DNA from: Thermoplasmata archaeon
GTDB lineage: Archaea > Thermoplasmatota > Thermoplasmata > Lutacidiplasmatales > UBA184
DNA length: 64,000 nucleotides
Direction: 5' to 3'
NCBI GenBank assembly: GCA_035945215.1
Contig: DASZAJ010000002.1
Coordinates: forward strand, 133,057 to 197,056
In this document: positions 1-64,000 of the stretch, in pieces
How positions within the stretch are numbered: the stretch's first letter is position 1
Layout of the letters: every line of letters starts with the position of its first letter
Translations under genes and position numbers: made by a program
The notes under the pieces: generated by a model
Database searches by the model: none
What the model saw: only the letters and a program-made list of their open reading frames with translations
Told to the model about the DNA's origin: nothing

Positions 1-875
1 AGTTTCTGCTTGTTCGATTCGCTTAGGTATCCGACCATCTTGAAATTGCGCTCGGTCCCCGAATCCCGGATCAGTTTCTCGATTCGGCGAAGCACTTTGC
101 GTGAGTATGAATGACCACCGATTACGAGGCAGGCGTCTGGATGTTCCTTGACAACTTGAATCCAGGATTCGACCAAGTCATAAATCCCCTTTCTTTGATC
201 GAGTGCGCCGACATACGCCGCATCGATATCCCGGACTTGGTTCTCCGCCGGGGGAACGAGCACTTCCGGAAGGAAGGCCCAATCCTCGAGCACCCCTTGA
301 GGAAATCTCCAGGGGCTCCCATTCAGAAGTTCTAGTTGATCAACCGAAGGAAGCATTTCCCCGAGTTTGATAAGAAGGAATGCGAATTGGGTTAGGCCCC
401 AGTTCACGAGGTGACGTAGGATTGGTCCCCGGCGGAAAGTACACCACCAAGGTGGGGGCGGGACCACGTGGAGATAGACGACAATCCTGGCTCCAAGCTT
501 TCTGTGAAGGTAGAAGCCGGCGAGGACGTCAGCTGGAAACGATGAGAACGGGAGGACAAGGGCAGGCCCCTCAGCTGGTGTATTCTTGCGGACGAATTCA
601 AGGAGCAATCTCCGTTGAATCCAAAAATTCTCGAAATACTCTCTGAACGTGCCTATCGGATCCCCTTGACTGATAAGACCCGCTGACGGCAGTATCTCAA
701 CATGCTGAATGTCCTTGTAGATAGCCCCCCCGTGGTCGTAGGCATTGGTGAGAAGCCAGACCTGCGCTCCTGCTTCAGACCAATACTTGGCCAACTCCGC
801 AAAGTGGTATGTCCCGCCGCCGGTTACACCCGAGGCGGAGACCCCCCACACGGACTGTAGTAGGAATATTCTCAC
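1..875 (-). CDS. Glycosyltransferase family 4 (GT-B fold), 3' end runs off the window; GTG start at 875
   Basis: I translated the minus strand manually. It gives one uninterrupted frame 'VRIFLLQSVWGVSASGVTGGGTYHFAELAKYWSEAGAQVWLLTNAYD...DIDAAYVGALDQRKGIYDLVESWIQVVKEHPDACLVIGGHSYSRKVLRRIEKLIRDSGTERNFKMVGYLSE'. These are the classic GT4 N-terminal (GGxxxxxxELAxxL) and C-terminal (Glycos_transf_1) motifs. The ORF track lacks it because the frame is open to the window edge. The short ORFs 111..335, 122..322, 380..646, 404..601 and 745..1056 lie out of frame inside it. Confidence 0.75.
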   Translation of the reverse strand, partial: MRIFLLQSVWGVSASGVTGGGTYHFAELAKYWSEAGAQVWLLTNAYDHGGAIYKDIQHVEILPSAGLISQGDPIGTFREYFENFWIQRRLLLEFVRKNTPAEGPALVLPFSSFPADVLAGFYLHRKLGARIVVYLHVVPPPPWWCTFRRGPILRHLVNWGLTQFAFLLIKLGEMLPSVDQLELLNGSPWRFPQGVLEDWAFLPEVLVPPAENQVRDIDAAYVGALDQRKGIYDLVESWIQVVKEHPDACLVIGGHSYSRKVLRRIEKLIRDSGTERNFKMVGYLSESNKQK

Positions 876-1423
876 GTTGGCCCCTTCAGGGCGTACTCAG
901 TTCGAGCATGAAATGTGTTCTCCCGATTGGAGGCGGCTTAAAGCTGCTGCAAATCATGGCATCTTTAGCGATTTCAAGAACGATGTAGCAGCGCCGCCCG
1001 GATGGTCCGAGAAAAACGATTCGAATAGTTGCCACGAAGTAAGTTTCAAGCTCTAGGGCACGTCAGATTTCTTGGACAAGGCTCTCGAGCCAGCTGAGGG
1101 CCCGCCCGTTTTCAAAGTGCCCTCAGCATAGGTCCAAGAACGGTTGGACCTCAGGAAGAGCTTCATGCCGCCAACGGAAGAGCTCCACCCACCTTCACTT
1201 GCGGGCAAGGGGACCTGGTCGCCTCCCATCGATCGACCCTTTCGGGAACCCCAGGGGCCCGACCGCAAAGGACGGAACCCGCCGACCCTTTCCTGATCGG
1301 ACTCGCTCGTGGGGTCGAGGAGATGGAGCCGAAGCCGTGGACCCCGAAGTTCGAGGACCCGGACGAGCAGACGGCGGGGGAGGTGGCGGAGAGCTTGGAA
1401 GGTGGCGTCCTTATTCATCGCTG

Positions 1424-2494
1424 ATGCGGGCTCCTCGAAGCGTAGGATTATCGTGTGCGCGCGGCCCTGCCCCCCATATGGGAGCAGCCCGGATTCTGCA
1501 CCGGCTAGGATTGGCGCGTTGCTGTGTGGGAATGGGCGTTCCCAATCTTGCGACGCCAACGTACTTCCCTGCGGTTTCATCGACGTGCTCTCTTGGTCCT
1601 CCAGAGGAGTTCATCCGTCTCCTGACCGAGGCGGCTTATCCCAGGGCCCTCGTGTCCGCCTACGACTGCAAGCATCGAATCGACGGCGGCCTCTCCAAGG
1701 CGGCGGCGCTCCTTGCAGGCCTCAAGGGCGCCGGATGCACCGTCCTCCTAGACAGCGGCCTCTTCGAATGCCAAGTCCTCGGAATCGAGGACTGGTCCGC
1801 CGATGACCATGCGGAGGTCGCCAGGGCACTCCATCCCGATCTCCTTCTATCGTACGATGGTCCCCTCCCGGCGTCCAGCGCGCGACGGGAGCCCTCAGAT
1901 GGGAAGGGACAGGGCGATCCAGGTTCGAGCCGCCTACTGCGAATTATCCACGGAAGGGACAGGCAAGCGATTGTCAGTGGGGCGCGCCAGGCGGCGAGCG
2001 AAGGCGCCTCTGTCGGCATTGCGATTCCAGACCGCGAGTGCGGCCCCACCCTGCTCGAACGCACGCGGACAGTCTGTGCGATTCGGCGCGCACTAGATCA
2101 CTCTGACGAACTTCTGATGCTCCACATTCTCGGCTGCGGAAACCCGGTGGTCATGTCAGTCTACGCTCTCGCCGGTGCCGACTCATTCGATAGCTTGGAC
2201 TGGGTCCAGGGAGCAGTTGATATCCGGACCCTGACAGTAACCGACCCTGTTCTCCTCCCCAGCACGCGGTGCAAGTGCCGGATCTGCGTCGACCTTCCCG
2301 GACCTGACCGACAGCGAGCTGTTCTGCACAACCTTCTGTTCTACCAGGACTTTGGAACGCGACTTCGGGGAATGATCCGCGACCGGACAGTCTCCGACTT
2401 CCTCCAGGAGCTTGTGGGAAAGGAACGAACCGCCCAGCTCGTGGAAACGGCCAACGAAGGAGACGCCAGGGAGCGAGGCGCCCGTGCAGGATAA
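1424..2494 (+). CDS. tRNA-guanine transglycosylase (TGT) family protein, catalytic domain only, no PUA domain; DpdA/Cap10-like. The start is uncertain: ATG at 1424 or 1478, and the track start at 1199 adds a low-complexity extension that is probably not coding.
   Basis: TGT signature motifs are present in order. 'ATPTYFPAVSS' matches TPxFMPVGT. 'LLSYDGPL' follows. 'LHILGCGNPVVM' matches the LMGVGxP motif. 'GADSFDS' matches the GxDMFDC motif. A Zn site 'CKCRIC...H' matches CxCxxC...H. Confidence 0.8.
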   Translation: MRAPRSVGLSCARGPAPHMGAARILHRLGLARCCVGMGVPNLATPTYFPAVSSTCSLGPPEEFIRLLTEAAYPRALVSAYDCKHRIDGGLSKAAALLAGLKGAGCTVLLDSGLFECQVLGIEDWSADDHAEVARALHPDLLLSYDGPLPASSARREPSDGKGQGDPGSSRLLRIIHGRDRQAIVSGARQAASEGASVGIAIPDRECGPTLLERTRTVCAIRRALDHSDELLMLHILGCGNPVVMSVYALAGADSFDSLDWVQGAVDIRTLTVTDPVLLPSTRCKCRICVDLPGPDRQRAVLHNLLFYQDFGTRLRGMIRDRTVSDFLQELVGKERTAQLVETANEGDARERGARAG

Positions 2495-3179
2495 CGCGCG
2501 GTACTCATGCTCTACCCGCACCTTCCTGCCCCTGGGGGTTCTTTCGCGTTACCGTAGAGCTGCCCATACTGTCGAGAGGGCAAGTCGGCACGGGAAGCTA
2601 TCCGAGAGGCGCGCATGGCGGGAATTGTGTTTCTGCTTGATATCGCCGATGACCCGCTTCGAGGCGGTAGGCGCTTGCCTCGAACGACTCTCGAGGCGCG
2701 GAATCCTCGACCGCCTCTCATCGACTCCCGCAAGCGTGGGAGTCGATGAAATTCGCGCAGTCCTGTCGATTGGGCCAGGCTCGTGCCGATTCGCGAACCA
2801 AAAGGCTCTTCGACTTTCGGGGGCAGGTCTTTTCTTTTACGACGGTTCCCGTCGCGGAGGGATCCTTGGTTTCTTGGATCGATACTCGAACCCGAAAGAG
2901 GCCCGAGCAGCCTTGGCCATGAGCGTTCCCGGTCTTGGCATCAAGGAGGCGTCACACTTCCTCCGGAACGTTGGCAGGGGAAGCGATATCGCGGTGCTCG
3001 ACGTTCACCTACGCCGGTTCCTGGCCGAAAGTGGCATGGTTGGACCGAGAATCGCCTTTTCCGGGTCCCCTTCCAGCTACGCTTCGATTGAGGGTGCGTA
3101 CACCTCGCTCGCGTTCCATTCGGGGCTGGACACCGCAGCGCTTGACCTCGCGATCTGGGAATACATGAGAGAGCGGTGA
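2484..3179 (+). CDS. Ogg2-family 8-oxoguanine DNA glycosylase / N-glycosylase-DNA lyase (HhH-GPD superfamily); Cap11/OGG-like in this context
   Basis: 'WRELCFCLISPM' matches the archaeal Ogg2 'ELCFCILTAN' block. 'GLGIKEASHFLRNVGRGSDIAVLDVHLRRFL' matches the Ogg2 HhH-GPD block 'GIGYKEASHFLRNVG..DVAIIDRHIL'. There is no ATG, GTG or TTG in frame after the TGT stop, so the start is inferred at GTG 2484 with an 11-nt overlap with the upstream gene. The track's ATG at 2412 is the alternative. Confidence 0.85.
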   Translation: MQDNARYSCSTRTFLPLGVLSRYRRAAHTVERASRHGKLSERRAWRELCFCLISPMTRFEAVGACLERLSRRGILDRLSSTPASVGVDEIRAVLSIGPGSCRFANQKALRLSGAGLFFYDGSRRGGILGFLDRYSNPKEARAALAMSVPGLGIKEASHFLRNVGRGSDIAVLDVHLRRFLAESGMVGPRIAFSGSPSSYASIEGAYTSLAFHSGLDTAALDLAIWEYMRER

Positions 3180-3182
3180 AAC

Positions 3183-3833
3183 TTGAAGACCGTTGTCCTC
3201 GCTTCAGGTGGTCTCGACTCTTCGATCTTGCTGTTTCTGCTCAAGCGAGAGCATGTTGACGTCCTACCGGTGCACGTCGACTACGGGCAGCTGGCGGAGA
3301 AACAGGAGTGGTCCTCACTGCGACGATTCTGCCGTAAGGCAAAGCTCCCAAACCCGATAAGGGTGAACGCGACGGGGTTGAGGAAGGTCCCCAGCGGTCT
3401 CACTCGAAAGGGCAACCGATGGGCAAGAGACCCCTTTTTCCCGGCACGGAATATGGTCTTAGTGTCGATAGGGGGTGCTATTGGCCATCCCGTTGGCGCT
3501 CGTGCGGTCGCTCTCGGCCTTGTCGCAAACGCACTCTACCCGGACCAGACAAAGGACTTTGTCCGCCGTGCTCAGGGCGCCCTTTCTGAGAGCCTTGGAG
3601 GCAAGATGCTGGTCCTCGCCCCCTTGCTGACCTTGTCTAAGTCGGAGGTTGCTGCTCTCGGCCTGAGCATGGGGGCGCCTATTGGACTTACGTATTCGTG
3701 CCAGCGAGGGGAGCATCGACCATGCAACCACTGTTCGAGTTGCGCTGACCGAGCGCGCGCTGTCAGCGAGGCCACACGCCTTCGTGGAGGATCAAGCCGA
3801 GTTCGGCACGCGACCAGGAGGATGAAGGCATAG
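3183..3833 (+). CDS. queC: 7-cyano-7-deazaguanine (preQ0) synthase QueC; Cap9-like in this context
   Basis: The N-terminal PP-loop 'KTVVLASGGLDSSILLFLL' matches the QueC SGGxDS motif. The C-terminal Zn cluster is 'CQRGEHRPCNHCSSCADRARA'. The TTG start lies 4 nt after the Ogg2 stop, and the stop overlaps the next gene's start. Confidence 0.85.
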   Translation: MKTVVLASGGLDSSILLFLLKREHVDVLPVHVDYGQLAEKQEWSSLRRFCRKAKLPNPIRVNATGLRKVPSGLTRKGNRWARDPFFPARNMVLVSIGGAIGHPVGARAVALGLVANALYPDQTKDFVRRAQGALSESLGGKMLVLAPLLTLSKSEVAALGLSMGAPIGLTYSCQRGEHRPCNHCSSCADRARAVSEATRLRGGSSRVRHATRRMKA

Positions 3834-4336
3834 TGGGCGGAAGTGGAGGAGGCGGGGGATACGGCGGGGGAGGACCGCTAGTTCCATCGGAAAGCCTGAG
3901 GGTCTTCAAGACTGGCTTAGAAGAGACCCGGGCAACTGAGGGCGGCCCCCCAAGAACTCGAAATGTCTTCATCAGTTTCCACGTGGCAGACGAAGCGCAA
4001 GTCAATCTGCTTCGATCTCAGGCAAGAGACTCTGATTTCGGAATGGAGTTTCGAGACTACTCGGTTAATGAGCCCTTTGACGAAGCTTGGAAGGCAAATT
4101 GTCGAGAGCGAATTAGCTTGACCTCGATGACCATCTGTATGATAGGACCTGAGACTGCGACGCGAGAAGCGGTCATCTGGGAGTTGGAAGAGAGCTTCCG
4201 ACAAGGCAAGAAGGTCATTGGCGTCAGAATCTTCCGCGACCGAAACGACCCGATCCCAGCACCGCTTTCGGAACATGGCGCCCCAATCTTGTACTGGAAT
4301 CGGGATGAGATTCGAAGGCACTTGGACTCGGGATAA
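3833..4336 (+). CDS. TIR-like domain protein (DUF1863 / ThsB-like) with a Gly-rich N-terminal tail
   Basis: 'RNVFISFHVADEAQVNLLRSQ...SMTICMIGPETATREAVIWELEESFRQGKKVIGVRI' resembles TIR-like DUF1863 proteins (the xVFISYshxD opening plus the conserved downstream block). The GTG start overlaps the queC stop. The first 15 residues are 'MGGSGGGGGYGGGGP'. The start codon is uncertain. Confidence 0.6.
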   Translation: MGGSGGGGGYGGGGPLVPSESLRVFKTGLEETRATEGGPPRTRNVFISFHVADEAQVNLLRSQARDSDFGMEFRDYSVNEPFDEAWKANCRERISLTSMTICMIGPETATREAVIWELEESFRQGKKVIGVRIFRDRNDPIPAPLSEHGAPILYWNRDEIRRHLDSG

Positions 4337-4339
4337 GCA

Positions 4340-4870
4340 ATGACGGCAAGCGGACCCTCAGACGGACGAGACCAGCTCTTCCACGTCACACCGGCTGAGT
4401 ACGGGTCCGATTACCGGGAGCACCTGCTGAAACAGTACCGTCTTGCGGTCGAACGGGCGGACGCGGTGAGCGACCGACGGGCCACCATGAACGAGTACTA
4501 CCTCGTGCTTACCTCGGTAATCCTCTCGGTAGCCGGCATCGGGGTCGGAGGGGCATTTGTTGGTTCGCCCGTCATTCCTCCGAGGCTCGCTCCTTGGGTG
4601 AGCCTAGTAGGGGTGATTGTTACCTCATCGTGGCTTGCCGCGATCTACGCCTCCAACCAGTTGAATCGGGCGAAGTTCCACGTGATAAACCGGCTGGAGG
4701 AGCGACTACCGGCAGCAGTATTCTCGGTCGAATGGAACTTCCGCACATCAGGTTCCGAAATCGCGCAGGCAGGCGGGGGGCGCATATACACTTCGAGTAC
4801 GGTTGTCGAGTCAATCGTGCCGGCAGCCCTTCTGCTCTTGTTCGTCGGCCTCACTCTATACCTCATTTGA
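4340..4870 (+). CDS. SLATT-like 2TM effector protein (predicted membrane protein)
   Basis: An N-terminal helix 'EYGSDYREHLLKQYRLAVERADAVSDRRATMNEYYLVLTSVIL' is followed by two closely spaced hydrophobic helices and a third C-terminal helix. This matches the SLATT architecture, which is known to pair with TIR/SMODS. It starts 3 nt after the TIR-like gene. Confidence 0.55.
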   Translation: MTASGPSDGRDQLFHVTPAEYGSDYREHLLKQYRLAVERADAVSDRRATMNEYYLVLTSVILSVAGIGVGGAFVGSPVIPPRLAPWVSLVGVIVTSSWLAAIYASNQLNRAKFHVINRLEERLPAAVFSVEWNFRTSGSEIAQAGGGRIYTSSTVVESIVPAALLLLFVGLTLYLI

Positions 4871-4893
4871 ATGGGGGCGCACGGGAGCCGCGG

Positions 4894-5562
4894 ATGCTTC
4901 TGGTCCGGGAAATGCCAGACTCACGACAGCCGGGGTCGAAAGGAATCGAGAATCGAGCGGAAGTCCTGACGACCTTCATGATCGAGCTTCGGGAGCAGTG
5001 CGCCCAAGCCCTTACAGCATTTGCTGAACTACGTGGCCTAATCGGGCAGGACCCACCGCTCGATGACGAGGGCCGGCGCTTCTGGAACCGGAGAGTATGG
5101 CTCCGCATCCACGGAGTACTTGCCGCGGGTACCGCCGTTTCGAACATCCTGTGGCCGAACCCGGCAAATTCGCAAGGGGGGAAGGTAGCCAATCGGGCAC
5201 TGGGCCGGGCGACAGCGCTCAGAGTGGCACTTTCAATAGAGGGGTCGCCTCCCCGTGCTGCGATACGGGCGAGGAACGCGTTTGCACACGTTGACGAACG
5301 ACTCGACGAGTGGCTCGAAGGCTCTCCCCGTGAGCTGCCCATGGGGTGGGTGATCTCGAGCCTTGACGAATTTGATGAACCCTCCTGGGGACGAAACGCC
5401 TTTCGCTACTACCACGCGAATCGGAGAGAACTGCGAATCGGCCGCGAAAGCTGTTCACTGACCGAGCTGGTTTCGTGGATCGAGTCGATAGACGACCACC
5501 TACCCCATGAAGCCACGATGGTTTTCAAGAGATACGACGGCGGCGGCCCCCCGGAACTCTGA
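4894..5562 (+). CDS. Hypothetical protein with Rx4H motif (possible HEPN-like RNase domain)
   Basis: ATG at 4894 sits directly after the SLATT stop; the track ORF 4594..5562 carries an out-of-frame-overlap extension. 'RARNAFAHVDERLDEW' contains R-x4-H. I recognise no other family. Confidence 0.4.
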   Translation: MLLVREMPDSRQPGSKGIENRAEVLTTFMIELREQCAQALTAFAELRGLIGQDPPLDDEGRRFWNRRVWLRIHGVLAAGTAVSNILWPNPANSQGGKVANRALGRATALRVALSIEGSPPRAAIRARNAFAHVDERLDEWLEGSPRELPMGWVISSLDEFDEPSWGRNAFRYYHANRRELRIGRESCSLTELVSWIESIDDHLPHEATMVFKRYDGGGPPEL

Positions 5563-6042
5563 AACGGGCCCTTTCGTGGGTTCGGAGAGGGGAGAGGGGT
5601 CACGAGGTCGGTGCCCCTTGGGATCCCAACCTTCGCGGGCAAGGAGTGGGGCACCCCCTCTCGGACGGGCGAGGTTCGGAGAAGGGGATGCCCCCCTCCA
5701 AATCGTGCGGCGGGAAGAATTTGAACAGAAGTGAGTCCAAGAAGGTGTAGACCTACTCTCCGATCGGATCCAATGAGCAGGGTTCGATAACCTTCCTAGG
5801 CCAGTGACTCCGCGGACGGGCCAATCCAACAGTACACCGAAGTTAGCCCGCCGGATGGCGGAATCGAACCTGACAACGGACTCGATCCTCGAGCTACTTG
5901 AGAACCGGGAGTCTGACGACCCGATTCGTCTTGAAGACCCCGGCTCTAGGCCGGCACTTGTTCTCTACTTCCACGCCCATTGGACGATCGGGGATTCGGC
6001 TCAGAGGATCCGGCTCCCGGAGCCCGGTTCATCCCCAGGTCA

Positions 6043-6759
6043 TCACGGAATGGCCTCAGAAACTACACCCGAAAATGGGCCCACTCCAATCAGCACGAAC
6101 GAGTATCCGTCCCCGGAAAGGGAGGGCGTTGACGAAAGCACAGGTACGAAGATGAACTGGTCTCCGACGGAAAGTGGCGAAGAGAGGGCGGAATTGTTGC
6201 AGCGTCCGGACATTGGGGGTGGCTTCCAGTAGCCGGACGATGTCCCCTCAAAGCTCCAAACCGAAATAGTACAACCGCTCGGAGCTTCTATCGACACGTT
6301 GGCCAAGAGACCGGCGAGCAAGGCCCCACTCGAATTCACCAACCCGGTATTGATGTCCTGAGGAGAAACCCCGCTATCCGCGGCCAGGGTCTCAACCCGA
6401 TATTGGCACCCCCGGGCCACGTTAGCCCCCCCGCTACATTGGTGGGTCACGTTTCCGACCGCCAAGGCGCTCCCCAGAGGCGTATTTCCAGGGCAATGGG
6501 AGCACGGGTAGCCTCCCCCGAGCGGAAGGATCCCCCAGACGAATAGGAGGGGTGCTACTACCCCGAGAACGATAACCGCGGCGAGGATCGCATCCCTCAC
6601 CGGCTGTGGGGTCGGGGGTGGGGGAAACGAGAATTGGTATGGATACGGGCCGGGTGGAGGAGGAGGCGGTGGGGCGGCGAGGGGCTGTGTGGGCACAGGT
6701 TCGAGGAGACCTGCGAAAACTCCCATGGTTGAATGATATCTGGCCTCCCTCTCAAGCAC
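6043..6759 (-). CDS. Hypothetical membrane protein (Pro-rich N-terminus, one TM, Cys-rich extracellular part)
   Basis: 'PPPPPPPGPYPYQFSFPPPP' followed by TM 'AILAAVIVLGVVAPLLFVWGILPL', then a Cys- and NxS/T-rich region. The overlapping plus-strand ORF 5804..6232 is compositionally less protein-like. Confidence 0.35.
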   Translation of the reverse strand: MLEREARYHSTMGVFAGLLEPVPTQPLAAPPPPPPPGPYPYQFSFPPPPTPQPVRDAILAAVIVLGVVAPLLFVWGILPLGGGYPCSHCPGNTPLGSALAVGNVTHQCSGGANVARGCQYRVETLAADSGVSPQDINTGLVNSSGALLAGLLANVSIEAPSGCTISVWSFEGTSSGYWKPPPMSGRCNNSALSSPLSVGDQFIFVPVLSSTPSLSGDGYSFVLIGVGPFSGVVSEAIP

Positions 6760-6924
6760 TTGGGTGGACCTCTCGTTCGACCTTCAGTTAGGGAATCAGC
6801 AGTACTTTGGCTCCATGCATTCGTTGAACTTCCGAACGAAGCTAGCGCCTCGTGAGCCGCCGAAAGCTGAGTCTGTCCAAGAGTGGATGGACAGAGCTCA
6901 GTTCGCCATTATCCCCGGTCCCAG

Positions 6925-7263
6925 TCAGTGGCTGGCCTCCCCCTTCGGGAACTTCGCTCGCTTGAGCGTTGAGACAACGCGAGGCAGGTCATCTCGGATG
7001 AATTGCCAAAGGTCCTCCGGATCCACAGCCTCGTACTCATGAATCACAATTGTCCGGAACGCCCGAACCAGTTGCCACAGCGAACGGTAGCGAGACTTGA
7101 ACCCCGGACTAAGCTTGTCTGCCGATTCCGCGAAGAATATCGACCTGAGGTGAACTCGCTCAACGGCAATCGGGTCGGACCGGAACTTGCCTTGCTGGGC
7201 AAGATCGGCGAGTTCTCGGGCCAGCCCAATCATCCGTTCGGTCAATTCACGGTCTCGATTCAA
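6925..7263 (-). CDS. HepT-like (DUF86, HEPN) toxin of a MntA/HepT module
   Basis: 'RTIVIHEYEAVDPEDLWQFIRDDLP' is the DUF86 Rx4HxY motif. It overlaps the upstream NTase gene by 4 nt. Confidence 0.7.
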   Translation of the reverse strand: MNRDRELTERMIGLARELADLAQQGKFRSDPIAVERVHLRSIFFAESADKLSPGFKSRYRSLWQLVRAFRTIVIHEYEAVDPEDLWQFIRDDLPRVVSTLKRAKFPKGEASH

Positions 7264-7688
7264 AGAGGCACCGCCTCTCTAAGCACGGCAGGGGCGACCG
7301 ACCAGCGCAGTCGGCTGGGGGAGACCACATCGACGTCTCTATTCAAGAGTACCGAGAGCGCAACCTGCAGGTGCAGCCGGTTTGAAGGGCCAATCCAATC
7401 CACAAGAAGATCGACGTCGGATTTGGCGTGGGCCTCTCGCCTGCGGACCGATCCGAAAACCCGGACGTTCCGGGCGCCATAACGTTGCGCGATCCGAAGT
7501 ATCTCCCCCCGGTGCGGCGCCAAAACTTCGTCGATTCCGTGCCCGTGACCGAGCTCGAGGGGTCGATCCCTCGGCACTGAATAGAGTCTTGACTTGCAGC
7601 GCGGGCACATTCCCGGCCGACGTCGGCGCGCTTGCCATGTGTAGATGCATCGGTAACAATGAATCAGGCGTACTCGACGCTTCGTCAT
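7260..7688 (-). CDS. MntA-like minimal nucleotidyltransferase with an N-terminal zinc ribbon
   Basis: 'VRVFGSVRRREAHAKSDVDLLVD' is the GSxxRG...DxD minimal-NTase motif. It is preceded by 'HCYRCIYTW...CPRCKS' (CxxC...CxxC). Confidence 0.7.
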   Translation of the reverse strand: MTKRRVRLIHCYRCIYTWQARRRRPGMCPRCKSRLYSVPRDRPLELGHGHGIDEVLAPHRGEILRIAQRYGARNVRVFGSVRRREAHAKSDVDLLVDWIGPSNRLHLQVALSVLLNRDVDVVSPSRLRWSVAPAVLREAVPL

Positions 7689-7816
7689 TCCAGCTGTACG
7701 GTCTGGTGCCCTGGAACTTACTTATCGCTATCGGCGGAACTCGGCGCGGCGGGTGATGGCCAATAGTGGGTCTGAGAGCGTTTGGATCGAGGTCCTCAGG
7801 TCATTCTCTTGGTCGC

Positions 7817-8086
7817 CTACCGTGAGCGCTGAGGCGAATCTGGAGTCTGGAGCTCATTGAGGAGCTCCTCAGAGGAGAATTCTCGAGGCGGCTCCAAGAG
7901 TGCCTCGCTCCATGTCCTTCTTGGGTCGGCCCGCTTGCTGGACCAAGCAATCACCAAGACTCCCCCGACCCCGGTCGCAATCGTGAGCACCGCAAACAGG
8001 GTAACGTCGGACGATAGTACGAGGAAGAGGATTGGCCATAGGCCGATCAGGCCCAAGACAAAAAACGAGACGCGATCGGCGGCCAC
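7817..8086 (-). CDS. Small membrane protein (2 TM), hypothetical
   Basis: Hydrophobic helices 'FFVLGLIGLWPILFLVL' and 'LFAVLTIATGVGGVLVIAW'. Confidence 0.3.
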   Translation of the reverse strand: MAADRVSFFVLGLIGLWPILFLVLSSDVTLFAVLTIATGVGGVLVIAWSSKRADPRRTWSEALLEPPREFSSEELLNELQTPDSPQRSR

Positions 8087-8456
8087 GTGGGCGAGACGGA
8101 CCGCAAACGGTTGAACCTTGCTCCAGCGAGGCGATGGGATTCGAGGACAGTTCTTTCAATCCTTAGGAGAAAGGTCCCCGAAGGCTGATGCTGGGCTCGG
8201 CTATGCTTCAGGGTCGGAATGTGGCGGGAACGAATATGTCCAAGAACAGCACGCCAAACCGCGTTTACAGGGCCATAGGGCGAAAAAGCACGACTGACGC
8301 GGCTCGGTTGGGGTGGGGGTCGCAATCAAGGGCCTACTCGTCCGGAGGCCCATCGGGCTTCCGAGGTATTTGCAAGAAGGAGTAGTGCAAGGGAGGGTCC
8401 CCGGTCTCAAGCGTTGGGGCCATTTGTGTTGGCTCTTGGTTCGGCCAAAATGGGAG

Positions 8457-9491
8457 TTAGCGGGCTGGTTCAAAGAGGCGGTCGTACCGATGGGCGACCG
8501 GGACCCGAGTTCCAGCCCATGGCCACCGAACCACCGCGATGCCCTTCAGGTAACGCTGTATCGTCAACGCCACGTCGGCCGCGGGGCGTACCCGATGAGC
8601 TCCGGGCCCGGCCGACAATGTCGCAAGAAGGACCTCCTGGTCGTCGGTGACGAATAGGAACGGGCCGACCCCGCACTCTCCGACCATGGCCCGGAACAAT
8701 TCCTGCGGGCGGTGTGGTGGAATCAGGCTCCCGTGGACCACGGCTGCCCAGCCGGGGAAACCCTGCACTGAAGCCGCGAGTGCGGTCGGGTCGAGGAACG
8801 ACCGAAATGTCATCCACCCTCGTCGAAAGTATCGATCCTCGGTGCGTAGCCACGGGAACCCCCGCTCCCTCGACGGCGGCCCAGAACGTTCCGTCCGATC
8901 GACGGCGGAGCAGACGATGCGTTCGATAGTTTTCCGATGGGATAGCGAGGGCCCCCGTGCCCCCGCCGGGTCGGAGTGCGGAAGTCCTCCCCCGAAGGGG
9001 TGAGGGTAGCCGAGCAGCCCCGAGAGTCCGGCGAATCGGACCCACGCCGCCTCAAAGTCGAAGAACGCCGGGACCGAACGAGCTTCACTGGCTACTTGGA
9101 GCTGGTAACTGACTCGGCTCATGTCGTCCGCGTTGAGGACGTTGGCGAGTTCCCGGGAATGCGATCTCCGGGATGCAAAGAACCCCAGCACCGCTTCTTC
9201 GGAGGCGTAGAGGTGAAGACACTCCGGTCGGGCGGCCCATGCGTCGACCAGCTCCTGGGCTCGGTCGACGAGCGGCGAGGCGACCGCGATCGTCCACCGG
9301 TCGTAACCGAAGAAGGCGGGCTCGGGAAGGAAGCGATCTTGGACCCATCCGCGGTCGAACGCCCGGCGGCGAATGCTTTGCAGAGTGCGGCGAGGGATTG
9401 AAGCTTCGCCGGCCGGCCAGCTAGCGGGCGGACGGTCCCGAGCGATGAGAACTCGGACCACCCTCGCTTCGGACGGACTCAGCACTCTCAC
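8457..9491 (-). CDS. Hypothetical protein, paralogue of 43928..44938 (possible wHTH N-terminus)
   Basis: Shared blocks with the second copy: 'IRRRAFDRGWVQDRFLPEP' / 'ARRRVYAQGWLRDLLVPNP'; 'ARPECLHLYAS' / 'DDPECVLLWAG'; 'DFEAAWVRFAGL' / 'DYSGLWARFGG'. Confidence 0.5.
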   Translation of the reverse strand: MRVLSPSEARVVRVLIARDRPPASWPAGEASIPRRTLQSIRRRAFDRGWVQDRFLPEPAFFGYDRWTIAVASPLVDRAQELVDAWAARPECLHLYASEEAVLGFFASRRSHSRELANVLNADDMSRVSYQLQVASEARSVPAFFDFEAAWVRFAGLSGLLGYPHPFGGGLPHSDPAGARGPSLSHRKTIERIVCSAVDRTERSGPPSRERGFPWLRTEDRYFRRGWMTFRSFLDPTALAASVQGFPGWAAVVHGSLIPPHRPQELFRAMVGECGVGPFLFVTDDQEVLLATLSAGPGAHRVRPAADVALTIQRYLKGIAVVRWPWAGTRVPVAHRYDRLFEPAR

Positions 9492-9569
9492 GATTTGGGT
9501 GGAGGACCCGGACGGCCTTGGAGGTTCTCTCTTTCGGTAATTACCTCCATTTCCACCGCCTCGGCCGGC

Positions 9570-11429
9570 TTAGGCGAGGTCATCGAGCGGATCTTCGGCC
9601 GGCGAGGCGGCGGAAGGAACACCGGGGGCGGGCAGACCCACCTCCTCGGACGGGGAGGCGCCGAAGGCCAGATCGGTCACGCGGTACGGGTTTTCCTCGT
9701 CCGATCCCGTCGAGGCTGCCTCGCGCCCCCGACGGATCCACATCACAATGGCCGCCGCAAGCCCGAGAATCACTACGAGTCCGATGCCGATGGCAGAGCC
9801 GTAGGTCGTGGAGAACGCGGGGCCATTGGGGGTCCCAGAATGGACCACGAGAGTCACCTCGGCCGAACTGGCGGCCCCGGAGGCGTCGCGAACCTGCACC
9901 ACCAGCCTCGAGGTGCCGACGGAGACTGGGATACAGCTCCATGACGCCCGATCCGCCGCCGTGCAGCCCGCCGGTACGCCCGAGTAGATGTATGTCAGCG
10001 GTCCCGTCCCTCCGGAGGTCGTCACCGAAAACGTGGCCCGTTGGCCAAGCGTAATGTCAGCCGGGCTTACCTGGAACAGGAGAATCCTCAGCGAGCTTGC
10101 GTTCGCCGTGTTGTTGTTCGAGAAGGCGATCTTGACCAGGACACTCCCGCCGGCCACCGTGACTTTTCCTCCGGAAGGCGTTGCGTTGTAAACGGTAGAT
10201 GAGGAGGTCACCGCCGGGATCGAGAACTTGTAGGTACCGTTCGGCTCGCCGACAATCAGGTCCGACTCGGTCGTCGCGGTGGCCGTGCCGTTCACGGTCA
10301 CCGTCCAGTTTGCGGATGGTGGGAGTCCAGTCTCGTTGAACACGACGGCGTACTGCCAGGGATTGGTATGTCGGAATGAGATCATCGTGTTGACCGACGC
10401 TCCGGCGATGGTGACGGAGCCGGTGGCCGGGGTCTCGGTGAACCCGATCATGGGCTCGATCGTAAACCCGTAGGTTCCATTCGGAACCCAGGTTACAATT
10501 GGCGGGGAGCCCCCCAACAGGGTGCATGGGTTCCCTGGCGTCAAGTTGGTCACGCATGCGGAAAAGCTGGAACCAGCCGGTAATCCCGTCTCGTTGAAGG
10601 TAAGCATGTACTCCTGGCCCGAGAAGGTGAGCGACACGTTCGCCCCGGTTCCGTTGATCACGACGGTCCCGTTCGATGGGGTCGCTCGGTACATGGAAGA
10701 TCCGTTGCGGCCATACCCTGGCCCGAGATAGAACGCATATGTACCGTTGGAAACAAGATAGGTCTGGTTCGAGGAATTGGAGGCGGTCGATATCCCCAAC
10801 ATGGTGACGTACCAGAAATCTCCAGCGGGCAGCCCCGACTCCTGAAATCTCAACGGATACACCGGTGCCGGTTGGAAGACGATCTGGACGGTCTGGTTGG
10901 CCCCTGCGACGGTGACCGTGCCCGAGGCGGGGCTCGGCAGATACCCCGACACCGGGATGATCTCGAACGAATAGGTTCCATTGGACATAGAGAAGGCAAT
11001 CGCGGACCCGAATCCCCGGGTGTAATCGCCTCCGAACTGGACCGCCCAGCTCGAGAATCCCTTCCCGCCGGGACGGGTGGTCTCATTGAAAAAAACGAGG
11101 TAGGACGACCCGGCGGGGGATACGGCATCCGGGAGGGCATGCTTGGCGCCGAGATATAGCGCCAGCGCTGTCGACGAGGGGTGGATACCCCGGAATGGGA
11201 GCTTCGCGAAGGAGGGACCTCCGGACGCGCCTGAAACGGGAAGCGACAGGACGCCCACGCCGAGGATTGCTATCGCCATGAGGAACGCCCCCGCCGCGGT
11301 GAGAAACGCCGCCCTCCCAGCTCGATACGAGGAGCCCGCTACCGGGACGGATCGAGGAGCCCGCGACCCAGTCCTCGGCAAGTCGAGTCCAAATTTGGAA
11401 CCCGGTTCGACCTTCATGGCCCTTCTCAA
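9570..11429 (-). CDS. Secreted cell-surface protein with repeated beta-sandwich ('TGLPxG...NGTYxY') modules and a C-terminal TM anchor
   Basis: An N-terminal signal/TM is followed by at least four repeats: 'FQESGLPAGDFWYV...SNGTYAFYL', 'FNETGLPAGSSFSACV...NGTYGFTI', 'FNETGLPPSANWTVTVNG...PNGTYKFSI'. The C-terminus has hydrophobic 'IGIGLVVILGLAAAIVMWIRR' and an acidic tail. Many NxT/S sequons. Confidence 0.7.
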   Translation of the reverse strand: MRRAMKVEPGSKFGLDLPRTGSRAPRSVPVAGSSYRAGRAAFLTAAGAFLMAIAILGVGVLSLPVSGASGGPSFAKLPFRGIHPSSTALALYLGAKHALPDAVSPAGSSYLVFFNETTRPGGKGFSSWAVQFGGDYTRGFGSAIAFSMSNGTYSFEIIPVSGYLPSPASGTVTVAGANQTVQIVFQPAPVYPLRFQESGLPAGDFWYVTMLGISTASNSSNQTYLVSNGTYAFYLGPGYGRNGSSMYRATPSNGTVVINGTGANVSLTFSGQEYMLTFNETGLPAGSSFSACVTNLTPGNPCTLLGGSPPIVTWVPNGTYGFTIEPMIGFTETPATGSVTIAGASVNTMISFRHTNPWQYAVVFNETGLPPSANWTVTVNGTATATTESDLIVGEPNGTYKFSIPAVTSSSTVYNATPSGGKVTVAGGSVLVKIAFSNNNTANASSLRILLFQVSPADITLGQRATFSVTTSGGTGPLTYIYSGVPAGCTAADRASWSCIPVSVGTSRLVVQVRDASGAASSAEVTLVVHSGTPNGPAFSTTYGSAIGIGLVVILGLAAAIVMWIRRGREAASTGSDEENPYRVTDLAFGASPSEEVGLPAPGVPSAASPAEDPLDDLA

Positions 11430-11578
11430 GGAGGGAGTCTACATAATTGACCGGCGCAAGAATCGGCTGGACTTCCTGCGTGAGTGCCGTAGCTAGAGCG
11501 ACGTCCCCCAGGATTCGACTGATCTGCGCGAGGATCCCAGCGATTGCTTCGACGTCGCGGATCGACCCAGACCGTGGC

Positions 11579-12235
11579 TCAATCCGCGGGGCCGGTGGCC
11601 CGTCGCTTGAGTGGGGGGTGCGGCATGTGAACCCGATGGATGCACTCCGGGGCACCCCTCGAAATCGTTGGCCCGATCTCCACCTTTGTCGCCCCCACGA
11701 GCGAACCGGCGAGGACAGTGTGGAATACGTCACAAATCAGCTCAGGATATCTTTCCGCCACCTGGAGTACCGGGCAGTTGCGGCTGACCAGGATCTTGGT
11801 GCCGTTTTCACTTCGGAGCTCGGGTTGGAACCCAAGGTCCTCCAGAAGAGGAAGAGTGGCGTTGATCGACTTGGGTCCGCCGGCGTCCCGAGCCAGAAGT
11901 CGGGCCCCTTCGGCGAACGCCTCGCGTCCGCCGTCCTCCGAACTCTTCGCACTCAGAACTCGGGTGATCGTTTCGAGGACGAGATCGTACTTGGCGTAGA
12001 GAGTTTCTCGTCCTTCCCGAGTCGGAGAGTACAATAGGCGCGGGCGCCCCCGGCCCGTGCGTTCCGATCTTGTCTGGACGAGTCCCGCCGCGACGAGCTG
12101 CTCCATGTGACGTCGAACCACCGTCAGGTGGAACCCGGTGGCTTCGGTCAAGTCCGCCGCGGAGAGCGGAGCATTCAATATCCGACGAAGGAAGTCGAGC
12201 TTGGTCTTAGGGAGTAGGGGGGAGACTCGACTCAT
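11579..12235 (-). CDS. Winged-helix (ArsR/TrmB-like) transcriptional regulator with a C-terminal domain of unknown function
   Basis: The N-terminal HTH is 'LLPKTKLDFLRRILNAPLSAADLTEATGFHLTVVRRHMEQLVAAGLV'. Confidence 0.5.
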   Translation of the reverse strand: MSRVSPLLPKTKLDFLRRILNAPLSAADLTEATGFHLTVVRRHMEQLVAAGLVQTRSERTGRGRPRLLYSPTREGRETLYAKYDLVLETITRVLSAKSSEDGGREAFAEGARLLARDAGGPKSINATLPLLEDLGFQPELRSENGTKILVSRNCPVLQVAERYPELICDVFHTVLAGSLVGATKVEIGPTISRGAPECIHRVHMPHPPLKRRATGPAD

Positions 12236-12455
12236 GGACTCTCCTCGGAGCGCACGAACCCCCTCTTATTGATGCCGAGGGGAGGACTTCGATTCACCCG
12301 AGTCTGCACGTTCGGTCGGTGGAACCTCTCAGCGCTCTCCACGCACCGGGCGACGTTCACTCCGACCCGACCGGCAAATGACCCTCTCCCAATCGACGGC
12401 GTGTGGATACGTTTCAAGCGCTTCAATTAACATCATTTACAGCAATAATAGACAT

Positions 12456-12463
12456 TTTAATAC
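12456..12463 (+). promoter_or_regulatory. Archaeal TATA-box-like element ('TTTTAATA') about 21 nt upstream of ATG 12484, implying a leaderless transcript
   Basis: It sits in the only AT-rich stretch (12400-12480) in an otherwise roughly 68% GC region. Confidence 0.4.
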
Positions 12464-12483
12464 CATGGCGCACTGCCCGTATC

Positions 12484-13029
12484 ATGGACTCCCCGAGCGT
12501 CTCCCTAAAATCTGGGATGAGGAAACTGTGGGCCGACCACGTCATCTGGACCCGCCAATACATCGTGGCGGCGGTCGCCGGCTCCGCCGATGCGGACGCG
12601 GCCGCCACTCGATTGCTGAAGAACCAGGATGACATCGGTCACGCGATCGTGCCGTTCTATGGCGATGGGGCGGGCAAGGCTCTGACCGCGCTTCTCAAGC
12701 AGCACATCATGATCGCGGTCGACCTCGTCGCCGCGGCCAAATTGGGGGATACCCCGAAGTTCAAGGACGCCGACGCCCGCTGGAGTGCCAATGTTGTCGA
12801 GATCGCCGGCCTTCTCAGTGGGGCGAACCCGGCGTGGCCCAAGAAGGACGTGCTCGACCTGCTCAACCTTCACCTGAAGCTGACCAAGGACGAAGCCGTC
12901 GCGAGGCTCGGGAAGCAATGGGCCGCGGACGTGCAGGCGTTCGACGACATCTTCGTGGAGATCAACACGGTCGCGGACACTCTGACGGCCGGGATCATCG
13001 CCCAGTTCCCGGCCAAGTTCCCGATGTAG
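12484..13029 (+). CDS. Hypothetical cytoplasmic alpha-helical protein
   Basis: The ORF has good coding composition. The start is either ATG 12484 or ATG 12517 ('MRKLWADHVIWTRQYI'). I recognise no family. Confidence 0.5.
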   Translation: MDSPSVSLKSGMRKLWADHVIWTRQYIVAAVAGSADADAAATRLLKNQDDIGHAIVPFYGDGAGKALTALLKQHIMIAVDLVAAAKLGDTPKFKDADARWSANVVEIAGLLSGANPAWPKKDVLDLLNLHLKLTKDEAVARLGKQWAADVQAFDDIFVEINTVADTLTAGIIAQFPAKFPM

Positions 13030-13072
13030 GTCGATTGCCCGGGAAGAGGGAGAGTCGGGGGTCGAAGGGCCG

Positions 13073-13681
13073 ATGACCGAGGGTACCACCGCTGGGGCGG
13101 CCGTCCGGGTCGATTCCCAGCCCCTCTCGGTCCTTTCGAGGTCCCCCCCGCCGACCTCCCTCGCGCTGGGCGATCGCGCCGTCGAATTCTCCGCGCTTGA
13201 GGGTGTCGACGGTGTTCGGTACTCTCTCGAACAGTTCCGTGATGCGGCGGTCGTCGTCCTGATGTTCACGGGCAATGCATGTCCCGCGGCCAAGGGATGC
13301 ATGGCGCAGGTAGTCGCATTCCAGGAGGCCTTCGGGACCCGCGGGGTGAAAGTCGTCGGGATCGACTCGAACAACCCGTACCTCTCGCCCGAGGATACGA
13401 TGGAGGGGATGGTTCGGACGGCGGCGACGTATCGATTGAACTTCCCCTTCCTGAAGGATCCGGAAGGCAGGGTGGCGCGCCAGTTTGGGGCGGTGAACAC
13501 CCCACATTTCCTTGTCCTGGACCAGGAGCGTCGCCTCCGGTACCGGGGACGAATGTTCGATTCTCGTGAGCCCGAGCGGGCAACCACCCATGACCTCCAC
13601 GACGCGGTGGTCAGCCTCCTTGAAGGACGGCCGGTCGCCTTGCCGGAAACGAAGCCTTTGGGCTGCAGCATCGTCTGGTAA
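13073..13681 (+). CDS. Thioredoxin-fold redoxin/peroxiredoxin (AhpC-TSA) family protein
   Basis: 'VVLMFTGNACPAAKGC...VKVVGIDSNNP...NFPFLKDPEGRVARQFG...TPHFLVLDQ' has the redoxin topology with a CxxxxxC motif. Confidence 0.6.
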   Translation: MTEGTTAGAAVRVDSQPLSVLSRSPPPTSLALGDRAVEFSALEGVDGVRYSLEQFRDAAVVVLMFTGNACPAAKGCMAQVVAFQEAFGTRGVKVVGIDSNNPYLSPEDTMEGMVRTAATYRLNFPFLKDPEGRVARQFGAVNTPHFLVLDQERRLRYRGRMFDSREPERATTHDLHDAVVSLLEGRPVALPETKPLGCSIVW

Positions 13682-13704
13682 CGATTCCGCGAAGGAGACC
13701 CATC

Positions 13705-14517
13705 GTGTGGTCCCTGTACCTCTTCGCGGGCCTCACCGGCGCGTCCGCCTACGTCGGAATCCGGTTGGCGAGCGCGCAGTGGTTGTCGGCCCGAGGGCGG
13801 GCTTGGCTCGCATCGGCGGCGCTCGGCATCCTGTTGTTCGTCATCTACGACATTTTCAGGGACGCTCAGGGGCTGATCTCGGGGAGTGCGGCGCAGGAGT
13901 ACGGCGCTCTGCTCGGTGAGGCCATCTTCGGTGGGGGATTGTCGGCGGCGCTCGGGGCGTTGTTCTGGGCGGAGCGAGTCGTCACGGTCCCAAGGCGGCG
14001 GATGCAGTCACCTCTGCGCCCGGTCCGGTCCGCCCTCGGACTTTCATCGGGGACCAGTTCGGTCCAACTCCCCGTTGTGGTCGCCGCGGGAATCGGGGCC
14101 CACGGCCTATTCGAGGGGTTCGCCGTCGGGACCGCCTTCGAGACGGGCGTCCTTTCGCTCGCCATGGTCCTCGTGGTCGGAATCTGCCTGCACAAGGTCG
14201 GGGAGGGAGCGTGTATCTGCGGATGCTCGATGGCCTCCTCCGGCCGCTACTCCTCCGTTCAACTCGCCGGCCTGGGAGTGCTCGCGGGCGCACCGATCAC
14301 CTTGGGGATCCTGACGGGAAACTTGGTCGCGTCTACGACGTGGATCTCCATCATGTCATTCGGCGCGGCGATCGGGGTAATGGCGTTCGTTGGGATCCAA
14401 CTCGCCCGCAGGGCACTGTTGGAGCGCCAGCCTATGGTCCCGAGATTGGGCGGGGTTGCCATCGGACTCCTTGTCGCGGTGGCAACGAGCTTGCTCATTG
14501 GATTGGGCCTGGGCTGA
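13705..14517 (+). CDS. ZIP-family (ZupT-like) divalent metal transporter, polytopic membrane protein
   Basis: Eight hydrophobic segments. 'GIGAHGLFEGFAVGTAF' and 'GICLHKVGEGACI' resemble the ZIP HNxxEGxAxG signature helices. Confidence 0.5.
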   Translation: MWSLYLFAGLTGASAYVGIRLASAQWLSARGRAWLASAALGILLFVIYDIFRDAQGLISGSAAQEYGALLGEAIFGGGLSAALGALFWAERVVTVPRRRMQSPLRPVRSALGLSSGTSSVQLPVVVAAGIGAHGLFEGFAVGTAFETGVLSLAMVLVVGICLHKVGEGACICGCSMASSGRYSSVQLAGLGVLAGAPITLGILTGNLVASTTWISIMSFGAAIGVMAFVGIQLARRALLERQPMVPRLGGVAIGLLVAVATSLLIGLGLG

Positions 14518-14952
14518 CCCGCCGACGATACGGTCGGGCACGGCGTAGGCGGGTCGCAGACGGCGGCGAAATCAAGATCCTCCGACTGACCAGAGGCGGG
14601 GGCCTCCCTGGTCGGAGGAGGAAGCGAGCCATGCGAACGGCGTCCGCCCCTTGGGCCGAGTGCGCCGAATGAATCGCGGAAGCCGGTGGTCAGCGCTCGT
14701 CCGGCCGGGACAGTAGGCGGATCTCCACCGGTTCGGGTACGGCCTGGAGTTCAATCGCCTAGCACGTTCCGCTCAGCTTGGTCGTCCCATCATCTTGAGC
14801 CCTCCCCTTCATGGTCGGTCCAATAACCGATGGGCGCACGCGTCCGAGAATCGCGATCCGGCCTTTCAGATGGGACCCCCCCTCGAGATCCCTTGCTACC
14901 GACTTCGCAAGGCCCCGCAAATGCCCAAACCTAGCGCGCCTTTTCGCCCGGT

Positions 14953-14980
14953 CGAATTCATAAATACATGATTCATGAAT
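14953..14980 (+). promoter_or_regulatory. AT-rich promoter/operator with perfect palindrome ATTCATGAAT (14970-14979) upstream of vapB
   Basis: 'GAATTCATAAATACATGATTCATGAATC' lies 8-35 nt upstream of ATG 14988. It is the only AT-rich segment in the neighbourhood. Confidence 0.45.
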
Positions 14981-14987
14981 CCTGATA

Positions 14988-15236
14988 ATGACCGTCATCC
15001 AGACTCGTCTCCGCGAGCTTGAGTACGACTTGCTTCGCAGGAGAGCGCGGGCGGAGCACCGCCCGATACAGGACATCGTGAGGGAGGCCATTCGAGCCCA
15101 TGTTCTGAACGATTCGGTGGTCCGGGGCGACCCGATCTTCCGTGAATTGGCGCCTCGAGGAACTCGTCGTGGGCGAGATCGCAGCTCCGAACAGGTCGAC
15201 GCCCTCCTTTACCCATCCAGCCGATTATCTTCGTAG
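14988..15236 (+). CDS. VapB-like ribbon-helix-helix (CopG/RHH) antitoxin
   Basis: 'MTVIQTRLRELEYDLLRRRARAEHRPIQDIVREAIRAHV' is a typical RHH N-terminus. Its stop overlaps the vapC N-terminus. Confidence 0.6.
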   Translation: MTVIQTRLRELEYDLLRRRARAEHRPIQDIVREAIRAHVLNDSVVRGDPIFRELAPRGTRRGRDRSSEQVDALLYPSSRLSS

Positions 15237-15640
15237 ACACCTCGGCCTGGTTCGTCCTGCTCGCGGAAGGGGACGCCCATCGACCTGAGGCCGAGGTATT
15301 CTTCTCGGAGATCGGGAAGGGTCCCTTCGGTGCCCCACTCACGACCGACTTCGTACTGGAAGAGGCATTCACTCTCTTGCGATTGCGATGGGGGATCGAT
15401 CCAGTTCGCCGTCTTGCGGGCCTACTTCGACGGAGTCCTACGGTCCGCAGGGTTTCGATCAACGACTCGAAGGTCGAGGCGGCCCTTGAGCTCATGCTTT
15501 CGCACGCGGACAAGCGTTGGAGTTTCACCGATTGTTCAAGCTTCGTCACCATGCGGGAGGTGGGCTTGAATCGTGCATTCACGCTCGATCACAACTTCGC
15601 CGAAGCCGGTTTCGAAGTGCTCCCGAAAACCTGGGCGTGA
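15224..15640 (+). CDS. VapC-like PIN-domain toxin (no canonical start codon; see findings)
   Basis: The frame reads 'IIFVDTSAWFVLLAEGDAH...TTDFVLEEAFTLL...FTDCSSFVTMREV...TLDHNF', with the four PIN acidic positions in DTS/E/D/D order. The track shows only the C-terminal 15377..15640 because there is no ATG, GTG or TTG between the upstream stop (15143-15145) and M at 15377. Confidence 0.6.
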   Translation: MIFVDTSAWFVLLAEGDAHRPEAEVFFSEIGKGPFGAPLTTDFVLEEAFTLLRLRWGIDPVRRLAGLLRRSPTVRRVSINDSKVEAALELMLSHADKRWSFTDCSSFVTMREVGLNRAFTLDHNFAEAGFEVLPKTWA

Positions 15641-15747
15641 TCCAGGTATTCTTCGGTTGCCTGCCGGCTTGGGTCACTCGACCCATTCCCAGGGCATGAC
15701 CACCCCTTGACCCGATTCATCAACAATGCGCCCAAGAACGCTTCGAC

Positions 15748-16332
15748 CTACTTTTTCGATCTCGGCGGGGGTGCGTACCGGCGGCTCCACTCGTCGGAGA
15801 GCTCATCGCGCCGAGGTCGGTAGACCTCCTCGTAGAACCTCCGTTGGGACTCGAGCGTCACCCGATCGAATTCCGCGACGATCCCCACCGCCTCCTCCCA
15901 CGCGGCCCGGAAGTTCTCCTTTGGCCCGAACCTAGCTCCAACGGCTCGTTCGAACTCCTGCGCGGTCTGGATCTTGTCGCCGATGGTGAACGTGGTTTCG
16001 TGTGTGTCGGGGGCCCGGATCGCCTCTTCGTCGCCGAGTCGGAATAAGTTGGGGACCAGCTCTCGCTCCGGTGAGAGGGACGGTTCGCCGGTCTTCGGAG
16101 CGCGACGTTGGAATCCCCGTTTGGCCGCCGCATAGAAGATGGCGCGATTCAGACCCCAGGAGTACGCAGAATCCGTGGAGAGACCGAGCGAATGGGCGCG
16201 GGCCGCCTGGAGAACGGCCATGACCACGAATCGCGTCACCCGCCCTTGGTTACGCACCATGGATGGCTCCGGCTCTTCTGGGGACGATGAAGGATGGATC
16301 GTGGGCGAGAATAGGTTTCCCGCCTCGAACAC
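15748..16332 (-). CDS. Hypothetical protein
   Basis: An ORF with a balanced, non-repetitive composition ('...FTIGDKIQTAQEFERAVGARFGPKENFRAAWEEAVGIVAEFDRVTLESQRRFYEEVYRP...'). No family recognised. Confidence 0.4.
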   Translation of the reverse strand: MFEAGNLFSPTIHPSSSPEEPEPSMVRNQGRVTRFVVMAVLQAARAHSLGLSTDSAYSWGLNRAIFYAAAKRGFQRRAPKTGEPSLSPERELVPNLFRLGDEEAIRAPDTHETTFTIGDKIQTAQEFERAVGARFGPKENFRAAWEEAVGIVAEFDRVTLESQRRFYEEVYRPRRDELSDEWSRRYAPPPRSKK

Positions 16333-16590
16333 CTCGACTGCGGGCCAGGGGTCCTCGTGCCGAACGCTGGGGTCTCCAACGGGGCCGCGCGCTGCCCGCG
16401 CGCGTCACCGGGCCGGCGGAACCTTATAGAGCCCGTCGGTCCCTGTGCGGGAGCCTTGCTGGGCCCGTCGTTCCGCCTGAACCGGACCTCATCACTACCT
16501 GCGCGCTTCTCTCGCGGGAACCCGATCAACACTGAGAGACCACCAGCGATTCCATCGGGCGGGCCACACCGACGTCGCCCTTTCGGAGGG

Positions 16591-19500
16591 ATGGGGGTCC
16601 TTGCCGTTGCGGCGGTCCTTCTCCTCATGATGGCGGGGGTACCCACATCGGCAACTACCCCCGCTTCCGGAGGGAGCCCGCCGGGACCTTCCCTGTCGAA
16701 GGCGATCACCGCACCTCCGATCCACTCGGTCTCACAGATCGTCAGAACCCCCACCTCGGGCCCGGGGTACCAGTCGCTCTGCCTGTTGGGCATGCTGCGG
16801 GGGTGTTCGCCCGACGGCGGCGCCGCCCCGGTCGTTCCGACGCCTCTCGCCTCGCGACCCTCGTCCTGGGCGAACATCACGCCCATGAGCCCAGGGCCGA
16901 ACCCTTCTGAGCGTTTGCTTACCTCGATGACCTACTACCCGACTGGTCACGACGTGCTACTGTTCGGAGGGTACGGATGCACCCTTGTCTGCAACGACAC
17001 ATGGTCGTTCGCCCATGGGAACTGGACCGACCTAGTTCCGAGCTCGACCTGCACTAGCACCACATGCCCCTCGCCTCGGGCCGACGCGATGATGGCCTAC
17101 TATGCCCCGCTCGGAGGCGTTCTCCTATTCGGCGGTGGCCTCTCGTTCTTCGGCGTGACCCACGCGTTCGGCGACACGTGGCTCTTCCAGGGCGGAGCTT
17201 GGCGCAACATCAGCGGCACAGTCGGCACAGCGCCATCCCCCCGATTCGACGGGGCGATGACCTGGGATTCCCTCGACAACTACGTCCTGTTGTTCGGGGG
17301 CTCGCTCGCGACCGGAGCGACGCTCGGGGACACTTGGATCTTCAACGGAACATGGCACAACATCTCGGCTTCGGTCGGGACGTCGCCCCCGTCGCCGCGA
17401 GCCGGGATGGCCATCGCGAATTCTCCGTCGGGGTACATCCTCATGTACGGAGGGGAAGCGTGGAACGGGACTGCCTCGGTCATCCTCAACGACTTTCCGA
17501 CGTCCGGTTGCTTCCCCTTGCCCCATGTCGCATACTGGTTCTACGGTGGCGTCTGGAGCCCGATCAAGTACCCTGCGTGTCCCAACCTGCCTTTCCGACC
17601 GGCTGTCACGACCCCCGGAGATCCCCCACCTTGTGGCCGCACGGGGGCCGCTCTCGGATGGAGCCCGAAGAACGCACACTTCGTCCTCTACGGCGGCTAC
17701 GGAACGACGTTCACCACGACCTGCAGCGGCCCGATCCGAGAGCTCAACGACACGTGGACGTACACGGCGCCGCCGGGTACTTCGATCAACGGCTTTGCCT
17801 GGGCTCCCTCCGGGGATTCCGGCGACCCGTCGAACCGATCCACCATGGGTTACGCGGCCGACCTGACGGACGGTTACTTCGTCCTCTTCGGTGGGACGGA
17901 CGGAACGAATGCGTTCAACTCGACGTGGCGCTACTACGCCCTGGTCCATGCCCGCCTGACCGGACCCTCCGACATCGAGACCAATGCGAGCAAATTGGGC
18001 TTCACCGTCCCGTTCACCGTCTTCGGAGAGGGCGGGACCGGCACGCTTGAGTACGCCTTCTCGGTCCCATGGAAGCTGAACTCGAACCTCCTCACGGATA
18101 GCGGCAGCACGGGTTGCGCCGAGCTCTCGAACCAGACCGGGCTTGTTTACGGGCCCCTGCCGGGAATCGGGACCGCGCAGATCACCTGCACGCCGACCCC
18201 GCAGAGCTACAACCAGTACCGAGTGACGGTCCATGTTTGGGACGTCAACAACGTTTCCGACTCCGCCACCTCGGACTGGTCGTTCAGAGTGCATCCTCCG
18301 GAGACGATCGCGATCCACTCCCAATTCTCGGGGTACTTCTATTCCGGGGTCACCTTTCCGAACAAGTTCGCGGTATACACGACCACGGCGGGGGCGAACG
18401 CCGTCTCCGTCCGGGCCTCCCTCGGTGGCGTCGGCGTTCCATTCGTCCAACGCTCGGGCGCCGGACAATGGTGGGACGCCTCGGTAGACATCGGCACGAT
18501 CCCCTACGGGCCGCAGATCCTCCACGTCATCGCCACGTTCGCCAGCAATTGGACGCTCGACGCGAACTACACGGTGAACGTGATCGAGACTCCCGATTGG
18601 CTCCTCAGCGTGATCAAGTTCCCGCAGGTCACCCAGACGATCGCGACCAAGGGGGCGGGGCCGTTCAACGAGAGCTACTCGATCACGGAAGCGTTCCAGT
18701 GGTCGCTCGACAAGGCGCTCGGCTTCAACATCGAACTGCCGTTCGTGAAAGGGAATGTCTCCCTGATCCCGGCCATCACGGTCTCCCTCAAGGTGAACTC
18801 CGCCGGGAACCTGACCCTCGGGGGCAGCCTCTCGCTCAAGCCTCCCTCGATCGACCTCGGACCCGCCTCGGTCGGGATCACCCTCACCTTCGCCCTGAAA
18901 GCCACGTTCAAGATCGCCTCGGTCGGCGGCGAGATCCAAGGGATCACCTGGCAGACCGCGGTCGCGTCGTTCACTCTCGCGGGGAAGTTCAGCGCGTCGG
19001 TCCCGATCTACGGATTCAACATCCTCGGGGTCAAGGTCGGATTCACCCTCGAGGTCGAGGTCGATCCTTCGATCACGCTCGGGCTCGTCCTCGCCCCGAC
19101 GACGCCGGGCTTCGACGAGTTCATTTCCGGCATCCAGGTGAAGATCCAACAGTTCATCGGAAGCTTCACCCTCCCCCTCTCGCTCGCGGTCAACTTCGGG
19201 ATCGGGATCGCCTCGATCGGGATCGGCGGCCAGATATCGATCGCGGTCAATTTCGCGACGACGACGGGGCTCTACATCCCCGCCGGATGGATCAACGGGT
19301 CGATCTTCGTCGAGGCGAGCTTCCTCTGGTGGTCCGACCAGTGGGATCTCGCGAGCGGCACGATCTACTCCTGGACCAGCCCGCCCCCGCCGGTCGCCGT
19401 GGGCCTCGGTCCACCGCCACCGCCCCTGATCGCCCTCCCGGGCGCGGCGTACAACAACGGCACCAACACCACCTGGTCGATCCAGTCCCGCTACTACCTC

Positions 19501-20814
19501 TCTCCCTCCTACGACCGGAATGTGTGGTCGGCCGCGGGCAGCGCCGGCCCCGCGATCTCGGACATCTATCCGCACACGGAAGTGAGCACGGCCGCGGCGG
19601 CCGACGGAAGTTTCCTATTCTACACGAACGACAACGCCAACCTCTCGGCGTCGCAGGGCCTCGGCGTCTCCGCCCTTCGTCTCGATCCCACGACGAACGC
19701 CCTCTCCCGGCTTCCCGCGCCGAACGATCCGAACTTCATTCTCAGCTCCCCCCGTGCGACGACGCTTCCGGACGGCAGCATCTACCTCCTCTGGGATGCA
19801 CTTCCGATCGGCGAGACCGGCGTCGCGAGCCCGGCCTCCCTCACCACGCTCGAGCTTCATGGCGCGCGATTCGACCCGGTGAGCCACACGTGGGGTCCGA
19901 CCCGAACGTGGACCTCTTGGGGCCTCGCCCAATCGTATCGGGTGGATGCGACCGGGGGGGAGGACACCGTGGCCGCGCTGGTGAGTTCGGGGTACCTCCT
20001 CGGATCCACGTCCCCGGAGCATCTCGTCGTCTTCAACCTCGACACGGGCGCCGAGGTCGGGAACTCAAGCGTCCACGGACTTTCGACCGTGGTCTCCGTC
20101 CGCGGCGCCCTCGGGGAGGCGCTCGTCCAGGACGTCGGGGGGAACTACTCCACGGTCACCCTCGGCACCGGAACCTCGGCTCCGATCGGCTTCGCATCCC
20201 CGATCGGGGGCAGCCTCGTCTCGGCCGAGCTGGCGTCCGGCTCTCCGTCCACCGCCGTGCTTCTCTACCGGGCCTCGAACCGCTCGGTGCTCGCCCTCTA
20301 CGATCTCTCGACCGGTCAGACCGTAGCGAACCTCCCGCTCGGCGAGGATGCCTTCGAGGCGGAGGCGGTGGCGAGCGGCTCGAACTACGATGTGTTCGTC
20401 CGGACTCCTGCGGGGATTCAGGGCTGGCTCGAAGCTGGAGGGGCCTTCACGAACCTCACGGACTCACCCGGCAGCGGGGTCGTGAGTTACAGCCTCGTCC
20501 AGGACGGGAGCGGCCTCGTGATCGACTCCCTGGTGGCGTCGGGCCCTTCGTCGACTCCGACCCTGACGTTGTACTTCTCGGAGGTCGGGGCCAGTCTGCC
20601 ACCGATCACCCGGACTCCGTCGCCCCCCGTCGCGGGCTCGCACTCCACCTCCCCCAACTATCCCCTCTATCTCGGGATCGTCGCGGCGGCCGACGTCCTC
20701 CTCCTCGCGGTCGTGGCCGTGTGGGCGAACCGCCGTTCCCGCCCCCCCGCCTCGCCTCCGAGCCCACCGACCGCACCCGTGACGCCTCCCCCGCCTGGAT
20801 CGGAGCCCGGATGA
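16591..20814 (+). CDS. Giant cell-surface protein: signal peptide, Kelch-type beta-propeller repeats, a Gly/Ile-rich beta-hairpin-like central domain, and a C-terminal TM anchor
   Basis: ATG 16591 gives 'MGVLAVAAVLLLMMAGVPTSA'. Repeated 'VLLFGGY...NDTW' Kelch motifs span about 16900-17950. The C-terminus 'LYLGIVAAADVLLLAVVAVWANRRSRPP' plus a Pro-rich tail. The long antisense ORF 17125..19575 is Arg/Asp-rich noise. Confidence 0.75.
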   Translation: MGVLAVAAVLLLMMAGVPTSATTPASGGSPPGPSLSKAITAPPIHSVSQIVRTPTSGPGYQSLCLLGMLRGCSPDGGAAPVVPTPLASRPSSWANITPMSPGPNPSERLLTSMTYYPTGHDVLLFGGYGCTLVCNDTWSFAHGNWTDLVPSSTCTSTTCPSPRADAMMAYYAPLGGVLLFGGGLSFFGVTHAFGDTWLFQGGAWRNISGTVGTAPSPRFDGAMTWDSLDNYVLLFGGSLATGATLGDTWIFNGTWHNISASVGTSPPSPRAGMAIANSPSGYILMYGGEAWNGTASVILNDFPTSGCFPLPHVAYWFYGGVWSPIKYPACPNLPFRPAVTTPGDPPPCGRTGAALGWSPKNAHFVLYGGYGTTFTTTCSGPIRELNDTWTYTAPPGTSINGFAWAPSGDSGDPSNRSTMGYAADLTDGYFVLFGGTDGTNAFNSTWRYYALVHARLTGPSDIETNASKLGFTVPFTVFGEGGTGTLEYAFSVPWKLNSNLLTDSGSTGCAELSNQTGLVYGPLPGIGTAQITCTPTPQSYNQYRVTVHVWDVNNVSDSATSDWSFRVHPPETIAIHSQFSGYFYSGVTFPNKFAVYTTTAGANAVSVRASLGGVGVPFVQRSGAGQWWDASVDIGTIPYGPQILHVIATFASNWTLDANYTVNVIETPDWLLSVIKFPQVTQTIATKGAGPFNESYSITEAFQWSLDKALGFNIELPFVKGNVSLIPAITVSLKVNSAGNLTLGGSLSLKPPSIDLGPASVGITLTFALKATFKIASVGGEIQGITWQTAVASFTLAGKFSASVPIYGFNILGVKVGFTLEVEVDPSITLGLVLAPTTPGFDEFISGIQVKIQQFIGSFTLPLSLAVNFGIGIASIGIGGQISIAVNFATTTGLYIPAGWINGSIFVEASFLWWSDQWDLASGTIYSWTSPPPPVAVGLGPPPPPLIALPGAAYNNGTNTTWSIQSRYYLSPSYDRNVWSAAGSAGPAISDIYPHTEVSTAAAADGSFLFYTNDNANLSASQGLGVSALRLDPTTNALSRLPAPNDPNFILSSPRATTLPDGSIYLLWDALPIGETGVASPASLTTLELHGARFDPVSHTWGPTRTWTSWGLAQSYRVDATGGEDTVAALVSSGYLLGSTSPEHLVVFNLDTGAEVGNSSVHGLSTVVSVRGALGEALVQDVGGNYSTVTLGTGTSAPIGFASPIGGSLVSAELASGSPSTAVLLYRASNRSVLALYDLSTGQTVANLPLGEDAFEAEAVASGSNYDVFVRTPAGIQGWLEAGGAFTNLTDSPGSGVVSYSLVQDGSGLVIDSLVASGPSSTPTLTLYFSEVGASLPPITRTPSPPVAGSHSTSPNYPLYLGIVAAADVLLLAVVAVWANRRSRPPASPPSPPTAPVTPPPPGSEPG

Positions 20815-22931
20815 GGGTGCTCTTCGGAAGGATGGGGGGCAGCCGGTCTCGTCGCTCCAGGACCCTGGGGCCGGTTCTCGTCGTCGCCGTGTGCCTGATC
20901 TTGGTCCTTCCGTTGGGCGGTTCCGAAGGACGCTCCCTCGTGTTCCCCCCCGCGGTTCGAGGGCCAACTCTCTCTGCCTTCGGGGCGATCCATACCCAAC
21001 TATCCTCCCCCCCGAAAGCGACGGAGACGCACCGTGGAATCGGCCCTGGGAATGCCATTCCCCTGGAATGGGTCAATGTTACCCAGACCGCGCCTGGTTC
21101 CGCACCACCCAGTGCGTCCGCGGGTTCGATGGCCTACGACCCCTTGGATCACGAGACGGTCTATTTCGGCGGCTGCCTGAGGTTGGTCTGCGCGACCAAC
21201 CAGACCTGGGTCTTCTCGGGGGGCACGTGGCTCAACCTCACCGATCCCCACGATGCACCGCCCGCACGGTACGGGGCCACCATGGACTACGATGGGAACA
21301 TGGGCGGCCTCCTGCTGTTCGGGGGGTACGGCTCCAGCTCGTACCTCGATGACACCTGGTTCTTTCACGCGGGGGTCTGGACCAACCTCTCCCCTACCCT
21401 CGCGACGAATCCTCCCGCGCGAGTTGACGCCAGCATGGCGTTCGTTCCCGATCCCGAGGAGAACGGGTCGGTCCTCTTCGGCGGGTACGAACCCGGACTC
21501 GGCGGCTGGGCCAACGACACCTGGATCTGGCACGGCGCTGCGGGTTGGGTCCTTCTCCAGCCGAGCGGTCCGGTCCCGCCGCCCTCCGGACACACCCAGA
21601 TGGCCTACGATCCCGTCGAAGGCGCCCTCGTCCTTTTCGGCTGCGGCTACGGGGGCTGCGCGGTGCCCAATCAGACGTGGGAGCTCTACTCCGGGCAATG
21701 GTGGCATGTCGTCCCCCCAAGTCCCGTCCCTCCGTACCGTTCCGATGCGTCGATGACCTACGACGCCGGCCTCTCGGCGATCGTCCTGTTCGGAGGGCTG
21801 GGCGCTTCGGGCTACCTCAGCGATACCTGGAAGTTCGCCGGCGGCGTTTGGGCGAAGCTTTCGGTCGGGATCGCGCCGCCCGCTCGCTCCTCCGCCATGA
21901 TGGCCTCCGATTCGGGGGGATCTCCCCCGGTGCTCTTCGGCGGCGCTAACGGTCGCCTCTCCAGTCTCAACGATACGTGGGTGCTCGAGGCCCCCCCTAC
22001 CGTCGGGATCTCGGCGACCCCGACGATGGCCGAGACCTCCACCCCCGTGACCCTCAACGCGAGCGCGTCGGGCGGAACCTACCCGTATCGGGTGGTCTTT
22101 GCGTTCGGGGATGGTGCGAGCGCCGTGGCCGCGGTCTCGGCGATTCTCCCCACGGGGTTCGTGTTCACGGCCGCCCACAGCTACCTGAAAGCCGGCGCCT
22201 ACTCGCCCTCGGTGAACCTGACCGATGCCTTGGGGGCCCTCGTGACGAGCCGGGTCGTCCCTGCGGTCCTGGTCACCCGGGGACCGACCGTAGGTCCCCC
22301 CTCCGAACCCGGATCGGGCGATGTCGGACTCGCGCTCTCCTTCCAAGGGGGGCCGGTCACGAACGGCACCCCGCCCTTCCGATTCGACTGGTCGTTCGGG
22401 GACGGAGGCACGGCTACGGGACAGAATGCGAGTCACACGTTCACGGCGCCGGGAATCTTCAGCGGGAACCTGACCGTGACCGACGCGCTGGGCGGAAGTT
22501 CGGTGGCGAGCTTCACCGAGATCATCCACCCCATCCCGGCCGCCACCATCGCGGTCACGCCCCACGCGCCGGTCACGGGAACTGTGACGACGTTCTTCGA
22601 GAACGTCACGGGAGGGAGTGCGCCGTTCCGATACACCTGGAGGTTCGGCGACGGCGGGACGAGCACGGTCCCCTCTCCCCAGCACGTCTTCACCACCGCG
22701 GGCAGCTTCACGGTCGAGCTCTGGGTGAACGACTCGCTCGGCGCCTCCGCCCACCAGAGCCTCATCGTGCCGTTGGCGCCGGGCCCGTCGACGCCTCCGG
22801 CCACGAACTCCAGTGGGGGCTCCACGGGCGCTCCCGGGTGGTTCTGGCCCGGTATCGGCGCGCTCGTGGTCGTAGGTGCGCTCGGGGGTTTCCTCTTGCT
22901 TCGCCGGGGTCGATCGACGAAGCGGGTTTGA
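20811..22931 (+). CDS. Cell-surface protein with Kelch repeats and PKD domains, C-terminal TM anchor
   Basis: ATG 20811 overlaps the upstream stop (ATGA) and gives the signal 'MRVLFGRMGGSRSRRSRTLGPVLVVAVCLILVLPLGG'. Kelch motifs 'LLLFGGYGSSSYLDDTW', 'VLFGGYEPG..NDTW'. PKD-like 'FDWSFGDGGTATGQNASHTFTAPGIFSGNLTVTDALG' x3. The C-terminus is 'WPGIGALVVVGALGGFLLLRRG'. Track ORF 18114..22931 is this gene plus an out-of-frame read-through of the upstream gene. Confidence 0.75.
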   Translation: MRVLFGRMGGSRSRRSRTLGPVLVVAVCLILVLPLGGSEGRSLVFPPAVRGPTLSAFGAIHTQLSSPPKATETHRGIGPGNAIPLEWVNVTQTAPGSAPPSASAGSMAYDPLDHETVYFGGCLRLVCATNQTWVFSGGTWLNLTDPHDAPPARYGATMDYDGNMGGLLLFGGYGSSSYLDDTWFFHAGVWTNLSPTLATNPPARVDASMAFVPDPEENGSVLFGGYEPGLGGWANDTWIWHGAAGWVLLQPSGPVPPPSGHTQMAYDPVEGALVLFGCGYGGCAVPNQTWELYSGQWWHVVPPSPVPPYRSDASMTYDAGLSAIVLFGGLGASGYLSDTWKFAGGVWAKLSVGIAPPARSSAMMASDSGGSPPVLFGGANGRLSSLNDTWVLEAPPTVGISATPTMAETSTPVTLNASASGGTYPYRVVFAFGDGASAVAAVSAILPTGFVFTAAHSYLKAGAYSPSVNLTDALGALVTSRVVPAVLVTRGPTVGPPSEPGSGDVGLALSFQGGPVTNGTPPFRFDWSFGDGGTATGQNASHTFTAPGIFSGNLTVTDALGGSSVASFTEIIHPIPAATIAVTPHAPVTGTVTTFFENVTGGSAPFRYTWRFGDGGTSTVPSPQHVFTTAGSFTVELWVNDSLGASAHQSLIVPLAPGPSTPPATNSSGGSTGAPGWFWPGIGALVVVGALGGFLLLRRGRSTKRV

Positions 22932-23366
22932 ACCGGCCCGCGCCTCCGTGAGGTCCTCCGAGACACCCGATGAGGTCGATCGGACCCCGCCGTTGGCTGG
23001 CATAGGACGTTCGCCTCCCCAACAATCCGCCCGGCGACGGCCAACGCGGTGGATAGGCATCCGCCGGGCGGCGCGAGTTCGGTGAGTTCCCGAGCCAGCC
23101 CGATTATCCGCTCCGGGATCTCCGGGTCTCGGTTCAAAAAGGCACCCCGACTTTCCGTCGACGAGACGTTCCCAATTCTGACGTCGCGCACGGCCCGAAC
23201 TCCGAGGTCGAATCGAGCCCAGATTGGAAAGCTCCAACCAGGAAAAGTCCCCCCCCAATTCATCTCCTGCGCGTCTTGGCTACCCCGGCGCGTCGAGTAC
23301 TGAATCGGTGGCGATGGCAATTTATTCCCCATAAAGGGTAATAAGTCAGCGATTCCTCAGGAATCC

Positions 23367-23816
23367 ATGCGGATCGACCCCCGCCTCACCGTGCTATTCG
23401 GCAGTGAGACGCGAGTCCGAACTCTCGCCGTGCTCGCGGGGGCCCATCGTCCCATGACTCCCTATAGGGTCGGAAAGGTGGGATCGATCCCGATGGCGAA
23501 GGTTTACCGTGAGATCGCGCGGCTCGGCCGGGCCGGCCTACTTCGACAGGAGGGGGGCGGTTGGATTCTAGTCAACGATGACCTTCGCCGGTTCCTCTTG
23601 AGGCGGATTCGGGTTGCCTGGGGCAAGGATTGGTTCCAAGAACGGAGCCAACGGGCCTCGAGGGAGACCATTATTTTGGAACGGCTACGTCGGATCCCCC
23701 ACCCCCGGCCCCCAGAAGGCTGGAAGCCGAGAACCCCGAAACGATTCGACCGGTCTCCGATCAAGGACCAGATCCTGCAAGAGATGGGTCTACGGGCCTC
23801 CCTCCATGCTGACTAG
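23367..23816 (+). CDS. AbiEi-like winged-helix antitoxin/transcriptional regulator
   Basis: N-terminal wHTH 'RTLAVLAGAHRPMTPYRVGKVGSIPMAKVYREIARLGRAGLL'. It overlaps the downstream NTase-like gene by 11 nt. Confidence 0.45.
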   Translation: MRIDPRLTVLFGSETRVRTLAVLAGAHRPMTPYRVGKVGSIPMAKVYREIARLGRAGLLRQEGGGWILVNDDLRRFLLRRIRVAWGKDWFQERSQRASRETIILERLRRIPHPRPPEGWKPRTPKRFDRSPIKDQILQEMGLRASLHAD

Positions 23817-24396
23817 GTTGGAATTCGACGCGTTACTACGACCGGTTTCCGATCCGGGTAAGCGGATCGCCCTATTCGGGGCGCTTCTGGCCCGCGAGTC
23901 GGGGCTTAACGCCAAGCTCGAGGTCACGGGCGGTTCCGCGATGACCGTCTATTCTCAGAGCCGGATCTCGTCGGCCGACGTGGATATTGTTGGCGATCGA
24001 CGAAGGATCGTCCCGGTCCTCAGGCGCTGGGGATTCATCGCTCAGGAGGATCCGGAAGACGGCCGCGTGTATTGGCGCCGCGAGGATCATTCGCTCGCCG
24101 TCGACATCGTCCGCCGCGGGCGTCGGGCCGGATCTGGGAGGTCGGGCACATCTCGCGTAATCGCGACCGAGGCGGGCGACGTCTACCTGACCGCCATCGA
24201 GGATCTGATCGTACGGCGCCTCGTGTTTTGGAGCCGGGATGGGACGCCGGCCCTCCTTGATCATGCCGTGCTGCTGTTCCTGGAACACAGCGACGAAATC
24301 GACCTCGACTACCTCGAATTCGAGGTTCGCTACGAGAAGATCGATGTCGCCTACCGCGAACTTCGACGACTCGCCGAAGCCGCGGGCCGCAAGTGA
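23806..24396 (+). CDS. AbiEii-like nucleotidyltransferase-fold protein (type IV TA toxin-like)
   Basis: 'LEVTGGSAMTVYSQSRISSADVDIVGD' is the GGSA...DxD NTase motif. ATG 23806 lies inside the longer track ORF 23614..24396, whose N-terminus is Gly/Pro/Arg-rich and probably not coding. Confidence 0.5.
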   Translation: MLTRLEFDALLRPVSDPGKRIALFGALLARESGLNAKLEVTGGSAMTVYSQSRISSADVDIVGDRRRIVPVLRRWGFIAQEDPEDGRVYWRREDHSLAVDIVRRGRRAGSGRSGTSRVIATEAGDVYLTAIEDLIVRRLVFWSRDGTPALLDHAVLLFLEHSDEIDLDYLEFEVRYEKIDVAYRELRRLAEAAGRK

Positions 24397-24618
24397 TTCT
24401 CCCCCCCTAGTAGCTCCCGAGAACGTTGGCCCTTCTCGCCCCCTAATGGGGCCTAGCCCAGAGGCGACGTCCCGACTGGGTCCTCCGGCCCGATCTCGGG
24501 AAACCGATCCGGGTCGACTCGGCCGGGGGATGAACCCGGAAAGAGTGGGGCCAAGAACCAAAGGGCAAACACGCGAATGCGCTCGTCAGAACGTGCGCCA
24601 GAGTTTCGGATGTCGGCT

Positions 24619-24972
24619 CTACGTCTTCGCGAACCGAACGCGTCGGAGCGATTTCGCGATCTTCGGGAGGTCGTCTCGGACGAAGCGCCATAGCTTCTCG
24701 GGATCGTACGAGCGCTCGTACCGGTGCGAAATCTCATTTCGGATCTCGAAAATGGGGCGCCAAGGGATCTGAGGGTTCGCGTTTCGAAACGAAACTCCCA
24801 GCGCGTTCGCGGCTTCTTCGAACCGTTCGAACTGCCGCTCTATCGTGGCTTGGGCCCCGCTTTCGGGGTCCACAAAGGCCTCGTGGCCCTTCGAGACCCA
24901 GTGCGCTACGGTTTGACAGTACTGGACCATGTCGTCGACGAGAATCCGGGGCGTGGCGGCCGTGCGCCTCAC
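24619..24972 (-). CDS. HepT-like (DUF86, HEPN) toxin, second copy
   Basis: 'RNEISHRYERSYDPEKLWRFVRDDLPKIAKSL' is Rx4HxY. It is roughly 45% identical to 6925..7263. Confidence 0.7.
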   Translation of the reverse strand: MRRTAATPRILVDDMVQYCQTVAHWVSKGHEAFVDPESGAQATIERQFERFEEAANALGVSFRNANPQIPWRPIFEIRNEISHRYERSYDPEKLWRFVRDDLPKIAKSLRRVRFAKT

Positions 24973-25430
24973 AGATCCACTGCCTCGGCCAGAATCTGGG
25001 GGCGGATCGCCCAGTGAAGGTTCCTCTCCTCCACCGTGTCCACCCTCCGTCCAAGCAGGTCCTGGAGCGCGAGGCGGAACTCAGCGACGTCGAGGAGGGA
25101 AGTGTCGTTCCCCCAATCTATGAGGAAGTCGAGATCGCTGTCGGCATCGGCCTCCCGGCGTCGGACCGATCCGAAGACGCGTATTCTGCGAGCGCCGAAC
25201 TTTTTCGCCAACAGACGAATTTCCTTCCGGCGTGGGGCCAATAGCTCCTCAAGCCCGAGCCCTTCGCCGAGGCGTACCTCGCCGATCCTCGGGGAGGCCC
25301 AGTTGGTCGATTTGCAGCGAGGGCAGACCCTTGGCCGCCGGTAGCGCATCCGCCACGTGTAGATGCATCGATAGCAGTGGCCGAAACGGACCAGCCGTCG
25401 AGTCATTCCCGCCACCCACCCTTCCATCAT
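24969..25430 (-). CDS. MntA-like nucleotidyltransferase with N-terminal zinc ribbon, second copy
   Basis: 'HCYRCIYTWRMRYRRPRVCPRCKS' + 'IRVFGSVRRREADADSDLDFLID'. The two copies show about 55% identity, by eye. Confidence 0.7.
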   Translation of the reverse strand: MMEGWVAGMTRRLVRFGHCYRCIYTWRMRYRRPRVCPRCKSTNWASPRIGEVRLGEGLGLEELLAPRRKEIRLLAKKFGARRIRVFGSVRRREADADSDLDFLIDWGNDTSLLDVAEFRLALQDLLGRRVDTVEERNLHWAIRPQILAEAVDL

Positions 25431-25620
25431 TGGCCATACAGCCTACTTAGGGCTATCGGCGGAAGTAAGACTCACCGCCTGCAGACCGGCTGATGTCGTC
25501 GTCGGAAACCCGAGCCCTGTTGTGGCCGAATACCACAACCGTCGGTCGATCGACGAGCACGGCCGAGCCTGGCGGGACGTCGGTCGACACTCGATGGCCG
25601 TCGACGCTTTCCGGTTTCTG

Positions 25621-26751
25621 CTAGCGGGTAGCCTTGGCGTGGTAGCGCCGACTTCGTGGCCACCGCTCACGAGCGGGCGGTCTCGTCGCCTCGGAAACAT
25701 ACACTCGGACCATCGGATCCACGAGCTCGTACCGTCCTTCGGTCCGGCGTAGCAGCGCCCCCGCCTCGAGCGCTTGTAGGACCCGTTGAACCGCCCCGTC
25801 ATTCACCGGCCCGCCCGTCGCTCGGTCCATGGATTCCCGGATGGTGACCCAAGAGGCCCCGAGCGCGGCGGACTTCAGGGCGGCCCAATACAGCGGAACG
25901 TCGTGCGACCCGAAGAAATGGGCCAACTCCGATTCCGCCACCTTCTTTCCTTCCCGGATGGTCTCCTTCAACGCCGACTCCGGGGACAGCCGTCGAACGG
26001 CCAGATGATTCCCGTAGAGAGTCAACCAGCCCGGAGTTCCGTCGAGCGGGCCGTCGAGTGCGCGGGCGAGGTCGGCGGGGTTCAGCGGGACGCTCGACTC
26101 CTTGGCCCCCCGCAGGAGGAACCGCTCGCTCGTCGACCGGTCGAACGGTCCGAGGGGAAAGGCGACCGGGGCGCGGCCGAAGAGCGGCGAGCTCGTGGTC
26201 GGTTCCAAGAGGGTCCGAACGAGGCCGATCCGCGAGCCGGTGAAAATGAACCCCAATTTGGGCCGCGAGTTGAACAGGTTCCCGAGGAGCTTCAGCAGCG
26301 CCCCGGCATTGGCGGAGAGCTCCTGGACCTCATCCAGGACGACCAGGCAAGAGCCCGGCTCGGTACCGAGGAGATTGAGCAGATCCCACGCGGACTTCAA
26401 TGGCCGGCGGGAAGCGGTCAGCGAGAATCCCCCGGGGCCCACCGCGAACCCTTCGACCCGTTGGGCCGCGCGGGCGAGCCGGGAGCGAAGAGAGGCGGAC
26501 TCATTGAGCCCGGCGATCAACCCTTCGACCAGTCCGGAAACGGTCCGGACCCCCCAGAGGTTTACGTACGCCCCCGGCAGTCCCAACCGATTCCGGACGG
26601 CTTTGACGAGGCTAGTCTTCCCGACCATTCGTGGACCCAGGACCACCACCCATCGATGGGCCTCCACCAATCGGCGGAGCTCGGCCAGTTCCCGCTCTCG
26701 GCCGAAGAGCTCACCGGCCGTCTCCTTCGGGGCCAGGTCAAAGAGCGCCAT
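25621..26751 (-). CDS. Archaeal-type AAA+ ATPase (Arch_ATPase family, PF01637-like)
   Basis: Walker A 'VLGPRMVGKTSLVK', Walker B 'CLVVLDEVQEL', and a C-terminal wHTH-like region, as in the PF01637 family. Confidence 0.7.
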   Translation of the reverse strand: MALFDLAPKETAGELFGRERELAELRRLVEAHRWVVVLGPRMVGKTSLVKAVRNRLGLPGAYVNLWGVRTVSGLVEGLIAGLNESASLRSRLARAAQRVEGFAVGPGGFSLTASRRPLKSAWDLLNLLGTEPGSCLVVLDEVQELSANAGALLKLLGNLFNSRPKLGFIFTGSRIGLVRTLLEPTTSSPLFGRAPVAFPLGPFDRSTSERFLLRGAKESSVPLNPADLARALDGPLDGTPGWLTLYGNHLAVRRLSPESALKETIREGKKVAESELAHFFGSHDVPLYWAALKSAALGASWVTIRESMDRATGGPVNDGAVQRVLQALEAGALLRRTEGRYELVDPMVRVYVSEATRPPARERWPRSRRYHAKATR

Positions 26752-26972
26752 CGCTTATGGTCCACAAGTTATTGTGACCCATAAGTAGTTTGCCGCCGCG
26801 AAGGGCGATGCGCCCGCCTCGGAGCGCCGGTCGCCGATGCGGGTCCAAGAAACCGCGCCCGTTGTTGCGGAGTATCCGGGACGCCCGCTTGGCGTAGCCA
26901 TTTGAAGCGAGGAATAATCTTCGATCCGCTAGACTCACCGCTTCGTTCCCGGCGAACCCCGGCCAGAGGGAT

Positions 26973-27572
26973 TCATTGACTGGGCCGTAGGCCGGCCCGT
27001 TCAGCTTCTTGCTGAAGGAATTCCAATCGATCCATGATTCGGGTCTGGACCCCGAATCGTCGGGCGATCCGATGAACGTCCTTCGTCAGGGCCCATGGGG
27101 CGCCCGCCCGCAAATCCCGTAGGATCTTCTGAACTTGGACCAGCCAGGCATCACTCTCGATGACCAAGCGCGTATACCAGACGACCCCGACCTTGGCGAC
27201 GCGGCCATCGGCGGTTCCCCTCGAGCCGAAGCGAGCCACGTAATCGAAGAAGGTGTCCCCTGGCCGTCGGCCGCTGAAGGCGCTCGGGTCTAGGACGTCG
27301 AAGCGGACCACCTCGTGGCCGACTACGAAGTGGCCGCCCGCCATTTCCGAGTCGTCTCGGGACATTGAAACGATGGAGGGGTCGTGGTCGAGTGCGTCCA
27401 CGCCCCGGGCGTATTCCCGCGTCATGAGCAGGACGTCGACATCGCGGGACTCCGATGGATACACCTCAGCGACGGCCGCCCCGCCCACGATCACGTAGTG
27501 GATCCCGTGCTTGTTCAGAATCGTTGCGAACTTGCGGACGTGGTTTCGGTTCAAAGTCGGCCGCCCACCCAA
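26973..27572 (-). CDS. Nucleotidyltransferase-fold protein (minimal NTase-like), hypothetical
   Basis: 'GIHYVIVGGAAVAEVYPSESRDVDVLL' shows the GGxA...DxD pattern. Its start overlaps the upstream gene. Confidence 0.4.
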   Translation of the reverse strand: MGGRPTLNRNHVRKFATILNKHGIHYVIVGGAAVAEVYPSESRDVDVLLMTREYARGVDALDHDPSIVSMSRDDSEMAGGHFVVGHEVVRFDVLDPSAFSGRRPGDTFFDYVARFGSRGTADGRVAKVGVVWYTRLVIESDAWLVQVQKILRDLRAGAPWALTKDVHRIARRFGVQTRIMDRLEFLQQEAERAGLRPSQ

Positions 27573-28114
27573 ACGTTCCGGTCCTGGCGAACCAGAGCCT
27601 CTTCACTAAGGGGAATCCCCGATCTGGGGAGCTCCGGAAGGAGCGCCTGCAAACCGACTCTCATTGCGACCTCCTCGACGTTCTCTTGAAAGATGCGCTT
27701 GAGGAATCGGGGCCTATCGAGAAAGTCTTGATGACGTAGCGCGAAGGCGCGGGCCAACAGCGGATCGTTCTTCAGCAGGACGATCACGAGATCTTCCAAC
27801 CGAGGGGACCGCGCTGCCTCGGCGGATTCCAAGCTGGTCAGCGGAATATCGGTGTCGATCAGCGTGGCCAACTCCCGCCAGGCTACGAGAATCTCGTCCG
27901 TCGCGCGCGGGAACCCCCATGCTGCCGTCACCTCGGGCGAAATGAGGTGAATCGGGAGGCCAGCCTTGCGAGCCATCATTACGTCCGATTCTCGCTCGAT
28001 TCGTACTCGATATGTGCCGCGCGGGCGATGCGATAACCGCGGGTCCGGTACGAAGAGTCCCGGATGTGCGAAGCGGTCCCTCGAGTCGTGAGTGAGAGTG
28101 AAGGTGACGTGCAT
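27551..28114 (-). CDS. Hypothetical protein, upstream partner of the NTase-like gene
   Basis: Overlaps the NTase-like gene by 22 nt in operon-like fashion. No family recognised. Confidence 0.4.
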   Translation of the reverse strand: MHVTFTLTHDSRDRFAHPGLFVPDPRLSHRPRGTYRVRIERESDVMMARKAGLPIHLISPEVTAAWGFPRATDEILVAWRELATLIDTDIPLTSLESAEAARSPRLEDLVIVLLKNDPLLARAFALRHQDFLDRPRFLKRIFQENVEEVAMRVGLQALLPELPRSGIPLSEEALVRQDRNVWVGGRL

Positions 28115-28134
28115 TACCTTCGATTCATTGCCTT

Positions 28135-28148
28135 AAGTATATATACTT
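28135..28148 (-). promoter_or_regulatory. Perfect 14-bp AT palindrome AAGTATATATACTT (TATA-box/operator) about 21 nt upstream of the minus-strand start at 28114
   Basis: The only AT-only 14-mer in the neighbourhood. Its spacing fits an archaeal TATA box at -26 with a leaderless mRNA. Confidence 0.45.
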
Positions 28149-28283
28149 ACCATCTAAGAATGTTCCGCTTTACCAGCTCGAGAACCGGCCCGGAGTCGAC
28201 CCCTATGCGGCTGGGTGCGACGGGGACCCGCGTAGGTCCAGGAGCCATAGCCCCTATCGAACGGGAGCGGGTTCCGGGAATGC

Positions 28284-28766
28284 CTAGCGGAGGGGGGGTG
28301 GCGGCAACTTGTTCGCAAAGCTGGGACCCTTCGGCGCCGGTCGCGCAACTAGAACCGTACGAGTCATGAACCCGCCCAGTCCGCCCATCGCCAATCCCAC
28401 GGCAGCGGCCAGGATACACAGCGGGTAACCTGTTGCGAACTGAACCCCTATCGCGATCACGAGGATCCCGAAGTCCGGCACGATGAACCGAAGGAGGCCC
28501 TTCAACACCGCCTGGGTGTGGACCACATCCGATGGCTTGATGATGATCTCACGAGGCGCGAGCCACCATCCGATCGGGAAGCCGGCGACAACAGTGACCC
28601 CCGCTGGACTTCGCGCAATGTAGCATACCGCGCCCACGACAACGAAGGAAGCAATGGCGAGCTCTCCCGCGGCGATCTTCCGACCCAGCGGCGTCGAGAT
28701 GGTCACCCTGGCCCGGTCCGTCGGTCTGGTGGCGGTCGGCTTGGATGTACGTCCGCGCTCGGTCAC
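28284..28766 (-). CDS. Hypothetical polytopic membrane protein
   Basis: Four hydrophobic helices, e.g. 'IASFVVVGAVCYIA', 'VVAGFPIGWWLAP', 'GILVIAIGVQFATGYPLCILAAAVGLAMGGLGGF'. Confidence 0.45.
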   Translation of the reverse strand: MTERGRTSKPTATRPTDRARVTISTPLGRKIAAGELAIASFVVVGAVCYIARSPAGVTVVAGFPIGWWLAPREIIIKPSDVVHTQAVLKGLLRFIVPDFGILVIAIGVQFATGYPLCILAAAVGLAMGGLGGFMTRTVLVARPAPKGPSFANKLPPPPLR

Positions 28767-28945
28767 GGTGCCCGAAGATGCCCGGCTTGATCTTGGGTAA
28801 CGTTCCAGACGGTCTTGAAAGCTCTCCAGATAGTGTAGGAGGACCGCCGACGCTAGCTCAGATGCCTTGCCCCGGAGGACGACCGGTCAAGATCACGCGT
28901 CGAGCCCCGAGGTCGGATCGGAACGAATCCGGAAGCGACCACTTT

Positions 28946-29344
28946 CTACGGCGCGACCGCGCTTCGGATCAGCCGATCGATCACCGCAGCATAGTAGGAA
29001 ATCTCCTCAAACGGCTCTCGCAAGGCGGCCGGATCGCTCACGAATCCGTGGTAGAAATTTGCGTGCATCCGCTCGGCGGCGTTGACCGCGCGCAACAGGC
29101 GATCGTCGCCCCGAGTCGTTCCTACTTCCCTGGCATAGGAGACCGTCTCCTTGTGCCGAGAAAGAATCCTACCGGTGCTGACCAGAGATAGGGCGTGGGT
29201 GTAGTCCGTGAACAGCCCCCAGAGCGTTTCCGACGCTTTGTCGAGTGCCCCCTCGGCAAGCATTCGGTCGAAGTTTCTGCGGTTTCGCACGGCCCGTGCG
29301 ATGTAATCCGATGCCCTCTCCAGCAGCTCGCGATCCGCGGCCAA
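28946..29344 (-). CDS. HEPN-domain protein (PF05168-like)
   Basis: An alpha-helical 132-aa protein ending 'LLRAVNAAERMHANFYHG', which matches the HEPN C-terminal R-x(4-6)-H-G motif. Confidence 0.45.
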   Translation of the reverse strand: MAADRELLERASDYIARAVRNRRNFDRMLAEGALDKASETLWGLFTDYTHALSLVSTGRILSRHKETVSYAREVGTTRGDDRLLRAVNAAERMHANFYHGFVSDPAALREPFEEISYYAAVIDRLIRSAVAP

Positions 29345-29347
29345 GAC

Positions 29348-29557
29348 TCACCGGTTCTTGCGCCACTCTTTGATCGCTCCCGAATCGTCGCTGATGACCG
29401 CCTTAAAATTAGAGGAGCCGGATCGGACCGTGACCCACCAATCTCCATTCCGTCTCTTTTCGACGTCGGTCACGATCGTGGCAATGTCTGGGAGGCCCGC
29501 CCGATGCGCCTGTTCCATGGCCTTCTCGGTCACGGCTCCAACGTCGAGAGGCGCCAT
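29348..29557 (-). CDS. Small hypothetical protein, probably co-transcribed with the HEPN gene
   Basis: A 69-aa ORF ending 3 nt before the HEPN start. Confidence 0.3.
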   Translation of the reverse strand: MAPLDVGAVTEKAMEQAHRAGLPDIATIVTDVEKRRNGDWWVTVRSGSSNFKAVISDDSGAIKEWRKNR

Positions 29558-29846
29558 GTCGATGCATCAGGCGGCCTTGCTTAAGACGCTCACCTCTGCG
29601 CTGGAAGGTGCACCGCGGTAGGATCGCTCCCCATCGGGGAACTATGAATAGGTCCAACAGGATTTGAACACCTAGTTCGCTGACGAGGTCCTACGGGGAC
29701 CCGGCCAAATTGCGTTGTCGGCCAACGACTCCGAAAGGGAGAGGCGGATCGAAGTACAGTCGACACGACTTCGGATGCCCGCTCGAGGGAGAGCGCAAGG
29801 CTATCATCCGTTGGGCCTATCGTCCCTACCCGCCGCCGAGAGACTC

Positions 29847-30647
29847 ATGAGGACCCGGTTCACAGACGTGATTGGGTGCACCGTTCCGGTCCAGCTCGCC
29901 GGAATGGGATCCTTGGGACGTCCTGCGCTCGCCGCAGCCGTCGCCTCGGCCGGAGGACTCGGTATGCTGGGCTGGAACGGGGCCCCGCCCGAACACCTCG
30001 TCTGGATGCTGGAAGAAACGAGACGAAGAACCCAGGGCGTTTTCGGGGTCAACTACATCGTGGATGGTTGGCGTGAGACGGCATCCGGCGCGATCGAACC
30101 CGAGTGCGTCGAGGCCGTGAAGGTCGCGGCCTCGCGCGCTCGGGTGGTCGAATTCTTCTACGGTCCCCCGGATCCGGCCTTGGTCGATATCGCCCACAAG
30201 GGCGGCGCGCTGGCTTCCTGGCAAGTCGGAACGTTAGAGGAAGCTCGGCAGGCGGAGTCGGCCGGATGCGACGTGGTGGTCGCCCAAGGGGTCGAAGCAG
30301 GTGGTCACGTCCGGGGGAAGACGGAGCTCTTCACGCTCCTTCCCAAAGTCATTGGAGCGGTCACGGTCCCTGTGGTCGCGGCCGGAGGGATAGGGACCGG
30401 GGAGATCATGGGCCGGGCGCTCTCCGCCGGTGCCGAGGCGGTCCGGATCGGGACTCGGTTCGTGGCGGCGACGGAGTCGGAGGCGCACCCGGACTATGTC
30501 CGACGCCTCGTGGACGCCTCGGGCCGCGACACGGTAGTGACGGAAACGTTCTCGAGGAACTGGCCCCACGCGCCCCATCGGGTTCTGGCGAGCTGCATCG
30601 GGGAGTACGAACGGACGACCGAGGACGTGATCGGGGATTCCGAGTGA
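29847..30647 (+). CDS. Nitronate monooxygenase (2-nitropropane dioxygenase, NMO/FabK-like TIM barrel), interrupted by an in-frame TGA at 30645-30647; the homologous C-terminus continues to 30869
   Basis: N-terminus 'MRTRFTDVIGCTVPVQLAGMGSLGRPALAAAVASAGGLGMLG' and mid-protein 'VVAQGVEAGGHVRG', 'VVAAGGIGTGEIMGRALSAGAEAVRIGTRFVAATES' match NMO. After the TGA the same frame reads 'PVHRGDSVVPLEVMRGRIEAMPHWAGTSVDAVHEPRPAADIIAELVRDAE', which matches the NMO C-terminal '...WAGQSAGLI..IPSVADLI..LV.E' block. Confidence 0.65.
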   Translation: MRTRFTDVIGCTVPVQLAGMGSLGRPALAAAVASAGGLGMLGWNGAPPEHLVWMLEETRRRTQGVFGVNYIVDGWRETASGAIEPECVEAVKVAASRARVVEFFYGPPDPALVDIAHKGGALASWQVGTLEEARQAESAGCDVVVAQGVEAGGHVRGKTELFTLLPKVIGAVTVPVVAAGGIGTGEIMGRALSAGAEAVRIGTRFVAATESEAHPDYVRRLVDASGRDTVVTETFSRNWPHAPHRVLASCIGEYERTTEDVIGDSE

Positions 30648-31101
30648 CCGTGGGCTCCCGGGGTCCGCGTGCCGGTCCACCGAGGGGATTCCGTGGTTCC
30701 GCTCGAGGTAATGCGGGGCCGGATCGAGGCGATGCCCCATTGGGCGGGCACGTCGGTCGACGCCGTGCACGAGCCACGCCCTGCCGCCGACATCATCGCG
30801 GAGCTGGTCCGCGACGCTGAAAGCCATCTTCTCGGTTCTTTGCGACCGCCCTCGGGGGCCACCCCATGATACCCATCCCGCTCGGCATTGTGAACCACCG
30901 GCTGGAAGGGTCGGACGTCTGATCCGACTTCAGAATGGTCCCCTGAAGCGAGGCGGGACCGGTGCTTTGGATCCGCCCATCGGGGGCGGTCGCCCACTGA
31001 CCCCTCTGGAGTGCCTTGCCCGTTTCGCTGACCTACATCGCGTGGAATCTGTCGACCCGCCGATATGAAAGAGGGGCGAAGACGGGATTATTGAGCGGGA
31101 G

Positions 31102-31569
31102 TTGCGCGGGACGATGACAGTAGCGAAGACCGCCGAATCCCCCCACGGTCAACCCACGATCACGACGTTTCTGATGTTCTCTGGGACACAATACGGTAAG
31201 GCTGAGGAGGCGATCCGGTTCTACGTTTCTCTATTTCCGAACTCTCGGTTGGAGTCTCTCGTACGCCACGGCCCCGGGGAGCAGGTCCCGGAAGGGGAAC
31301 TTCAGAGGGCGGCGTTCACCCTCTCCGGGCAGCGGTTCATGGCGACCGAGAGCCAGGGGGGTGATCAGTTCGCGTTCACACCCGCCTTCTCGCTGTACGT
31401 GAAGTGCCACTCCGCCCAAGAGCTGCGCGCTCTCTATTCCGGCCTTTCGAAGGGCGGGAAGGTCCACATGCCGCTAGGCTCCCACCCATCCAGCCGGCTG
31501 TTCGTCTGGTTCGACGATCGTTACGGCGTTTCCTGGCAACTGGAACTCCCGAGATCGCCGGGAAAGTAG
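31102..31569 (+). CDS. VOC/glyoxalase-fold protein (PhnB / 3-demethylubiquinone-9 3-methyltransferase-like domain)
   Basis: 'ITTFLMFSGTQYGKAEEAIRFYVSLFPNSRLESL...FTLSGQRFMATES...FAFTPAFSLYVKCHSAQELRALYSGLSKGGKVHMPLG...FVWFDDRYGVSWQL' matches the PF06983-like pattern. Confidence 0.6.
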   Translation: MRGTMTVAKTAESPHGQPTITTFLMFSGTQYGKAEEAIRFYVSLFPNSRLESLVRHGPGEQVPEGELQRAAFTLSGQRFMATESQGGDQFAFTPAFSLYVKCHSAQELRALYSGLSKGGKVHMPLGSHPSSRLFVWFDDRYGVSWQLELPRSPGK

Positions 31570-31817
31570 GTTTCACTGTCGGACAAGCTGGCGGGCTCCT
31601 TGTGTCAATCCCCCTCCAGTGAACTCGTCCCCTCCGAACCGGGCCCGAACGGGCGCGACCGAGAGGGACGAGCTCCGGCATTCTTGCCCAGCTCGGCCGG
31701 GAAGAAGGACGGGCCGCGGTCCCATGTCTCCGACGGGAGCCTTGAAGACGACGGACACTGGGGAGACCGCGTGGGCGCGGCGCAACCGACAAACGTCCGG
31801 CGAGCGTATGGATTCCG

Positions 31818-32129
31818 GTGTCGATTCGAACCCGTCTCGAGAAGGAGCTCCGAGGCCTCCCTTCCTTGTCCCATCGGGCGTCTCGGTTCGGGGACTCGAA
31901 GTCCTACTTTGTGGCCGACCGTGAGGTCGCGCATTTCCACGGCGACCAGAGGATGGACGTCCGGTTGACGAAGGAACGGATTCGGCTGCTCAAGGAGGAG
32001 GGATCGCTCGACGTTCGCGTCCGGACGAGAGGACGCTACGCGGAATGGGCCTCCCTCCCACTCCTTGACGAGCGGGACCTCGCCCTTGCGGTGGAGATGG
32101 TCCTCGAGGCGATCCGCGCCAATTCGTGA
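31818..32129 (+). CDS. Hypothetical small protein
   Basis: ORF 'SYFVADREVAHFHGDQRMDVRLTKERIRLL...' is conserved-looking. No family recognised. Confidence 0.35.
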   Translation: MSIRTRLEKELRGLPSLSHRASRFGDSKSYFVADREVAHFHGDQRMDVRLTKERIRLLKEEGSLDVRVRTRGRYAEWASLPLLDERDLALAVEMVLEAIRANS

Positions 32130-32321
32130 GGCGCGGGAGGCGCCCGTCGTACGAAGGGCAGCCTAAGTATCCTCGAGAGGTGCGATCGACGAGGAGCCCG
32201 GATCCACCGAGGTGACCCCACGTTAGCCGCCCAAGGTACCGCCCGCCGGGACGGCGCACCTCGCCGGGTGGGAGTTTTCCGGCCGGACCGGCGGGGTAGG
32301 ACGCGTTGGGCGGGAGCGCCG

Positions 32322-33716
32322 ATGCGGGCCTTGGCCCTCGGCGCGATCGCCGTCCTCCTAGCCCTGCCCGGATTGGCCACGTCGGGGAACCTCGCGGCGA
32401 CGGGCGAGATTCCCACCCCATCCCGTGGGCTGCCCGTCAACGTCCCGTCTTCCGGAGCTCGGCCCAGCGAAGCTTCCACCGCTCCTCGGAACTACTCCGT
32501 CACGTTCGGAGAGACCGGGTTGCCCACCGGCGTCAGTTGGTCCATCGGGCTTCAACTATCGAACACGTCCGGCACCGGATCCGGGGTCCAGGCGCCCACC
32601 AACATCTCTTTCTCCCTCCCCAATGGAACCGGCCTCGAATTTCAGGCCTGGGCGAACGGCTACACCCCGATGCCCTGGTCCGGCAAATTCAATGTCTCGG
32701 GTAGCCCGCTCCATTTTTCGATCGCCTTCCGTAAGACGCGCTATTTCCCGGTCTGGATCAACGAATCCGGGCTTCCGACGGGGACCAATTGGTCGGCGTC
32801 GTTGTTCGGGAGTGGAGAATGGTTCCAGTACTTCCTCATCAACTCGTCCCTGACGGATTCGATCCTTTTCGTCGTTCCCGCCGGCTTCAACGGTTCCTAC
32901 ACGGCGAGCCCGCCGAAACCATACCTTTGGGTTTCGGGGAGCCTGACGACCCCGGTGTCGGGCCAGCCGGTCGCGATCTCCGTCAGACTTGGGGTCGCGC
33001 CGATCCTGTACCCCGTGATCTTCCGAGAGACGGGCCTGGCCGGCGGAACCGGCTGGGCCGTGGTCCTCGACGGGATCACGAACGATTCGAACACTGGCGA
33101 GATTGGATTCCTCGAACCCAACGGTACCGGCAACCAATTCCTGGTCGAGGGAGTACGCGGCTTCGTCGCGACGCCGGCCCGTGGTAGCCTTGCGGTCGCC
33201 GGCGCGCCGGTCTCGACCTTGGTCGCGTTCGCGCCGGTGGGAGAAACCCTCGAGGTCCGCGGCTGGGCCAATGTGACCTCCTCCGGGGGAGGAGACAGCT
33301 ATTGCCTGGACGGGACGGGAGAGGTCCGGACCCACCCCGCTTGGGAGAACGTCAGCTTCGCCGCCGTGGCATGGAACGGCTCTCCGCCCTACTTCTTCAC
33401 GTGGAACCCTGGTGACGGAGCGCCGGACCTATCGGGACCTCAAGGCTCGCACACGTACTCGGAGTTCGGGAGCTGGAACGCCAATGTATCGGCCTTCGAC
33501 GGCTACGGCTCAACGGGTTCGGCCGAATTGGTGGTCAAGAACGCGCCACCCCCCGGGCCGGTTCCGACATGCCAGAAGGGCCTCTCTAACCACCCAACTT
33601 TCCTCGGGCTCCCCACGTTGGAGGGCTACACCCTGGCCGCGGGGATGGCCATAGCCGCCGCCGGGGCCGCGGTCTTGACTTTGCGGAAGCGGGCCGCCCG
33701 GCCCCCCCTGCAGTAA
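32322..33716 (+). CDS. Secreted surface protein built of 'TGLPxG...NGTYxY' beta-sandwich modules, C-terminal TM anchor
   Basis: Signal 'MRALALGAIAVLLALPGLATSG'. Repeats 'FGETGLPTGVSWSIGL', 'INESGLPTGTNWSASL', 'FRETGLAGGTGWAVVLDG'. C-terminal TM 'LAAGMAIAAAGAAVLTLRKR'. Confidence 0.7.
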   Translation: MRALALGAIAVLLALPGLATSGNLAATGEIPTPSRGLPVNVPSSGARPSEASTAPRNYSVTFGETGLPTGVSWSIGLQLSNTSGTGSGVQAPTNISFSLPNGTGLEFQAWANGYTPMPWSGKFNVSGSPLHFSIAFRKTRYFPVWINESGLPTGTNWSASLFGSGEWFQYFLINSSLTDSILFVVPAGFNGSYTASPPKPYLWVSGSLTTPVSGQPVAISVRLGVAPILYPVIFRETGLAGGTGWAVVLDGITNDSNTGEIGFLEPNGTGNQFLVEGVRGFVATPARGSLAVAGAPVSTLVAFAPVGETLEVRGWANVTSSGGGDSYCLDGTGEVRTHPAWENVSFAAVAWNGSPPYFFTWNPGDGAPDLSGPQGSHTYSEFGSWNANVSAFDGYGSTGSAELVVKNAPPPGPVPTCQKGLSNHPTFLGLPTLEGYTLAAGMAIAAAGAAVLTLRKRAARPPLQ

Positions 33717-34217
33717 TGGGCGACTCGTGACCCGTCGTGTACCGCCTCAAAGGGCGCCGATGGACCCCGCTTCGGATGGCACTCGCCGAACGAGAAGGTC
33801 CAACGATGACTTTGATGGGGATTCCCTTCGCGCCAAGCTTCGCCCCTCGAATCAGTTCTTGACGGGCCGATGGCCAGCTTGCACAACGGGCCCTCCGAGA
33901 GGATCTCCGGGCTCGACCAGAGAAAATGTGGTAGAACCGAGGGCCTGAGAAACTCCCGCGACTCGCCGCGCAATGCGACGAAAGTAGAACGGGCATGGAA
34001 GACACGTTGACCAGCGCAAACTCATGGTCCAGGCCATCGGTTCGATCGACGCGCTTGGACGGTGTGGGCCGAAGGAGTTCAGCGTCGACGGGGAAGGCCA
34101 CCGCCGGTCAGGCTCTCCGAGGGCTGGGATTCGTCGTCCCGCGAATTTCGAAGGGCCCCTTCGTTACGGGGCTGGAATCGAATCCTATTTGTCCACCCTT
34201 GGCTTTCACTCGATCCT

Positions 34218-35258
34218 ATGGCAGGCGACGCAGCCCCACCTACCCCGGCACCCACGTCCACGCCAACCCCACCCACTCCGAGCTCTCCCCGCCCGAAGTC
34301 CCGTGCGATGCTCGTCGGCGTCGTGATCGTGATCGTTGTGATCGTAGTGGTGGCGGGGCTGTACATCGGCTATCCTTCCCTCTTCGGGAAGAAGAGCGCG
34401 TCCTCCCCCGAAGCGGGGGGTTTCGCCGGCGGCCAAGTGGTCCACTTCACGTATACCGGTCAATCCGAGTGCAAGCCGGACCTCTCGACGCTCGTTGCCA
34501 GCGCGCCGGCCTCCGCGTCGACGTACACCCAATGCGGGGTCATCGCCGCGAATGTCAATAGTGTCGAGTCCACCCAGCTTCCCGAGTGGGTTCTCGTGCC
34601 CGCGTTCGCGGGACTTTCGATCTTCGGCGTCACGGCCCTGGGCGGAAGCTCGGCGGGGTTCCCGCAGTTCCAGGGCGCGGCGATCGCCACCGATTGCGGC
34701 GCTGGCGGGAGCCCGACGGGTTGCGCCGACCACCCGAAGTACATCTACTCCCCTCTGTTCGCGGCGGTCGAGACGTATCTGAACCTCACCAACGGGTACA
34801 ATGGCTTGCCCCTCGGAGTACTCCCCACCCCCGCCCACGACCATCTCATCAACACCACGTCGACCTGGCCGAACATCCCGTGGGGGACGATCGTCGTTCT
34901 CGTGCTCGACCCGGACATCTGGCCGGACCGAGCCACCGCGCAATGCACCGCTTCCGTGGCGTCCAATCTCTCGAGCCCGACCGCGAACTGCCTGACCAGC
35001 CTGACCGCGCTGGATCGGGCGCTCTCTACCTCGAGCCATTCCGTGGTTACCGCCGGCGCAAGCTCGGACAACAAGATCTGGAAGGCCCTCGGGGGACCCT
35101 CCGCCCAGGTCATCGTACCGGGCGACATGACCATCCCCCAGGTCAACAACAATCTCAATTCGAACCTCTACATCTGGTTCCCGGTCGCCCCCGGAGCGCC
35201 CGATGTGGGATTCCCGAGTCTCACGGCGACTTCCGCCAGTTCGGGGTACGGGGGTTAA
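34218..35258 (+). CDS. Membrane-anchored extracellular protein (Pro/Thr-rich N-terminus, one TM), hypothetical
   Basis: 'MAGDAAPPTPAPTSTPTPPTPSSPRPKSRAMLVGVVIVIVVIVVVAGLYIGY' followed by a 290-aa Cys-containing domain. The long antisense ORF 34206..35612 is Arg/Gly-rich noise. Confidence 0.55.
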   Translation: MAGDAAPPTPAPTSTPTPPTPSSPRPKSRAMLVGVVIVIVVIVVVAGLYIGYPSLFGKKSASSPEAGGFAGGQVVHFTYTGQSECKPDLSTLVASAPASASTYTQCGVIAANVNSVESTQLPEWVLVPAFAGLSIFGVTALGGSSAGFPQFQGAAIATDCGAGGSPTGCADHPKYIYSPLFAAVETYLNLTNGYNGLPLGVLPTPAHDHLINTTSTWPNIPWGTIVVLVLDPDIWPDRATAQCTASVASNLSSPTANCLTSLTALDRALSTSSHSVVTAGASSDNKIWKALGGPSAQVIVPGDMTIPQVNNNLNSNLYIWFPVAPGAPDVGFPSLTATSASSGYGG

Positions 35259-35680
35259 CGGGGTTACCGGCCGATCCGACCCCCGATCGGCTCTGGGTCT
35301 GGGAGGGTCAACCCCCTCCTGCGGGGGCCCTTGCCGGGCGTGGATCGGTACTCCTATCCGAGGTCGCAACTCCACGAAGCTTGCGTAACCTGACGGATAG
35401 TCTCGTCCCGAACGCCCTTGAAGATCGGTCGTTCCCCCCCTCTTCCCGAGCGGCGGGGAGGGCGGGCAGCGGCGAGGTGAACTCCCGAGTCGAGGAAATC
35501 GATCCGGGTCGGGCCCTTCGGTGGATGCGGCTCGGGCGGCCAGGGCCCGACCGACGGTCGCGGCCTCGAAGGCGGCGTGGCCTTCGTCCGTGCCCAGCGC
35601 GCGCCCCCCCACGACGAGGCGAAATTTCGAGCCGCCCCGTCGCCGGACGAGCCGGAGCGACGAAACACTTTTAGTCCCGG

Positions 35681-36073
35681 GTGAGGCTGGAGCACGCTGA
35701 GCATTTGATCACCTTCATCGACCTTACATTCTCGCCGGCCGGCCTCCCCGCGAGTGCGGTGGTCGCGAAACTCCAGACTCTCCCCGGCGTATCCTCCGTC
35801 GTTGGGGAACACGACCTCATGTTCACCTGGGATACTCCCTCGGAATTCGACGAGCAGATCCGGAAGATCCATTCGGTCCTGGCCGGGACCGGTGCGACGT
35901 ACCGGGTCTTCACGGTCGCCGATAGTTACCAGGCCCGGGATTTCTCCGCCTGGATCCCCTCCGATCCCCCCCGACCGACCTCCCACCCGGCCTACCGCGA
36001 CGACGTGAACCCGTCGGAGGATCCCCCCTCGGACGAAGGGAACCGGCGGCCCCGACGCAATCGATCGGCCTAG
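35681..36073 (+). CDS. Hypothetical protein
   Basis: ORF with plausible composition in the N-terminal 90 aa. No family recognised. Confidence 0.3.
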   Translation: MRLEHAEHLITFIDLTFSPAGLPASAVVAKLQTLPGVSSVVGEHDLMFTWDTPSEFDEQIRKIHSVLAGTGATYRVFTVADSYQARDFSAWIPSDPPRPTSHPAYRDDVNPSEDPPSDEGNRRPRRNRSA

Positions 36074-36445
36074 CCCGCGGGGCCCATCGGATTCCCAATC
36101 CTAGCCGAGACGCGGCGTCTGCGGCCTCTAGGGACCGGGCGGGCGTTCCAAGCGATTCTGCCGACCTTGTGTCCGCGCTGACCCAGTCAGCTCGGCGATA
36201 CTGAAAGTTCGAACCGGAGCCGCCGGGGCCCGACCCCAATCGCAACTCTCGCCGAGGGGAACCCGCCGGGAACGCCGTCCATTCAATCCGTCGGTCGACC
36301 TTGGCGCGGTCCACCGCCCCGCTTCGTTTCAGATCGGCCGGCATGATCAGCCCCCGGAGGCTCTCCATCCGCCATGGCCCCTATGTCGCACTCCCAAGGA
36401 TGCGTTCCGATAGGTTCTTGTGCGAGGACCGAGACACCCCCTCTC

Positions 36446-39379
36446 ATGCGCCGTTCGACTGCGATCTTGGGAGCGGGCCTCATCGCCGCGCTGATGTTGC
36501 TTTCGCCATCGGGACTTTCGCACGTGGGTGGTTCCCCGAGGGCCACCAGTTCGCTGGTCGCGGACCTCGCGAAACCCTCGGTCTTCACGGGCGTGGTCAT
36601 CATTCTTCCGAACGGCACCGTGACCCCAGGGGGTGCGCCGATCTCGCAGGTCGGAAACACCTACGCCCTGACGGCGGGATTCGCGGGCCGGATCATCGAC
36701 CAGCGCAATGGAAGCACGCTGAACGGCGCCGGATTGACTCTGACGACGACCCCGGGAGGGTCGATCGCGGTGACCGTCCAAGGGGCCACGTCGGTCACCG
36801 TTACTGGGTTAACGATCGCGAACGATTCCTCCATCGGCGTTTACGTCACGGCCTCCAACTCGGTGGCCATCACTTCCGACTCGGCGACGGGTAAGGGCTT
36901 CGCCGTATACGCCGACAGCGTGGCCGGCCTGAATGTCAGCAACGACCTGTTCGGTAGCACCGGGGGGATCTATGTCGAGTATGGGACCGACCTGCTGGTC
37001 GCGTCGAACGCCCTGGCCCATTCCATCGAGGGGGTCTACGTCTCGGAGGTCGTCGGAGTGGTGATCCGGAACAACAACATCTCGTTCGTCACCGGGGCCG
37101 CCCTCGACGTCGAGTATTCCACCAACATTCAGATCTCGCAGAATTCCATGTACAACCTGGTGACCTACAACAAGGACCAGATGTACCTCGAAGATGACAA
37201 GGATTTGACGGTCACCTGGAACAACGGGAGCGCCGGGGAGTACCTCGTCTACGGAGAGTACCTATCCGCGACCTACATCGCGAACAATCACTTTCCCGGG
37301 GTCCTGTACTCCGGCTTCTACGTCGAGTACTCGACGAACCTGACCATCGACCGGAACTACATCCCGCACACCGGGACCTATGCCTTCTACGGATACGGCC
37401 TCACCGGATTCGCGTTCACGAACAACCAAGCCGACCATGCGGGCTCCGATGCGGTCTACGTGGAGTATGCGACGAACGGGGTGATCTCGCACAACAACCT
37501 GTCGTACTTCCGGGACGGCGGGGTCAATCCCGAGTACTCTTCGAACCTATCGATCACGTCGAACCAGATGTCGTACGCGGTGTCCACTGCCGGCGACGGA
37601 ATCTATACGTACGAGGACGGCCAGCTCCTCATCGCCTCGAACAACGCGTCGCACGACGAGTACGGATGGTTCGATGATGAGTCGTTCGGCGTCGTCGTCA
37701 CCGGCAACGACTTTTCGCATGCGAACGGCTCGGGCGACGCGATCTACGCCGAGTACGACGGGGGCCTTACGATCTCCAATGTCCAAGGATCGTACTGCTA
37801 CTACGGCCTGTATCTGTACTACGCGAGCGGGGTCACCGTCCGGAACTCCAACTTCGACCATACCGCCTCGGAGGCGGTCTACGCCTACGAGAGCACGAGC
37901 ATCGCCCTGACCAACATCGGGGCGAACGCTTCGGCCGACTACGCGGTCGACTTGGAATACTCTACCGACCTCGCGCTCTCGAACGTCTGGGCGGCGGTCG
38001 CAACGTCGTACACGGTGTATCTGTACGAGGACCAAGGAGTGACGATCGCCGGCGTCGATGCGGCCCAAGGGAACTACGGACTCTACGCGTGGTATGTCAC
38101 CTCCCTCACGGTCGTCTCGAGCAACTTCTCCCAGGACCACTACGGGATGTACCTGTACTACTCCTCGGGGCTCACGATCTCCGACAACAGCTTCTGGCTC
38201 GACAACTACTCCTTCGATTACGAGTCCAACAACGCGGGTGTCGTCTACCATAACAACTTCATCAACGACCGGGCTTGGATCGTCAGTTCTCCCCCCACGA
38301 CCTCGTTCGCCTGGGCGAACGGCTACCCGCAGGGCGGGAATTATTGGAGCAACTACACCGGCCTCGACACCAAGAGCGGCCCCGGCCAGAACCTTCCCGG
38401 CGCCGACCGCATCGGGGACACGCCCTACGCCCTCAACCCGGTGACCGCCGACCCGTACCCGCTGATGGGGGCGTGGGTCTCGCACACCCTCACGTTCACC
38501 GAAACGGGGCTGGCCAGCGGCGTCGGCTGGTCGGTCTCGGTCGATGGCCGGTCGGCGTCGACAAATACGAACGCCCTCGTGTTCCTCCAGGCCGACGGGG
38601 CGATCGCTCCGTTCCAGTACGCGGTCGCGACCGTCCCCGGCTACCACGTCTCGCCCGCCTCGGGCAGCGGGACGGAATCCGGCGCGAACCTTGCGATCGG
38701 GCTCGTGTTCACCCCGGTGAACTACACGGTCACGTTCACGGCGGCCGGCGTCGCGCCGACCTCGGTCTGGTCCGTGACGATCAACGGCCATACGACGACC
38801 GCGACGGGCCCGTCGTTGACCGTCAACGAGCCGAATGGGACGTTCACCTACACGGTCGTCAAGGGGTCGGATTATTCGATCACCCCGTCCCCGGGCTCCT
38901 TCACCGTCGTGGGCGCTCCGATGACCATCGCGCTCACAGCCAAGGAGATCCTGTACAACCTGACGTTCTCCGAAAGCGGGCTGAGCTCCGGGACGAGCTG
39001 GTCGGTGACCGTGAACGGCGTGACGAAGAGCTCCACGAGCGCCACGATCGTCTTCCAAGAGCCGAACGGGTCGTACTCGTATTCGGTCGGGTCCGTGAAC
39101 GGCTACTCGGTAACGCCGGCGCACGGGACGGCGAGCGTGGCGGGCGGGGCCGCGGTCTTCGCCGCCGCCTACGCGAATTCGGGCCTTACCGGCACGGCGC
39201 TCGCGCTGCTCGTCGGGTTGGTCCTGGTCCTGATCGCGGCGATCGCCGGTTGGGTGATGTACATGCGGGCCCGCAAGCCCAAGCCCCCGACCCCGATGAC
39301 GGGGGCGGTCCCGGCTTGGTCCGAAGGCCCGCCCAGCGCTCCGGCCCCGTCGGGCCCCACCCCGCCTCCCTCGCCCTGA
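36446..39379 (+). CDS. Giant surface protein: signal peptide, right-handed parallel beta-helix (PbH1) repeats, three C-terminal 'TGLxxG...NGTYxY' beta-sandwich modules, C-terminal TM
   Basis: Signal 'MRRSTAILGAGLIAALMLLSPSG'. Dozens of about 22-aa beta-helix rungs ('NNISFVTGAALDVEYSTNIQISQNSMYN', 'GVISHNNLSYFRDGGVNPEYSSNLSITSNQMSY'...). C-terminal 'FTETGLASGVGWSVSVDG', 'FTAAGVAPTSVWSVTINGHTTTATG', 'FSESGLSSGTSWSVTVNGVTKSST'. TM 'ALALLVGLVLVLIAAIAGWVMYMR'. Confidence 0.75.
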   Translation: MRRSTAILGAGLIAALMLLSPSGLSHVGGSPRATSSLVADLAKPSVFTGVVIILPNGTVTPGGAPISQVGNTYALTAGFAGRIIDQRNGSTLNGAGLTLTTTPGGSIAVTVQGATSVTVTGLTIANDSSIGVYVTASNSVAITSDSATGKGFAVYADSVAGLNVSNDLFGSTGGIYVEYGTDLLVASNALAHSIEGVYVSEVVGVVIRNNNISFVTGAALDVEYSTNIQISQNSMYNLVTYNKDQMYLEDDKDLTVTWNNGSAGEYLVYGEYLSATYIANNHFPGVLYSGFYVEYSTNLTIDRNYIPHTGTYAFYGYGLTGFAFTNNQADHAGSDAVYVEYATNGVISHNNLSYFRDGGVNPEYSSNLSITSNQMSYAVSTAGDGIYTYEDGQLLIASNNASHDEYGWFDDESFGVVVTGNDFSHANGSGDAIYAEYDGGLTISNVQGSYCYYGLYLYYASGVTVRNSNFDHTASEAVYAYESTSIALTNIGANASADYAVDLEYSTDLALSNVWAAVATSYTVYLYEDQGVTIAGVDAAQGNYGLYAWYVTSLTVVSSNFSQDHYGMYLYYSSGLTISDNSFWLDNYSFDYESNNAGVVYHNNFINDRAWIVSSPPTTSFAWANGYPQGGNYWSNYTGLDTKSGPGQNLPGADRIGDTPYALNPVTADPYPLMGAWVSHTLTFTETGLASGVGWSVSVDGRSASTNTNALVFLQADGAIAPFQYAVATVPGYHVSPASGSGTESGANLAIGLVFTPVNYTVTFTAAGVAPTSVWSVTINGHTTTATGPSLTVNEPNGTFTYTVVKGSDYSITPSPGSFTVVGAPMTIALTAKEILYNLTFSESGLSSGTSWSVTVNGVTKSSTSATIVFQEPNGSYSYSVGSVNGYSVTPAHGTASVAGGAAVFAAAYANSGLTGTALALLVGLVLVLIAAIAGWVMYMRARKPKPPTPMTGAVPAWSEGPPSAPAPSGPTPPPSP

Positions 39380-39502
39380 ACGAGCGTCGGAATCTGGCGA
39401 GGGGCCCTCGGGGGGGGAGCGGGTCGCACCGACCGGAGCGTTCGGCTACCTCGCCCATCGGATCCTCGGGGCGGAGGACGTACGGCGGATGGGGGCCCCG
39501 GG

Positions 39503-39784
39503 TCAGATCCGAGCCCCTACGATGTCCTCGATCCCCTTGCGAAGGAAGCCGAGGGCCGAGTATCCCGACGTCGTAAGGGCCACGTAGGTCTTGCCATCGT
39601 CGGCGGGCACGAACGTCACCAGGCCGCGGCCCTGGAGGAGCGCGAGGTAGCGTTCCAGTTGGGTGTAATTGATCCCCGCCGCCATCTGAAGCTGGGTGCG
39701 CTTTAAGGGTCGATCGCCCGGGGCGAGCACCTCCAGGATCCGGGCGACGACGAGAAGATCGGGATGGGCGGGCGGGTCGACCAT
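39503..39784 (-). CDS. Small winged-helix DNA-binding protein
   Basis: A 93-aa wHTH-like ORF 'TQLQMAAGINYTQLERYLALLQGRGLVTF'. The out-of-frame 696-aa ORF 39186..41276 over this region is Arg/Pro-rich noise. Confidence 0.5.
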   Translation of the reverse strand: MVDPPAHPDLLVVARILEVLAPGDRPLKRTQLQMAAGINYTQLERYLALLQGRGLVTFVPADDGKTYVALTTSGYSALGFLRKGIEDIVGARI

Positions 39785-39787
39785 CGA

Positions 39788-40549
39788 TCAGTACCGTCGC
39801 CAGAACTCCTGCTCGAGCGTGAGCAGTCGCCAGTTCAGGCTCGCGAGCCGGGCCGCGAGCGGATCCGTCTCGATCTTGCGGCCTTCCCGGACCACCCAAC
39901 GGTACCCGAGGATCGCGGCGGCGAGGGCGATCGCCATGACGCCGACCCAAGCCAGGATCGCCGGGCTCCCCGGAAAGATGCGGAGGAGCGACCACCCGGC
40001 GATCGCGCCGACCAGGACCACCATGATTGCATAGAACACCCCGACGACACTCGAAGTGCCACGGATCTTGGAGACCTGAGAATACGCTTCCCGTCCGCGC
40101 ATGAGCTCTCGGAGCGCGCCCGAGACCTGGAGGGGCAGCTTTCGGTCCGGATTCTCGATCCATCGAACCCAGGGCCACCGGCGCTGGAACGCCCGCAGGC
40201 GCTGCGGGAGGAAGATGTAGACGCCCGCGATCGCCACGAAGGCGAGCCCCAAGGGGGCCTCGAACCCCGGGAGATTCGATTCGGGGGTCGTCAGCGCGAG
40301 GAGGACATCTTCCACCCCGAGCAGGAGGAAGATCAGGCCGAGGAGTCGGAGGCTGACTAGGCGGGCCTTCTCGAGGGTAAGTAGGATCGAATCCGAGAGC
40401 GCCTTCGCCTCCGCGAGGAGAGAGGCGGACGCGGCGACGGGCGGAGGGGGCGGGGGGGGCACCCATCCTGGATGGAGCGGGGGAGGCGGCGGAAACGGGA
40501 CTGGGGTATCCGTCGGCCCCCCACCCGGAGCTTCGGAATCCCCTCGCAT
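39788..40549 (-). CDS. Hypothetical membrane protein (Pro-rich N-terminus, 4 TM)
   Basis: 'PFPPPPPLHPGWVPPPPPPPVAASASLLAEAKAL' followed by hydrophobic helices. Its stop is 4 nt from the wHTH gene start. Confidence 0.5.
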   Translation of the reverse strand: MRGDSEAPGGGPTDTPVPFPPPPPLHPGWVPPPPPPPVAASASLLAEAKALSDSILLTLEKARLVSLRLLGLIFLLLGVEDVLLALTTPESNLPGFEAPLGLAFVAIAGVYIFLPQRLRAFQRRWPWVRWIENPDRKLPLQVSGALRELMRGREAYSQVSKIRGTSSVVGVFYAIMVVLVGAIAGWSLLRIFPGSPAILAWVGVMAIALAAAILGYRWVVREGRKIETDPLAARLASLNWRLLTLEQEFWRRY

Positions 40550-40756
40550 GGTCGAACGAGGGAACCCCGATATTCAGTCCTTCCTCCGCGTAGTTGAGTA
40601 ATCTCGCGTCGGGAAGCCGTCGGCCGTGGGCGAGAGGGGGGATCGGGAGGAACCCCATACCCGCCGCCGTCCGGGCCGGGGATCGATACCATCGTGGGCG
40701 AATTGGGAATGGCGCGCCGGAGGCGCGCCCGACCCAGCGACCGGTTCGTCGCGCGG

Positions 40757-43120
40757 TTAGGTGCCCACGGGCCTCGACGGCCCCGGAGGGTCCTCGGGGG
40801 CCATCCACCTCATGGGGGAGGTCCAAACGGTCGGGCCGAAGCCCCCCCCGAGCAGGGCGATCCCGAGTACCGTGACGGGAAGGAACGCCAATGCGATCAG
40901 ATACGGGCTGACGGGGAACACCGCGGGCAGCTCGAAACCCAGGAGGAGACCGACGAACGGGTTCCAAGGGAGCAGGATCGCACCGATCTGGGTTCGCCGG
41001 ACCGAGGCGCGCACCGCGAGGGTCTCCGGCGAGCCCGTCCACCCTGAGGGCGGGGGCCGGCCGACGGCGGAGGCCATCGCGAGGTGGTAGAGGACCCGGA
41101 GCACGGCGAAGACGACCGTGGCGACCCCGAGCAGGATCCATTCGGGAGGAAGCGGCGGCGGGATCGAGCCCGCTTCCGATGCGGTCCCGTACGTAGGTGG
41201 GGTCCCGCTGACCAGGTCCCCGAACAAGACCAGGAGGAGGAACCCACCGGCCACCCAACTGCCGAAGGCCCACCACGCCGCGCGTTGTGCCGGCCCGACG
41301 TCGGATCCGCCCCCGTCGGGCGGGGACTCGCCGTACGACCTATCCAGCGAGACACCGTGCCGCCGGAGAAGGCGGGACCGGGCCGCGCCTAGGAACGGGA
41401 TGGTGAGCACGACCCCCAGGAAGACCCCGCCCACTGACGCCCATCCGAACAGCGATGGATCGACGCCGGGGCTGGGGAGAATCGAGAGCAGCGCCAGCGG
41501 GCTCCAGACGATGAGCCAGAGTCCGAGTCCACGGCGATAGGCGACCTGGATTCGGGCGCGCTCTTCTTCGTCCGAATCGGCCGGTGGGAAGCCCTTGGGC
41601 TCCGTGGGCAACCCCCTCGGTTCGTGGGGTCGGAGGCGACGGCGCGCGAGGGCCCATCCCGCCATCCAAAGCACCCCGACCCCCAGCATCAGGCCAGAGA
41701 ACCCGCCGATCCATCCGTGCGCGGCCGACGCGGAGGGGCTGTACGAATAGGCGGCCAGCCCCTGGGCCGAGGAACAGCCCGTGATGCAGACCGAGGTTCC
41801 TACCGCCGCCGGGCCCGCCGAGGGCGGTGGGGTGAAGTTGCCGCCCACCGGGTACCCCCCGTTCGGGTAACCACCGACCGGGCAGTTGTATCCGCACTGA
41901 TCGCCCGACGCCCCGATCGCCACCCACCAACCGCCGCCGTCGATGAGCGCCACGATCGGCAGGGTGGCGCTGGGGGGCGTCCACGGGGAGCCGAGCTGGA
42001 CGTGGCAACTGTGCGAGACCCCCAGTCGGGTCGTGTCGTAGCTCCAGCAGTCGACCCCCAGGCTGCCGGGGGTCGTCGCCGCGACCTCGACCGTCCCGCC
42101 GCCGAGCGGGACCAGAGAGACCACATTGGGGAGCGCGCCGACCGCGTTCCCGTCGGCTTGGAGCTGGTTGAACGGTAGCGCCGTGTAGGGTGGGGTGGTC
42201 AGCGGGATCAGATACGTCGGCGTAAGGATGTACGCGAGCGAATCCGAACTCCCCTGCAGGGTCCAGCTGGTCGGGGCCGGCAGGATCGTCGTCAATGTGA
42301 ATCCGGGAGGGCCTCCGGTGGGCAACGTCCAAAGCCATAGCTGCGAACTGCCGTTGGCGATCGATTCCAATCCGAACGCTAGGACGAGCCCTTGGTCGCC
42401 CGGTGCGATCTCCAATCCCTCCGGCAGGGGGATCGAATCCCCGGCGGCGAGGATCGGTTGGGCGGCGGTCCACGTGCGGCCTGCATCGCCACTCGTCACC
42501 GCCTCGACCGTCCCCACGCGTTCCCCGCAGCTCGTCGACGCGCCGAGCCATGCGATGGCGGCGCTCGACCCGACGATACCGGCCTGCAGGGAGGTCACGC
42601 TCAGGTTGGCGGTCACGAACGTCGAGGTCGACCACGTGGCGCCGCCGTCCGGGCTCGAAGCCAGGAGAACGGTCGAGTTCTGGGCGCACGACGCCAAGAA
42701 GGGCGTGGCCGGGGGCTGGAGGAGGCCTCCCCCGAAGGCGGCGCCTCCGCTCGAGGCCGCCAGGACGAGATTCGACCCGTCGACGGCGACGGCGGCGTGG
42801 GTCCACGGAGCCCCGCTCGCCACGATCGAATAGGGCACCGGGTTCGCCCTCCAGTCGACCCCGCGATCCGTGCTCCGCTCCAGGAGCACCGACCCGGAGT
42901 TCTCGCTGGCCGCGTACAAGGTGTCGCCCGATTCCGCCAGCGCGAAGAAGGAGCCGGAGGTCGCCAGCGTCGCCACCCTCGTCGCGGGGGATCCGGCGTT
43001 GACGACCGCGACGGTCAACCCCCCGAGGACCAGGACCACGGCGATCGTCAGGTGAACGGCGAGCCCGGGGGGGCCGTCCGGACTCAGCCGTCGCATCCAT
43101 CCTCGGGTCGCACCGGACAT
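40757..43120 (-). CDS. BNR/Asp-box repeat (sialidase-like beta-propeller) extracellular domain fused to a C-terminal polytopic (about 7 TM) membrane domain
   Basis: Asp-box motifs 'STDRGVDWRA', 'SPDGGATWSTS', 'SGDAGRTWTAA' (SxDxGxTW). An N-terminal TM/signal; a C-terminal 330 aa with about seven hydrophobic helices. Confidence 0.7.
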   Translation of the reverse strand: MSGATRGWMRRLSPDGPPGLAVHLTIAVVLVLGGLTVAVVNAGSPATRVATLATSGSFFALAESGDTLYAASENSGSVLLERSTDRGVDWRANPVPYSIVASGAPWTHAAVAVDGSNLVLAASSGGAAFGGGLLQPPATPFLASCAQNSTVLLASSPDGGATWSTSTFVTANLSVTSLQAGIVGSSAAIAWLGASTSCGERVGTVEAVTSGDAGRTWTAAQPILAAGDSIPLPEGLEIAPGDQGLVLAFGLESIANGSSQLWLWTLPTGGPPGFTLTTILPAPTSWTLQGSSDSLAYILTPTYLIPLTTPPYTALPFNQLQADGNAVGALPNVVSLVPLGGGTVEVAATTPGSLGVDCWSYDTTRLGVSHSCHVQLGSPWTPPSATLPIVALIDGGGWWVAIGASGDQCGYNCPVGGYPNGGYPVGGNFTPPPSAGPAAVGTSVCITGCSSAQGLAAYSYSPSASAAHGWIGGFSGLMLGVGVLWMAGWALARRRLRPHEPRGLPTEPKGFPPADSDEEERARIQVAYRRGLGLWLIVWSPLALLSILPSPGVDPSLFGWASVGGVFLGVVLTIPFLGAARSRLLRRHGVSLDRSYGESPPDGGGSDVGPAQRAAWWAFGSWVAGGFLLLVLFGDLVSGTPPTYGTASEAGSIPPPLPPEWILLGVATVVFAVLRVLYHLAMASAVGRPPPSGWTGSPETLAVRASVRRTQIGAILLPWNPFVGLLLGFELPAVFPVSPYLIALAFLPVTVLGIALLGGGFGPTVWTSPMRWMAPEDPPGPSRPVGT

Positions 43121-43147
43121 CCTGAGTGGGGTCCCCCCGTCCCTCCT

Positions 43148-43864
43148 CTACAGCATGTGACGCAACGGGTCGGCCGGATCGGAGGTCGGCGCGGGTGGAC
43201 TCGGCCCGACGCTCGCGCTAGGGTCGGAAGGGGGCATGTTCGGACCCTGAGGGATAGGGGGCAACGGGCCCCGGGGTCGCTTCGCGATCGCCACCCCGGC
43301 GGCGAGAATGGTCACTACCAACGCGACCACGATCAGGATCGAGAGGAATGGGATCGGAACGGCCGAGGTGGCCGCCGCCCCCCCGCCCGAGCTGCCCGCC
43401 GAGGGAGGCTGAGCCTGGGGGTTCCAGATCAAGTGGACTGCTACCGGGGACCCCGAGACGGTGAAGGAGCCGTTCACGTAGCCGCCCGGGACGCCGTTCG
43501 CCCCGCGACCCGTGGGAGCGTATGCCGAGTAGGAGTACGAGCCGTTCGCCTCGAGCAGGGTTAGGGAGCGGTTGGTGGTCGTCCACACTCCCCCCTGGAC
43601 GGTAAGATTCCAGACGGCGCCGGTCGAGAGTCCATCCGCGGTAAAGGTCACCCCGTATCTGGCCGAGGTAGCGACCGACCCTCCCGACGCGGCCGGCGCA
43701 CCCTCGCTGGTAGCCACCAGCGTGGGCCCTAGGGCCACCGCCACCAGGGCCAACGTGAAGGCGAGTCGAAGGGCGAATCCCACGGATCGACGAGACCCCG
43801 CCCATCCGTTCCCGACGAGGGGCGGATCACCCATGAACGTCAGAAAGGCGGCGGCGGCCATCAA
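43148..43864 (-). CDS. Small secreted protein with one 'GLSTGAVWNLTV...NGSYSY' beta-sandwich module and C-terminal TM anchor
   Basis: Signal/TM 'FALRLAFTLALVAVALGPTLVATSEGAPA'. The module 'VTFTADGLSTGAVWNLTVQGGVWTTTNRSLTLLEANGSYSYSAY'. C-terminal 'IPFLSILIVVALVVTILAAGVAIAKRPRG'. Confidence 0.6.
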   Translation of the reverse strand: MMAAAAFLTFMGDPPLVGNGWAGSRRSVGFALRLAFTLALVAVALGPTLVATSEGAPAASGGSVATSARYGVTFTADGLSTGAVWNLTVQGGVWTTTNRSLTLLEANGSYSYSAYAPTGRGANGVPGGYVNGSFTVSGSPVAVHLIWNPQAQPPSAGSSGGGAAATSAVPIPFLSILIVVALVVTILAAGVAIAKRPRGPLPPIPQGPNMPPSDPSASVGPSPPAPTSDPADPLRHML

Positions 43865-43927
43865 CCCGTCGACAAGTTATCGTGGCAGAGTTGTACACCT
43901 CGGGGTCCGGTCGGGTCGGTCCACGCT

Positions 43928-44938
43928 GTGCGAGAGCTCACGATCGCCGAGTACCGGACCATGCTCGCCATCCTGACGAATCCGAGGGCGACCGAACGGG
44001 AACGGATCCGCCGCTCCGGCCTTCCCAGCTCCACGTACAACGTGGCCCGCCGGAGGGTCTACGCCCAGGGTTGGCTGCGCGACCTCCTGGTCCCGAACCC
44101 CGGACCGTGCGGCTTCGCGGGGGTCGAGCTCCGGCTGGCCCGCCCCTCCCGTTCGGTCCGGGAGGAGTTCCTGCGGACCTGGGCGGACGACCCGGAGTGC
44201 GTTCTATTGTGGGCCGGCCTCCACGCGGCCCTCGGGATCTTCATGCGTTCGGGCCCGGTCGGCGTGGCCCAACGAGCGGACCCCGACGGGGTTCCGGGGG
44301 GAACGGTCCAGGTCGGCGCCGGCCACGGTTCGTTGCCAGTCTACTTTGACTACTCCGGCCTTTGGGCGCGCTTTGGCGGCACACCGGCGCCCGCCGGATA
44401 TCCCGCGGGCCTCGATGCCGAATCCCGGCCGGCGACCCGTCGAGCGCTGGCCTCGGCCACTGGCCTGTTGCAAGCCGGTCCGGCCGACTCGACGGACCGA
44501 CCGCGATGGACGAACCTCCTCCGACTCCCGCGATCTCCGCGCCGTGCCCTCGAGGAAGGGACCGTGCAGTCGCGAACGGTCCTCGACGTCCTTCACCTTC
44601 CGGCGTTCCGGGATCGGCGCCTCGGGGAGGTCGTCCTCATCGAGGGCCGGCTCCGCCCGGCCGCGACCGCTCCACGCTTGCTGAACTCGTTGACCCATGA
44701 CTGCGGCGTTTTCCCGTTCCTGTTGGCGGCCTCGGAGGACCGATTAATCATGGCCGGGGTCGGACAGACGAGCGCTACGGGCCCCGGCCGCATCCCGGTC
44801 CCCTCGGCGCGACGCTCGGTAATGGGCACGCTCACCGCCGCGATGGACCCGGCGGAGGTCCTCATCGAACCGGTCGAGGCGATCGAGGAGATTGTGCCCC
44901 ACCGGTATCCGATGCGCCTTCCGGCGCTCGGTGGTTGA
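43928..44938 (+). CDS. Hypothetical protein, paralogue of 8457..9491
   Basis: See the shared blocks listed for 8457..9491. It is convergent with the integrase gene and ends 40 nt from it. Confidence 0.5.
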   Translation: MRELTIAEYRTMLAILTNPRATERERIRRSGLPSSTYNVARRRVYAQGWLRDLLVPNPGPCGFAGVELRLARPSRSVREEFLRTWADDPECVLLWAGLHAALGIFMRSGPVGVAQRADPDGVPGGTVQVGAGHGSLPVYFDYSGLWARFGGTPAPAGYPAGLDAESRPATRRALASATGLLQAGPADSTDRPRWTNLLRLPRSPRRALEEGTVQSRTVLDVLHLPAFRDRRLGEVVLIEGRLRPAATAPRLLNSLTHDCGVFPFLLAASEDRLIMAGVGQTSATGPGRIPVPSARRSVMGTLTAAMDPAEVLIEPVEAIEEIVPHRYPMRLPALGG

Positions 44939-44980
44939 ATCCCCGGGCGATCTCGATCAACGGAACTGCGCCCGCGAGGA

Positions 44981-46012
44981 TCAAACGGGACCGTGCGGGC
45001 GACGGGGGCTCGGCGATCGCCCGTCCTCCGACGCTCGGCGCGGCGGCAGGCGGGACTCCTCGAACCTCGCGCCTTGGCCGGGCCATCGGACCGATTCCGC
45101 GAACTGGACGAGGGCCCGGGCCTGCCGAGCGGGATTCGATTCGAGATACTTCATCGTGGTCGCCAGGTTCTCGTGCCGCAGGAAACCCTGCAAGACCCGG
45201 TAGATCCCATCGGGCGCGGAACCCGGTGCGGCCAGCAACGCCTCCTCGAGCAGGGTCGCCCCGCTCCGACGGAACATGTGCGACGATAGTTTCGCCGGGC
45301 TCCCGGCCCGCTCCAATCGACGCTCGATCCGGTGTACGAGCAGGTCCAGTCCCGCGAGCGAGTAGGACGAGAGGCCGTTCGCCGATCGATGGATGAGGAC
45401 TTCGTTCGGGAGGACGGCCCCGGGGTGGCGCTTTCGCGCGGCCTCCACGAGCCGGGCGCGGCGCGCGGCGTACCGCTCGAACGTGGCGAGGAACGAGGGG
45501 TGGAGGGCGACCCACTGCAGCTTGGGCCGGCTGCGTCCCTTGCCGCGGACGAGCAGCCGGCGGCCGTCGAGGTCGATGTCGTCCATCTGCATCCGTTGCC
45601 ACTCGACGCGTCGTAGGCCCTGGCCGAGGCCGAGGAAGGCGATGAAAGCCAGGAGCGGATCGTCCCGGGTCTCCCGAACGATCGCCTCAACCTGCGATCG
45701 GGACAGCCAGCGAACGTGGGTCGGAGCGGGCGTCGGTGGGATCCCGGCCTCCCGAAGCATCTGATTGCCGGAGGCCCGGCCGAAATCGGAGAGGACGCTC
45801 AGGTCCCAATGCCGGTCATGGACCAACTGGCGGATGCGTTGGGCGTCGCGCAACGACCATCGGGCCGGGTTGGTCGGGCGCCGTTCCGATCGCAGCGCCT
45901 CCAGGACCGACCCCACGATAGCGCGGTAGCGGTGGAGGGTGCGGGGGACTAGATTGCGCGCGACCTTCGATCGCATCCAGCGTTCGAGCGCGGGGAATCG
46001 GTGGGCGGGCAC
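44981..46012 (-). CDS. Tyrosine recombinase / phage-type integrase (XerC/D-like)
   Basis: The C-terminal catalytic domain has R ('RLLVRGKGRSRPKLQWVALHPSF'), 'LSSHMFRRSGATLL' (HxxR) and 'GFLRHENLATTMKYL' (catalytic Tyr in the TMKY context), plus an N-terminal SAM-like domain. Confidence 0.75.
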   Translation of the reverse strand: MPAHRFPALERWMRSKVARNLVPRTLHRYRAIVGSVLEALRSERRPTNPARWSLRDAQRIRQLVHDRHWDLSVLSDFGRASGNQMLREAGIPPTPAPTHVRWLSRSQVEAIVRETRDDPLLAFIAFLGLGQGLRRVEWQRMQMDDIDLDGRRLLVRGKGRSRPKLQWVALHPSFLATFERYAARRARLVEAARKRHPGAVLPNEVLIHRSANGLSSYSLAGLDLLVHRIERRLERAGSPAKLSSHMFRRSGATLLEEALLAAPGSAPDGIYRVLQGFLRHENLATTMKYLESNPARQARALVQFAESVRWPGQGARFEESRLPPRRASEDGRSPSPRRPHGPV

Positions 46013-46112
46013 CCGGTGAAGTCGTTCGCGGGGCTCATGGGGGCTTGGGTCCCGATGGAGGATGAACGCTGGGGCCGCGGCGGCGGCCCTTTCGGCGCCC
46101 GGACGGAGCCGT

Positions 46113-46901
46113 TCAGTTCGCGGGCTCGGATTCGGCCACGAACTCGGAGAACCAGGTGACCCACCGTCGCGGGACCCAGCGGGCGATCGGGAGGTTCATG
46201 ACCCGCACCCCGACGAGCGAGAGGAACATCACCGGGACCGCGCGGGCGATCGGCATGCGAGTGTCCGGATCGTGGGTCCACGTCACGGCCACCTCGGAGA
46301 CCCGGAAGCCGCGCTTGCGGATGTGGTAGAGCAGATCGACGTCGAACGATCGGTTCGTCAGGGCGACGGCGCGCAGGACCGGCAGGACCACGGATCGCCG
46401 GAAGAACTTCGCGCCGAACTGCGTGTCGCGCAGCGGGATGAAGAGCAGGGAGCGCGTCAGGAAGTTCCACGAGCGCCCGGCGATGCGGTTGGCGAGCGGC
46501 TCCTGCCGGATCGCGTGGCTTCCGCGGACCCAGCGCGACGCCACCGCGCAGTCGAACTCGCCGAGGACGTCGACCAGCCGCCCGAGCTCCACCGGAGAGA
46601 TCGGACCGTCGGCATCGAGGTACCCCACGTAGTCGTACTTCACCTCGAGCAGGCCCTTCTGGATCGCCCCGCCTTTGCCGAGCTTGCTCGGGAATTCGAG
46701 GACGCGGACCCCGCGATCCGCGAACGAGCGCGCGACCTCCGCGGTGCGATCGCCGTGCCCATCGACGACGACGATGACCTCGAACGGCGTCCCCCGCGCC
46801 TCCAACGCCGGGATGTGTTTGTTCAGCGTGCGCGCGAGGCGGTCCTCCTCGTTCCACGCGGGGATGACGATGCTGATGCCCGTGTTCCCCTGGGTCTCCA
46901 C
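46113..46901 (-). CDS. Family 2 glycosyltransferase (dolichyl-phosphate mannose/glucose synthase-like)
   Basis: 'ISIVIPAWNEEDRLARTL...VIVVVDGHGDRTAEVA...YVGYLDADGPISPVEL' gives the GT2 DXD/DAD motifs. Confidence 0.75.
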   Translation of the reverse strand: METQGNTGISIVIPAWNEEDRLARTLNKHIPALEARGTPFEVIVVVDGHGDRTAEVARSFADRGVRVLEFPSKLGKGGAIQKGLLEVKYDYVGYLDADGPISPVELGRLVDVLGEFDCAVASRWVRGSHAIRQEPLANRIAGRSWNFLTRSLLFIPLRDTQFGAKFFRRSVVLPVLRAVALTNRSFDVDLLYHIRKRGFRVSEVAVTWTHDPDTRMPIARAVPVMFLSLVGVRVMNLPIARWVPRRWVTWFSEFVAESEPAN

Positions 46902-46935
46902 CGACCGATCCCCCCTCGACTACCGTCTCGGGGTC

Positions 46936-47952
46936 TTAAGTCGAGCCGTGGGCGCGGGGCCCCGTCGCGCTCTCCGCGACACGCGCCCCGAGAGATTCGG
47001 TGGTCGGCGGGGACGGGGAGAGCGATCGCCAGTGATCGAGAATGTCCTTCAAGGTCTGGCGGAACTCGATCCTTGGGGTGAAGCCGAGCTCGCGCAGCTT
47101 GGAAACGTCCCCGAGATGGACCGGTTCGTCCACGGGGCGGACCAGCATTTCATCCCGGACGACGCGCAACGGGCGGGCGGCCATGCCGATCAGGTCCTCG
47201 AGGATGCCGCGCACCTCCCGCGGCTTTCCGCCCCCGATATTGTACGCCTCGCCGGGCGTCCCGCGCTCCACCACGAGGAGCATCGCGCGGACGGCGTCCC
47301 GGACGTCGCAGATGTCCCGCTTCTTGTCGAGGTTGCCCACGCGGATCTCCGGCAGGCCCTCGCCGTGCTCGGCCCGCGCGATCTGGCGGGCGAAATCGTT
47401 GCAGGCGTCGCCGGTCTTGCCCGCGCCCGTGGTCCCGAAGATGCGGTATCGAAAGACCGGGAGCCCGGTCCCGAGAAAGTACTGGAGGCAGAGAAGGTCC
47501 GCGGCCGTCTTGCTGGAAGCGTACGGGGTGCCCGGGGAGAGGGCGGCGGTTTCGGGGGTGGGGACCAGGTCGGGCCGACCATACTCGGTCCCGCTGCCGG
47601 CGAAAGCGAGCGCGGCCCGCGGGGCCACTTGGCGGAGCGCCTCCAAAAGGTGGAGCGTGCCGAGGACGTTGACCTGGTAGGTGTGGGCCGGATCGGCCCA
47701 GGATTGGTCGATGTACGACTGGCCGGCGAAATGGAACACCACATCGGGGCGGACCTCTTCGACCAAGCCCGCGACCGCCGCCCGATCGGTGACATCGACG
47801 GTCCGCCGGCGGAACTCCCGACACCCCGACCATGACGGGCGACCCTCCGGCCGACGGTCAGCCGAGGTGACCTCGACGCCCTGCCCGACCAGCAGGTCGG
47901 CCATGTACGAGCCGAGGAAGCCGGCCCCTCCCGTTACGAGCGCCCTCTCCAA
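46936..47952 (-). CDS. NAD-dependent sugar-nucleotide epimerase/dehydratase (extended SDR)
   Basis: 'MERALVTGGAGFLGSYMADLL' (GxxGxxG), 'YASSKTAADLL' (YxxxK), and 'DVVFHFAGQS'. Confidence 0.75.
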   Translation of the reverse strand: MERALVTGGAGFLGSYMADLLVGQGVEVTSADRRPEGRPSWSGCREFRRRTVDVTDRAAVAGLVEEVRPDVVFHFAGQSYIDQSWADPAHTYQVNVLGTLHLLEALRQVAPRAALAFAGSGTEYGRPDLVPTPETAALSPGTPYASSKTAADLLCLQYFLGTGLPVFRYRIFGTTGAGKTGDACNDFARQIARAEHGEGLPEIRVGNLDKKRDICDVRDAVRAMLLVVERGTPGEAYNIGGGKPREVRGILEDLIGMAARPLRVVRDEMLVRPVDEPVHLGDVSKLRELGFTPRIEFRQTLKDILDHWRSLSPSPPTTESLGARVAESATGPRAHGST

Positions 47953-48171
47953 ACCGTTGGTCCCTCCCCTATCTTCCGTGCGAGCTCGGATACTATCCGT
48001 CCAACCCGTGTATAAAGCCTGCCTTCGTTGACGTGTTACATCGACTCAGACGAGGCCGGGCCGATGTCGCAAGACCGCTCCGCGTCCAAGTTGACGAGAA
48101 CGCCGTACGCGGGCCGGTCCGGGATCGAACTTCGGGACCACCCTCACCAAGTAGCTTCGATCTTCGCGCCG

Positions 48172-49245
48172 CTAGGAGTAGACGAGGTTCATCGGGCCGT
48201 TGAACGGATTCCCGGGCAGGGCGATCGTCAGGTTGAGGGTCCCGTTGTGCGCGCCGGCCACGATCACTGGGGTTTGGACATTCGACAGGGAGAACCCGCT
48301 AGAGTTCGTGGTGACCGCATGGAGCGTGCAGGGGGTCGAGTTGAAATTCGGCAGCTGGAGCGCGAACGCGTCGACGCCGCCGGGCGTGTCATCGAATCCG
48401 GCGTAGGAGACGGGCGTCTTTCCGAGCCCGCAGACGTTGTCGGGGGCCCATACGTCGATCTCGCTGACGTGGACCTTGGGCGGGGGCGACGTGAACACGA
48501 AGATGGCGAGCACCACGATAATGACGACGATCACCGCGACCCCCGCGTAGAGAACCCTCGGACGGATGTGGTGGGAATGCGCTGAGGTGGCTCCGGCCGG
48601 AGCCGTATCCTCCGCCGCGGCCTGGCGGGGATTCGCCTGGATGGCGTCCTCGGCCCGGCGCGCGCCGTGTCGGAAGGCGACGAAAGTGATCAGGAAGGCG
48701 ATCCCGACCGCGATCGCAGCGATCGCGTAGACATTGACGCGTTCCCGGTCGTTGGTCACCATCCCCGCGGCGTCGTGGAATCCCTCGGCGTAGATGCTGA
48801 TGTCCCAGATCTCCGAAAAGACGTTCCAGGCGGCGATGGCGATCGACCCGAAGTTCCGTTCCCGGTAGGCGATGGAGATCGACTGCGCCGTGACGACCAG
48901 GCCGAAGCCGATGATCATGGCGCCGAACACCAGGAAATCGAAACTGACGAGGTAGAGGAACTCCCCGATGGCGAGGTCGCCGAGGCGCAGGGCGAAGAAC
49001 GAGATGACGATGATCAGGACGTAGGAGATCCCCGCGAAGGCGAGAGCGACCCCCGCGACGACCGAGGCCTTCTCGAAGCGATGGCCGGAGAGATTGCGGA
49101 CCAGCCCCCAGGTCGAACCCGAGGCGTACGCATTCCAGAGCGAAAAGACGAAGTCGAGTATCAGTATGGCGACGAGGATCAAGTAGGTCAGGTCCGCCAA
49201 CGCGACTCCTCGACCCGGGCAGCGACGGGGTAGGCGCTTTATCAA
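48172..49245 (-). CDS. Hypothetical polytopic membrane protein with extracellular C-terminal domain
   Basis: About seven N-terminal hydrophobic helices, then 'VHVSEIDVWAPDNVCGLGKTPVSYAGFDDTPGG...' with a Cys pair and NxT sequons. Confidence 0.5.
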   Translation of the reverse strand: MIKRLPRRCPGRGVALADLTYLILVAILILDFVFSLWNAYASGSTWGLVRNLSGHRFEKASVVAGVALAFAGISYVLIIVISFFALRLGDLAIGEFLYLVSFDFLVFGAMIIGFGLVVTAQSISIAYRERNFGSIAIAAWNVFSEIWDISIYAEGFHDAAGMVTNDRERVNVYAIAAIAVGIAFLITFVAFRHGARRAEDAIQANPRQAAAEDTAPAGATSAHSHHIRPRVLYAGVAVIVVIIVVLAIFVFTSPPPKVHVSEIDVWAPDNVCGLGKTPVSYAGFDDTPGGVDAFALQLPNFNSTPCTLHAVTTNSSGFSLSNVQTPVIVAGAHNGTLNLTIALPGNPFNGPMNLVYS

Positions 49246-49405
49246 TCTTAGGTCGCCGCGTGCAAGCCCGACCTACGCGGGCCGCGGGGGGCTCCCTTGG
49301 AGGTGAGAACCTCGCGCTCCCGGGCCGGAATGAATGAGGTGCCGCGCTCGGTCGGGCGGAGGGGGGTGAGCTTCATGAGCGGTAGGGGTGTCGCCCTTAG
49401 GCTCC

Positions 49406-49675
49406 ATGATCGCGGTGCACTTCGATAGCTGGCTCCGAGAATTCGGCCCCCAGGGGGATGAGACAGCCCAGGCCGGCACGGTCGCCGAGCTGTTGGACGT
49501 GCTCGAAGAGCGGCATCCGAGGCTTCGCTTCAAGCTCCGCGACGAGACGGGAGCCCTTCGGAAGTACGTGCGCGTCTTCGTCGATGGCAAGGACGTGAGC
49601 GGTTCGACAGGCGTCGAAGCGCCCCTCACGGGCGCCCGAACGGTAGATATCCTCCACTCGATTGCGGGTGGGTGA
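49406..49675 (+). CDS. MoaD/ThiS-fold small protein ending in Gly-Gly (SAMP/ubiquitin-like sulfur-carrier candidate)
   Basis: 'MIAVHFDSWLREFG...VFVDGKDV...TGVEAPLTGARTVDILHSIAGG*' has the MoaD-like beta-grasp pattern with a C-terminal GG. The track's ATG at 49388 is the alternative start. Confidence 0.6.
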   Translation: MIAVHFDSWLREFGPQGDETAQAGTVAELLDVLEERHPRLRFKLRDETGALRKYVRVFVDGKDVSGSTGVEAPLTGARTVDILHSIAGG

Positions 49676-49688
49676 GGTCGGACAGACC

Positions 49689-50825
49689 ATGGCGGCAGAC
49701 AAGAAGGTAAGGATCCTGCTCGGGACCCGCAAGGGCAGCTACATCGTCGAAAGCGATACGAAGCGCAAGTCGTGGAAGGTCGGGCCCGCGAACCACGCCG
49801 GGAGCGATGTCTACCACGTCGTCGCCGATCCCCGCTATCCGGGGACCCTGTACGCCGCCGTGAACAATGATTTCTGGGGACCGATGCTCCATCGGTCCAA
49901 GAACTGGGGGAAGACCTGGGCGGAGATCGCCACCCCCATGACCCCCCTGAAGAAGGACCGAAAGCCGGCGTTCAACGACGCCGACCCGACCACACCGGTC
50001 CCTCGACCGCTCAATCGGCTCTGGCATATCGAGCCGGGGCCGTCGAGCGAGCCGAAAACGGTCTACCTGGGGGCGGACCCTCACCTCCTCTTCCGGTCCC
50101 GCGACCTCGGGACCAGCTGGGATCCGATCGACGCGATCAACGAGCACCCGGCTCGGAAGGGCTGGTCGCCCGGCGCCGGAGGCGCCTGCCTGCATACGAT
50201 CATCGTCGACCCCCGGGACCCGCGGCAGCTCTACATCGGCATGTCCTCCGTCGGAACGTTCCGATCGGACGATGCCGGGGCGAGCTGGATCCCCACCAAT
50301 CGGGGCGTGGAGACCCCCTTCCTGCCGGAGAAGTTCCCGGAGACCGGCCAATGCGTCCATCACGTCGCGCAGGACGCGGCGAACCCCGACACGTTCTACC
50401 GGCAGGACCACGCGGGCGTGTACATCTCCCGAAACCGCATGGACAGCTGGGTCCGTGTCGGGAAACCCCTCGGCGACGATTTCGGGTTCGGAGTGGCCGC
50501 TCCCTCGAGCCGGCCCGGCACCGCCTATTTCGTCCGCCTCGACGGCCAGGCCCGGGTCACCGGGGAGGGCCACCTTCAGGTCTGGGAGTGGAACGAAGGT
50601 TCCAAGCGTTGGCGTAAGCTGCTGGGGCCGAAGGCGTTCCCCGGGCATTTCGGGGTCCAACGCGAGGGGATCGCCGCCGACAGCCTGGACCCTCCCGGCA
50701 TCTACGTGGGCACGACCACGGGACAACTCATCGTCAGTCCGGACTCGGGAAAGTCGTGGCACGAGGTCCCTTTCACGTTCCCCAGCATACATTCCGTCTC
50801 GGTGAGCTCCCCGAGGGCGAAGTAG
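49689..50825 (+). CDS. BNR/Asp-box repeat beta-propeller protein (Ycf48/sialidase-like), cytoplasmic
   Basis: Asp-boxes 'SKNWGKTW', 'SRDLGTSW', 'SDDAGASW', 'SRNRMDSW', 'SPDSGKSW'. No signal peptide. It starts 14 nt after the MoaD-like stop. Confidence 0.7.
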   Translation: MAADKKVRILLGTRKGSYIVESDTKRKSWKVGPANHAGSDVYHVVADPRYPGTLYAAVNNDFWGPMLHRSKNWGKTWAEIATPMTPLKKDRKPAFNDADPTTPVPRPLNRLWHIEPGPSSEPKTVYLGADPHLLFRSRDLGTSWDPIDAINEHPARKGWSPGAGGACLHTIIVDPRDPRQLYIGMSSVGTFRSDDAGASWIPTNRGVETPFLPEKFPETGQCVHHVAQDAANPDTFYRQDHAGVYISRNRMDSWVRVGKPLGDDFGFGVAAPSSRPGTAYFVRLDGQARVTGEGHLQVWEWNEGSKRWRKLLGPKAFPGHFGVQREGIAADSLDPPGIYVGTTTGQLIVSPDSGKSWHEVPFTFPSIHSVSVSSPRAK

Positions 50826-50988
50826 TCCGGACGCCTCCGCGTCGGGGGCGACCCGTTCGTCCCTCGCTCGAGGGTTCGATCGCCCTCGGGGACCCCCACC
50901 CTGCGGAGATCGGCGAGGCCCCCGACCCCGTGGGACGAGCGATCGGCTCGTGGAATTCGGCCCGCGGGTCGGGTGAGGCACCCAGGAT

Positions 50989-53900
50989 TCAGCCGGTCCC
51001 GCCCCGACGGTCGCGCCCTCTCGCCCAGAGAAGGAGGCCGAGGGCGGCCGCCGCGAGGGCCGCGCCCCCGGCGAGCCCCAGCTCCTGACCGAAGGTCACC
51101 GCTGGGGCGGGTGAGACCGGTCCCCCGCCCCCGGAGGGCCTCGGCGCCGTGAACGTGATGAGCACCGGAGAGGTCGGCCCGGCCACGGACGCGGTCCCCG
51201 AGCTCGTCGAAGCGACGAGTCCGGCGGGGCCTTGGATCCAGAAGCTGTAGGTTCCGTTCGGCTCGTCAAAGACAAGAGTGCCAGCCGTCGAGCTCTTCGT
51301 TACGCCCCCGACCGTTACCTCCCACGAGGCCCCGGCGGTGAGGCCCGCCGCCTCGAAGGTCAGGCCGTAGGTGACCGAGGCGAAGTCGATGCCCACGCCC
51401 GTCCCGGCCCCCGCCACCACAACGGCGCCTTGCCAGCCGGTGGTGAACCCCGGGATCGGTCGGACCGACCAGGCATGGGTCCCGTTGGGCTCCGTGAAGT
51501 CGATCGCGGTGTGCGTACTGCTGAGGGCGGCGCCGTCGACCGAGACGGTCCAGAGCGACCCATTCGGCAAACCCTTCTCGTTGAACGCCACGGCGTAGTT
51601 GGTCTGGAAGAAGGCTAGGCGGATCGTGACGTTCGCGCCGTCGACCGTCAGGCTCCCCGAACCCTGCCCCTGGTAGCCGACCACCCCGCCCACCGACCAG
51701 GAATAGCTACCGTTCGGCACCTCGAATCCGATCGTCGAGGTCGTCGACCGGTTCTGGTTCGACTGAAGGCTGGCGGCCCAGGTGGTCCCGGCCCGTAGGC
51801 CGGTCTCGACGAAGGCCACCCGGTAGACGGCCGTCGTGAAGAGGACCGATACGCTCGCCGGGGAACCCCGGATCGAGACGGTCCCGGAGGTGACGTTGGG
51901 GTACGCTCCTCCGGCGGGTTGCACGCTGAAGGTGTACGTCCCATTGCTCTCCCGGAACCCGATCGTCGTTAGGGTCGAAGAATTCTGAGTCCCCCCGGTC
52001 ACGTTACGCACGGTGACCAGCCAGAGGGTCCCCGGAGGCAGGCCGGTTTCCGAGAAGGTTACGGGGAAGCGCTCGGGGGGGGGAGACGTCACGGTCACAT
52101 TCACGCACTGCGTCAGGCTGGAGCCGTTGAACCGGGCCTGCGCGCACAGCAGACCGCTTTCATCGACATCGCCGGCCTTCAGGGAGATCGGGCTCCCGGT
52201 TCCCGAACTCAACGCGCCGAGCGAGCTGGGGGAGAGCTGCCAGAGTACGGTCGCGTTCGGCAGAACGTTGCCGGCTTGGGCTCGCACGACGGCGTTGAAC
52301 GTCTGGGTTCCGTGGGGTGGAAGCACTATCGAACCCGGCGAAATGGTCAAACTGCCGATCCGTCCGGCACTCGGAACGACATGGACAGCGGAGCAACCGG
52401 TGCGGGTCAGCGTGCCGATCACCACGTTCAGGCAGAGGGTGGTGTTCGCCCAACGCTCCGCACCGATCGTAAGGGTCACGAGAAGGCCGAAGCTCGTATT
52501 CAACGACCCGACCGAGGCATTGGCCAGCGACCACGTATAGCCCACGACGGGGACGGTGGTGGCATTCGCGGGGGTGGCCGACCCTCGAAAGGCGATCTGC
52601 TCGTCCGCTGAGGTTTTCTCAGTCGTGGGGGTAGTGTTCAATCCAGCGATCGAGGGCAACCCGGGAGAATTGAGGACCGACACTGATCCCGCGCTCGGGT
52701 CGAGGACCATCAGGGTTCCGTTGGCCGCGGCCACCACATCCCCCGGATGGACGGCCACGGTAGCGTCCCCCGCCTGCCGCCCCGTCCAGCTCGACACGTA
52801 CGACAGGCTACCGTTCCCCGGCTCGGTGGTCACGATGGCCTGGTTTGCGGGATCGTAGCTGACCCCGGAAGGGTCCGCGCCGAGGGGCGTGGAGCCCGGG
52901 CTCCGATAGGTCGACCCGTCCAGGATGGTGAGATTCGCCGAACCGGAGTTGCTCACATAGAGAAGGTCGTTCGCCGGATCGTACGCCACGTCGGTAGGCA
53001 GGTCGCCTACGGGAAGGGTTCCCACCAGTACCCCGGAACCCGGAAACACGATGGCGACCGCCCGAGCTCCCTCGAGCGCCACGAGCAGATCACCGGTCGT
53101 CGGGTCGAAGGCCATGCCCTCGGGCCGGGGTCCCACGTTGATGATTTGAACGATCTGATCCGAGGATTCGTTCACCACGGCCACCGACGACGCGCGGGGC
53201 AGCGCGACGAACAGCTCACCCATCGAGGGGTCCACCCACAACGGGCCCGAGACGGCGGGCAGGGACGTGTTCCCCAGCGGAGCCAGCGTGGACAGATTGT
53301 ACTTCGAAAGGCCCCCGGCGTTCGCGACCCAAGCGAAGCCCCGTCCCGGGTCGATCCCCACGGAGATCGGGCGGGTCCCAGCAGGCACGGAAGCGAGGAT
53401 CGAGGTGGCGGACGGGGCCAGCTTGTCGAGACGATCGCGCGATGCGTCCGTCACGAGAAGGTCGCCGGACGCGGGGACGATCGCGGCGTCGGAGGGAGCG
53501 TGCCCGACAGGGAGTCGATCGGTCACGATCGAGGACGGCAGCTGGAATTCGGTGAGGTTCAATCCCGCGGTGCTGGAGCTGTCAGAATCGGAGGTGAAGA
53601 GTTCCTGGTTGAAGGGGTCGAGGGCGATCCCGAGGTTCCCGAAGGTCAACGACAAGGAGCCCCCGGGGACGCTCGTGAGGTTCTCGAGGATCGTATTGGA
53701 CGTCGTGTTGATGACGACGACCTTCGTCAGATAATTGCACAGCACGAGCACGTGGTTCGAGGTCGCGTCATACATCGCCTCCAACGGCGCGCCACAGGTG
53801 CGGATCGTAGCGAGGTGGTTCCCGTTCGCGCCGTCCAGAACGGAGATGTTCCCGGACCTGCTATTCGGCACATAGATCTCCCCGTTGGCGGGATCGTAGG

Positions 53901-55698
53901 CGGGGACGCCCGGGGTCGACCCGACGTTGATGTTCGCCACGACGCTGTTCGACACGGTATTGATCACCGTGACCCGGGCGGCGTTCATCTCACTGACGAA
54001 CAAGCGGTTGGTGGCCGGATCGAACGCCTCGAACCCCGTGGACCACTCGGCGGTAAGGATCCCGATGATCCCGATGGTGGTCGATAGGGTGAACCCGGTC
54101 GACGTGGAGTTCAGGACGTAGACATCGTTGGTGATATCGTCGCTGACGTAGGCATTGTGATTGTTGGGGTCGTAGGCCGCCCCCATGGGCCAAGTGTACG
54201 ATCCGGTCGAGACATTCCCCACGTCGGTGTTGGTGGTGGCGTTGATGATGGTGACCTGAGCGTCGTCCTGCCCTGGGACGATGATCAGGTTGGCTTTCGG
54301 GTCAAGGGCGATGCCGGTCGGCGTGCCGCCGGTCTTCAGGACCTTGTCGACGTGATTTCCGGTCGGGTTCAGGACCGCGACCTCGGCCCGGTCCCATATC
54401 GCGGCGTAGAGTCGGGCGTTCGCGGGGTCGAAGGTGAGCCACCCCGCCCCCCAGTAGAACTCCCCGCCCCCGAACCGGTCCAGCATCCGCAACGGCGAAA
54501 GCTGCACCAGGTCGACCACGTCCGCCGAGGTATCGGCGACGAAGGTCTGCGCGTTCGTCCCCGTGGCCAGGAAAGCCGTGGCTCCCGGGGGGGCGGCGAG
54601 CGGTGCCCCGATCGCCATCGTCGTCGCATTGACCATCACGAACGCGCCGGCATCCCGTTCCAGGACCACCACCGACGCGATGCTGGGATCGTACTGCACC
54701 TCCGTGGGGGAGTTCCCGAGCGCGATCGCGACCGGCCGAGCTGGGGTGGTCGAGCCCGCGGCGAGCGCGATCTCGCTCAGGTTCGCCGAACCGAGGTTCG
54801 CTACCAGGGCCGCACCGACGGCCGGATCCCAAGTGACCGAGGCCGGCTGGCTGCCCACATTGATCACTGAGAAGATCCGATAGGTCGTCGCATTGATCAG
54901 GTCGACCACATGGCTCCCGGCGCACGTCACCCAGACGGTGGAGCCTTCCACCATGATGTCCGACGCCCCGGATGCGACAGGGATGGTCCGGAGAAGTTTC
55001 CCCGTGGCGCTCGCGAGGACGGACAGGTTGGAGGACCCTGAATTCGCCACCCAAAGTGCCGCCCGGCTCGGATCGTAAACGATCGCGGCAGGTCGGCTCC
55101 CCACCGTAAAGTTCCGGGAGATCCCGGAGGAAAGATTCACGAAGGTCACCGACCCGGAGCCCTGGTTGGCCACGAACGCCTGTTCTGAGACCGGGTCCGT
55201 CGCCACGGCGCTAGGCGATCGACCGACCGAGTAGTTGGCGATCGGCGATCCGTTACGGAAGACCGAAATCGAGGATGAGTTAGCGTCCGCGACGACGAGA
55301 AGCCGGTGCACCGGATCAAACGCCAGCGCCGCGGGCGCCGATGGGTTTCTTGCATGGAAGTCCCCACGAAGGCTGGAGCCATTGGCGAGCACGAGCGTGT
55401 GCGAGACCTGGCCGGTCGGCGCGGCGGAGGGGGGACCGCTCCCAAGGGGAGTTGCGATGGCGGCCGTGGGACGGTACGGAGCCTGAGCCATCCACCCGAC
55501 GGAAAATGGCGAATCCGGCGATCCGGTCCGGACTGGGAAGCCGCCCGACGACCCCGGCGGACTCGCCCTGGACGAAACGTGGCTGATCGGAATCCAGACG
55601 AGCAGAATCAAGACGGCGAGAGCCATCCATCCGACCGACGACCACCGACGCGGGTCGAAGGAGGGTCGGCCGCCCCTCATAGTGGAATGCGCACCCAC
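50989..55698 (-). CDS. Giant surface protein (1569 aa): signal/TM, YVTN-family beta-propeller repeats, Ig-like region, four 'TGLxxG...NGTYxW' beta-sandwich modules, C-terminal TM
   Basis: N-terminus 'WSSVGWMALAVLILLVWIPISHVSS'. Over 20 repeats of 'LYVANSGSSNLSVL', 'VYVSNSGSANLTILD', 'VYVPNSRSGNISVLD' (YVTN). C-terminal 'FSETGLPPGTLWLVTV', 'FVETGLRAGTTWAASL', 'FNEKGLPNGSLWTVSVDG', 'FEAAGLTAGASWEVTVGGVTKSST'. TM 'LAGGAALAAAALGLLLWARGR'. Confidence 0.75.
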   Translation of the reverse strand: MGAHSTMRGGRPSFDPRRWSSVGWMALAVLILLVWIPISHVSSRASPPGSSGGFPVRTGSPDSPFSVGWMAQAPYRPTAAIATPLGSGPPSAAPTGQVSHTLVLANGSSLRGDFHARNPSAPAALAFDPVHRLLVVADANSSSISVFRNGSPIANYSVGRSPSAVATDPVSEQAFVANQGSGSVTFVNLSSGISRNFTVGSRPAAIVYDPSRAALWVANSGSSNLSVLASATGKLLRTIPVASGASDIMVEGSTVWVTCAGSHVVDLINATTYRIFSVINVGSQPASVTWDPAVGAALVANLGSANLSEIALAAGSTTPARPVAIALGNSPTEVQYDPSIASVVVLERDAGAFVMVNATTMAIGAPLAAPPGATAFLATGTNAQTFVADTSADVVDLVQLSPLRMLDRFGGGEFYWGAGWLTFDPANARLYAAIWDRAEVAVLNPTGNHVDKVLKTGGTPTGIALDPKANLIIVPGQDDAQVTIINATTNTDVGNVSTGSYTWPMGAAYDPNNHNAYVSDDITNDVYVLNSTSTGFTLSTTIGIIGILTAEWSTGFEAFDPATNRLFVSEMNAARVTVINTVSNSVVANINVGSTPGVPAYDPANGEIYVPNSRSGNISVLDGANGNHLATIRTCGAPLEAMYDATSNHVLVLCNYLTKVVVINTTSNTILENLTSVPGGSLSLTFGNLGIALDPFNQELFTSDSDSSSTAGLNLTEFQLPSSIVTDRLPVGHAPSDAAIVPASGDLLVTDASRDRLDKLAPSATSILASVPAGTRPISVGIDPGRGFAWVANAGGLSKYNLSTLAPLGNTSLPAVSGPLWVDPSMGELFVALPRASSVAVVNESSDQIVQIINVGPRPEGMAFDPTTGDLLVALEGARAVAIVFPGSGVLVGTLPVGDLPTDVAYDPANDLLYVSNSGSANLTILDGSTYRSPGSTPLGADPSGVSYDPANQAIVTTEPGNGSLSYVSSWTGRQAGDATVAVHPGDVVAAANGTLMVLDPSAGSVSVLNSPGLPSIAGLNTTPTTEKTSADEQIAFRGSATPANATTVPVVGYTWSLANASVGSLNTSFGLLVTLTIGAERWANTTLCLNVVIGTLTRTGCSAVHVVPSAGRIGSLTISPGSIVLPPHGTQTFNAVVRAQAGNVLPNATVLWQLSPSSLGALSSGTGSPISLKAGDVDESGLLCAQARFNGSSLTQCVNVTVTSPPPERFPVTFSETGLPPGTLWLVTVRNVTGGTQNSSTLTTIGFRESNGTYTFSVQPAGGAYPNVTSGTVSIRGSPASVSVLFTTAVYRVAFVETGLRAGTTWAASLQSNQNRSTTSTIGFEVPNGSYSWSVGGVVGYQGQGSGSLTVDGANVTIRLAFFQTNYAVAFNEKGLPNGSLWTVSVDGAALSSTHTAIDFTEPNGTHAWSVRPIPGFTTGWQGAVVVAGAGTGVGIDFASVTYGLTFEAAGLTAGASWEVTVGGVTKSSTAGTLVFDEPNGTYSFWIQGPAGLVASTSSGTASVAGPTSPVLITFTAPRPSGGGGPVSPAPAVTFGQELGLAGGAALAAAALGLLLWARGRDRRGGTG

Positions 55699-55912
55699 GA
55701 TGACTATTCAGCTTTCCCAACCTTCGGGGGGGGGGCGATATCAAGGGGGCCGCCCGGACCGTGAACGTTTCTCGAGAGTATCTCGAGGGACCCGGTCGTG
55801 GATGACCGCCCGCCGGCGCCGAGATCGTGACACTCTATCAGCCGTCACCTGACTTCGAGCCGAGGGCCTTCGGAACGGATTGAAAGGGGATTTTTCACGA
55901 TTTCCGGCATCG

Positions 55913-55921
55913 TCATATAAT
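55913..55921 (+). promoter_or_regulatory. TATA-box-like 'TCATATAAT' in the divergent promoter region between the two giant surface-protein genes
   Basis: It is 37 nt upstream of ATG 55958, in the AT-richer 180-bp intergenic region 55699-55957. Confidence 0.35.
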
Positions 55922-55957
55922 CCGCCGCGCTGGACCGTCGACTTCTGCGATCCTTAC

Positions 55958-58900
55958 ATGTACGGGCTCGTTTCGAGAGCTGCAGGAATCGGCCAATTCT
56001 CGGTGCCCGTCGCGTTGGCCCTCCTGATGATCGGCGGGTCTCCGCTCGGGCTCGGTCCGACGGAGGCTCCCTTGCCCAGGGCCCACGCGTACCTGCCGCC
56101 TAGCCCCGGCGGGGTCCTCGGGTCGGTCCCATCAACGGGGGCGTACGAGAGGCCCACGACCTACCTTCGCGGGATAGCACCTCCGGGCCCTTCAGGAAAC
56201 GTCGCGCCCTCTCGCTCCGCCCGACCCCTAGGACCCGCGATATCACCGGCCATCTCGGTCCAGTCGCCGGTCAATATCTCACCGCTCTACCCCCAGGAGT
56301 CCGACGCGGGGCTCACGTACGATTCGGCGGACCACTACGCGCTTCTCTACACCGCCATCTGCTGTGGCCCGGACCCCGGCCACGCCCAATTCACCTGGGC
56401 CATCAACGGGAGCTCCGCTCGACTGGTGCCGACCCCGACCTCGCCGCCGATCCTGAGCTACTATGGAGAAACGCTCCTCACCGATGACCCGCATGACGGC
56501 TACGTGGTGCTCGTCGGCGGCGTCAACGATTCCGGGAATGTGACCAATCAGACTTGGGCCTATCACGCCGGAAAATGGACCCAGCTGCATCCCAAGTCGA
56601 GCCCTCCGTCCAACGTCTCCGGCGTGAGCGCCTACGATCCAGCCATCGGGGCGATCGTGCATCTCGATTGGACCTACCACTACAACTCGACGTCGGGGAA
56701 CACGACGTACTCGAATCAGACCTGGACGTTCGCCGGTGGAAATTGGACCGAGGTGTTGAACCGCACGCCGGCGGGGTTTCCCGCTTCGCAGATGAGCCTG
56801 GCCTACGACGCCGCGGATGGATACCTGATGGGCTATGGCGGGTACGCCGGGAATGCGACTTGGAAGTACCAGAACTCGTCGTGGACCCGGATCGCCGCGA
56901 CGGGGTCGCCGCCCGCGTACAACATTTCGAAGATCGCCTACGATAGTTCGTTGGGCAAGGTGCTGCTGTTCGGTGGCGCGTTCCCGGTCAAAGGCGTCTG
57001 GAACAACGCGACGTGGGGGTATTCGGCCGGGCATTGGGCCGCGCTGACCGGATACTATCTGAACGCTCCGGTTTTCATCACGCCCACCGCCCCGAACGGC
57101 ACCCTGGTCGCTTACATCCCGCCGGGACGGTCCGTCTCGCCGAACAGCTCGACGCTCTCCACGATATGGATCCTCCAGAACTCCACCTGGGTCTCACCGG
57201 CGGGGATGCCCCGGTCCCCCGGTCCGAGATGCTGTGGCCAATCCACCTACGACGCCGCCGACGGCTACTTCCTGACCTTCGGCGGTGTGATCTACAACGG
57301 CCTGTACAGCTACATCACGCTCAACGACACCTGGGCGTTTCGCAACGGGACTTGGACCCAGATCCATCCTACCGTTTCCCCGCCCGGCATGTACTATGGC
57401 TCCATGGCCTACGACCCGGTCGATCGGTACACCGTCTTTCTCGGCGGGGCCTTCGGGAGCCCCTACTACAGCGTTCGGGACCAGACGTGGACCTATGCCG
57501 CCGGCAAATGGAACCAGCTGAGCCCCTCGAGAGCCCCGGATGCGCCGATCAAGGGCTGCATGGCCTGGGACACTGCCGATGGCTACCTCGTCTACTGGGG
57601 CGGGATCAATAGTACCGGCGACGTCAATCAGACCTGGAAGTTCCTGCACGGCAACTGGAGCCGGCTGAACACGACCGGGACGCCGCCGGCGTCCGATGGG
57701 TGCGAACTCGCCTACGACGACCACGACGGGTATCTGTTGCTCTGGACCGCCAGCTACAGTTGGGAGTACTCGTCCGGCAGCTGGACCAATGTCTCCTCGG
57801 CCACCGGCCCACAATTTCGCAAGCAACCGTTCTTCGCGTTTGACCCACTGCTGGGCGGCGTAATTCTCTACGGGGGCACGAGCGGCGGCATCCCCGCGCG
57901 CGAGGACCTTTGGCTGTTCTCGGGGGGCAGCTGGAGCCAGTTGCGGTTGGGGCTGAATCCGAGCTGGGCGGGCTATGGTGGATGCGCCTATGATCCGCAG
58001 ATCGACGCGCTCGTACTGTTCGTCGGGGAGGCCAACTTCGGATGGACGAGCCAGGTCTGGACGCTGAATCTGACCGAGCCTCTCAGCGCCGGCTCCATCA
58101 CCGTCACCCCGGGCCTCCTCGACCTCGGCGGTGCCGCTCGGATCCGGGCCGATCCCACCGGCGGAACAGGATCCTATACGATGAACTGGTCGAGCCTTCC
58201 CCCGGGCTGCACGGGCGGAAATTCGACTATTTTCGTCTGCTTCCCGACCCAGGCGGGGAACTGGTCGATCAACCTGACCGTCCGCGACTCGTCCGGGAGA
58301 TCCGTCAAAGCTGCGACGGTGAACCTTTTCGTGGCCCCCGACCCATCTATCCCCTCGATCTCCGCCAGCCCGGCGCTCATCGACGTCGGCATGACGACCA
58401 CCCTCTCCGCGACCGAGTCGGGCGGAACGGCCCCACTGACCTACAGCTGGTCAGGGCTTCCGGCCGGCTGCAGCTCGTCCAACACGAGGTCCCTGTCCTG
58501 TACGCCGACCGCGGCCGGAAACTTCTCCGTCACGATCGGCGTGGTGGACCAGATCGGCTACGCGGCGTACAACTCAACCCTGCTGACGGTTGACGCTCAG
58601 CTGGCGATCACCGCCCTGCGGTCCTCCTCGTCGACCCTCGACCTTGGGCAAACGGTCTTCTTGTCCACCGGTGCGGCCGGCGGGACCGGGGCCCACTCGT
58701 TCACCTGGACCGGCCTGCCCTCCGGCTGCTCCGGTTCGAACTCCACTTCGATTGTCTGCACCCCGACCGCGACCGGGAACTACTCGGTCGGGATCCGCGT
58801 CTCCGATCGGCTAGGGGAGGTGGCGATCGGTGGGCCGATAGGGTTGGTGGTGAATCCCCCAGCGACCACGCCTGCCATCTCGTTGAACCGGACGATTGCG

Positions 58901-60655
58901 GACGCGAACCAGCAGATCCTCGCGATCGCCACGCCGTCGGGCGGCACCGCCCCGTATCGGTACCTCTGGTCGACCAACCTGAGTGGCTGCTCGCCCCTGA
59001 CCGCCGCCAAAGTCGCCTGCGCCCCGAGCGGACCGGGGGTCTACCTGCTCCAGGTCACCGTCATTGACGCCGTGAACGTGACCACCGCCAGCGCTGCGGC
59101 CAATGTATCCGTCCTCCCCGATCCGATCGTTTCGACGGTGATGGCCAACCGGTCGAGCGTCGACGTCGGCCAATCGGTGAACTTCAGCGTCAGTGCGGCG
59201 TCCGGCGCCGGGGGATTCTCCTACGCATGGAGCGGGCTTCCCACGGGATGCACGGGGGCGGCGGTGGCGCCGTACCTCGACTGTCGTCCTACGGCCGCCG
59301 ACTCGTCGGCCCAGATCTCGGTCAACGTGACTGACGCGAACGGGTTCTCGGTGTCGACCGGCGCCCTTGCCTACACCGTGTTCGCCGATCCGAGTGTGGC
59401 GCCGCCGATCGCCTCGCGGACCTCTTCCGATGTCGGACAATGGGTGACGTTCATCGGGAGCGCCTCCCCCGGCTCCGGCGCGGACCTGTACGCATGGTCC
59501 GGGGCTTGCCCGGGCGCCGCGCCGGTGACGCAGTGCCGGCCCAATGTCGCGGGCGCTTTGGGAGAGCAGATCGTCGTGACCGACTCGAACGGGGTCTCCG
59601 CGACGGCGAGCATCGCCTACACCGTCTACCCCACGCCGAGCGTCAGCGCCCCGACCCCCACCCGGACCTCCCTGGACGTCGGGCAGTCGGTCGTGTTGAC
59701 CACGTCTTTCGTGGCCTTGGGTTCGGGCCGGCCGGCCATCTTCTGGTCCTCGGCCGGTAGCCTTCTCAATTGCGCGCAACAGTCGCCGACCTCGACTTCC
59801 TGTACGGGAACGACGGCCGGTACGGCCACGGTGCAAGCCACGGTGATCGATTCCAATGGGGGCAGCGCGAACGTCAGCTCGGTCAATATCACGGTCCTCG
59901 CCGACCCCGTGGCGGGGCTTCCGCAGTTGGGCCCCACCCTGATCGAGGTGGGCCAGTCGACGGAGATGCGCGTTCCAGTGACCGGTGGGAGCGGCGGCTA
60001 CCAGTTCAACTGGTCGGGTCTGCCCCCGGGGTGCGTTCCGGGACTGCAGAACCTTACCTGCGCACCCACCCGGGCGGGGGACTACACGATCCTGATCATC
60101 GTCTCGGACAGCAACGGATTCGCCGTCCGAACCCCTTTGGAGACCTTCCACGTCGATCCGGCCCTGGGGGGCACCGGGGATATCGGGGGAAACCAGACCC
60201 TCCCCGTGGGCGGGACCCTGAACGGCACCGCTCACGGACTCGGTGGTTCGGGCACCTATCACTACGATTGGTCGTTCGGCGACGGCTTCGCCGGCTCGGG
60301 GGTTTCCGTTCGACACACGTACACACTGGCCGGTACGTTCGAGGTCACGTTGTGGATCAACGACTCGATTGGAGGGGTCCACTCCATGAGCTGGACCGTG
60401 CGCGTATCGGCGAATGCAGCTCCCGGGTCGGCGCGTATCCTCGGCATGCCACCGTGGGCCGCCGCGTTGCTCTTCCTCGAACTCGCGGTGGCGGCCGCGG
60501 CCGCCATCGGATTCGTCCTGTATCGCGGCCGCCGGGGCCGCGTCGAACCTTCGGAAGAACCGTCGACGGTTCCGGACGATCCACCGGCCTATTCTGATCC
60601 CCCGGAAACAGTCGAGGATGCAGCCCCAGCCGAACCGGAAGACGGGACCGGTTAG
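55958..60655 (+). CDS. Giant surface protein (about 1565 aa): N-terminal TM/signal, Kelch-type beta-propeller repeats, about 12 tandem roughly 95-aa Ig-like repeats each with a conserved Cys pair, PKD-like domain, C-terminal TM and acidic tail
   Basis: ATG 55958 'MYGLVSRAAGIGQFSVPVALALLMIGGSPLG'. Kelch 'VVLVGGVNDSGNVTNQTW', 'VLLFGGAFP...NNATW'. Repeats of 'TGGTxPYxYxWSGLPxGCxxxNxxxxxCxPTxAGNYS...VxDxxG'. PKD-like 'YDWSFGDGFAGSGVSVRHTYTLAGTFEVTLWINDSIGG'. TM 'WAAALLFLELAVAAAAAIGFVLYRGRR'. Confidence 0.75.
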   Translation: MYGLVSRAAGIGQFSVPVALALLMIGGSPLGLGPTEAPLPRAHAYLPPSPGGVLGSVPSTGAYERPTTYLRGIAPPGPSGNVAPSRSARPLGPAISPAISVQSPVNISPLYPQESDAGLTYDSADHYALLYTAICCGPDPGHAQFTWAINGSSARLVPTPTSPPILSYYGETLLTDDPHDGYVVLVGGVNDSGNVTNQTWAYHAGKWTQLHPKSSPPSNVSGVSAYDPAIGAIVHLDWTYHYNSTSGNTTYSNQTWTFAGGNWTEVLNRTPAGFPASQMSLAYDAADGYLMGYGGYAGNATWKYQNSSWTRIAATGSPPAYNISKIAYDSSLGKVLLFGGAFPVKGVWNNATWGYSAGHWAALTGYYLNAPVFITPTAPNGTLVAYIPPGRSVSPNSSTLSTIWILQNSTWVSPAGMPRSPGPRCCGQSTYDAADGYFLTFGGVIYNGLYSYITLNDTWAFRNGTWTQIHPTVSPPGMYYGSMAYDPVDRYTVFLGGAFGSPYYSVRDQTWTYAAGKWNQLSPSRAPDAPIKGCMAWDTADGYLVYWGGINSTGDVNQTWKFLHGNWSRLNTTGTPPASDGCELAYDDHDGYLLLWTASYSWEYSSGSWTNVSSATGPQFRKQPFFAFDPLLGGVILYGGTSGGIPAREDLWLFSGGSWSQLRLGLNPSWAGYGGCAYDPQIDALVLFVGEANFGWTSQVWTLNLTEPLSAGSITVTPGLLDLGGAARIRADPTGGTGSYTMNWSSLPPGCTGGNSTIFVCFPTQAGNWSINLTVRDSSGRSVKAATVNLFVAPDPSIPSISASPALIDVGMTTTLSATESGGTAPLTYSWSGLPAGCSSSNTRSLSCTPTAAGNFSVTIGVVDQIGYAAYNSTLLTVDAQLAITALRSSSSTLDLGQTVFLSTGAAGGTGAHSFTWTGLPSGCSGSNSTSIVCTPTATGNYSVGIRVSDRLGEVAIGGPIGLVVNPPATTPAISLNRTIADANQQILAIATPSGGTAPYRYLWSTNLSGCSPLTAAKVACAPSGPGVYLLQVTVIDAVNVTTASAAANVSVLPDPIVSTVMANRSSVDVGQSVNFSVSAASGAGGFSYAWSGLPTGCTGAAVAPYLDCRPTAADSSAQISVNVTDANGFSVSTGALAYTVFADPSVAPPIASRTSSDVGQWVTFIGSASPGSGADLYAWSGACPGAAPVTQCRPNVAGALGEQIVVTDSNGVSATASIAYTVYPTPSVSAPTPTRTSLDVGQSVVLTTSFVALGSGRPAIFWSSAGSLLNCAQQSPTSTSCTGTTAGTATVQATVIDSNGGSANVSSVNITVLADPVAGLPQLGPTLIEVGQSTEMRVPVTGGSGGYQFNWSGLPPGCVPGLQNLTCAPTRAGDYTILIIVSDSNGFAVRTPLETFHVDPALGGTGDIGGNQTLPVGGTLNGTAHGLGGSGTYHYDWSFGDGFAGSGVSVRHTYTLAGTFEVTLWINDSIGGVHSMSWTVRVSANAAPGSARILGMPPWAAALLFLELAVAAAAAIGFVLYRGRRGRVEPSEEPSTVPDDPPAYSDPPETVEDAAPAEPEDGTG
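58090..60130 (+). repeat. Intragenic tandem array (about 12 copies, roughly 285 nt each) encoding Cys-pair Ig-like repeats
   Basis: A recurring peptide pattern 'GG(T/S)xP(Y/L)xYxWSGLPxGC(S/T)...C(T/R)PTxAGxYS(V/I)...(V/I)xDxxG' read across the ORF. It is conserved at the protein level but diverged at the DNA level. Confidence 0.55.
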
Positions 60656-60813
60656 CCCCGGAGAACACTCCCCGGGATGACCCGCCATCGAGGGCCGGTT
60701 TCGGTGAGGAGGCTTGGTCCCCTCGCGGTCGACGCCCGCCCCTTGGGGGTTCCTCTCAGTCCAACCGCGGGGGAATCATCTTGTAGGGGGGGAACTCAGG
60801 GACCGTCGCTGCC

Positions 60814-61263
60814 ATGATTTCATACCGAGACGAAGGGATCCTGCCGGCGCCTCCCGCCACGGTTTGGAAGCTGATCAACGCTCACCTGGACGACACCGCC
60901 ATCTCCTCGATCCACCGCCTGATCCTGGAGCAGAAGACCGAGAGCCGCGGGACTCCGGAGACCGTGGTCTCACGAGTCATCGATGCCCGAGGGCGGCGAC
61001 TCCGCTCCCGCTGGAAGCTTACGCTGCGCCCCCCCGAACTCTACCGTTGGGAGATCCTGGACGGGGAGGGCCCCTGGTCCGCCGGGACCTACATGGAGAA
61101 CACGTTCTCCGAGGTGCCGGGGGGAACGAAGGCCGTGAGCCAGGGCCAACTGCACATCAGCGTCCTTCCCTTCTTCCTGCCGCAGGGATTCATGGTCCGC
61201 CGCATCCTCAACGAGATCGATGGCGAGGACATGGCGCGCCTTCGAGCCCTCGGGACGGGGTAG
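60814..61263 (+). CDS. SRPBCC (START/Bet v1/polyketide cyclase-like) family protein
   Basis: 'ILPAPPATVWKLINAHLDD...HRLILEQ...WKLTLRPPELYRWEIL' is a pattern typical of SRPBCC ligand-binding domains. Confidence 0.5.
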   Translation: MISYRDEGILPAPPATVWKLINAHLDDTAISSIHRLILEQKTESRGTPETVVSRVIDARGRRLRSRWKLTLRPPELYRWEILDGEGPWSAGTYMENTFSEVPGGTKAVSQGQLHISVLPFFLPQGFMVRRILNEIDGEDMARLRALGTG

Positions 61264-61436
61264 TCCGGCCACCGCTTCGCCCGCCGCCCACGCCGGGCGG
61301 CTTGGGGGGATAGGTCCAAGGGTTGTTGCGCGTGCCGATCACCCGCTCGGTCCAGCTCAAGCACGGCGGAGGGCCGCGGCCGGTCCGGATCGGGGTCGTG
61401 GCGTGGTCCCGACGGCGACCGCCCACGCCGAGACGT

Positions 61437-61967
61437 CTAACGCGATTTCCCGAACGCCTTGAGGCCCTCGGTATCCTCGTGAAAGACCTTCTCGAGGTTC
61501 GCCCAGACCGCCTTTTCGAGCTGGGCCGGCGGGATCGTCTTGGAGGTCCAATCCCCGACGACGACGACTTCCGTTTGCTTGCCCTTGGGGATATACAGGT
61601 TGAAGAACTTCGACCCGGCCATCGGTCCCTCCAGGGGCTCGACCATGAACCCGAGCGGCGGGTGGAAGGTGAGCTTGTTCGACATGTGGATCCACTTGCC
61701 GTCGACTTCCTGCTCCCAGGAGAGCATGGCGGAGTTGTCGGTCAGCAGCTCCCGTTCGAAGTTCCGTCGACCTTTGTGGCTCGGACTGTGCGCGTCGTCG
61801 GCCTGTAGGTATCTCCAGATCGTCTGCACCGGCGCATCGAAGAGGCTCCCCTCATCTCGAACGAAGACCATGAACGAGCCATCCCGCGCCGGTAGAAATA
61901 CCCCCCCCGGGAGCCGGCGAACCCAATCCCGAGCGCTCGGCACGGGACGCCGCCGAGGTCGGCCCAA
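61437..61967 (-). CDS. SRPBCC family protein (second, divergent copy); true start possibly M33 (about 61871)
   Basis: 'LFDAPVQTIWRYLQADDAHSPSH...LSWEQEVDGKWIHMSNKLTFHPPLGF' resembles the plus-strand SRPBCC gene. Confidence 0.45.
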   Translation of the reverse strand: MGRPRRRPVPSARDWVRRLPGGVFLPARDGSFMVFVRDEGSLFDAPVQTIWRYLQADDAHSPSHKGRRNFERELLTDNSAMLSWEQEVDGKWIHMSNKLTFHPPLGFMVEPLEGPMAGSKFFNLYIPKGKQTEVVVVGDWTSKTIPPAQLEKAVWANLEKVFHEDTEGLKAFGKSR

Positions 61968-61975
61968 CCCTTGAA

Positions 61976-63106
61976 GTGCTGGACCCGCTTCGGACCGCCA
62001 TGGGCGCCGTTCCCGTCCCGTCCGATATCGAGGAGATCTGCCGTACCGTTCTCGTGAAGTCGCTGCGCCTGCGCCGTGGGGAGAGCCTGATCGTCGAGAG
62101 CTGGACCCACATGCTCCCCTGGGCGGAGGCGTTCGTCCTCCAAGCGCGCCGGGCGGGGATCCGGACCATGCTGCTCTACGAGGATGAGGCCACCTACTGG
62201 CGGTCGGTGGAATCCTCCAAAGCCGACGATCTCGGACGAATGCCGGACCCGGAGCTCGCGGCCATCAGCAAGGCCGATGGGTACGTGTTCCTCTGGGGCC
62301 CCGAGGACCGTCCCCGGCGGAACGCTCTCCCCAAAGCCCAGCGCGAGGCCCTGACGGGGTACAACTCGAAGTGGTACCAGGCGGCGGGTCGAGCCCACCT
62401 GCGGGGGGTCCGGATCGAGCTCGGACGAGCCACGGCGCCGAGCGCAGAGTTCTACGGCGTCGAGCTCGGAGGCTGGCAGCAGATGCTCATCGATGCCGGT
62501 CGGGCCGACCTCGGGAAGATGGTCCGGGAAGCGACGCACCTGGCCGACCGACTTCGACGCGGAAAGCAGATCCGGATCCACCACGCGAATGGTACGGACC
62601 TTTCCCTCCGATTGGCGGGCCGAGCGCCGACGTCCGACGACGGGGTCGTCGATCCGAAGGACGTGCGAATCGGCCAGAACATGGCCTCCTTTCCGGGCGG
62701 AGCCGTGTACGTATCGGTCGACGAAAAGTTCGTGGAGGGCCGTCTCGTGGCGAACCGGTCGACCTATCCATTGCAAGGGACCTTGACGGGGGGTCGATGG
62801 ACCTTCCAAGACCACCACCTCGCTTCCTACACCTACCGGTCCGGGGGAGAACTGTTCAAGACGGGGTACGACGCGGCCGGCCCCGGCCGGGACCGACCGG
62901 GCTTTCTCTCCATCGGTCTCAATCCGCGGATCCGTGATGCCCCGGGTCTGGAAGATTTCGAACGCGGTGGCCTGTTGTTCGGGATCGGCGGCAACGTCGG
63001 GTATGGGGGAAAGACGAAGTCGCCGTTCACCTCATGGCTCGCGCTCGGCGGCGCCCACCTCGAGGTCGACGGCCGGCCACTCGTGGCCGATGGCGAGATC
63101 CTCTAG
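61976..63106 (+). CDS. M29-family aminopeptidase (AmpS/PepS-like)
   Basis: 'ICRTVLVKSLRLRRGESLIVESWTHMLPWAEAFVLQARRAGIRTMLLYED' matches the M29 N-terminal block. The length (376 aa) and the C-terminal Gly-rich 'GIGGNVGYGG' also fit. Confidence 0.6.
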   Translation: MLDPLRTAMGAVPVPSDIEEICRTVLVKSLRLRRGESLIVESWTHMLPWAEAFVLQARRAGIRTMLLYEDEATYWRSVESSKADDLGRMPDPELAAISKADGYVFLWGPEDRPRRNALPKAQREALTGYNSKWYQAAGRAHLRGVRIELGRATAPSAEFYGVELGGWQQMLIDAGRADLGKMVREATHLADRLRRGKQIRIHHANGTDLSLRLAGRAPTSDDGVVDPKDVRIGQNMASFPGGAVYVSVDEKFVEGRLVANRSTYPLQGTLTGGRWTFQDHHLASYTYRSGGELFKTGYDAAGPGRDRPGFLSIGLNPRIRDAPGLEDFERGGLLFGIGGNVGYGGKTKSPFTSWLALGGAHLEVDGRPLVADGEIL

Positions 63107-63146
63107 CGAGCGCGTCACCGGACGCGTCCCCCCGCGGCTCGGGGGA

Positions 63147-64000
63147 TCAGTAAGGAGGGGGGTACCGGGGGGGCGTCCGTTGGCTGAGGACCACGGCCAC
63201 TACGACGGCCACCACGATCAATAGGCCCCCCATTAGGACCAGCGCGATTACTAGGAAGGCACCGCCCCCATCGAAGAATGGGGCGGGAATGCTCGGGCAG
63301 GCGGTCGCCAGCGGCGGGGCGACCCACCCGGCCGTGTGGGCGGCCGCGTCCGTGACCGTAAGTATGGCGAGGGGCGCGCCGCCGAGCGCCGACGAATAGT
63401 ACGTGTGTACGGGGGCCGATTGGTTCGATAGCGAGGATCCATCCTCGAAGTTCCACGAATACTGGTACGGGGGGGCTCCGCCGGAAACGATAGCATTGAA
63501 TGAAACGGTGATGGGTCCTGGGTTCGAACCGCAGGGGCTCCCACCAAGCACCGAATACGACGCATTCACTTCCAGGGGCGTCGTGGGAGTGAACGTGAGG
63601 ACGATGGAGACATTGCCCGTCGACAGATCCAGGGCCCCCTGGGGGGGAGAGACGGAATACCCGACGGGCGGGGTGACCCTGAAGGCGGGCTGAAGCCACG
63701 TCAGGCAGGAAAAAGTCAGCGAGAGGAGGCGGGACCAGCCGGTCAAGCTGTCGCTCCCGTCGGTTAGGTTGACCGACCAGTTCGCACCGGCCGGCAGACC
63801 GAGGGCCTCGAACGTCGCACTGAAGCAGGGAGTCGAAGTGCAGGATCCCTGGACGAATGGGACCGTAATGTTGACCCACGTCCCAAAGACATCAAAGCTT
63901 CCCGATATCGGAGGATAGCAGGACGAGCCGAGCACCCATGCGGTATAGCGATACGCGGTTCCGTTGGGTTCCGTGAATAGGATCGGGGCGCCGGAGGATC
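63147..64000 (-). CDS. Surface protein with 'GLPAGANWSVNL...' beta-sandwich and PKD-like modules and a C-terminal TM; the N-terminus lies beyond the window end
   Basis: The frame stays open upstream of the track's GTG at 63935 ('...SSGAPILFTEPNGTAYRYTAW|VLGSS...', containing another NGTxY module). PKD-like 'YQYSWNFEDGSSLSNQSAPVHTYYS'. C-terminal TM 'FLVIALVLMGGLLIVVAVVVAVVL'. Confidence 0.65.
   Translation of the reverse strand, partial: SSGAPILFTEPNGTAYRYTAWVLGSSCYPPISGSFDVFGTWVNITVPFVQGSCTSTPCFSATFEALGLPAGANWSVNLTDGSDSLTGWSRLLSLTFSCLTWLQPAFRVTPPVGYSVSPPQGALDLSTGNVSIVLTFTPTTPLEVNASYSVLGGSPCGSNPGPITVSFNAIVSGGAPPYQYSWNFEDGSSLSNQSAPVHTYYSSALGGAPLAILTVTDAAAHTAGWVAPPLATACPSIPAPFFDGGGAFLVIALVLMGGLLIVVAVVVAVVLSQRTPPRYPPPY

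Follow-up and report, generated by a model that had tools for sequence, protein, structure and literature searches.

A predicted Thoeris-like TIR/8xMP cassette with homologs of the type IV CBASS Cap9, Cap10 and Cap11 proteins in a Thermoplasmata archaeon

Results and discussion

Genes at the locus

The window analyzed here is a stretch of 64,000 nt from contig DASZAJ010000002.1 of a Thermoplasmata archaeon, and all coordinates refer to it. Between positions 1478 and 5562 its plus strand contains six tightly packed ORFs (Table 1), as reported in a first-pass annotation made from the sequence alone; we confirmed the junctions given there, i.e. 2484/2494 for ORF1/ORF2 (an 11-nt overlap between the GTG start of ORF2 and the end of ORF1), 3179/3183 for ORF2/ORF3, 3833/3833 for ORF3/ORF4 (a 1-nt overlap), 4336/4340 for ORF4/ORF5 and 4870/4894 for ORF5/ORF6. 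The start of ORF1 at 1478 is more likely than that at 1424, because it is the one chosen by the gene caller and is covered by homology to L016, the nearest relative of this locus; the start at 1532 is also possible. The expected domains hold for five of the six ORFs: HMM searches against Pfam and PADLOC agreed with the initial labels TGT-like, Ogg, QueC and TIR (DUF1863), and ORF6 carries the Rx4H motif, while the label SLATT for ORF5 had to be replaced by 8xMP.

Table 1. Predicted genes of the cassette and the adjoining ORF6 (window coordinates).
ORF	Predicted product	Length (aa)	Coordinates	Strand	Remarks
ORF1	Cap10-like TGT-family protein	338	1478..2494	+	alternative starts 1424, 1532
ORF2	Cap11-like OGG (Ogg2-type HhH glycosylase)	231	2484..3179	+	Pfam Ogg-HhH, 9e-24
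ORF3	Cap9-like QueC-family ATP-dependent ligase	216	3183..3833	+	Pfam QueC, 7e-35
ORF4	ThsB-type TIR protein	167	3833..4336	+	GTG start; Pfam ThsB_TIR, 2e-14
ORF5	8xMP-family membrane protein	176	4340..4870	+	Pfam PF24838 (8xMP), 4e-27
ORF6	Rx4H (HEPN-like) protein	222	4894..5562	+

ORF1 is matched by the PADLOC TGT model PDLC00913 (1.6e-17) but by the Pfam TGT profile only with 1.2e-3. Its best relative of known structure is Cap10 (9ntn_A, 6.9e-10), with ArcTGT (1iq8) reported only at 0.051. The residues D92/S93, D127, H216 and D238 correspond to D73/S74, D122, H226 and D248 of Cap10 and are invariant in 16 relatives; the zinc motif C265-x-C267-x2-C270...H284 is retained. ORF2 finds its best solved relatives among archaeal Ogg structures (3fhf and 3knt, ~1e-13), its HhH lysine K154 and aspartate D173 are likewise invariant in 16 relatives, and we propose that it may act as a negative regulator. 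ORF3 matches the PADLOC QueC model PDLC00911 (6e-33), and is closer to the solved chain of Cap9 (9nto_B, 1.9e-16) than to that of QueC (3bl5, 7.6e-11); its invariant positions comprise SGGLDS (the SxGxDS motif), R89-N90, K153 and four zinc cysteines. The Cap10 residues listed above and the Cap9 SxGxDS motif were found to be essential by Wassarman et al. 2025 (10.1101/2025.04.06.647259), and all of them are invariant in the clade to which ORF1 and ORF3 belong.

ORF4 is also recognized by the PADLOC ThsB model (2e-16), ThsB_TIR being the present name of DUF1863. W116-E117 is invariant; in the alignment, its glutamate matches that of 'YE' in BcThsB (6lhy), which we take to be the catalytic residue E85. 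The TIR core is preceded by an N-terminal handle of 42 aa (MGGSGGGGGYGGGG...SLRVFKTGLEE), whose start position is ATG in relatives. It begins with MGGSGG and agrees with M(G/S)G(G/S)GG, the conjugation motif that the CD-NTases of type IV CBASS carry as acceptor of 7-amido-7-deazaguanine: in these systems QueC-, TGT- and OGG-like genes put the 7-deazaguanine on the first glycine of the signalling enzyme (Wassarman et al. 2025). ORF4 both takes the place that the CD-NTase has in type IV CBASS operons, as initially suggested, and carries the corresponding motif. Among 33 non-redundant Cap-linked TIRs the handle has the consensus M-G-G-G-S/T at a fixed position 34-45 residues upstream of the TIR core. 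In the GTDB loci, the Gly-rich extension is present in all 29 TIRs with an adjoining TGT-like gene and absent from all eight TIRs without such a neighbor. A clear M/V/L-[GSA]-G start is seen in 24 of the 29, and the start is ambiguous in those of L018, L025, L039, L044 and L045. The CD-NTases of sister operons share the handle (MGGGSSYSGPS..DEAERIFK).

ORF5 had been labeled as SLATT, an identity we rejected for lack of significant HMM support: in ORF5 and its relatives a SLATT_5 match appeared only once, with E = 0.55, while PF24838 matched all 26 relatives tested (ORF5 plus 25 relatives by another count). ORF5 has three hydrophobic segments (53-76, 83-105 and 151-176), and conserved polar residues lie in the predicted cytoplasmic segments of the family, which has no characterized members. 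The AF2 model is of low confidence (pLDDT 60) and found no match in a structure search. The position of ORF5, together with a weak match to the PADLOC CBASS '4TM effector' model (1.7e-4), leads us to propose that it may be a signal-activated effector.

Searches of Pfam, PADLOC and NCBIfam returned nothing for ORF6. A word-indexed search returned only 6 close homologs, whereas an exhaustive profile search returned 1987 cluster representatives; in a sample of 58 sequences R127 and H132 of the R127-x4-H132 motif are each conserved in at least 90%.

Conservation and genomic neighborhood

The conserved core of the locus, as predicted from sequence, comprises the Cap10-like TGT, the Cap11-like OGG, the Cap9-like QueC, the ThsB-type TIR and 8xMP. 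We found this order in 17 GTDB species, the majority of them archaeal; among the metagenome loci, 46 of the 55 that were informative have it as well. Such a recurrence is far beyond chance, and the order is fixed across Thermoplasmata, Bathyarchaeia, Nitrososphaeria and Brocadia. The anticipated association of TIR with QueC/TGT/OGG genes is thus borne out, with 8xMP rather than SLATT as the membrane partner; of the 37 GTDB loci, 30 have 8xMP next to the TIR, as do 37 of the 46 metagenome loci, and the adjacency persists where Cap genes are missing. In comparison with other Thermoplasmata, sequence homology stops at the cassette borders and the flanks are unrelated, which indicates that the cassette travels as a unit.

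The earlier suggestion that QueC/TGT/OGG form a portable tagging module agrees with the neighborhoods of relatives, in which the same Cap10-like clade adjoins TIR, CD-NTase, metallo-beta-lactamase-fold (MBL) or HD proteins, the latter two being further partners of the Cap9/10/11-type module. A three-gene variant also occurs, in which the single tagging-type gene is a diverged TGT-like one. The proposed defence-island context found less support: the only defence-type neighbor of the cassette is a HepT/MNT pair (6925-7688), the other surroundings in the window being glycosyltransferases and large surface proteins and not a clear defence island.

Comparison with known systems

Type IV CBASS (CdnD, Cap9, Cap10 and optionally Cap11; PDB 9ntn, 9nto), for which the tagging chemistry was described by Wassarman et al. 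2025, shares with the present locus a homologous ancillary trio with catalytic residues kept, a partner enzyme in which an N-terminal M-G-G-S-G-G acceptor motif is followed by a helix, and a downstream effector, membrane or other. However, the signalling enzyme here is a TIR without a SMODS domain rather than a CD-NTase, and Cap11 is present in 55 of 61 loci as compared to about one third of CBASS operons. Moreover, the Cap10 clade of ORF1 keeps the TGT zinc site lost in the Rhizobiales Cap10, and ORF3 has Y-P-D-Q where published Cap9s have YxDC, which suggests that the substrate or the target may differ from those of CBASS.

Type VII Thoeris (ThsB plus the SLATT effector ThsH, with a cADPR signal; Yirmiya et al.) likewise consists of a small ThsB TIR and a small multi-pass membrane protein for which oligomerization upon signal binding is assumed, but it is without Cap genes; 8xMP shows no significant SLATT match, and ORF4 is only 25% identical to a type VII TIR, as opposed to 52% to its closest typed relative, a type IV Thoeris TIR that has a caspase-like protein as its effector. 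In QatABCD (the QueC-like QatC with QatB) a QueC-family enzyme likewise targets a partner's N-terminal glycine; however, TGT-like, OGG-like and TIR genes are missing there, and the active site of QatC is remodelled, whereas ORF3 keeps Cap9/QueC-type motifs.

Alternative explanations

ORF1-ORF3 belong to families of tRNA modification and base-excision repair, and the zinc motif of ORF1 and the catalytic Lys and Asp of ORF2 are retained, so one could envisage a housekeeping archaeosine cluster (ArcTGT and QueC) with an 8-oxoguanine repair gene, located by chance beside an independent TIR-membrane pair. We consider this highly improbable and reject it as already largely refuted; the first-pass annotation had also held it to be the less likely reading. 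With the NCBIfam equivalog cut-offs used as a test for housekeeping enzymes, all three proteins fail by a wide margin (ORF1 versus TgtA: 29.7 bits, cut-off 350; ORF3 versus QueC: 100.9 bits, cut-off 150.3; ORF2 versus OGG: 96.6 bits, cut-off 183). Cap10 and Cap9, and not ArcTGT and QueC, are the best solved relatives of ORF1 and ORF3, and the 338 residues of ORF1 (582 in ArcTGT) include no PUA region or C-terminal domains, as noticed at the outset for PUA. The fixed five-gene order, the restriction of the glycine handle to TIRs with an adjoining TGT-like gene, and the movement of the cassette as a unit between unrelated flanks also argue against it. The trio is Cap10/Cap11/Cap9-like and not of the housekeeping type.

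The roles of the remaining genes could be assigned differently. NADase effectors are common among bacterial TIRs, Cap10 of type IV CBASS keeps its partner inactive, and HMM searches found no recognizable ligand-binding domain in 8xMP; hence, ORF4 could itself be an NAD+-depleting effector, held by Cap10 and freed on infection, with 8xMP serving another role, e.g. as sensor or anchor. This is rather unlikely, as ORF4 is of the minimal ThsB type (PF08937), a signal-making class, its closest typed relative works with a separate effector, two-gene TIR-8xMP pairs without Cap genes occur, as in classical Thoeris, and 8xMP combines polar conservation in its predicted cytoplasmic segments with the weak match to a CBASS effector model. 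It is quite unlikely, too, that all six genes form one system, as initially assumed, with ORF6 acting either as a further effector, of the RNase type, or as a regulator. ORF6 lies on the same strand only 23 nt past ORF5, is kept with the cassette in L016 (conserved block 1190-5605), and combines its conserved motif with a structural model of a four-helix bundle. However, the window and L016 are the only loci where it accompanies the cassette; it is missing from all other Cap-TIR-8xMP loci examined (16 GTDB, 46 metagenome), and its family is large (~2000 cluster representatives) and stand-alone. The close homologs sit in unrelated defence-type loci, beside PIN-RHH, AAA ATPases, MmeI-like R-M and Fic; genes for Cap proteins, TIR or 8xMP are absent there. 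ORF6 is, judging from these neighborhoods, a lineage-acquired gene riding with the cassette and not a core component.

Predicted mechanism

We consider it probable that the locus encodes a five-gene antiviral signalling cassette, in which a Thoeris-like pair of a ThsB-type TIR and 8xMP is placed under a type IV CBASS ancillary module. The best reading is a Thoeris-like system whose TIR may be primed or restrained through N-terminal deazaguanylation, according to a scheme inferred at every step from homology. The TIR would lose its methionine, exposing Gly2. The Cap9-like ORF3 is proposed to adenylate 7-carboxy-7-deazaguanine from the host archaeosine pathway and to ligate it to the Gly2 amine, which would give the TIR an N-terminal 7-amido-7-deazaguanine (NDG) tag. 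The tagged N-terminus would be held in the nucleobase pocket of the Cap10-like ORF1, yielding a primed, inactive complex; with its intact catalytic Asp/His pair, ORF1 may also move the tag via N9 to a target upon infection. The Cap11-like glycosylase would restrain or reverse the Cap10-like step. The freed or activated TIR would use Glu117 to turn NAD+ into an ADP-ribose-derived signal, and binding of this signal to the cytoplasmic face of 8xMP would cause it to oligomerize and damage the membrane, aborting the infection.

The cassette architecture is not new, in contrast to what the first-pass annotation supposed. Thoeris operons with cap9, cap10 and cap11 were noted by Yirmiya et al. in December 2025 (bioRxiv 10.64898/2025.12.03.692087, Fig. 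6G, S10B). A single paragraph deals with them and reports no experiments; a Pseudomonadales example was modelled with AlphaFold3, and in these models the TIR contacts Cap9 and Cap10 in a manner resembling the CD-NTase. The available parts of the tables of that preprint have no entry for 8xMP, PF24838 or QueC in the cap-Thoeris context. These operons, as presented there, have in common with the present locus a TIR and an effector operonically tied to QueC-, TGT- and OGG-like genes, but the present locus is archaeal. The cassette is a real and widely conserved predicted defence system, for which our analysis also documents the glycine handle, the way in which this handle co-occurs with a TGT-like gene, and a distribution mainly among archaea.

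Layout and borders of the cassette

Six consecutive ORFs lie on the + strand within positions 1199-5562 of the window. The tight junctions claimed in the first-pass annotation were borne out on the sequence: ORF2 starts at a GTG (2484) ahead of the ORF1 stop codon (2494), and the later junctions are 3179/3183, 3833/3833 (a 1-base overlap), 4336/4340 and 4870/4894. For a Logan contig identical to the window, the gene caller gives the same six genes, with the start of ORF1 at 1478. Homology with other Thermoplasmata loci ends at the borders of the cassette (1190-5605 for L016, the nearest relative of the window, and 1478-4870 for L017-L019), so the whole cassette moves together. Viral contigs yielded a single distant TIR match, hence no sign that it is virus-borne. 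Promoter and terminator scans gave counts no higher than those for shuffled sequence, with consensus patterns that are bacterial and ill-suited to archaea, and a scan of the window for tRNA genes found none. Altogether, this is a real, conserved, mobile, predicted defence cassette; the core idea of the first-pass annotation, a deazaguanine module joined to TIR signalling, stands, while its SLATT label, its six-gene extent and its claim of novelty, the last overtaken by the literature, do not.

Features of the window and of related loci (L numbers, from the GTDB and metagenome scans), with profile matches where reported
Locus	Coordinates	Strand	Feature	Profile matches
Window	1478-2494	+	ORF1, Cap10-like TGT	TGT, PADLOC 1.6e-17; Pfam just 1.2e-3
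Window	2484-3179	+	ORF2, Cap11-like OGG	Ogg-HhH 9e-24
Window	3183-3833	+	ORF3, Cap9-like QueC	QueC, Pfam 7e-35; PADLOC 6e-33
Window	3833-4336	+	ORF4, ThsB-type TIR	ThsB_TIR, Pfam PF08937 2e-14; PADLOC ThsB 2e-16
Window	4340-4870	+	ORF5, 8xMP membrane protein	8xMP (PF24838) 4e-27; weak PADLOC match to CBASS '4TM effector' 1.7e-4
Window	4894-5562	+	ORF6, Rx4H protein	
Window	6925-7263	-	HepT-like (HEPN) toxin	
Window	7260-7688	-	MNT nucleotidyltransferase antitoxin	PADLOC PDC-S09 4e-26
Window	16357-22931, 36374-39379, 50989-60655		Very large ORFs	Kelch, PKD, NHL, right-handed beta-helix repeats
L005	2939-3355		QueF-like gene	PF14489 1e-21 (family)
L007	2909-3337		QueF-like gene	
L008	2906-3280		QueF-like gene	
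L020	4135-4515		QueF-like gene	
L021	68-466		QueF-like gene	
L056	737-1947		Extra TIR and 8xMP	
L058	555-1737		Extra TIR and 8xMP	
L068	4661-5101		Second or third TIR	
L125	8633-9046		Second or third TIR	
L039	7344-9915		Second or third TIR	
L114	3879-4859		MBL-fold protein	Lactamase_B, down to 2e-15 (with L130)
L130	4900-5880		MBL-fold protein	Lactamase_B, down to 2e-15 (with L114)
L118	3477-4457		MBL-fold protein	
L133	3054-3755		MBL-fold protein	
L128	3609-4598		HD/HD-CE protein	Weak Pfam scores
L128	4611-5792		Alpha-alpha toroid protein	Squalene-hopene-cyclase/prenyltransferase-like
L044	5909-7879		Three-gene form, isolate Methanosarcina hadiensis TD41E1-1 chromosome	

The Cap10/Cap11/Cap9-like trio

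Judged by sequence, ORF1-ORF3 are Cap10-, Cap11- and Cap9-like and not housekeeping genes. Among all solved structures, the best match of ORF1 is Cap10 (9ntn_A, 6.9e-10; ArcTGT 1iq8 scores merely 0.051) and that of ORF3 is Cap9 (9nto_B, 1.9e-16; QueC 3bl5 follows at 7.6e-11). A housekeeping ArcTGT/QueC/Ogg identity was rejected, since the scores fall far under the NCBIfam equivalog cut-offs (TgtA: ORF1 29.7 bits vs 350; QueC: ORF3 100.9 bits vs 150.3; N-glycosylase/DNA lyase: ORF2 96.6 bits vs 183) and ORF1 is too short, with 338 aa against the 582 aa of 1iq8 and without the C-terminal half of ArcTGT that contains the PUA domain.

In one type IV CBASS from Rhizobiales, Gly2 of the CD-NTase receives 7-amido-7-deazaguanine (NDG) from the ligase Cap9, and Cap10 binds the modified N-terminus via D73, S74, D122 and K154 beside a catalytic D248/H226 pair, and all type IV CD-NTases start with M(G/S)G(G/S)GG (Wassarman et al., 10.1101/2025.04.06.647259). 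Residues D73/S74, D122, H226 and D248 of Cap10 correspond to D92/S93, D127, H216 and D238 of ORF1, which are invariant in 16 relatives; the equivalent of K154 is uncertain. Invariant in ORF3 are SGGLDS (the SxGxDS pyrophosphate motif), R89-N90, K153 and four zinc cysteines; in ORF2, K154 and D173 correspond to the HhH Lys and Asp of archaeal Ogg. The structure of Rhizobiales Cap10 was reported without a zinc site, whereas the TIR-linked Cap10 clade exhibits an invariant TGT zinc motif CxCxxC...H (C265, C267, C270 and H284 in ORF1; alignment A6). Likewise, the TIR-linked Cap9 clade reads [FY]-P-D-Q (Y-P-D-Q in ORF3; alignment A9) where QueC and the published Cap9s have YPDC/YxDC, and the His of the published Cap9 H(x)4Y motif is replaced, in ORF3 by Val.

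In Nitrososphaerales, Bathyarchaeia, Brocadia and other loci (including 16 of 61 metagenome loci), Cap10 is immediately preceded by a small QueF-like gene; there is none in the window or in any Thermoplasmata locus found, and it is not among the named ancillary genes of type IV CBASS in the literature searched.

The TIR protein and its glycine handle

Read from its GTG, the N-terminus of ORF4 is MGGSGGGGGYGGGG; between it and the TIR core lies a segment in which F25 and E31 are nearly invariant. Close relatives have an ATG at the position of this GTG. The starting residues MGGSGG fit the M(G/S)G(G/S)GG NDG-acceptor motif of type IV CBASS, here on a TIR protein instead of a CD-NTase. Among 33 non-redundant TIRs encoded after Cap9 in metagenome loci, the start consensus is M-G(29)-G(30)-G(27)-S/T-S/G, situated 34-45 residues ahead of the core; the choice of start codons in this count favoured the motif, but its spacing is fixed and ATG starts are frequent, which argues for a real motif.

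Across the 37 loci of the GTDB scan, the Gly-rich N-terminal extension (the handle) is present in 29/29 TIRs with a TGT-like gene upstream, with a clear M/V/L-[GSA]-G start in 24 and an ambiguous one in the other five (L018, L025, L039, L044 and L045), while all eight TIRs without such a neighbor start a few residues ahead of the first beta strand. In these loci the acceptor handle is restricted to TIRs adjoining a TGT-like gene. CD-NTases encoded behind the same Cap10 clade start with MGGGSSYSGPS..DEAERIFK, which is the handle as seen on TIRs.

The core is of the ThsB type: in the alignment its invariant W116-E117 falls on the 'YE' glutamate of BcThsB (6lhy), taken here to be the catalytic E85, and E117 is invariant in 33 sequences. 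ORF4 is 25% identical to a type VII Thoeris TIR. Among the TIRs listed in the accessible part of Yirmiya et al. (10.64898/2025.12.03.692087), the closest typed one is 52% identical and labelled 'Caspase - Type IV' in Table S1, which would be a weak hint as to the signal.

The 8xMP membrane protein as a putative effector

ORF5 and 25/25 of its relatives match the Pfam 8xMP family. The first-pass annotation had called this protein SLATT, a label we abandoned: among the 26 family members SLATT_5 was reported for one (E = 0.55) and S_4TM also once, with a non-significant E-value, and ORF5 itself has no profile matches to SLATT, DUF2270, Macro, SIR2 or caspase effector types, only to PF24838. The protein opens with ~50 soluble residues, among which Q32, Y33, R47 and N51 are invariant, and has hydrophobic segments at 53-76, 83-105 and 151-176, the second and third being joined by a conserved loop (K112, E120, P124, E131). 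The AF2 model is poor (pLDDT 60) and Foldseek found nothing below E = 1.9 for it in the PDB; a profile search of PDB sequences with 8xMP gave zero matches, and a literature search for '8xMP' and 'octameric membrane protein' returned nothing relevant and no paper on any member.

The 8xMP gene adjoins the TIR gene in 30/37 GTDB loci and 37/46 metagenome TIR loci. We infer that ORF5 is a putative effector from where its gene lies, from its persistence beside TIR even where the Cap genes are absent, and from the weak similarity to the CBASS 4TM effector. L057, L125, L131 and L132 contain Cap10-Cap11-Cap9-TIR without 8xMP despite >700 nt of downstream sequence, and their Cap-linked TIRs may use other effectors.

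The mechanism that we propose as the most likely one combines two published mechanisms, with every step deduced by homology. ORF3 would place NDG on Gly2 of the TIR protein; ORF1 would bind the tag and restrain or prime the TIR, and may transfer the tag onward, while ORF2 would work against the ORF1 step. The activated TIR would then produce an NAD+-derived signal, to which 8xMP would respond at the membrane.

ORF6 and the genomic surroundings

The system had been proposed to comprise six genes; ORF6, however, accompanies the cassette in the window and in L016 alone. It has just six close homologs, of which the three looked up adjoin PIN-RHH, AAA ATPase, TIR_2/BglII, MmeI-like R-M or Fic genes, i.e. 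defence-like contexts, and have no Cap, ThsB-type TIR or 8xMP genes nearby. Searches of ORF6 against Pfam, PADLOC, NCBIfam and PDB profiles were all negative, and a Pfam scan of 57 remote homologs revealed no family in common. The ORF6 family, for which there is no Pfam model, is large, with 1987 members representing clusters at 50% (E <= 0.001), and has a nearly invariant R-x4-H motif; in some members of ~368 aa the domain is C-terminal.

The sole other defence-type element near the cassette is the HepT/MNT pair, whose genes overlap by 4 nt. Farther on, the window contains very large repeat ORFs, probably surface proteins; two of them, 16357-20814 and 18114-22931, overlap in different frames, probably owing to a frameshift or because one ORF is spurious. 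A glycosyltransferase cluster lies on the contig (L001) upstream of the window. Together with the large surface-type ORFs, this places the cassette in a region of cell-surface genes, not in a classic defence island.

Distribution

A word-indexed protein search identified 298 TIR relatives of ~160 aa (E <= 0.001); the three looked up (from a Nitrososphaerales member, another archaeon and Ca. Brocadia) are encoded together with QueF-like, TGT, OGG, QueC and 8xMP genes. The scan of GTDB, with one genome per species, yielded 37 loci, almost all archaeal, with hosts including Thermoplasmata, Bathyarchaeia, Nitrososphaerales, Nitrosopumilus, Nitrosotenuis, Hadarchaeota, Woesearchaeota, Micrarchaeota and several methanogens. 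In the HMM census of these loci, 17 exhibit Cap10-Cap11-Cap9-TIR(-8xMP), 12 have a diverged TGT-like gene directly upstream of TIR, eight are without a TGT-like gene, and one locus is truncated. A metagenome scan seeded with the alignment of TIR-linked Cap10-like proteins gave 80 loci, with Cap11 in 55/61; 55 had enough sequence past Cap9, and TIR was next in 46 of these. TIR is the commonest partner of the trio in this Cap10-seeded, mostly archaeal sample.

A second or third TIR was seen beside the Cap operon in L056, L058, L068, L125 and L039; in L056 and L058, QueF-Cap10-Cap11-Cap9-TIR is preceded by an extra TIR together with 8xMP.

Other partners and the three-gene form

A non-TIR partner follows Cap10-Cap11-Cap9 in 9 of the 55 informative metagenome loci. 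L070, L086 and L113 have SMODS where TIR sits in the window, along with a Cap17-like effector, and are true type IV CBASS. Four loci encode an MBL-fold protein directly after the trio, assigned by Pfam in L114 and L130 and by sequence similarity in L118 and L133. With the N-terminus MGYGKQLFP.FPKEPEE(A/S)E, it represents a third class of enzyme that bears the handle, and no description of this partner was found in the literature searched. Encoded next in these loci are a membrane protein of 256-269 aa and another MBL protein. The HD/HD-CE protein after the trio in L128, starting MGTPGISQP..VEEIKAKFKSALEEA and followed by the gene of an alpha-alpha toroid protein, would be a fourth partner class, to judge from this single locus with weak Pfam scores. 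The ninth locus, L073, has a partner of unassigned class.

Twelve archaeal genomes possess a three-gene form (L025, L035-L037, L039-L045) in which a diverged TGT-like gene precedes a TIR with the handle, and 8xMP comes next in 10/12 loci. The protein ahead of TIR (270-330 aa) reveals kinship with the Cap10 clade at the profile level alone (hhalign 85.9%, E = 5e-6), the TIR starts with MGGG.RG.R..Y, and no QueC or OGG gene occurs within 7 kb.

We tentatively speculate, holding the idea to be somewhat short of probable, that the Cap9/Cap10/Cap11 module is a general portable regulator, which reads a transferable handle of ~35 residues (M-G-G-G plus an amphipathic helix) and partners with at least four unrelated enzymes (TIR, CD-NTase, MBL and HD). 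If so, the three-gene form would point to the TGT-like protein as the handle's core partner, and the tag could come from housekeeping QueC or be dispensable.

Relationship to known systems and significance

The cassette shares with type IV CBASS the Cap9-like and Cap10-like genes and the NDG-acceptor start, but it is without a CD-NTase, and neither Pfam nor PADLOC gave a SMODS/nucleotidyltransferase match in the six ORFs. With Thoeris it shares a ThsB-type TIR with the conserved glutamate and an adjoining conserved gene. The closest likeness is to Thoeris with Cap9/10/11, reported by Yirmiya et al. (10.64898/2025.12.03.692087, Fig. 6G): in the window, too, genes for a TIR and a putative effector share an operon with cap9-, cap10- and cap11-like genes, in conserved synteny. 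In AF3 models of a Pseudomonadales example given there, ipTM was 0.79 for ThsB-Cap10 and 0.62 for ThsB-Cap9. The architecture, which the first-pass annotation had regarded as novel, is thus known, although uncharacterized, with no experiments on such operons found in the literature searched, and the window locus adds a new member, from archaea. A QueC-family survey found that 67% of the Cap9-cluster members adjoin a CD-NTase, and it made no mention of TIR. The present analysis contributes evidence for the handle at the sequence level and its co-occurrence with TGT-like genes; it further adds the mainly archaeal spread, assigns the putative effector to 8xMP and excludes ORF6.

Deazaguanylation of protein N-termini was found in 2025 in one bacterial CBASS operon (10.1101/2025.04.06.647259). 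In the archaeal-dominated sample analyzed here, the same machinery mainly accompanies TIR and its catalytic residues are intact, and the handle also occurs on CD-NTase, MBL-fold and HD proteins; these four contexts are independent systems in which a common target of the Cap10 transfer could be sought. The window locus overturns nothing by itself; it is a good archaeal entry point to the mechanism, and the diversity of partners is of interest. The findings also provide Thermoplasmata, Bathyarchaeia, ammonia-oxidising archaea and methanogens with a candidate immune system of the nucleotide-signalling kind; among the methanogens, the cultured Methanosarcina hadiensis carries the three-gene form.
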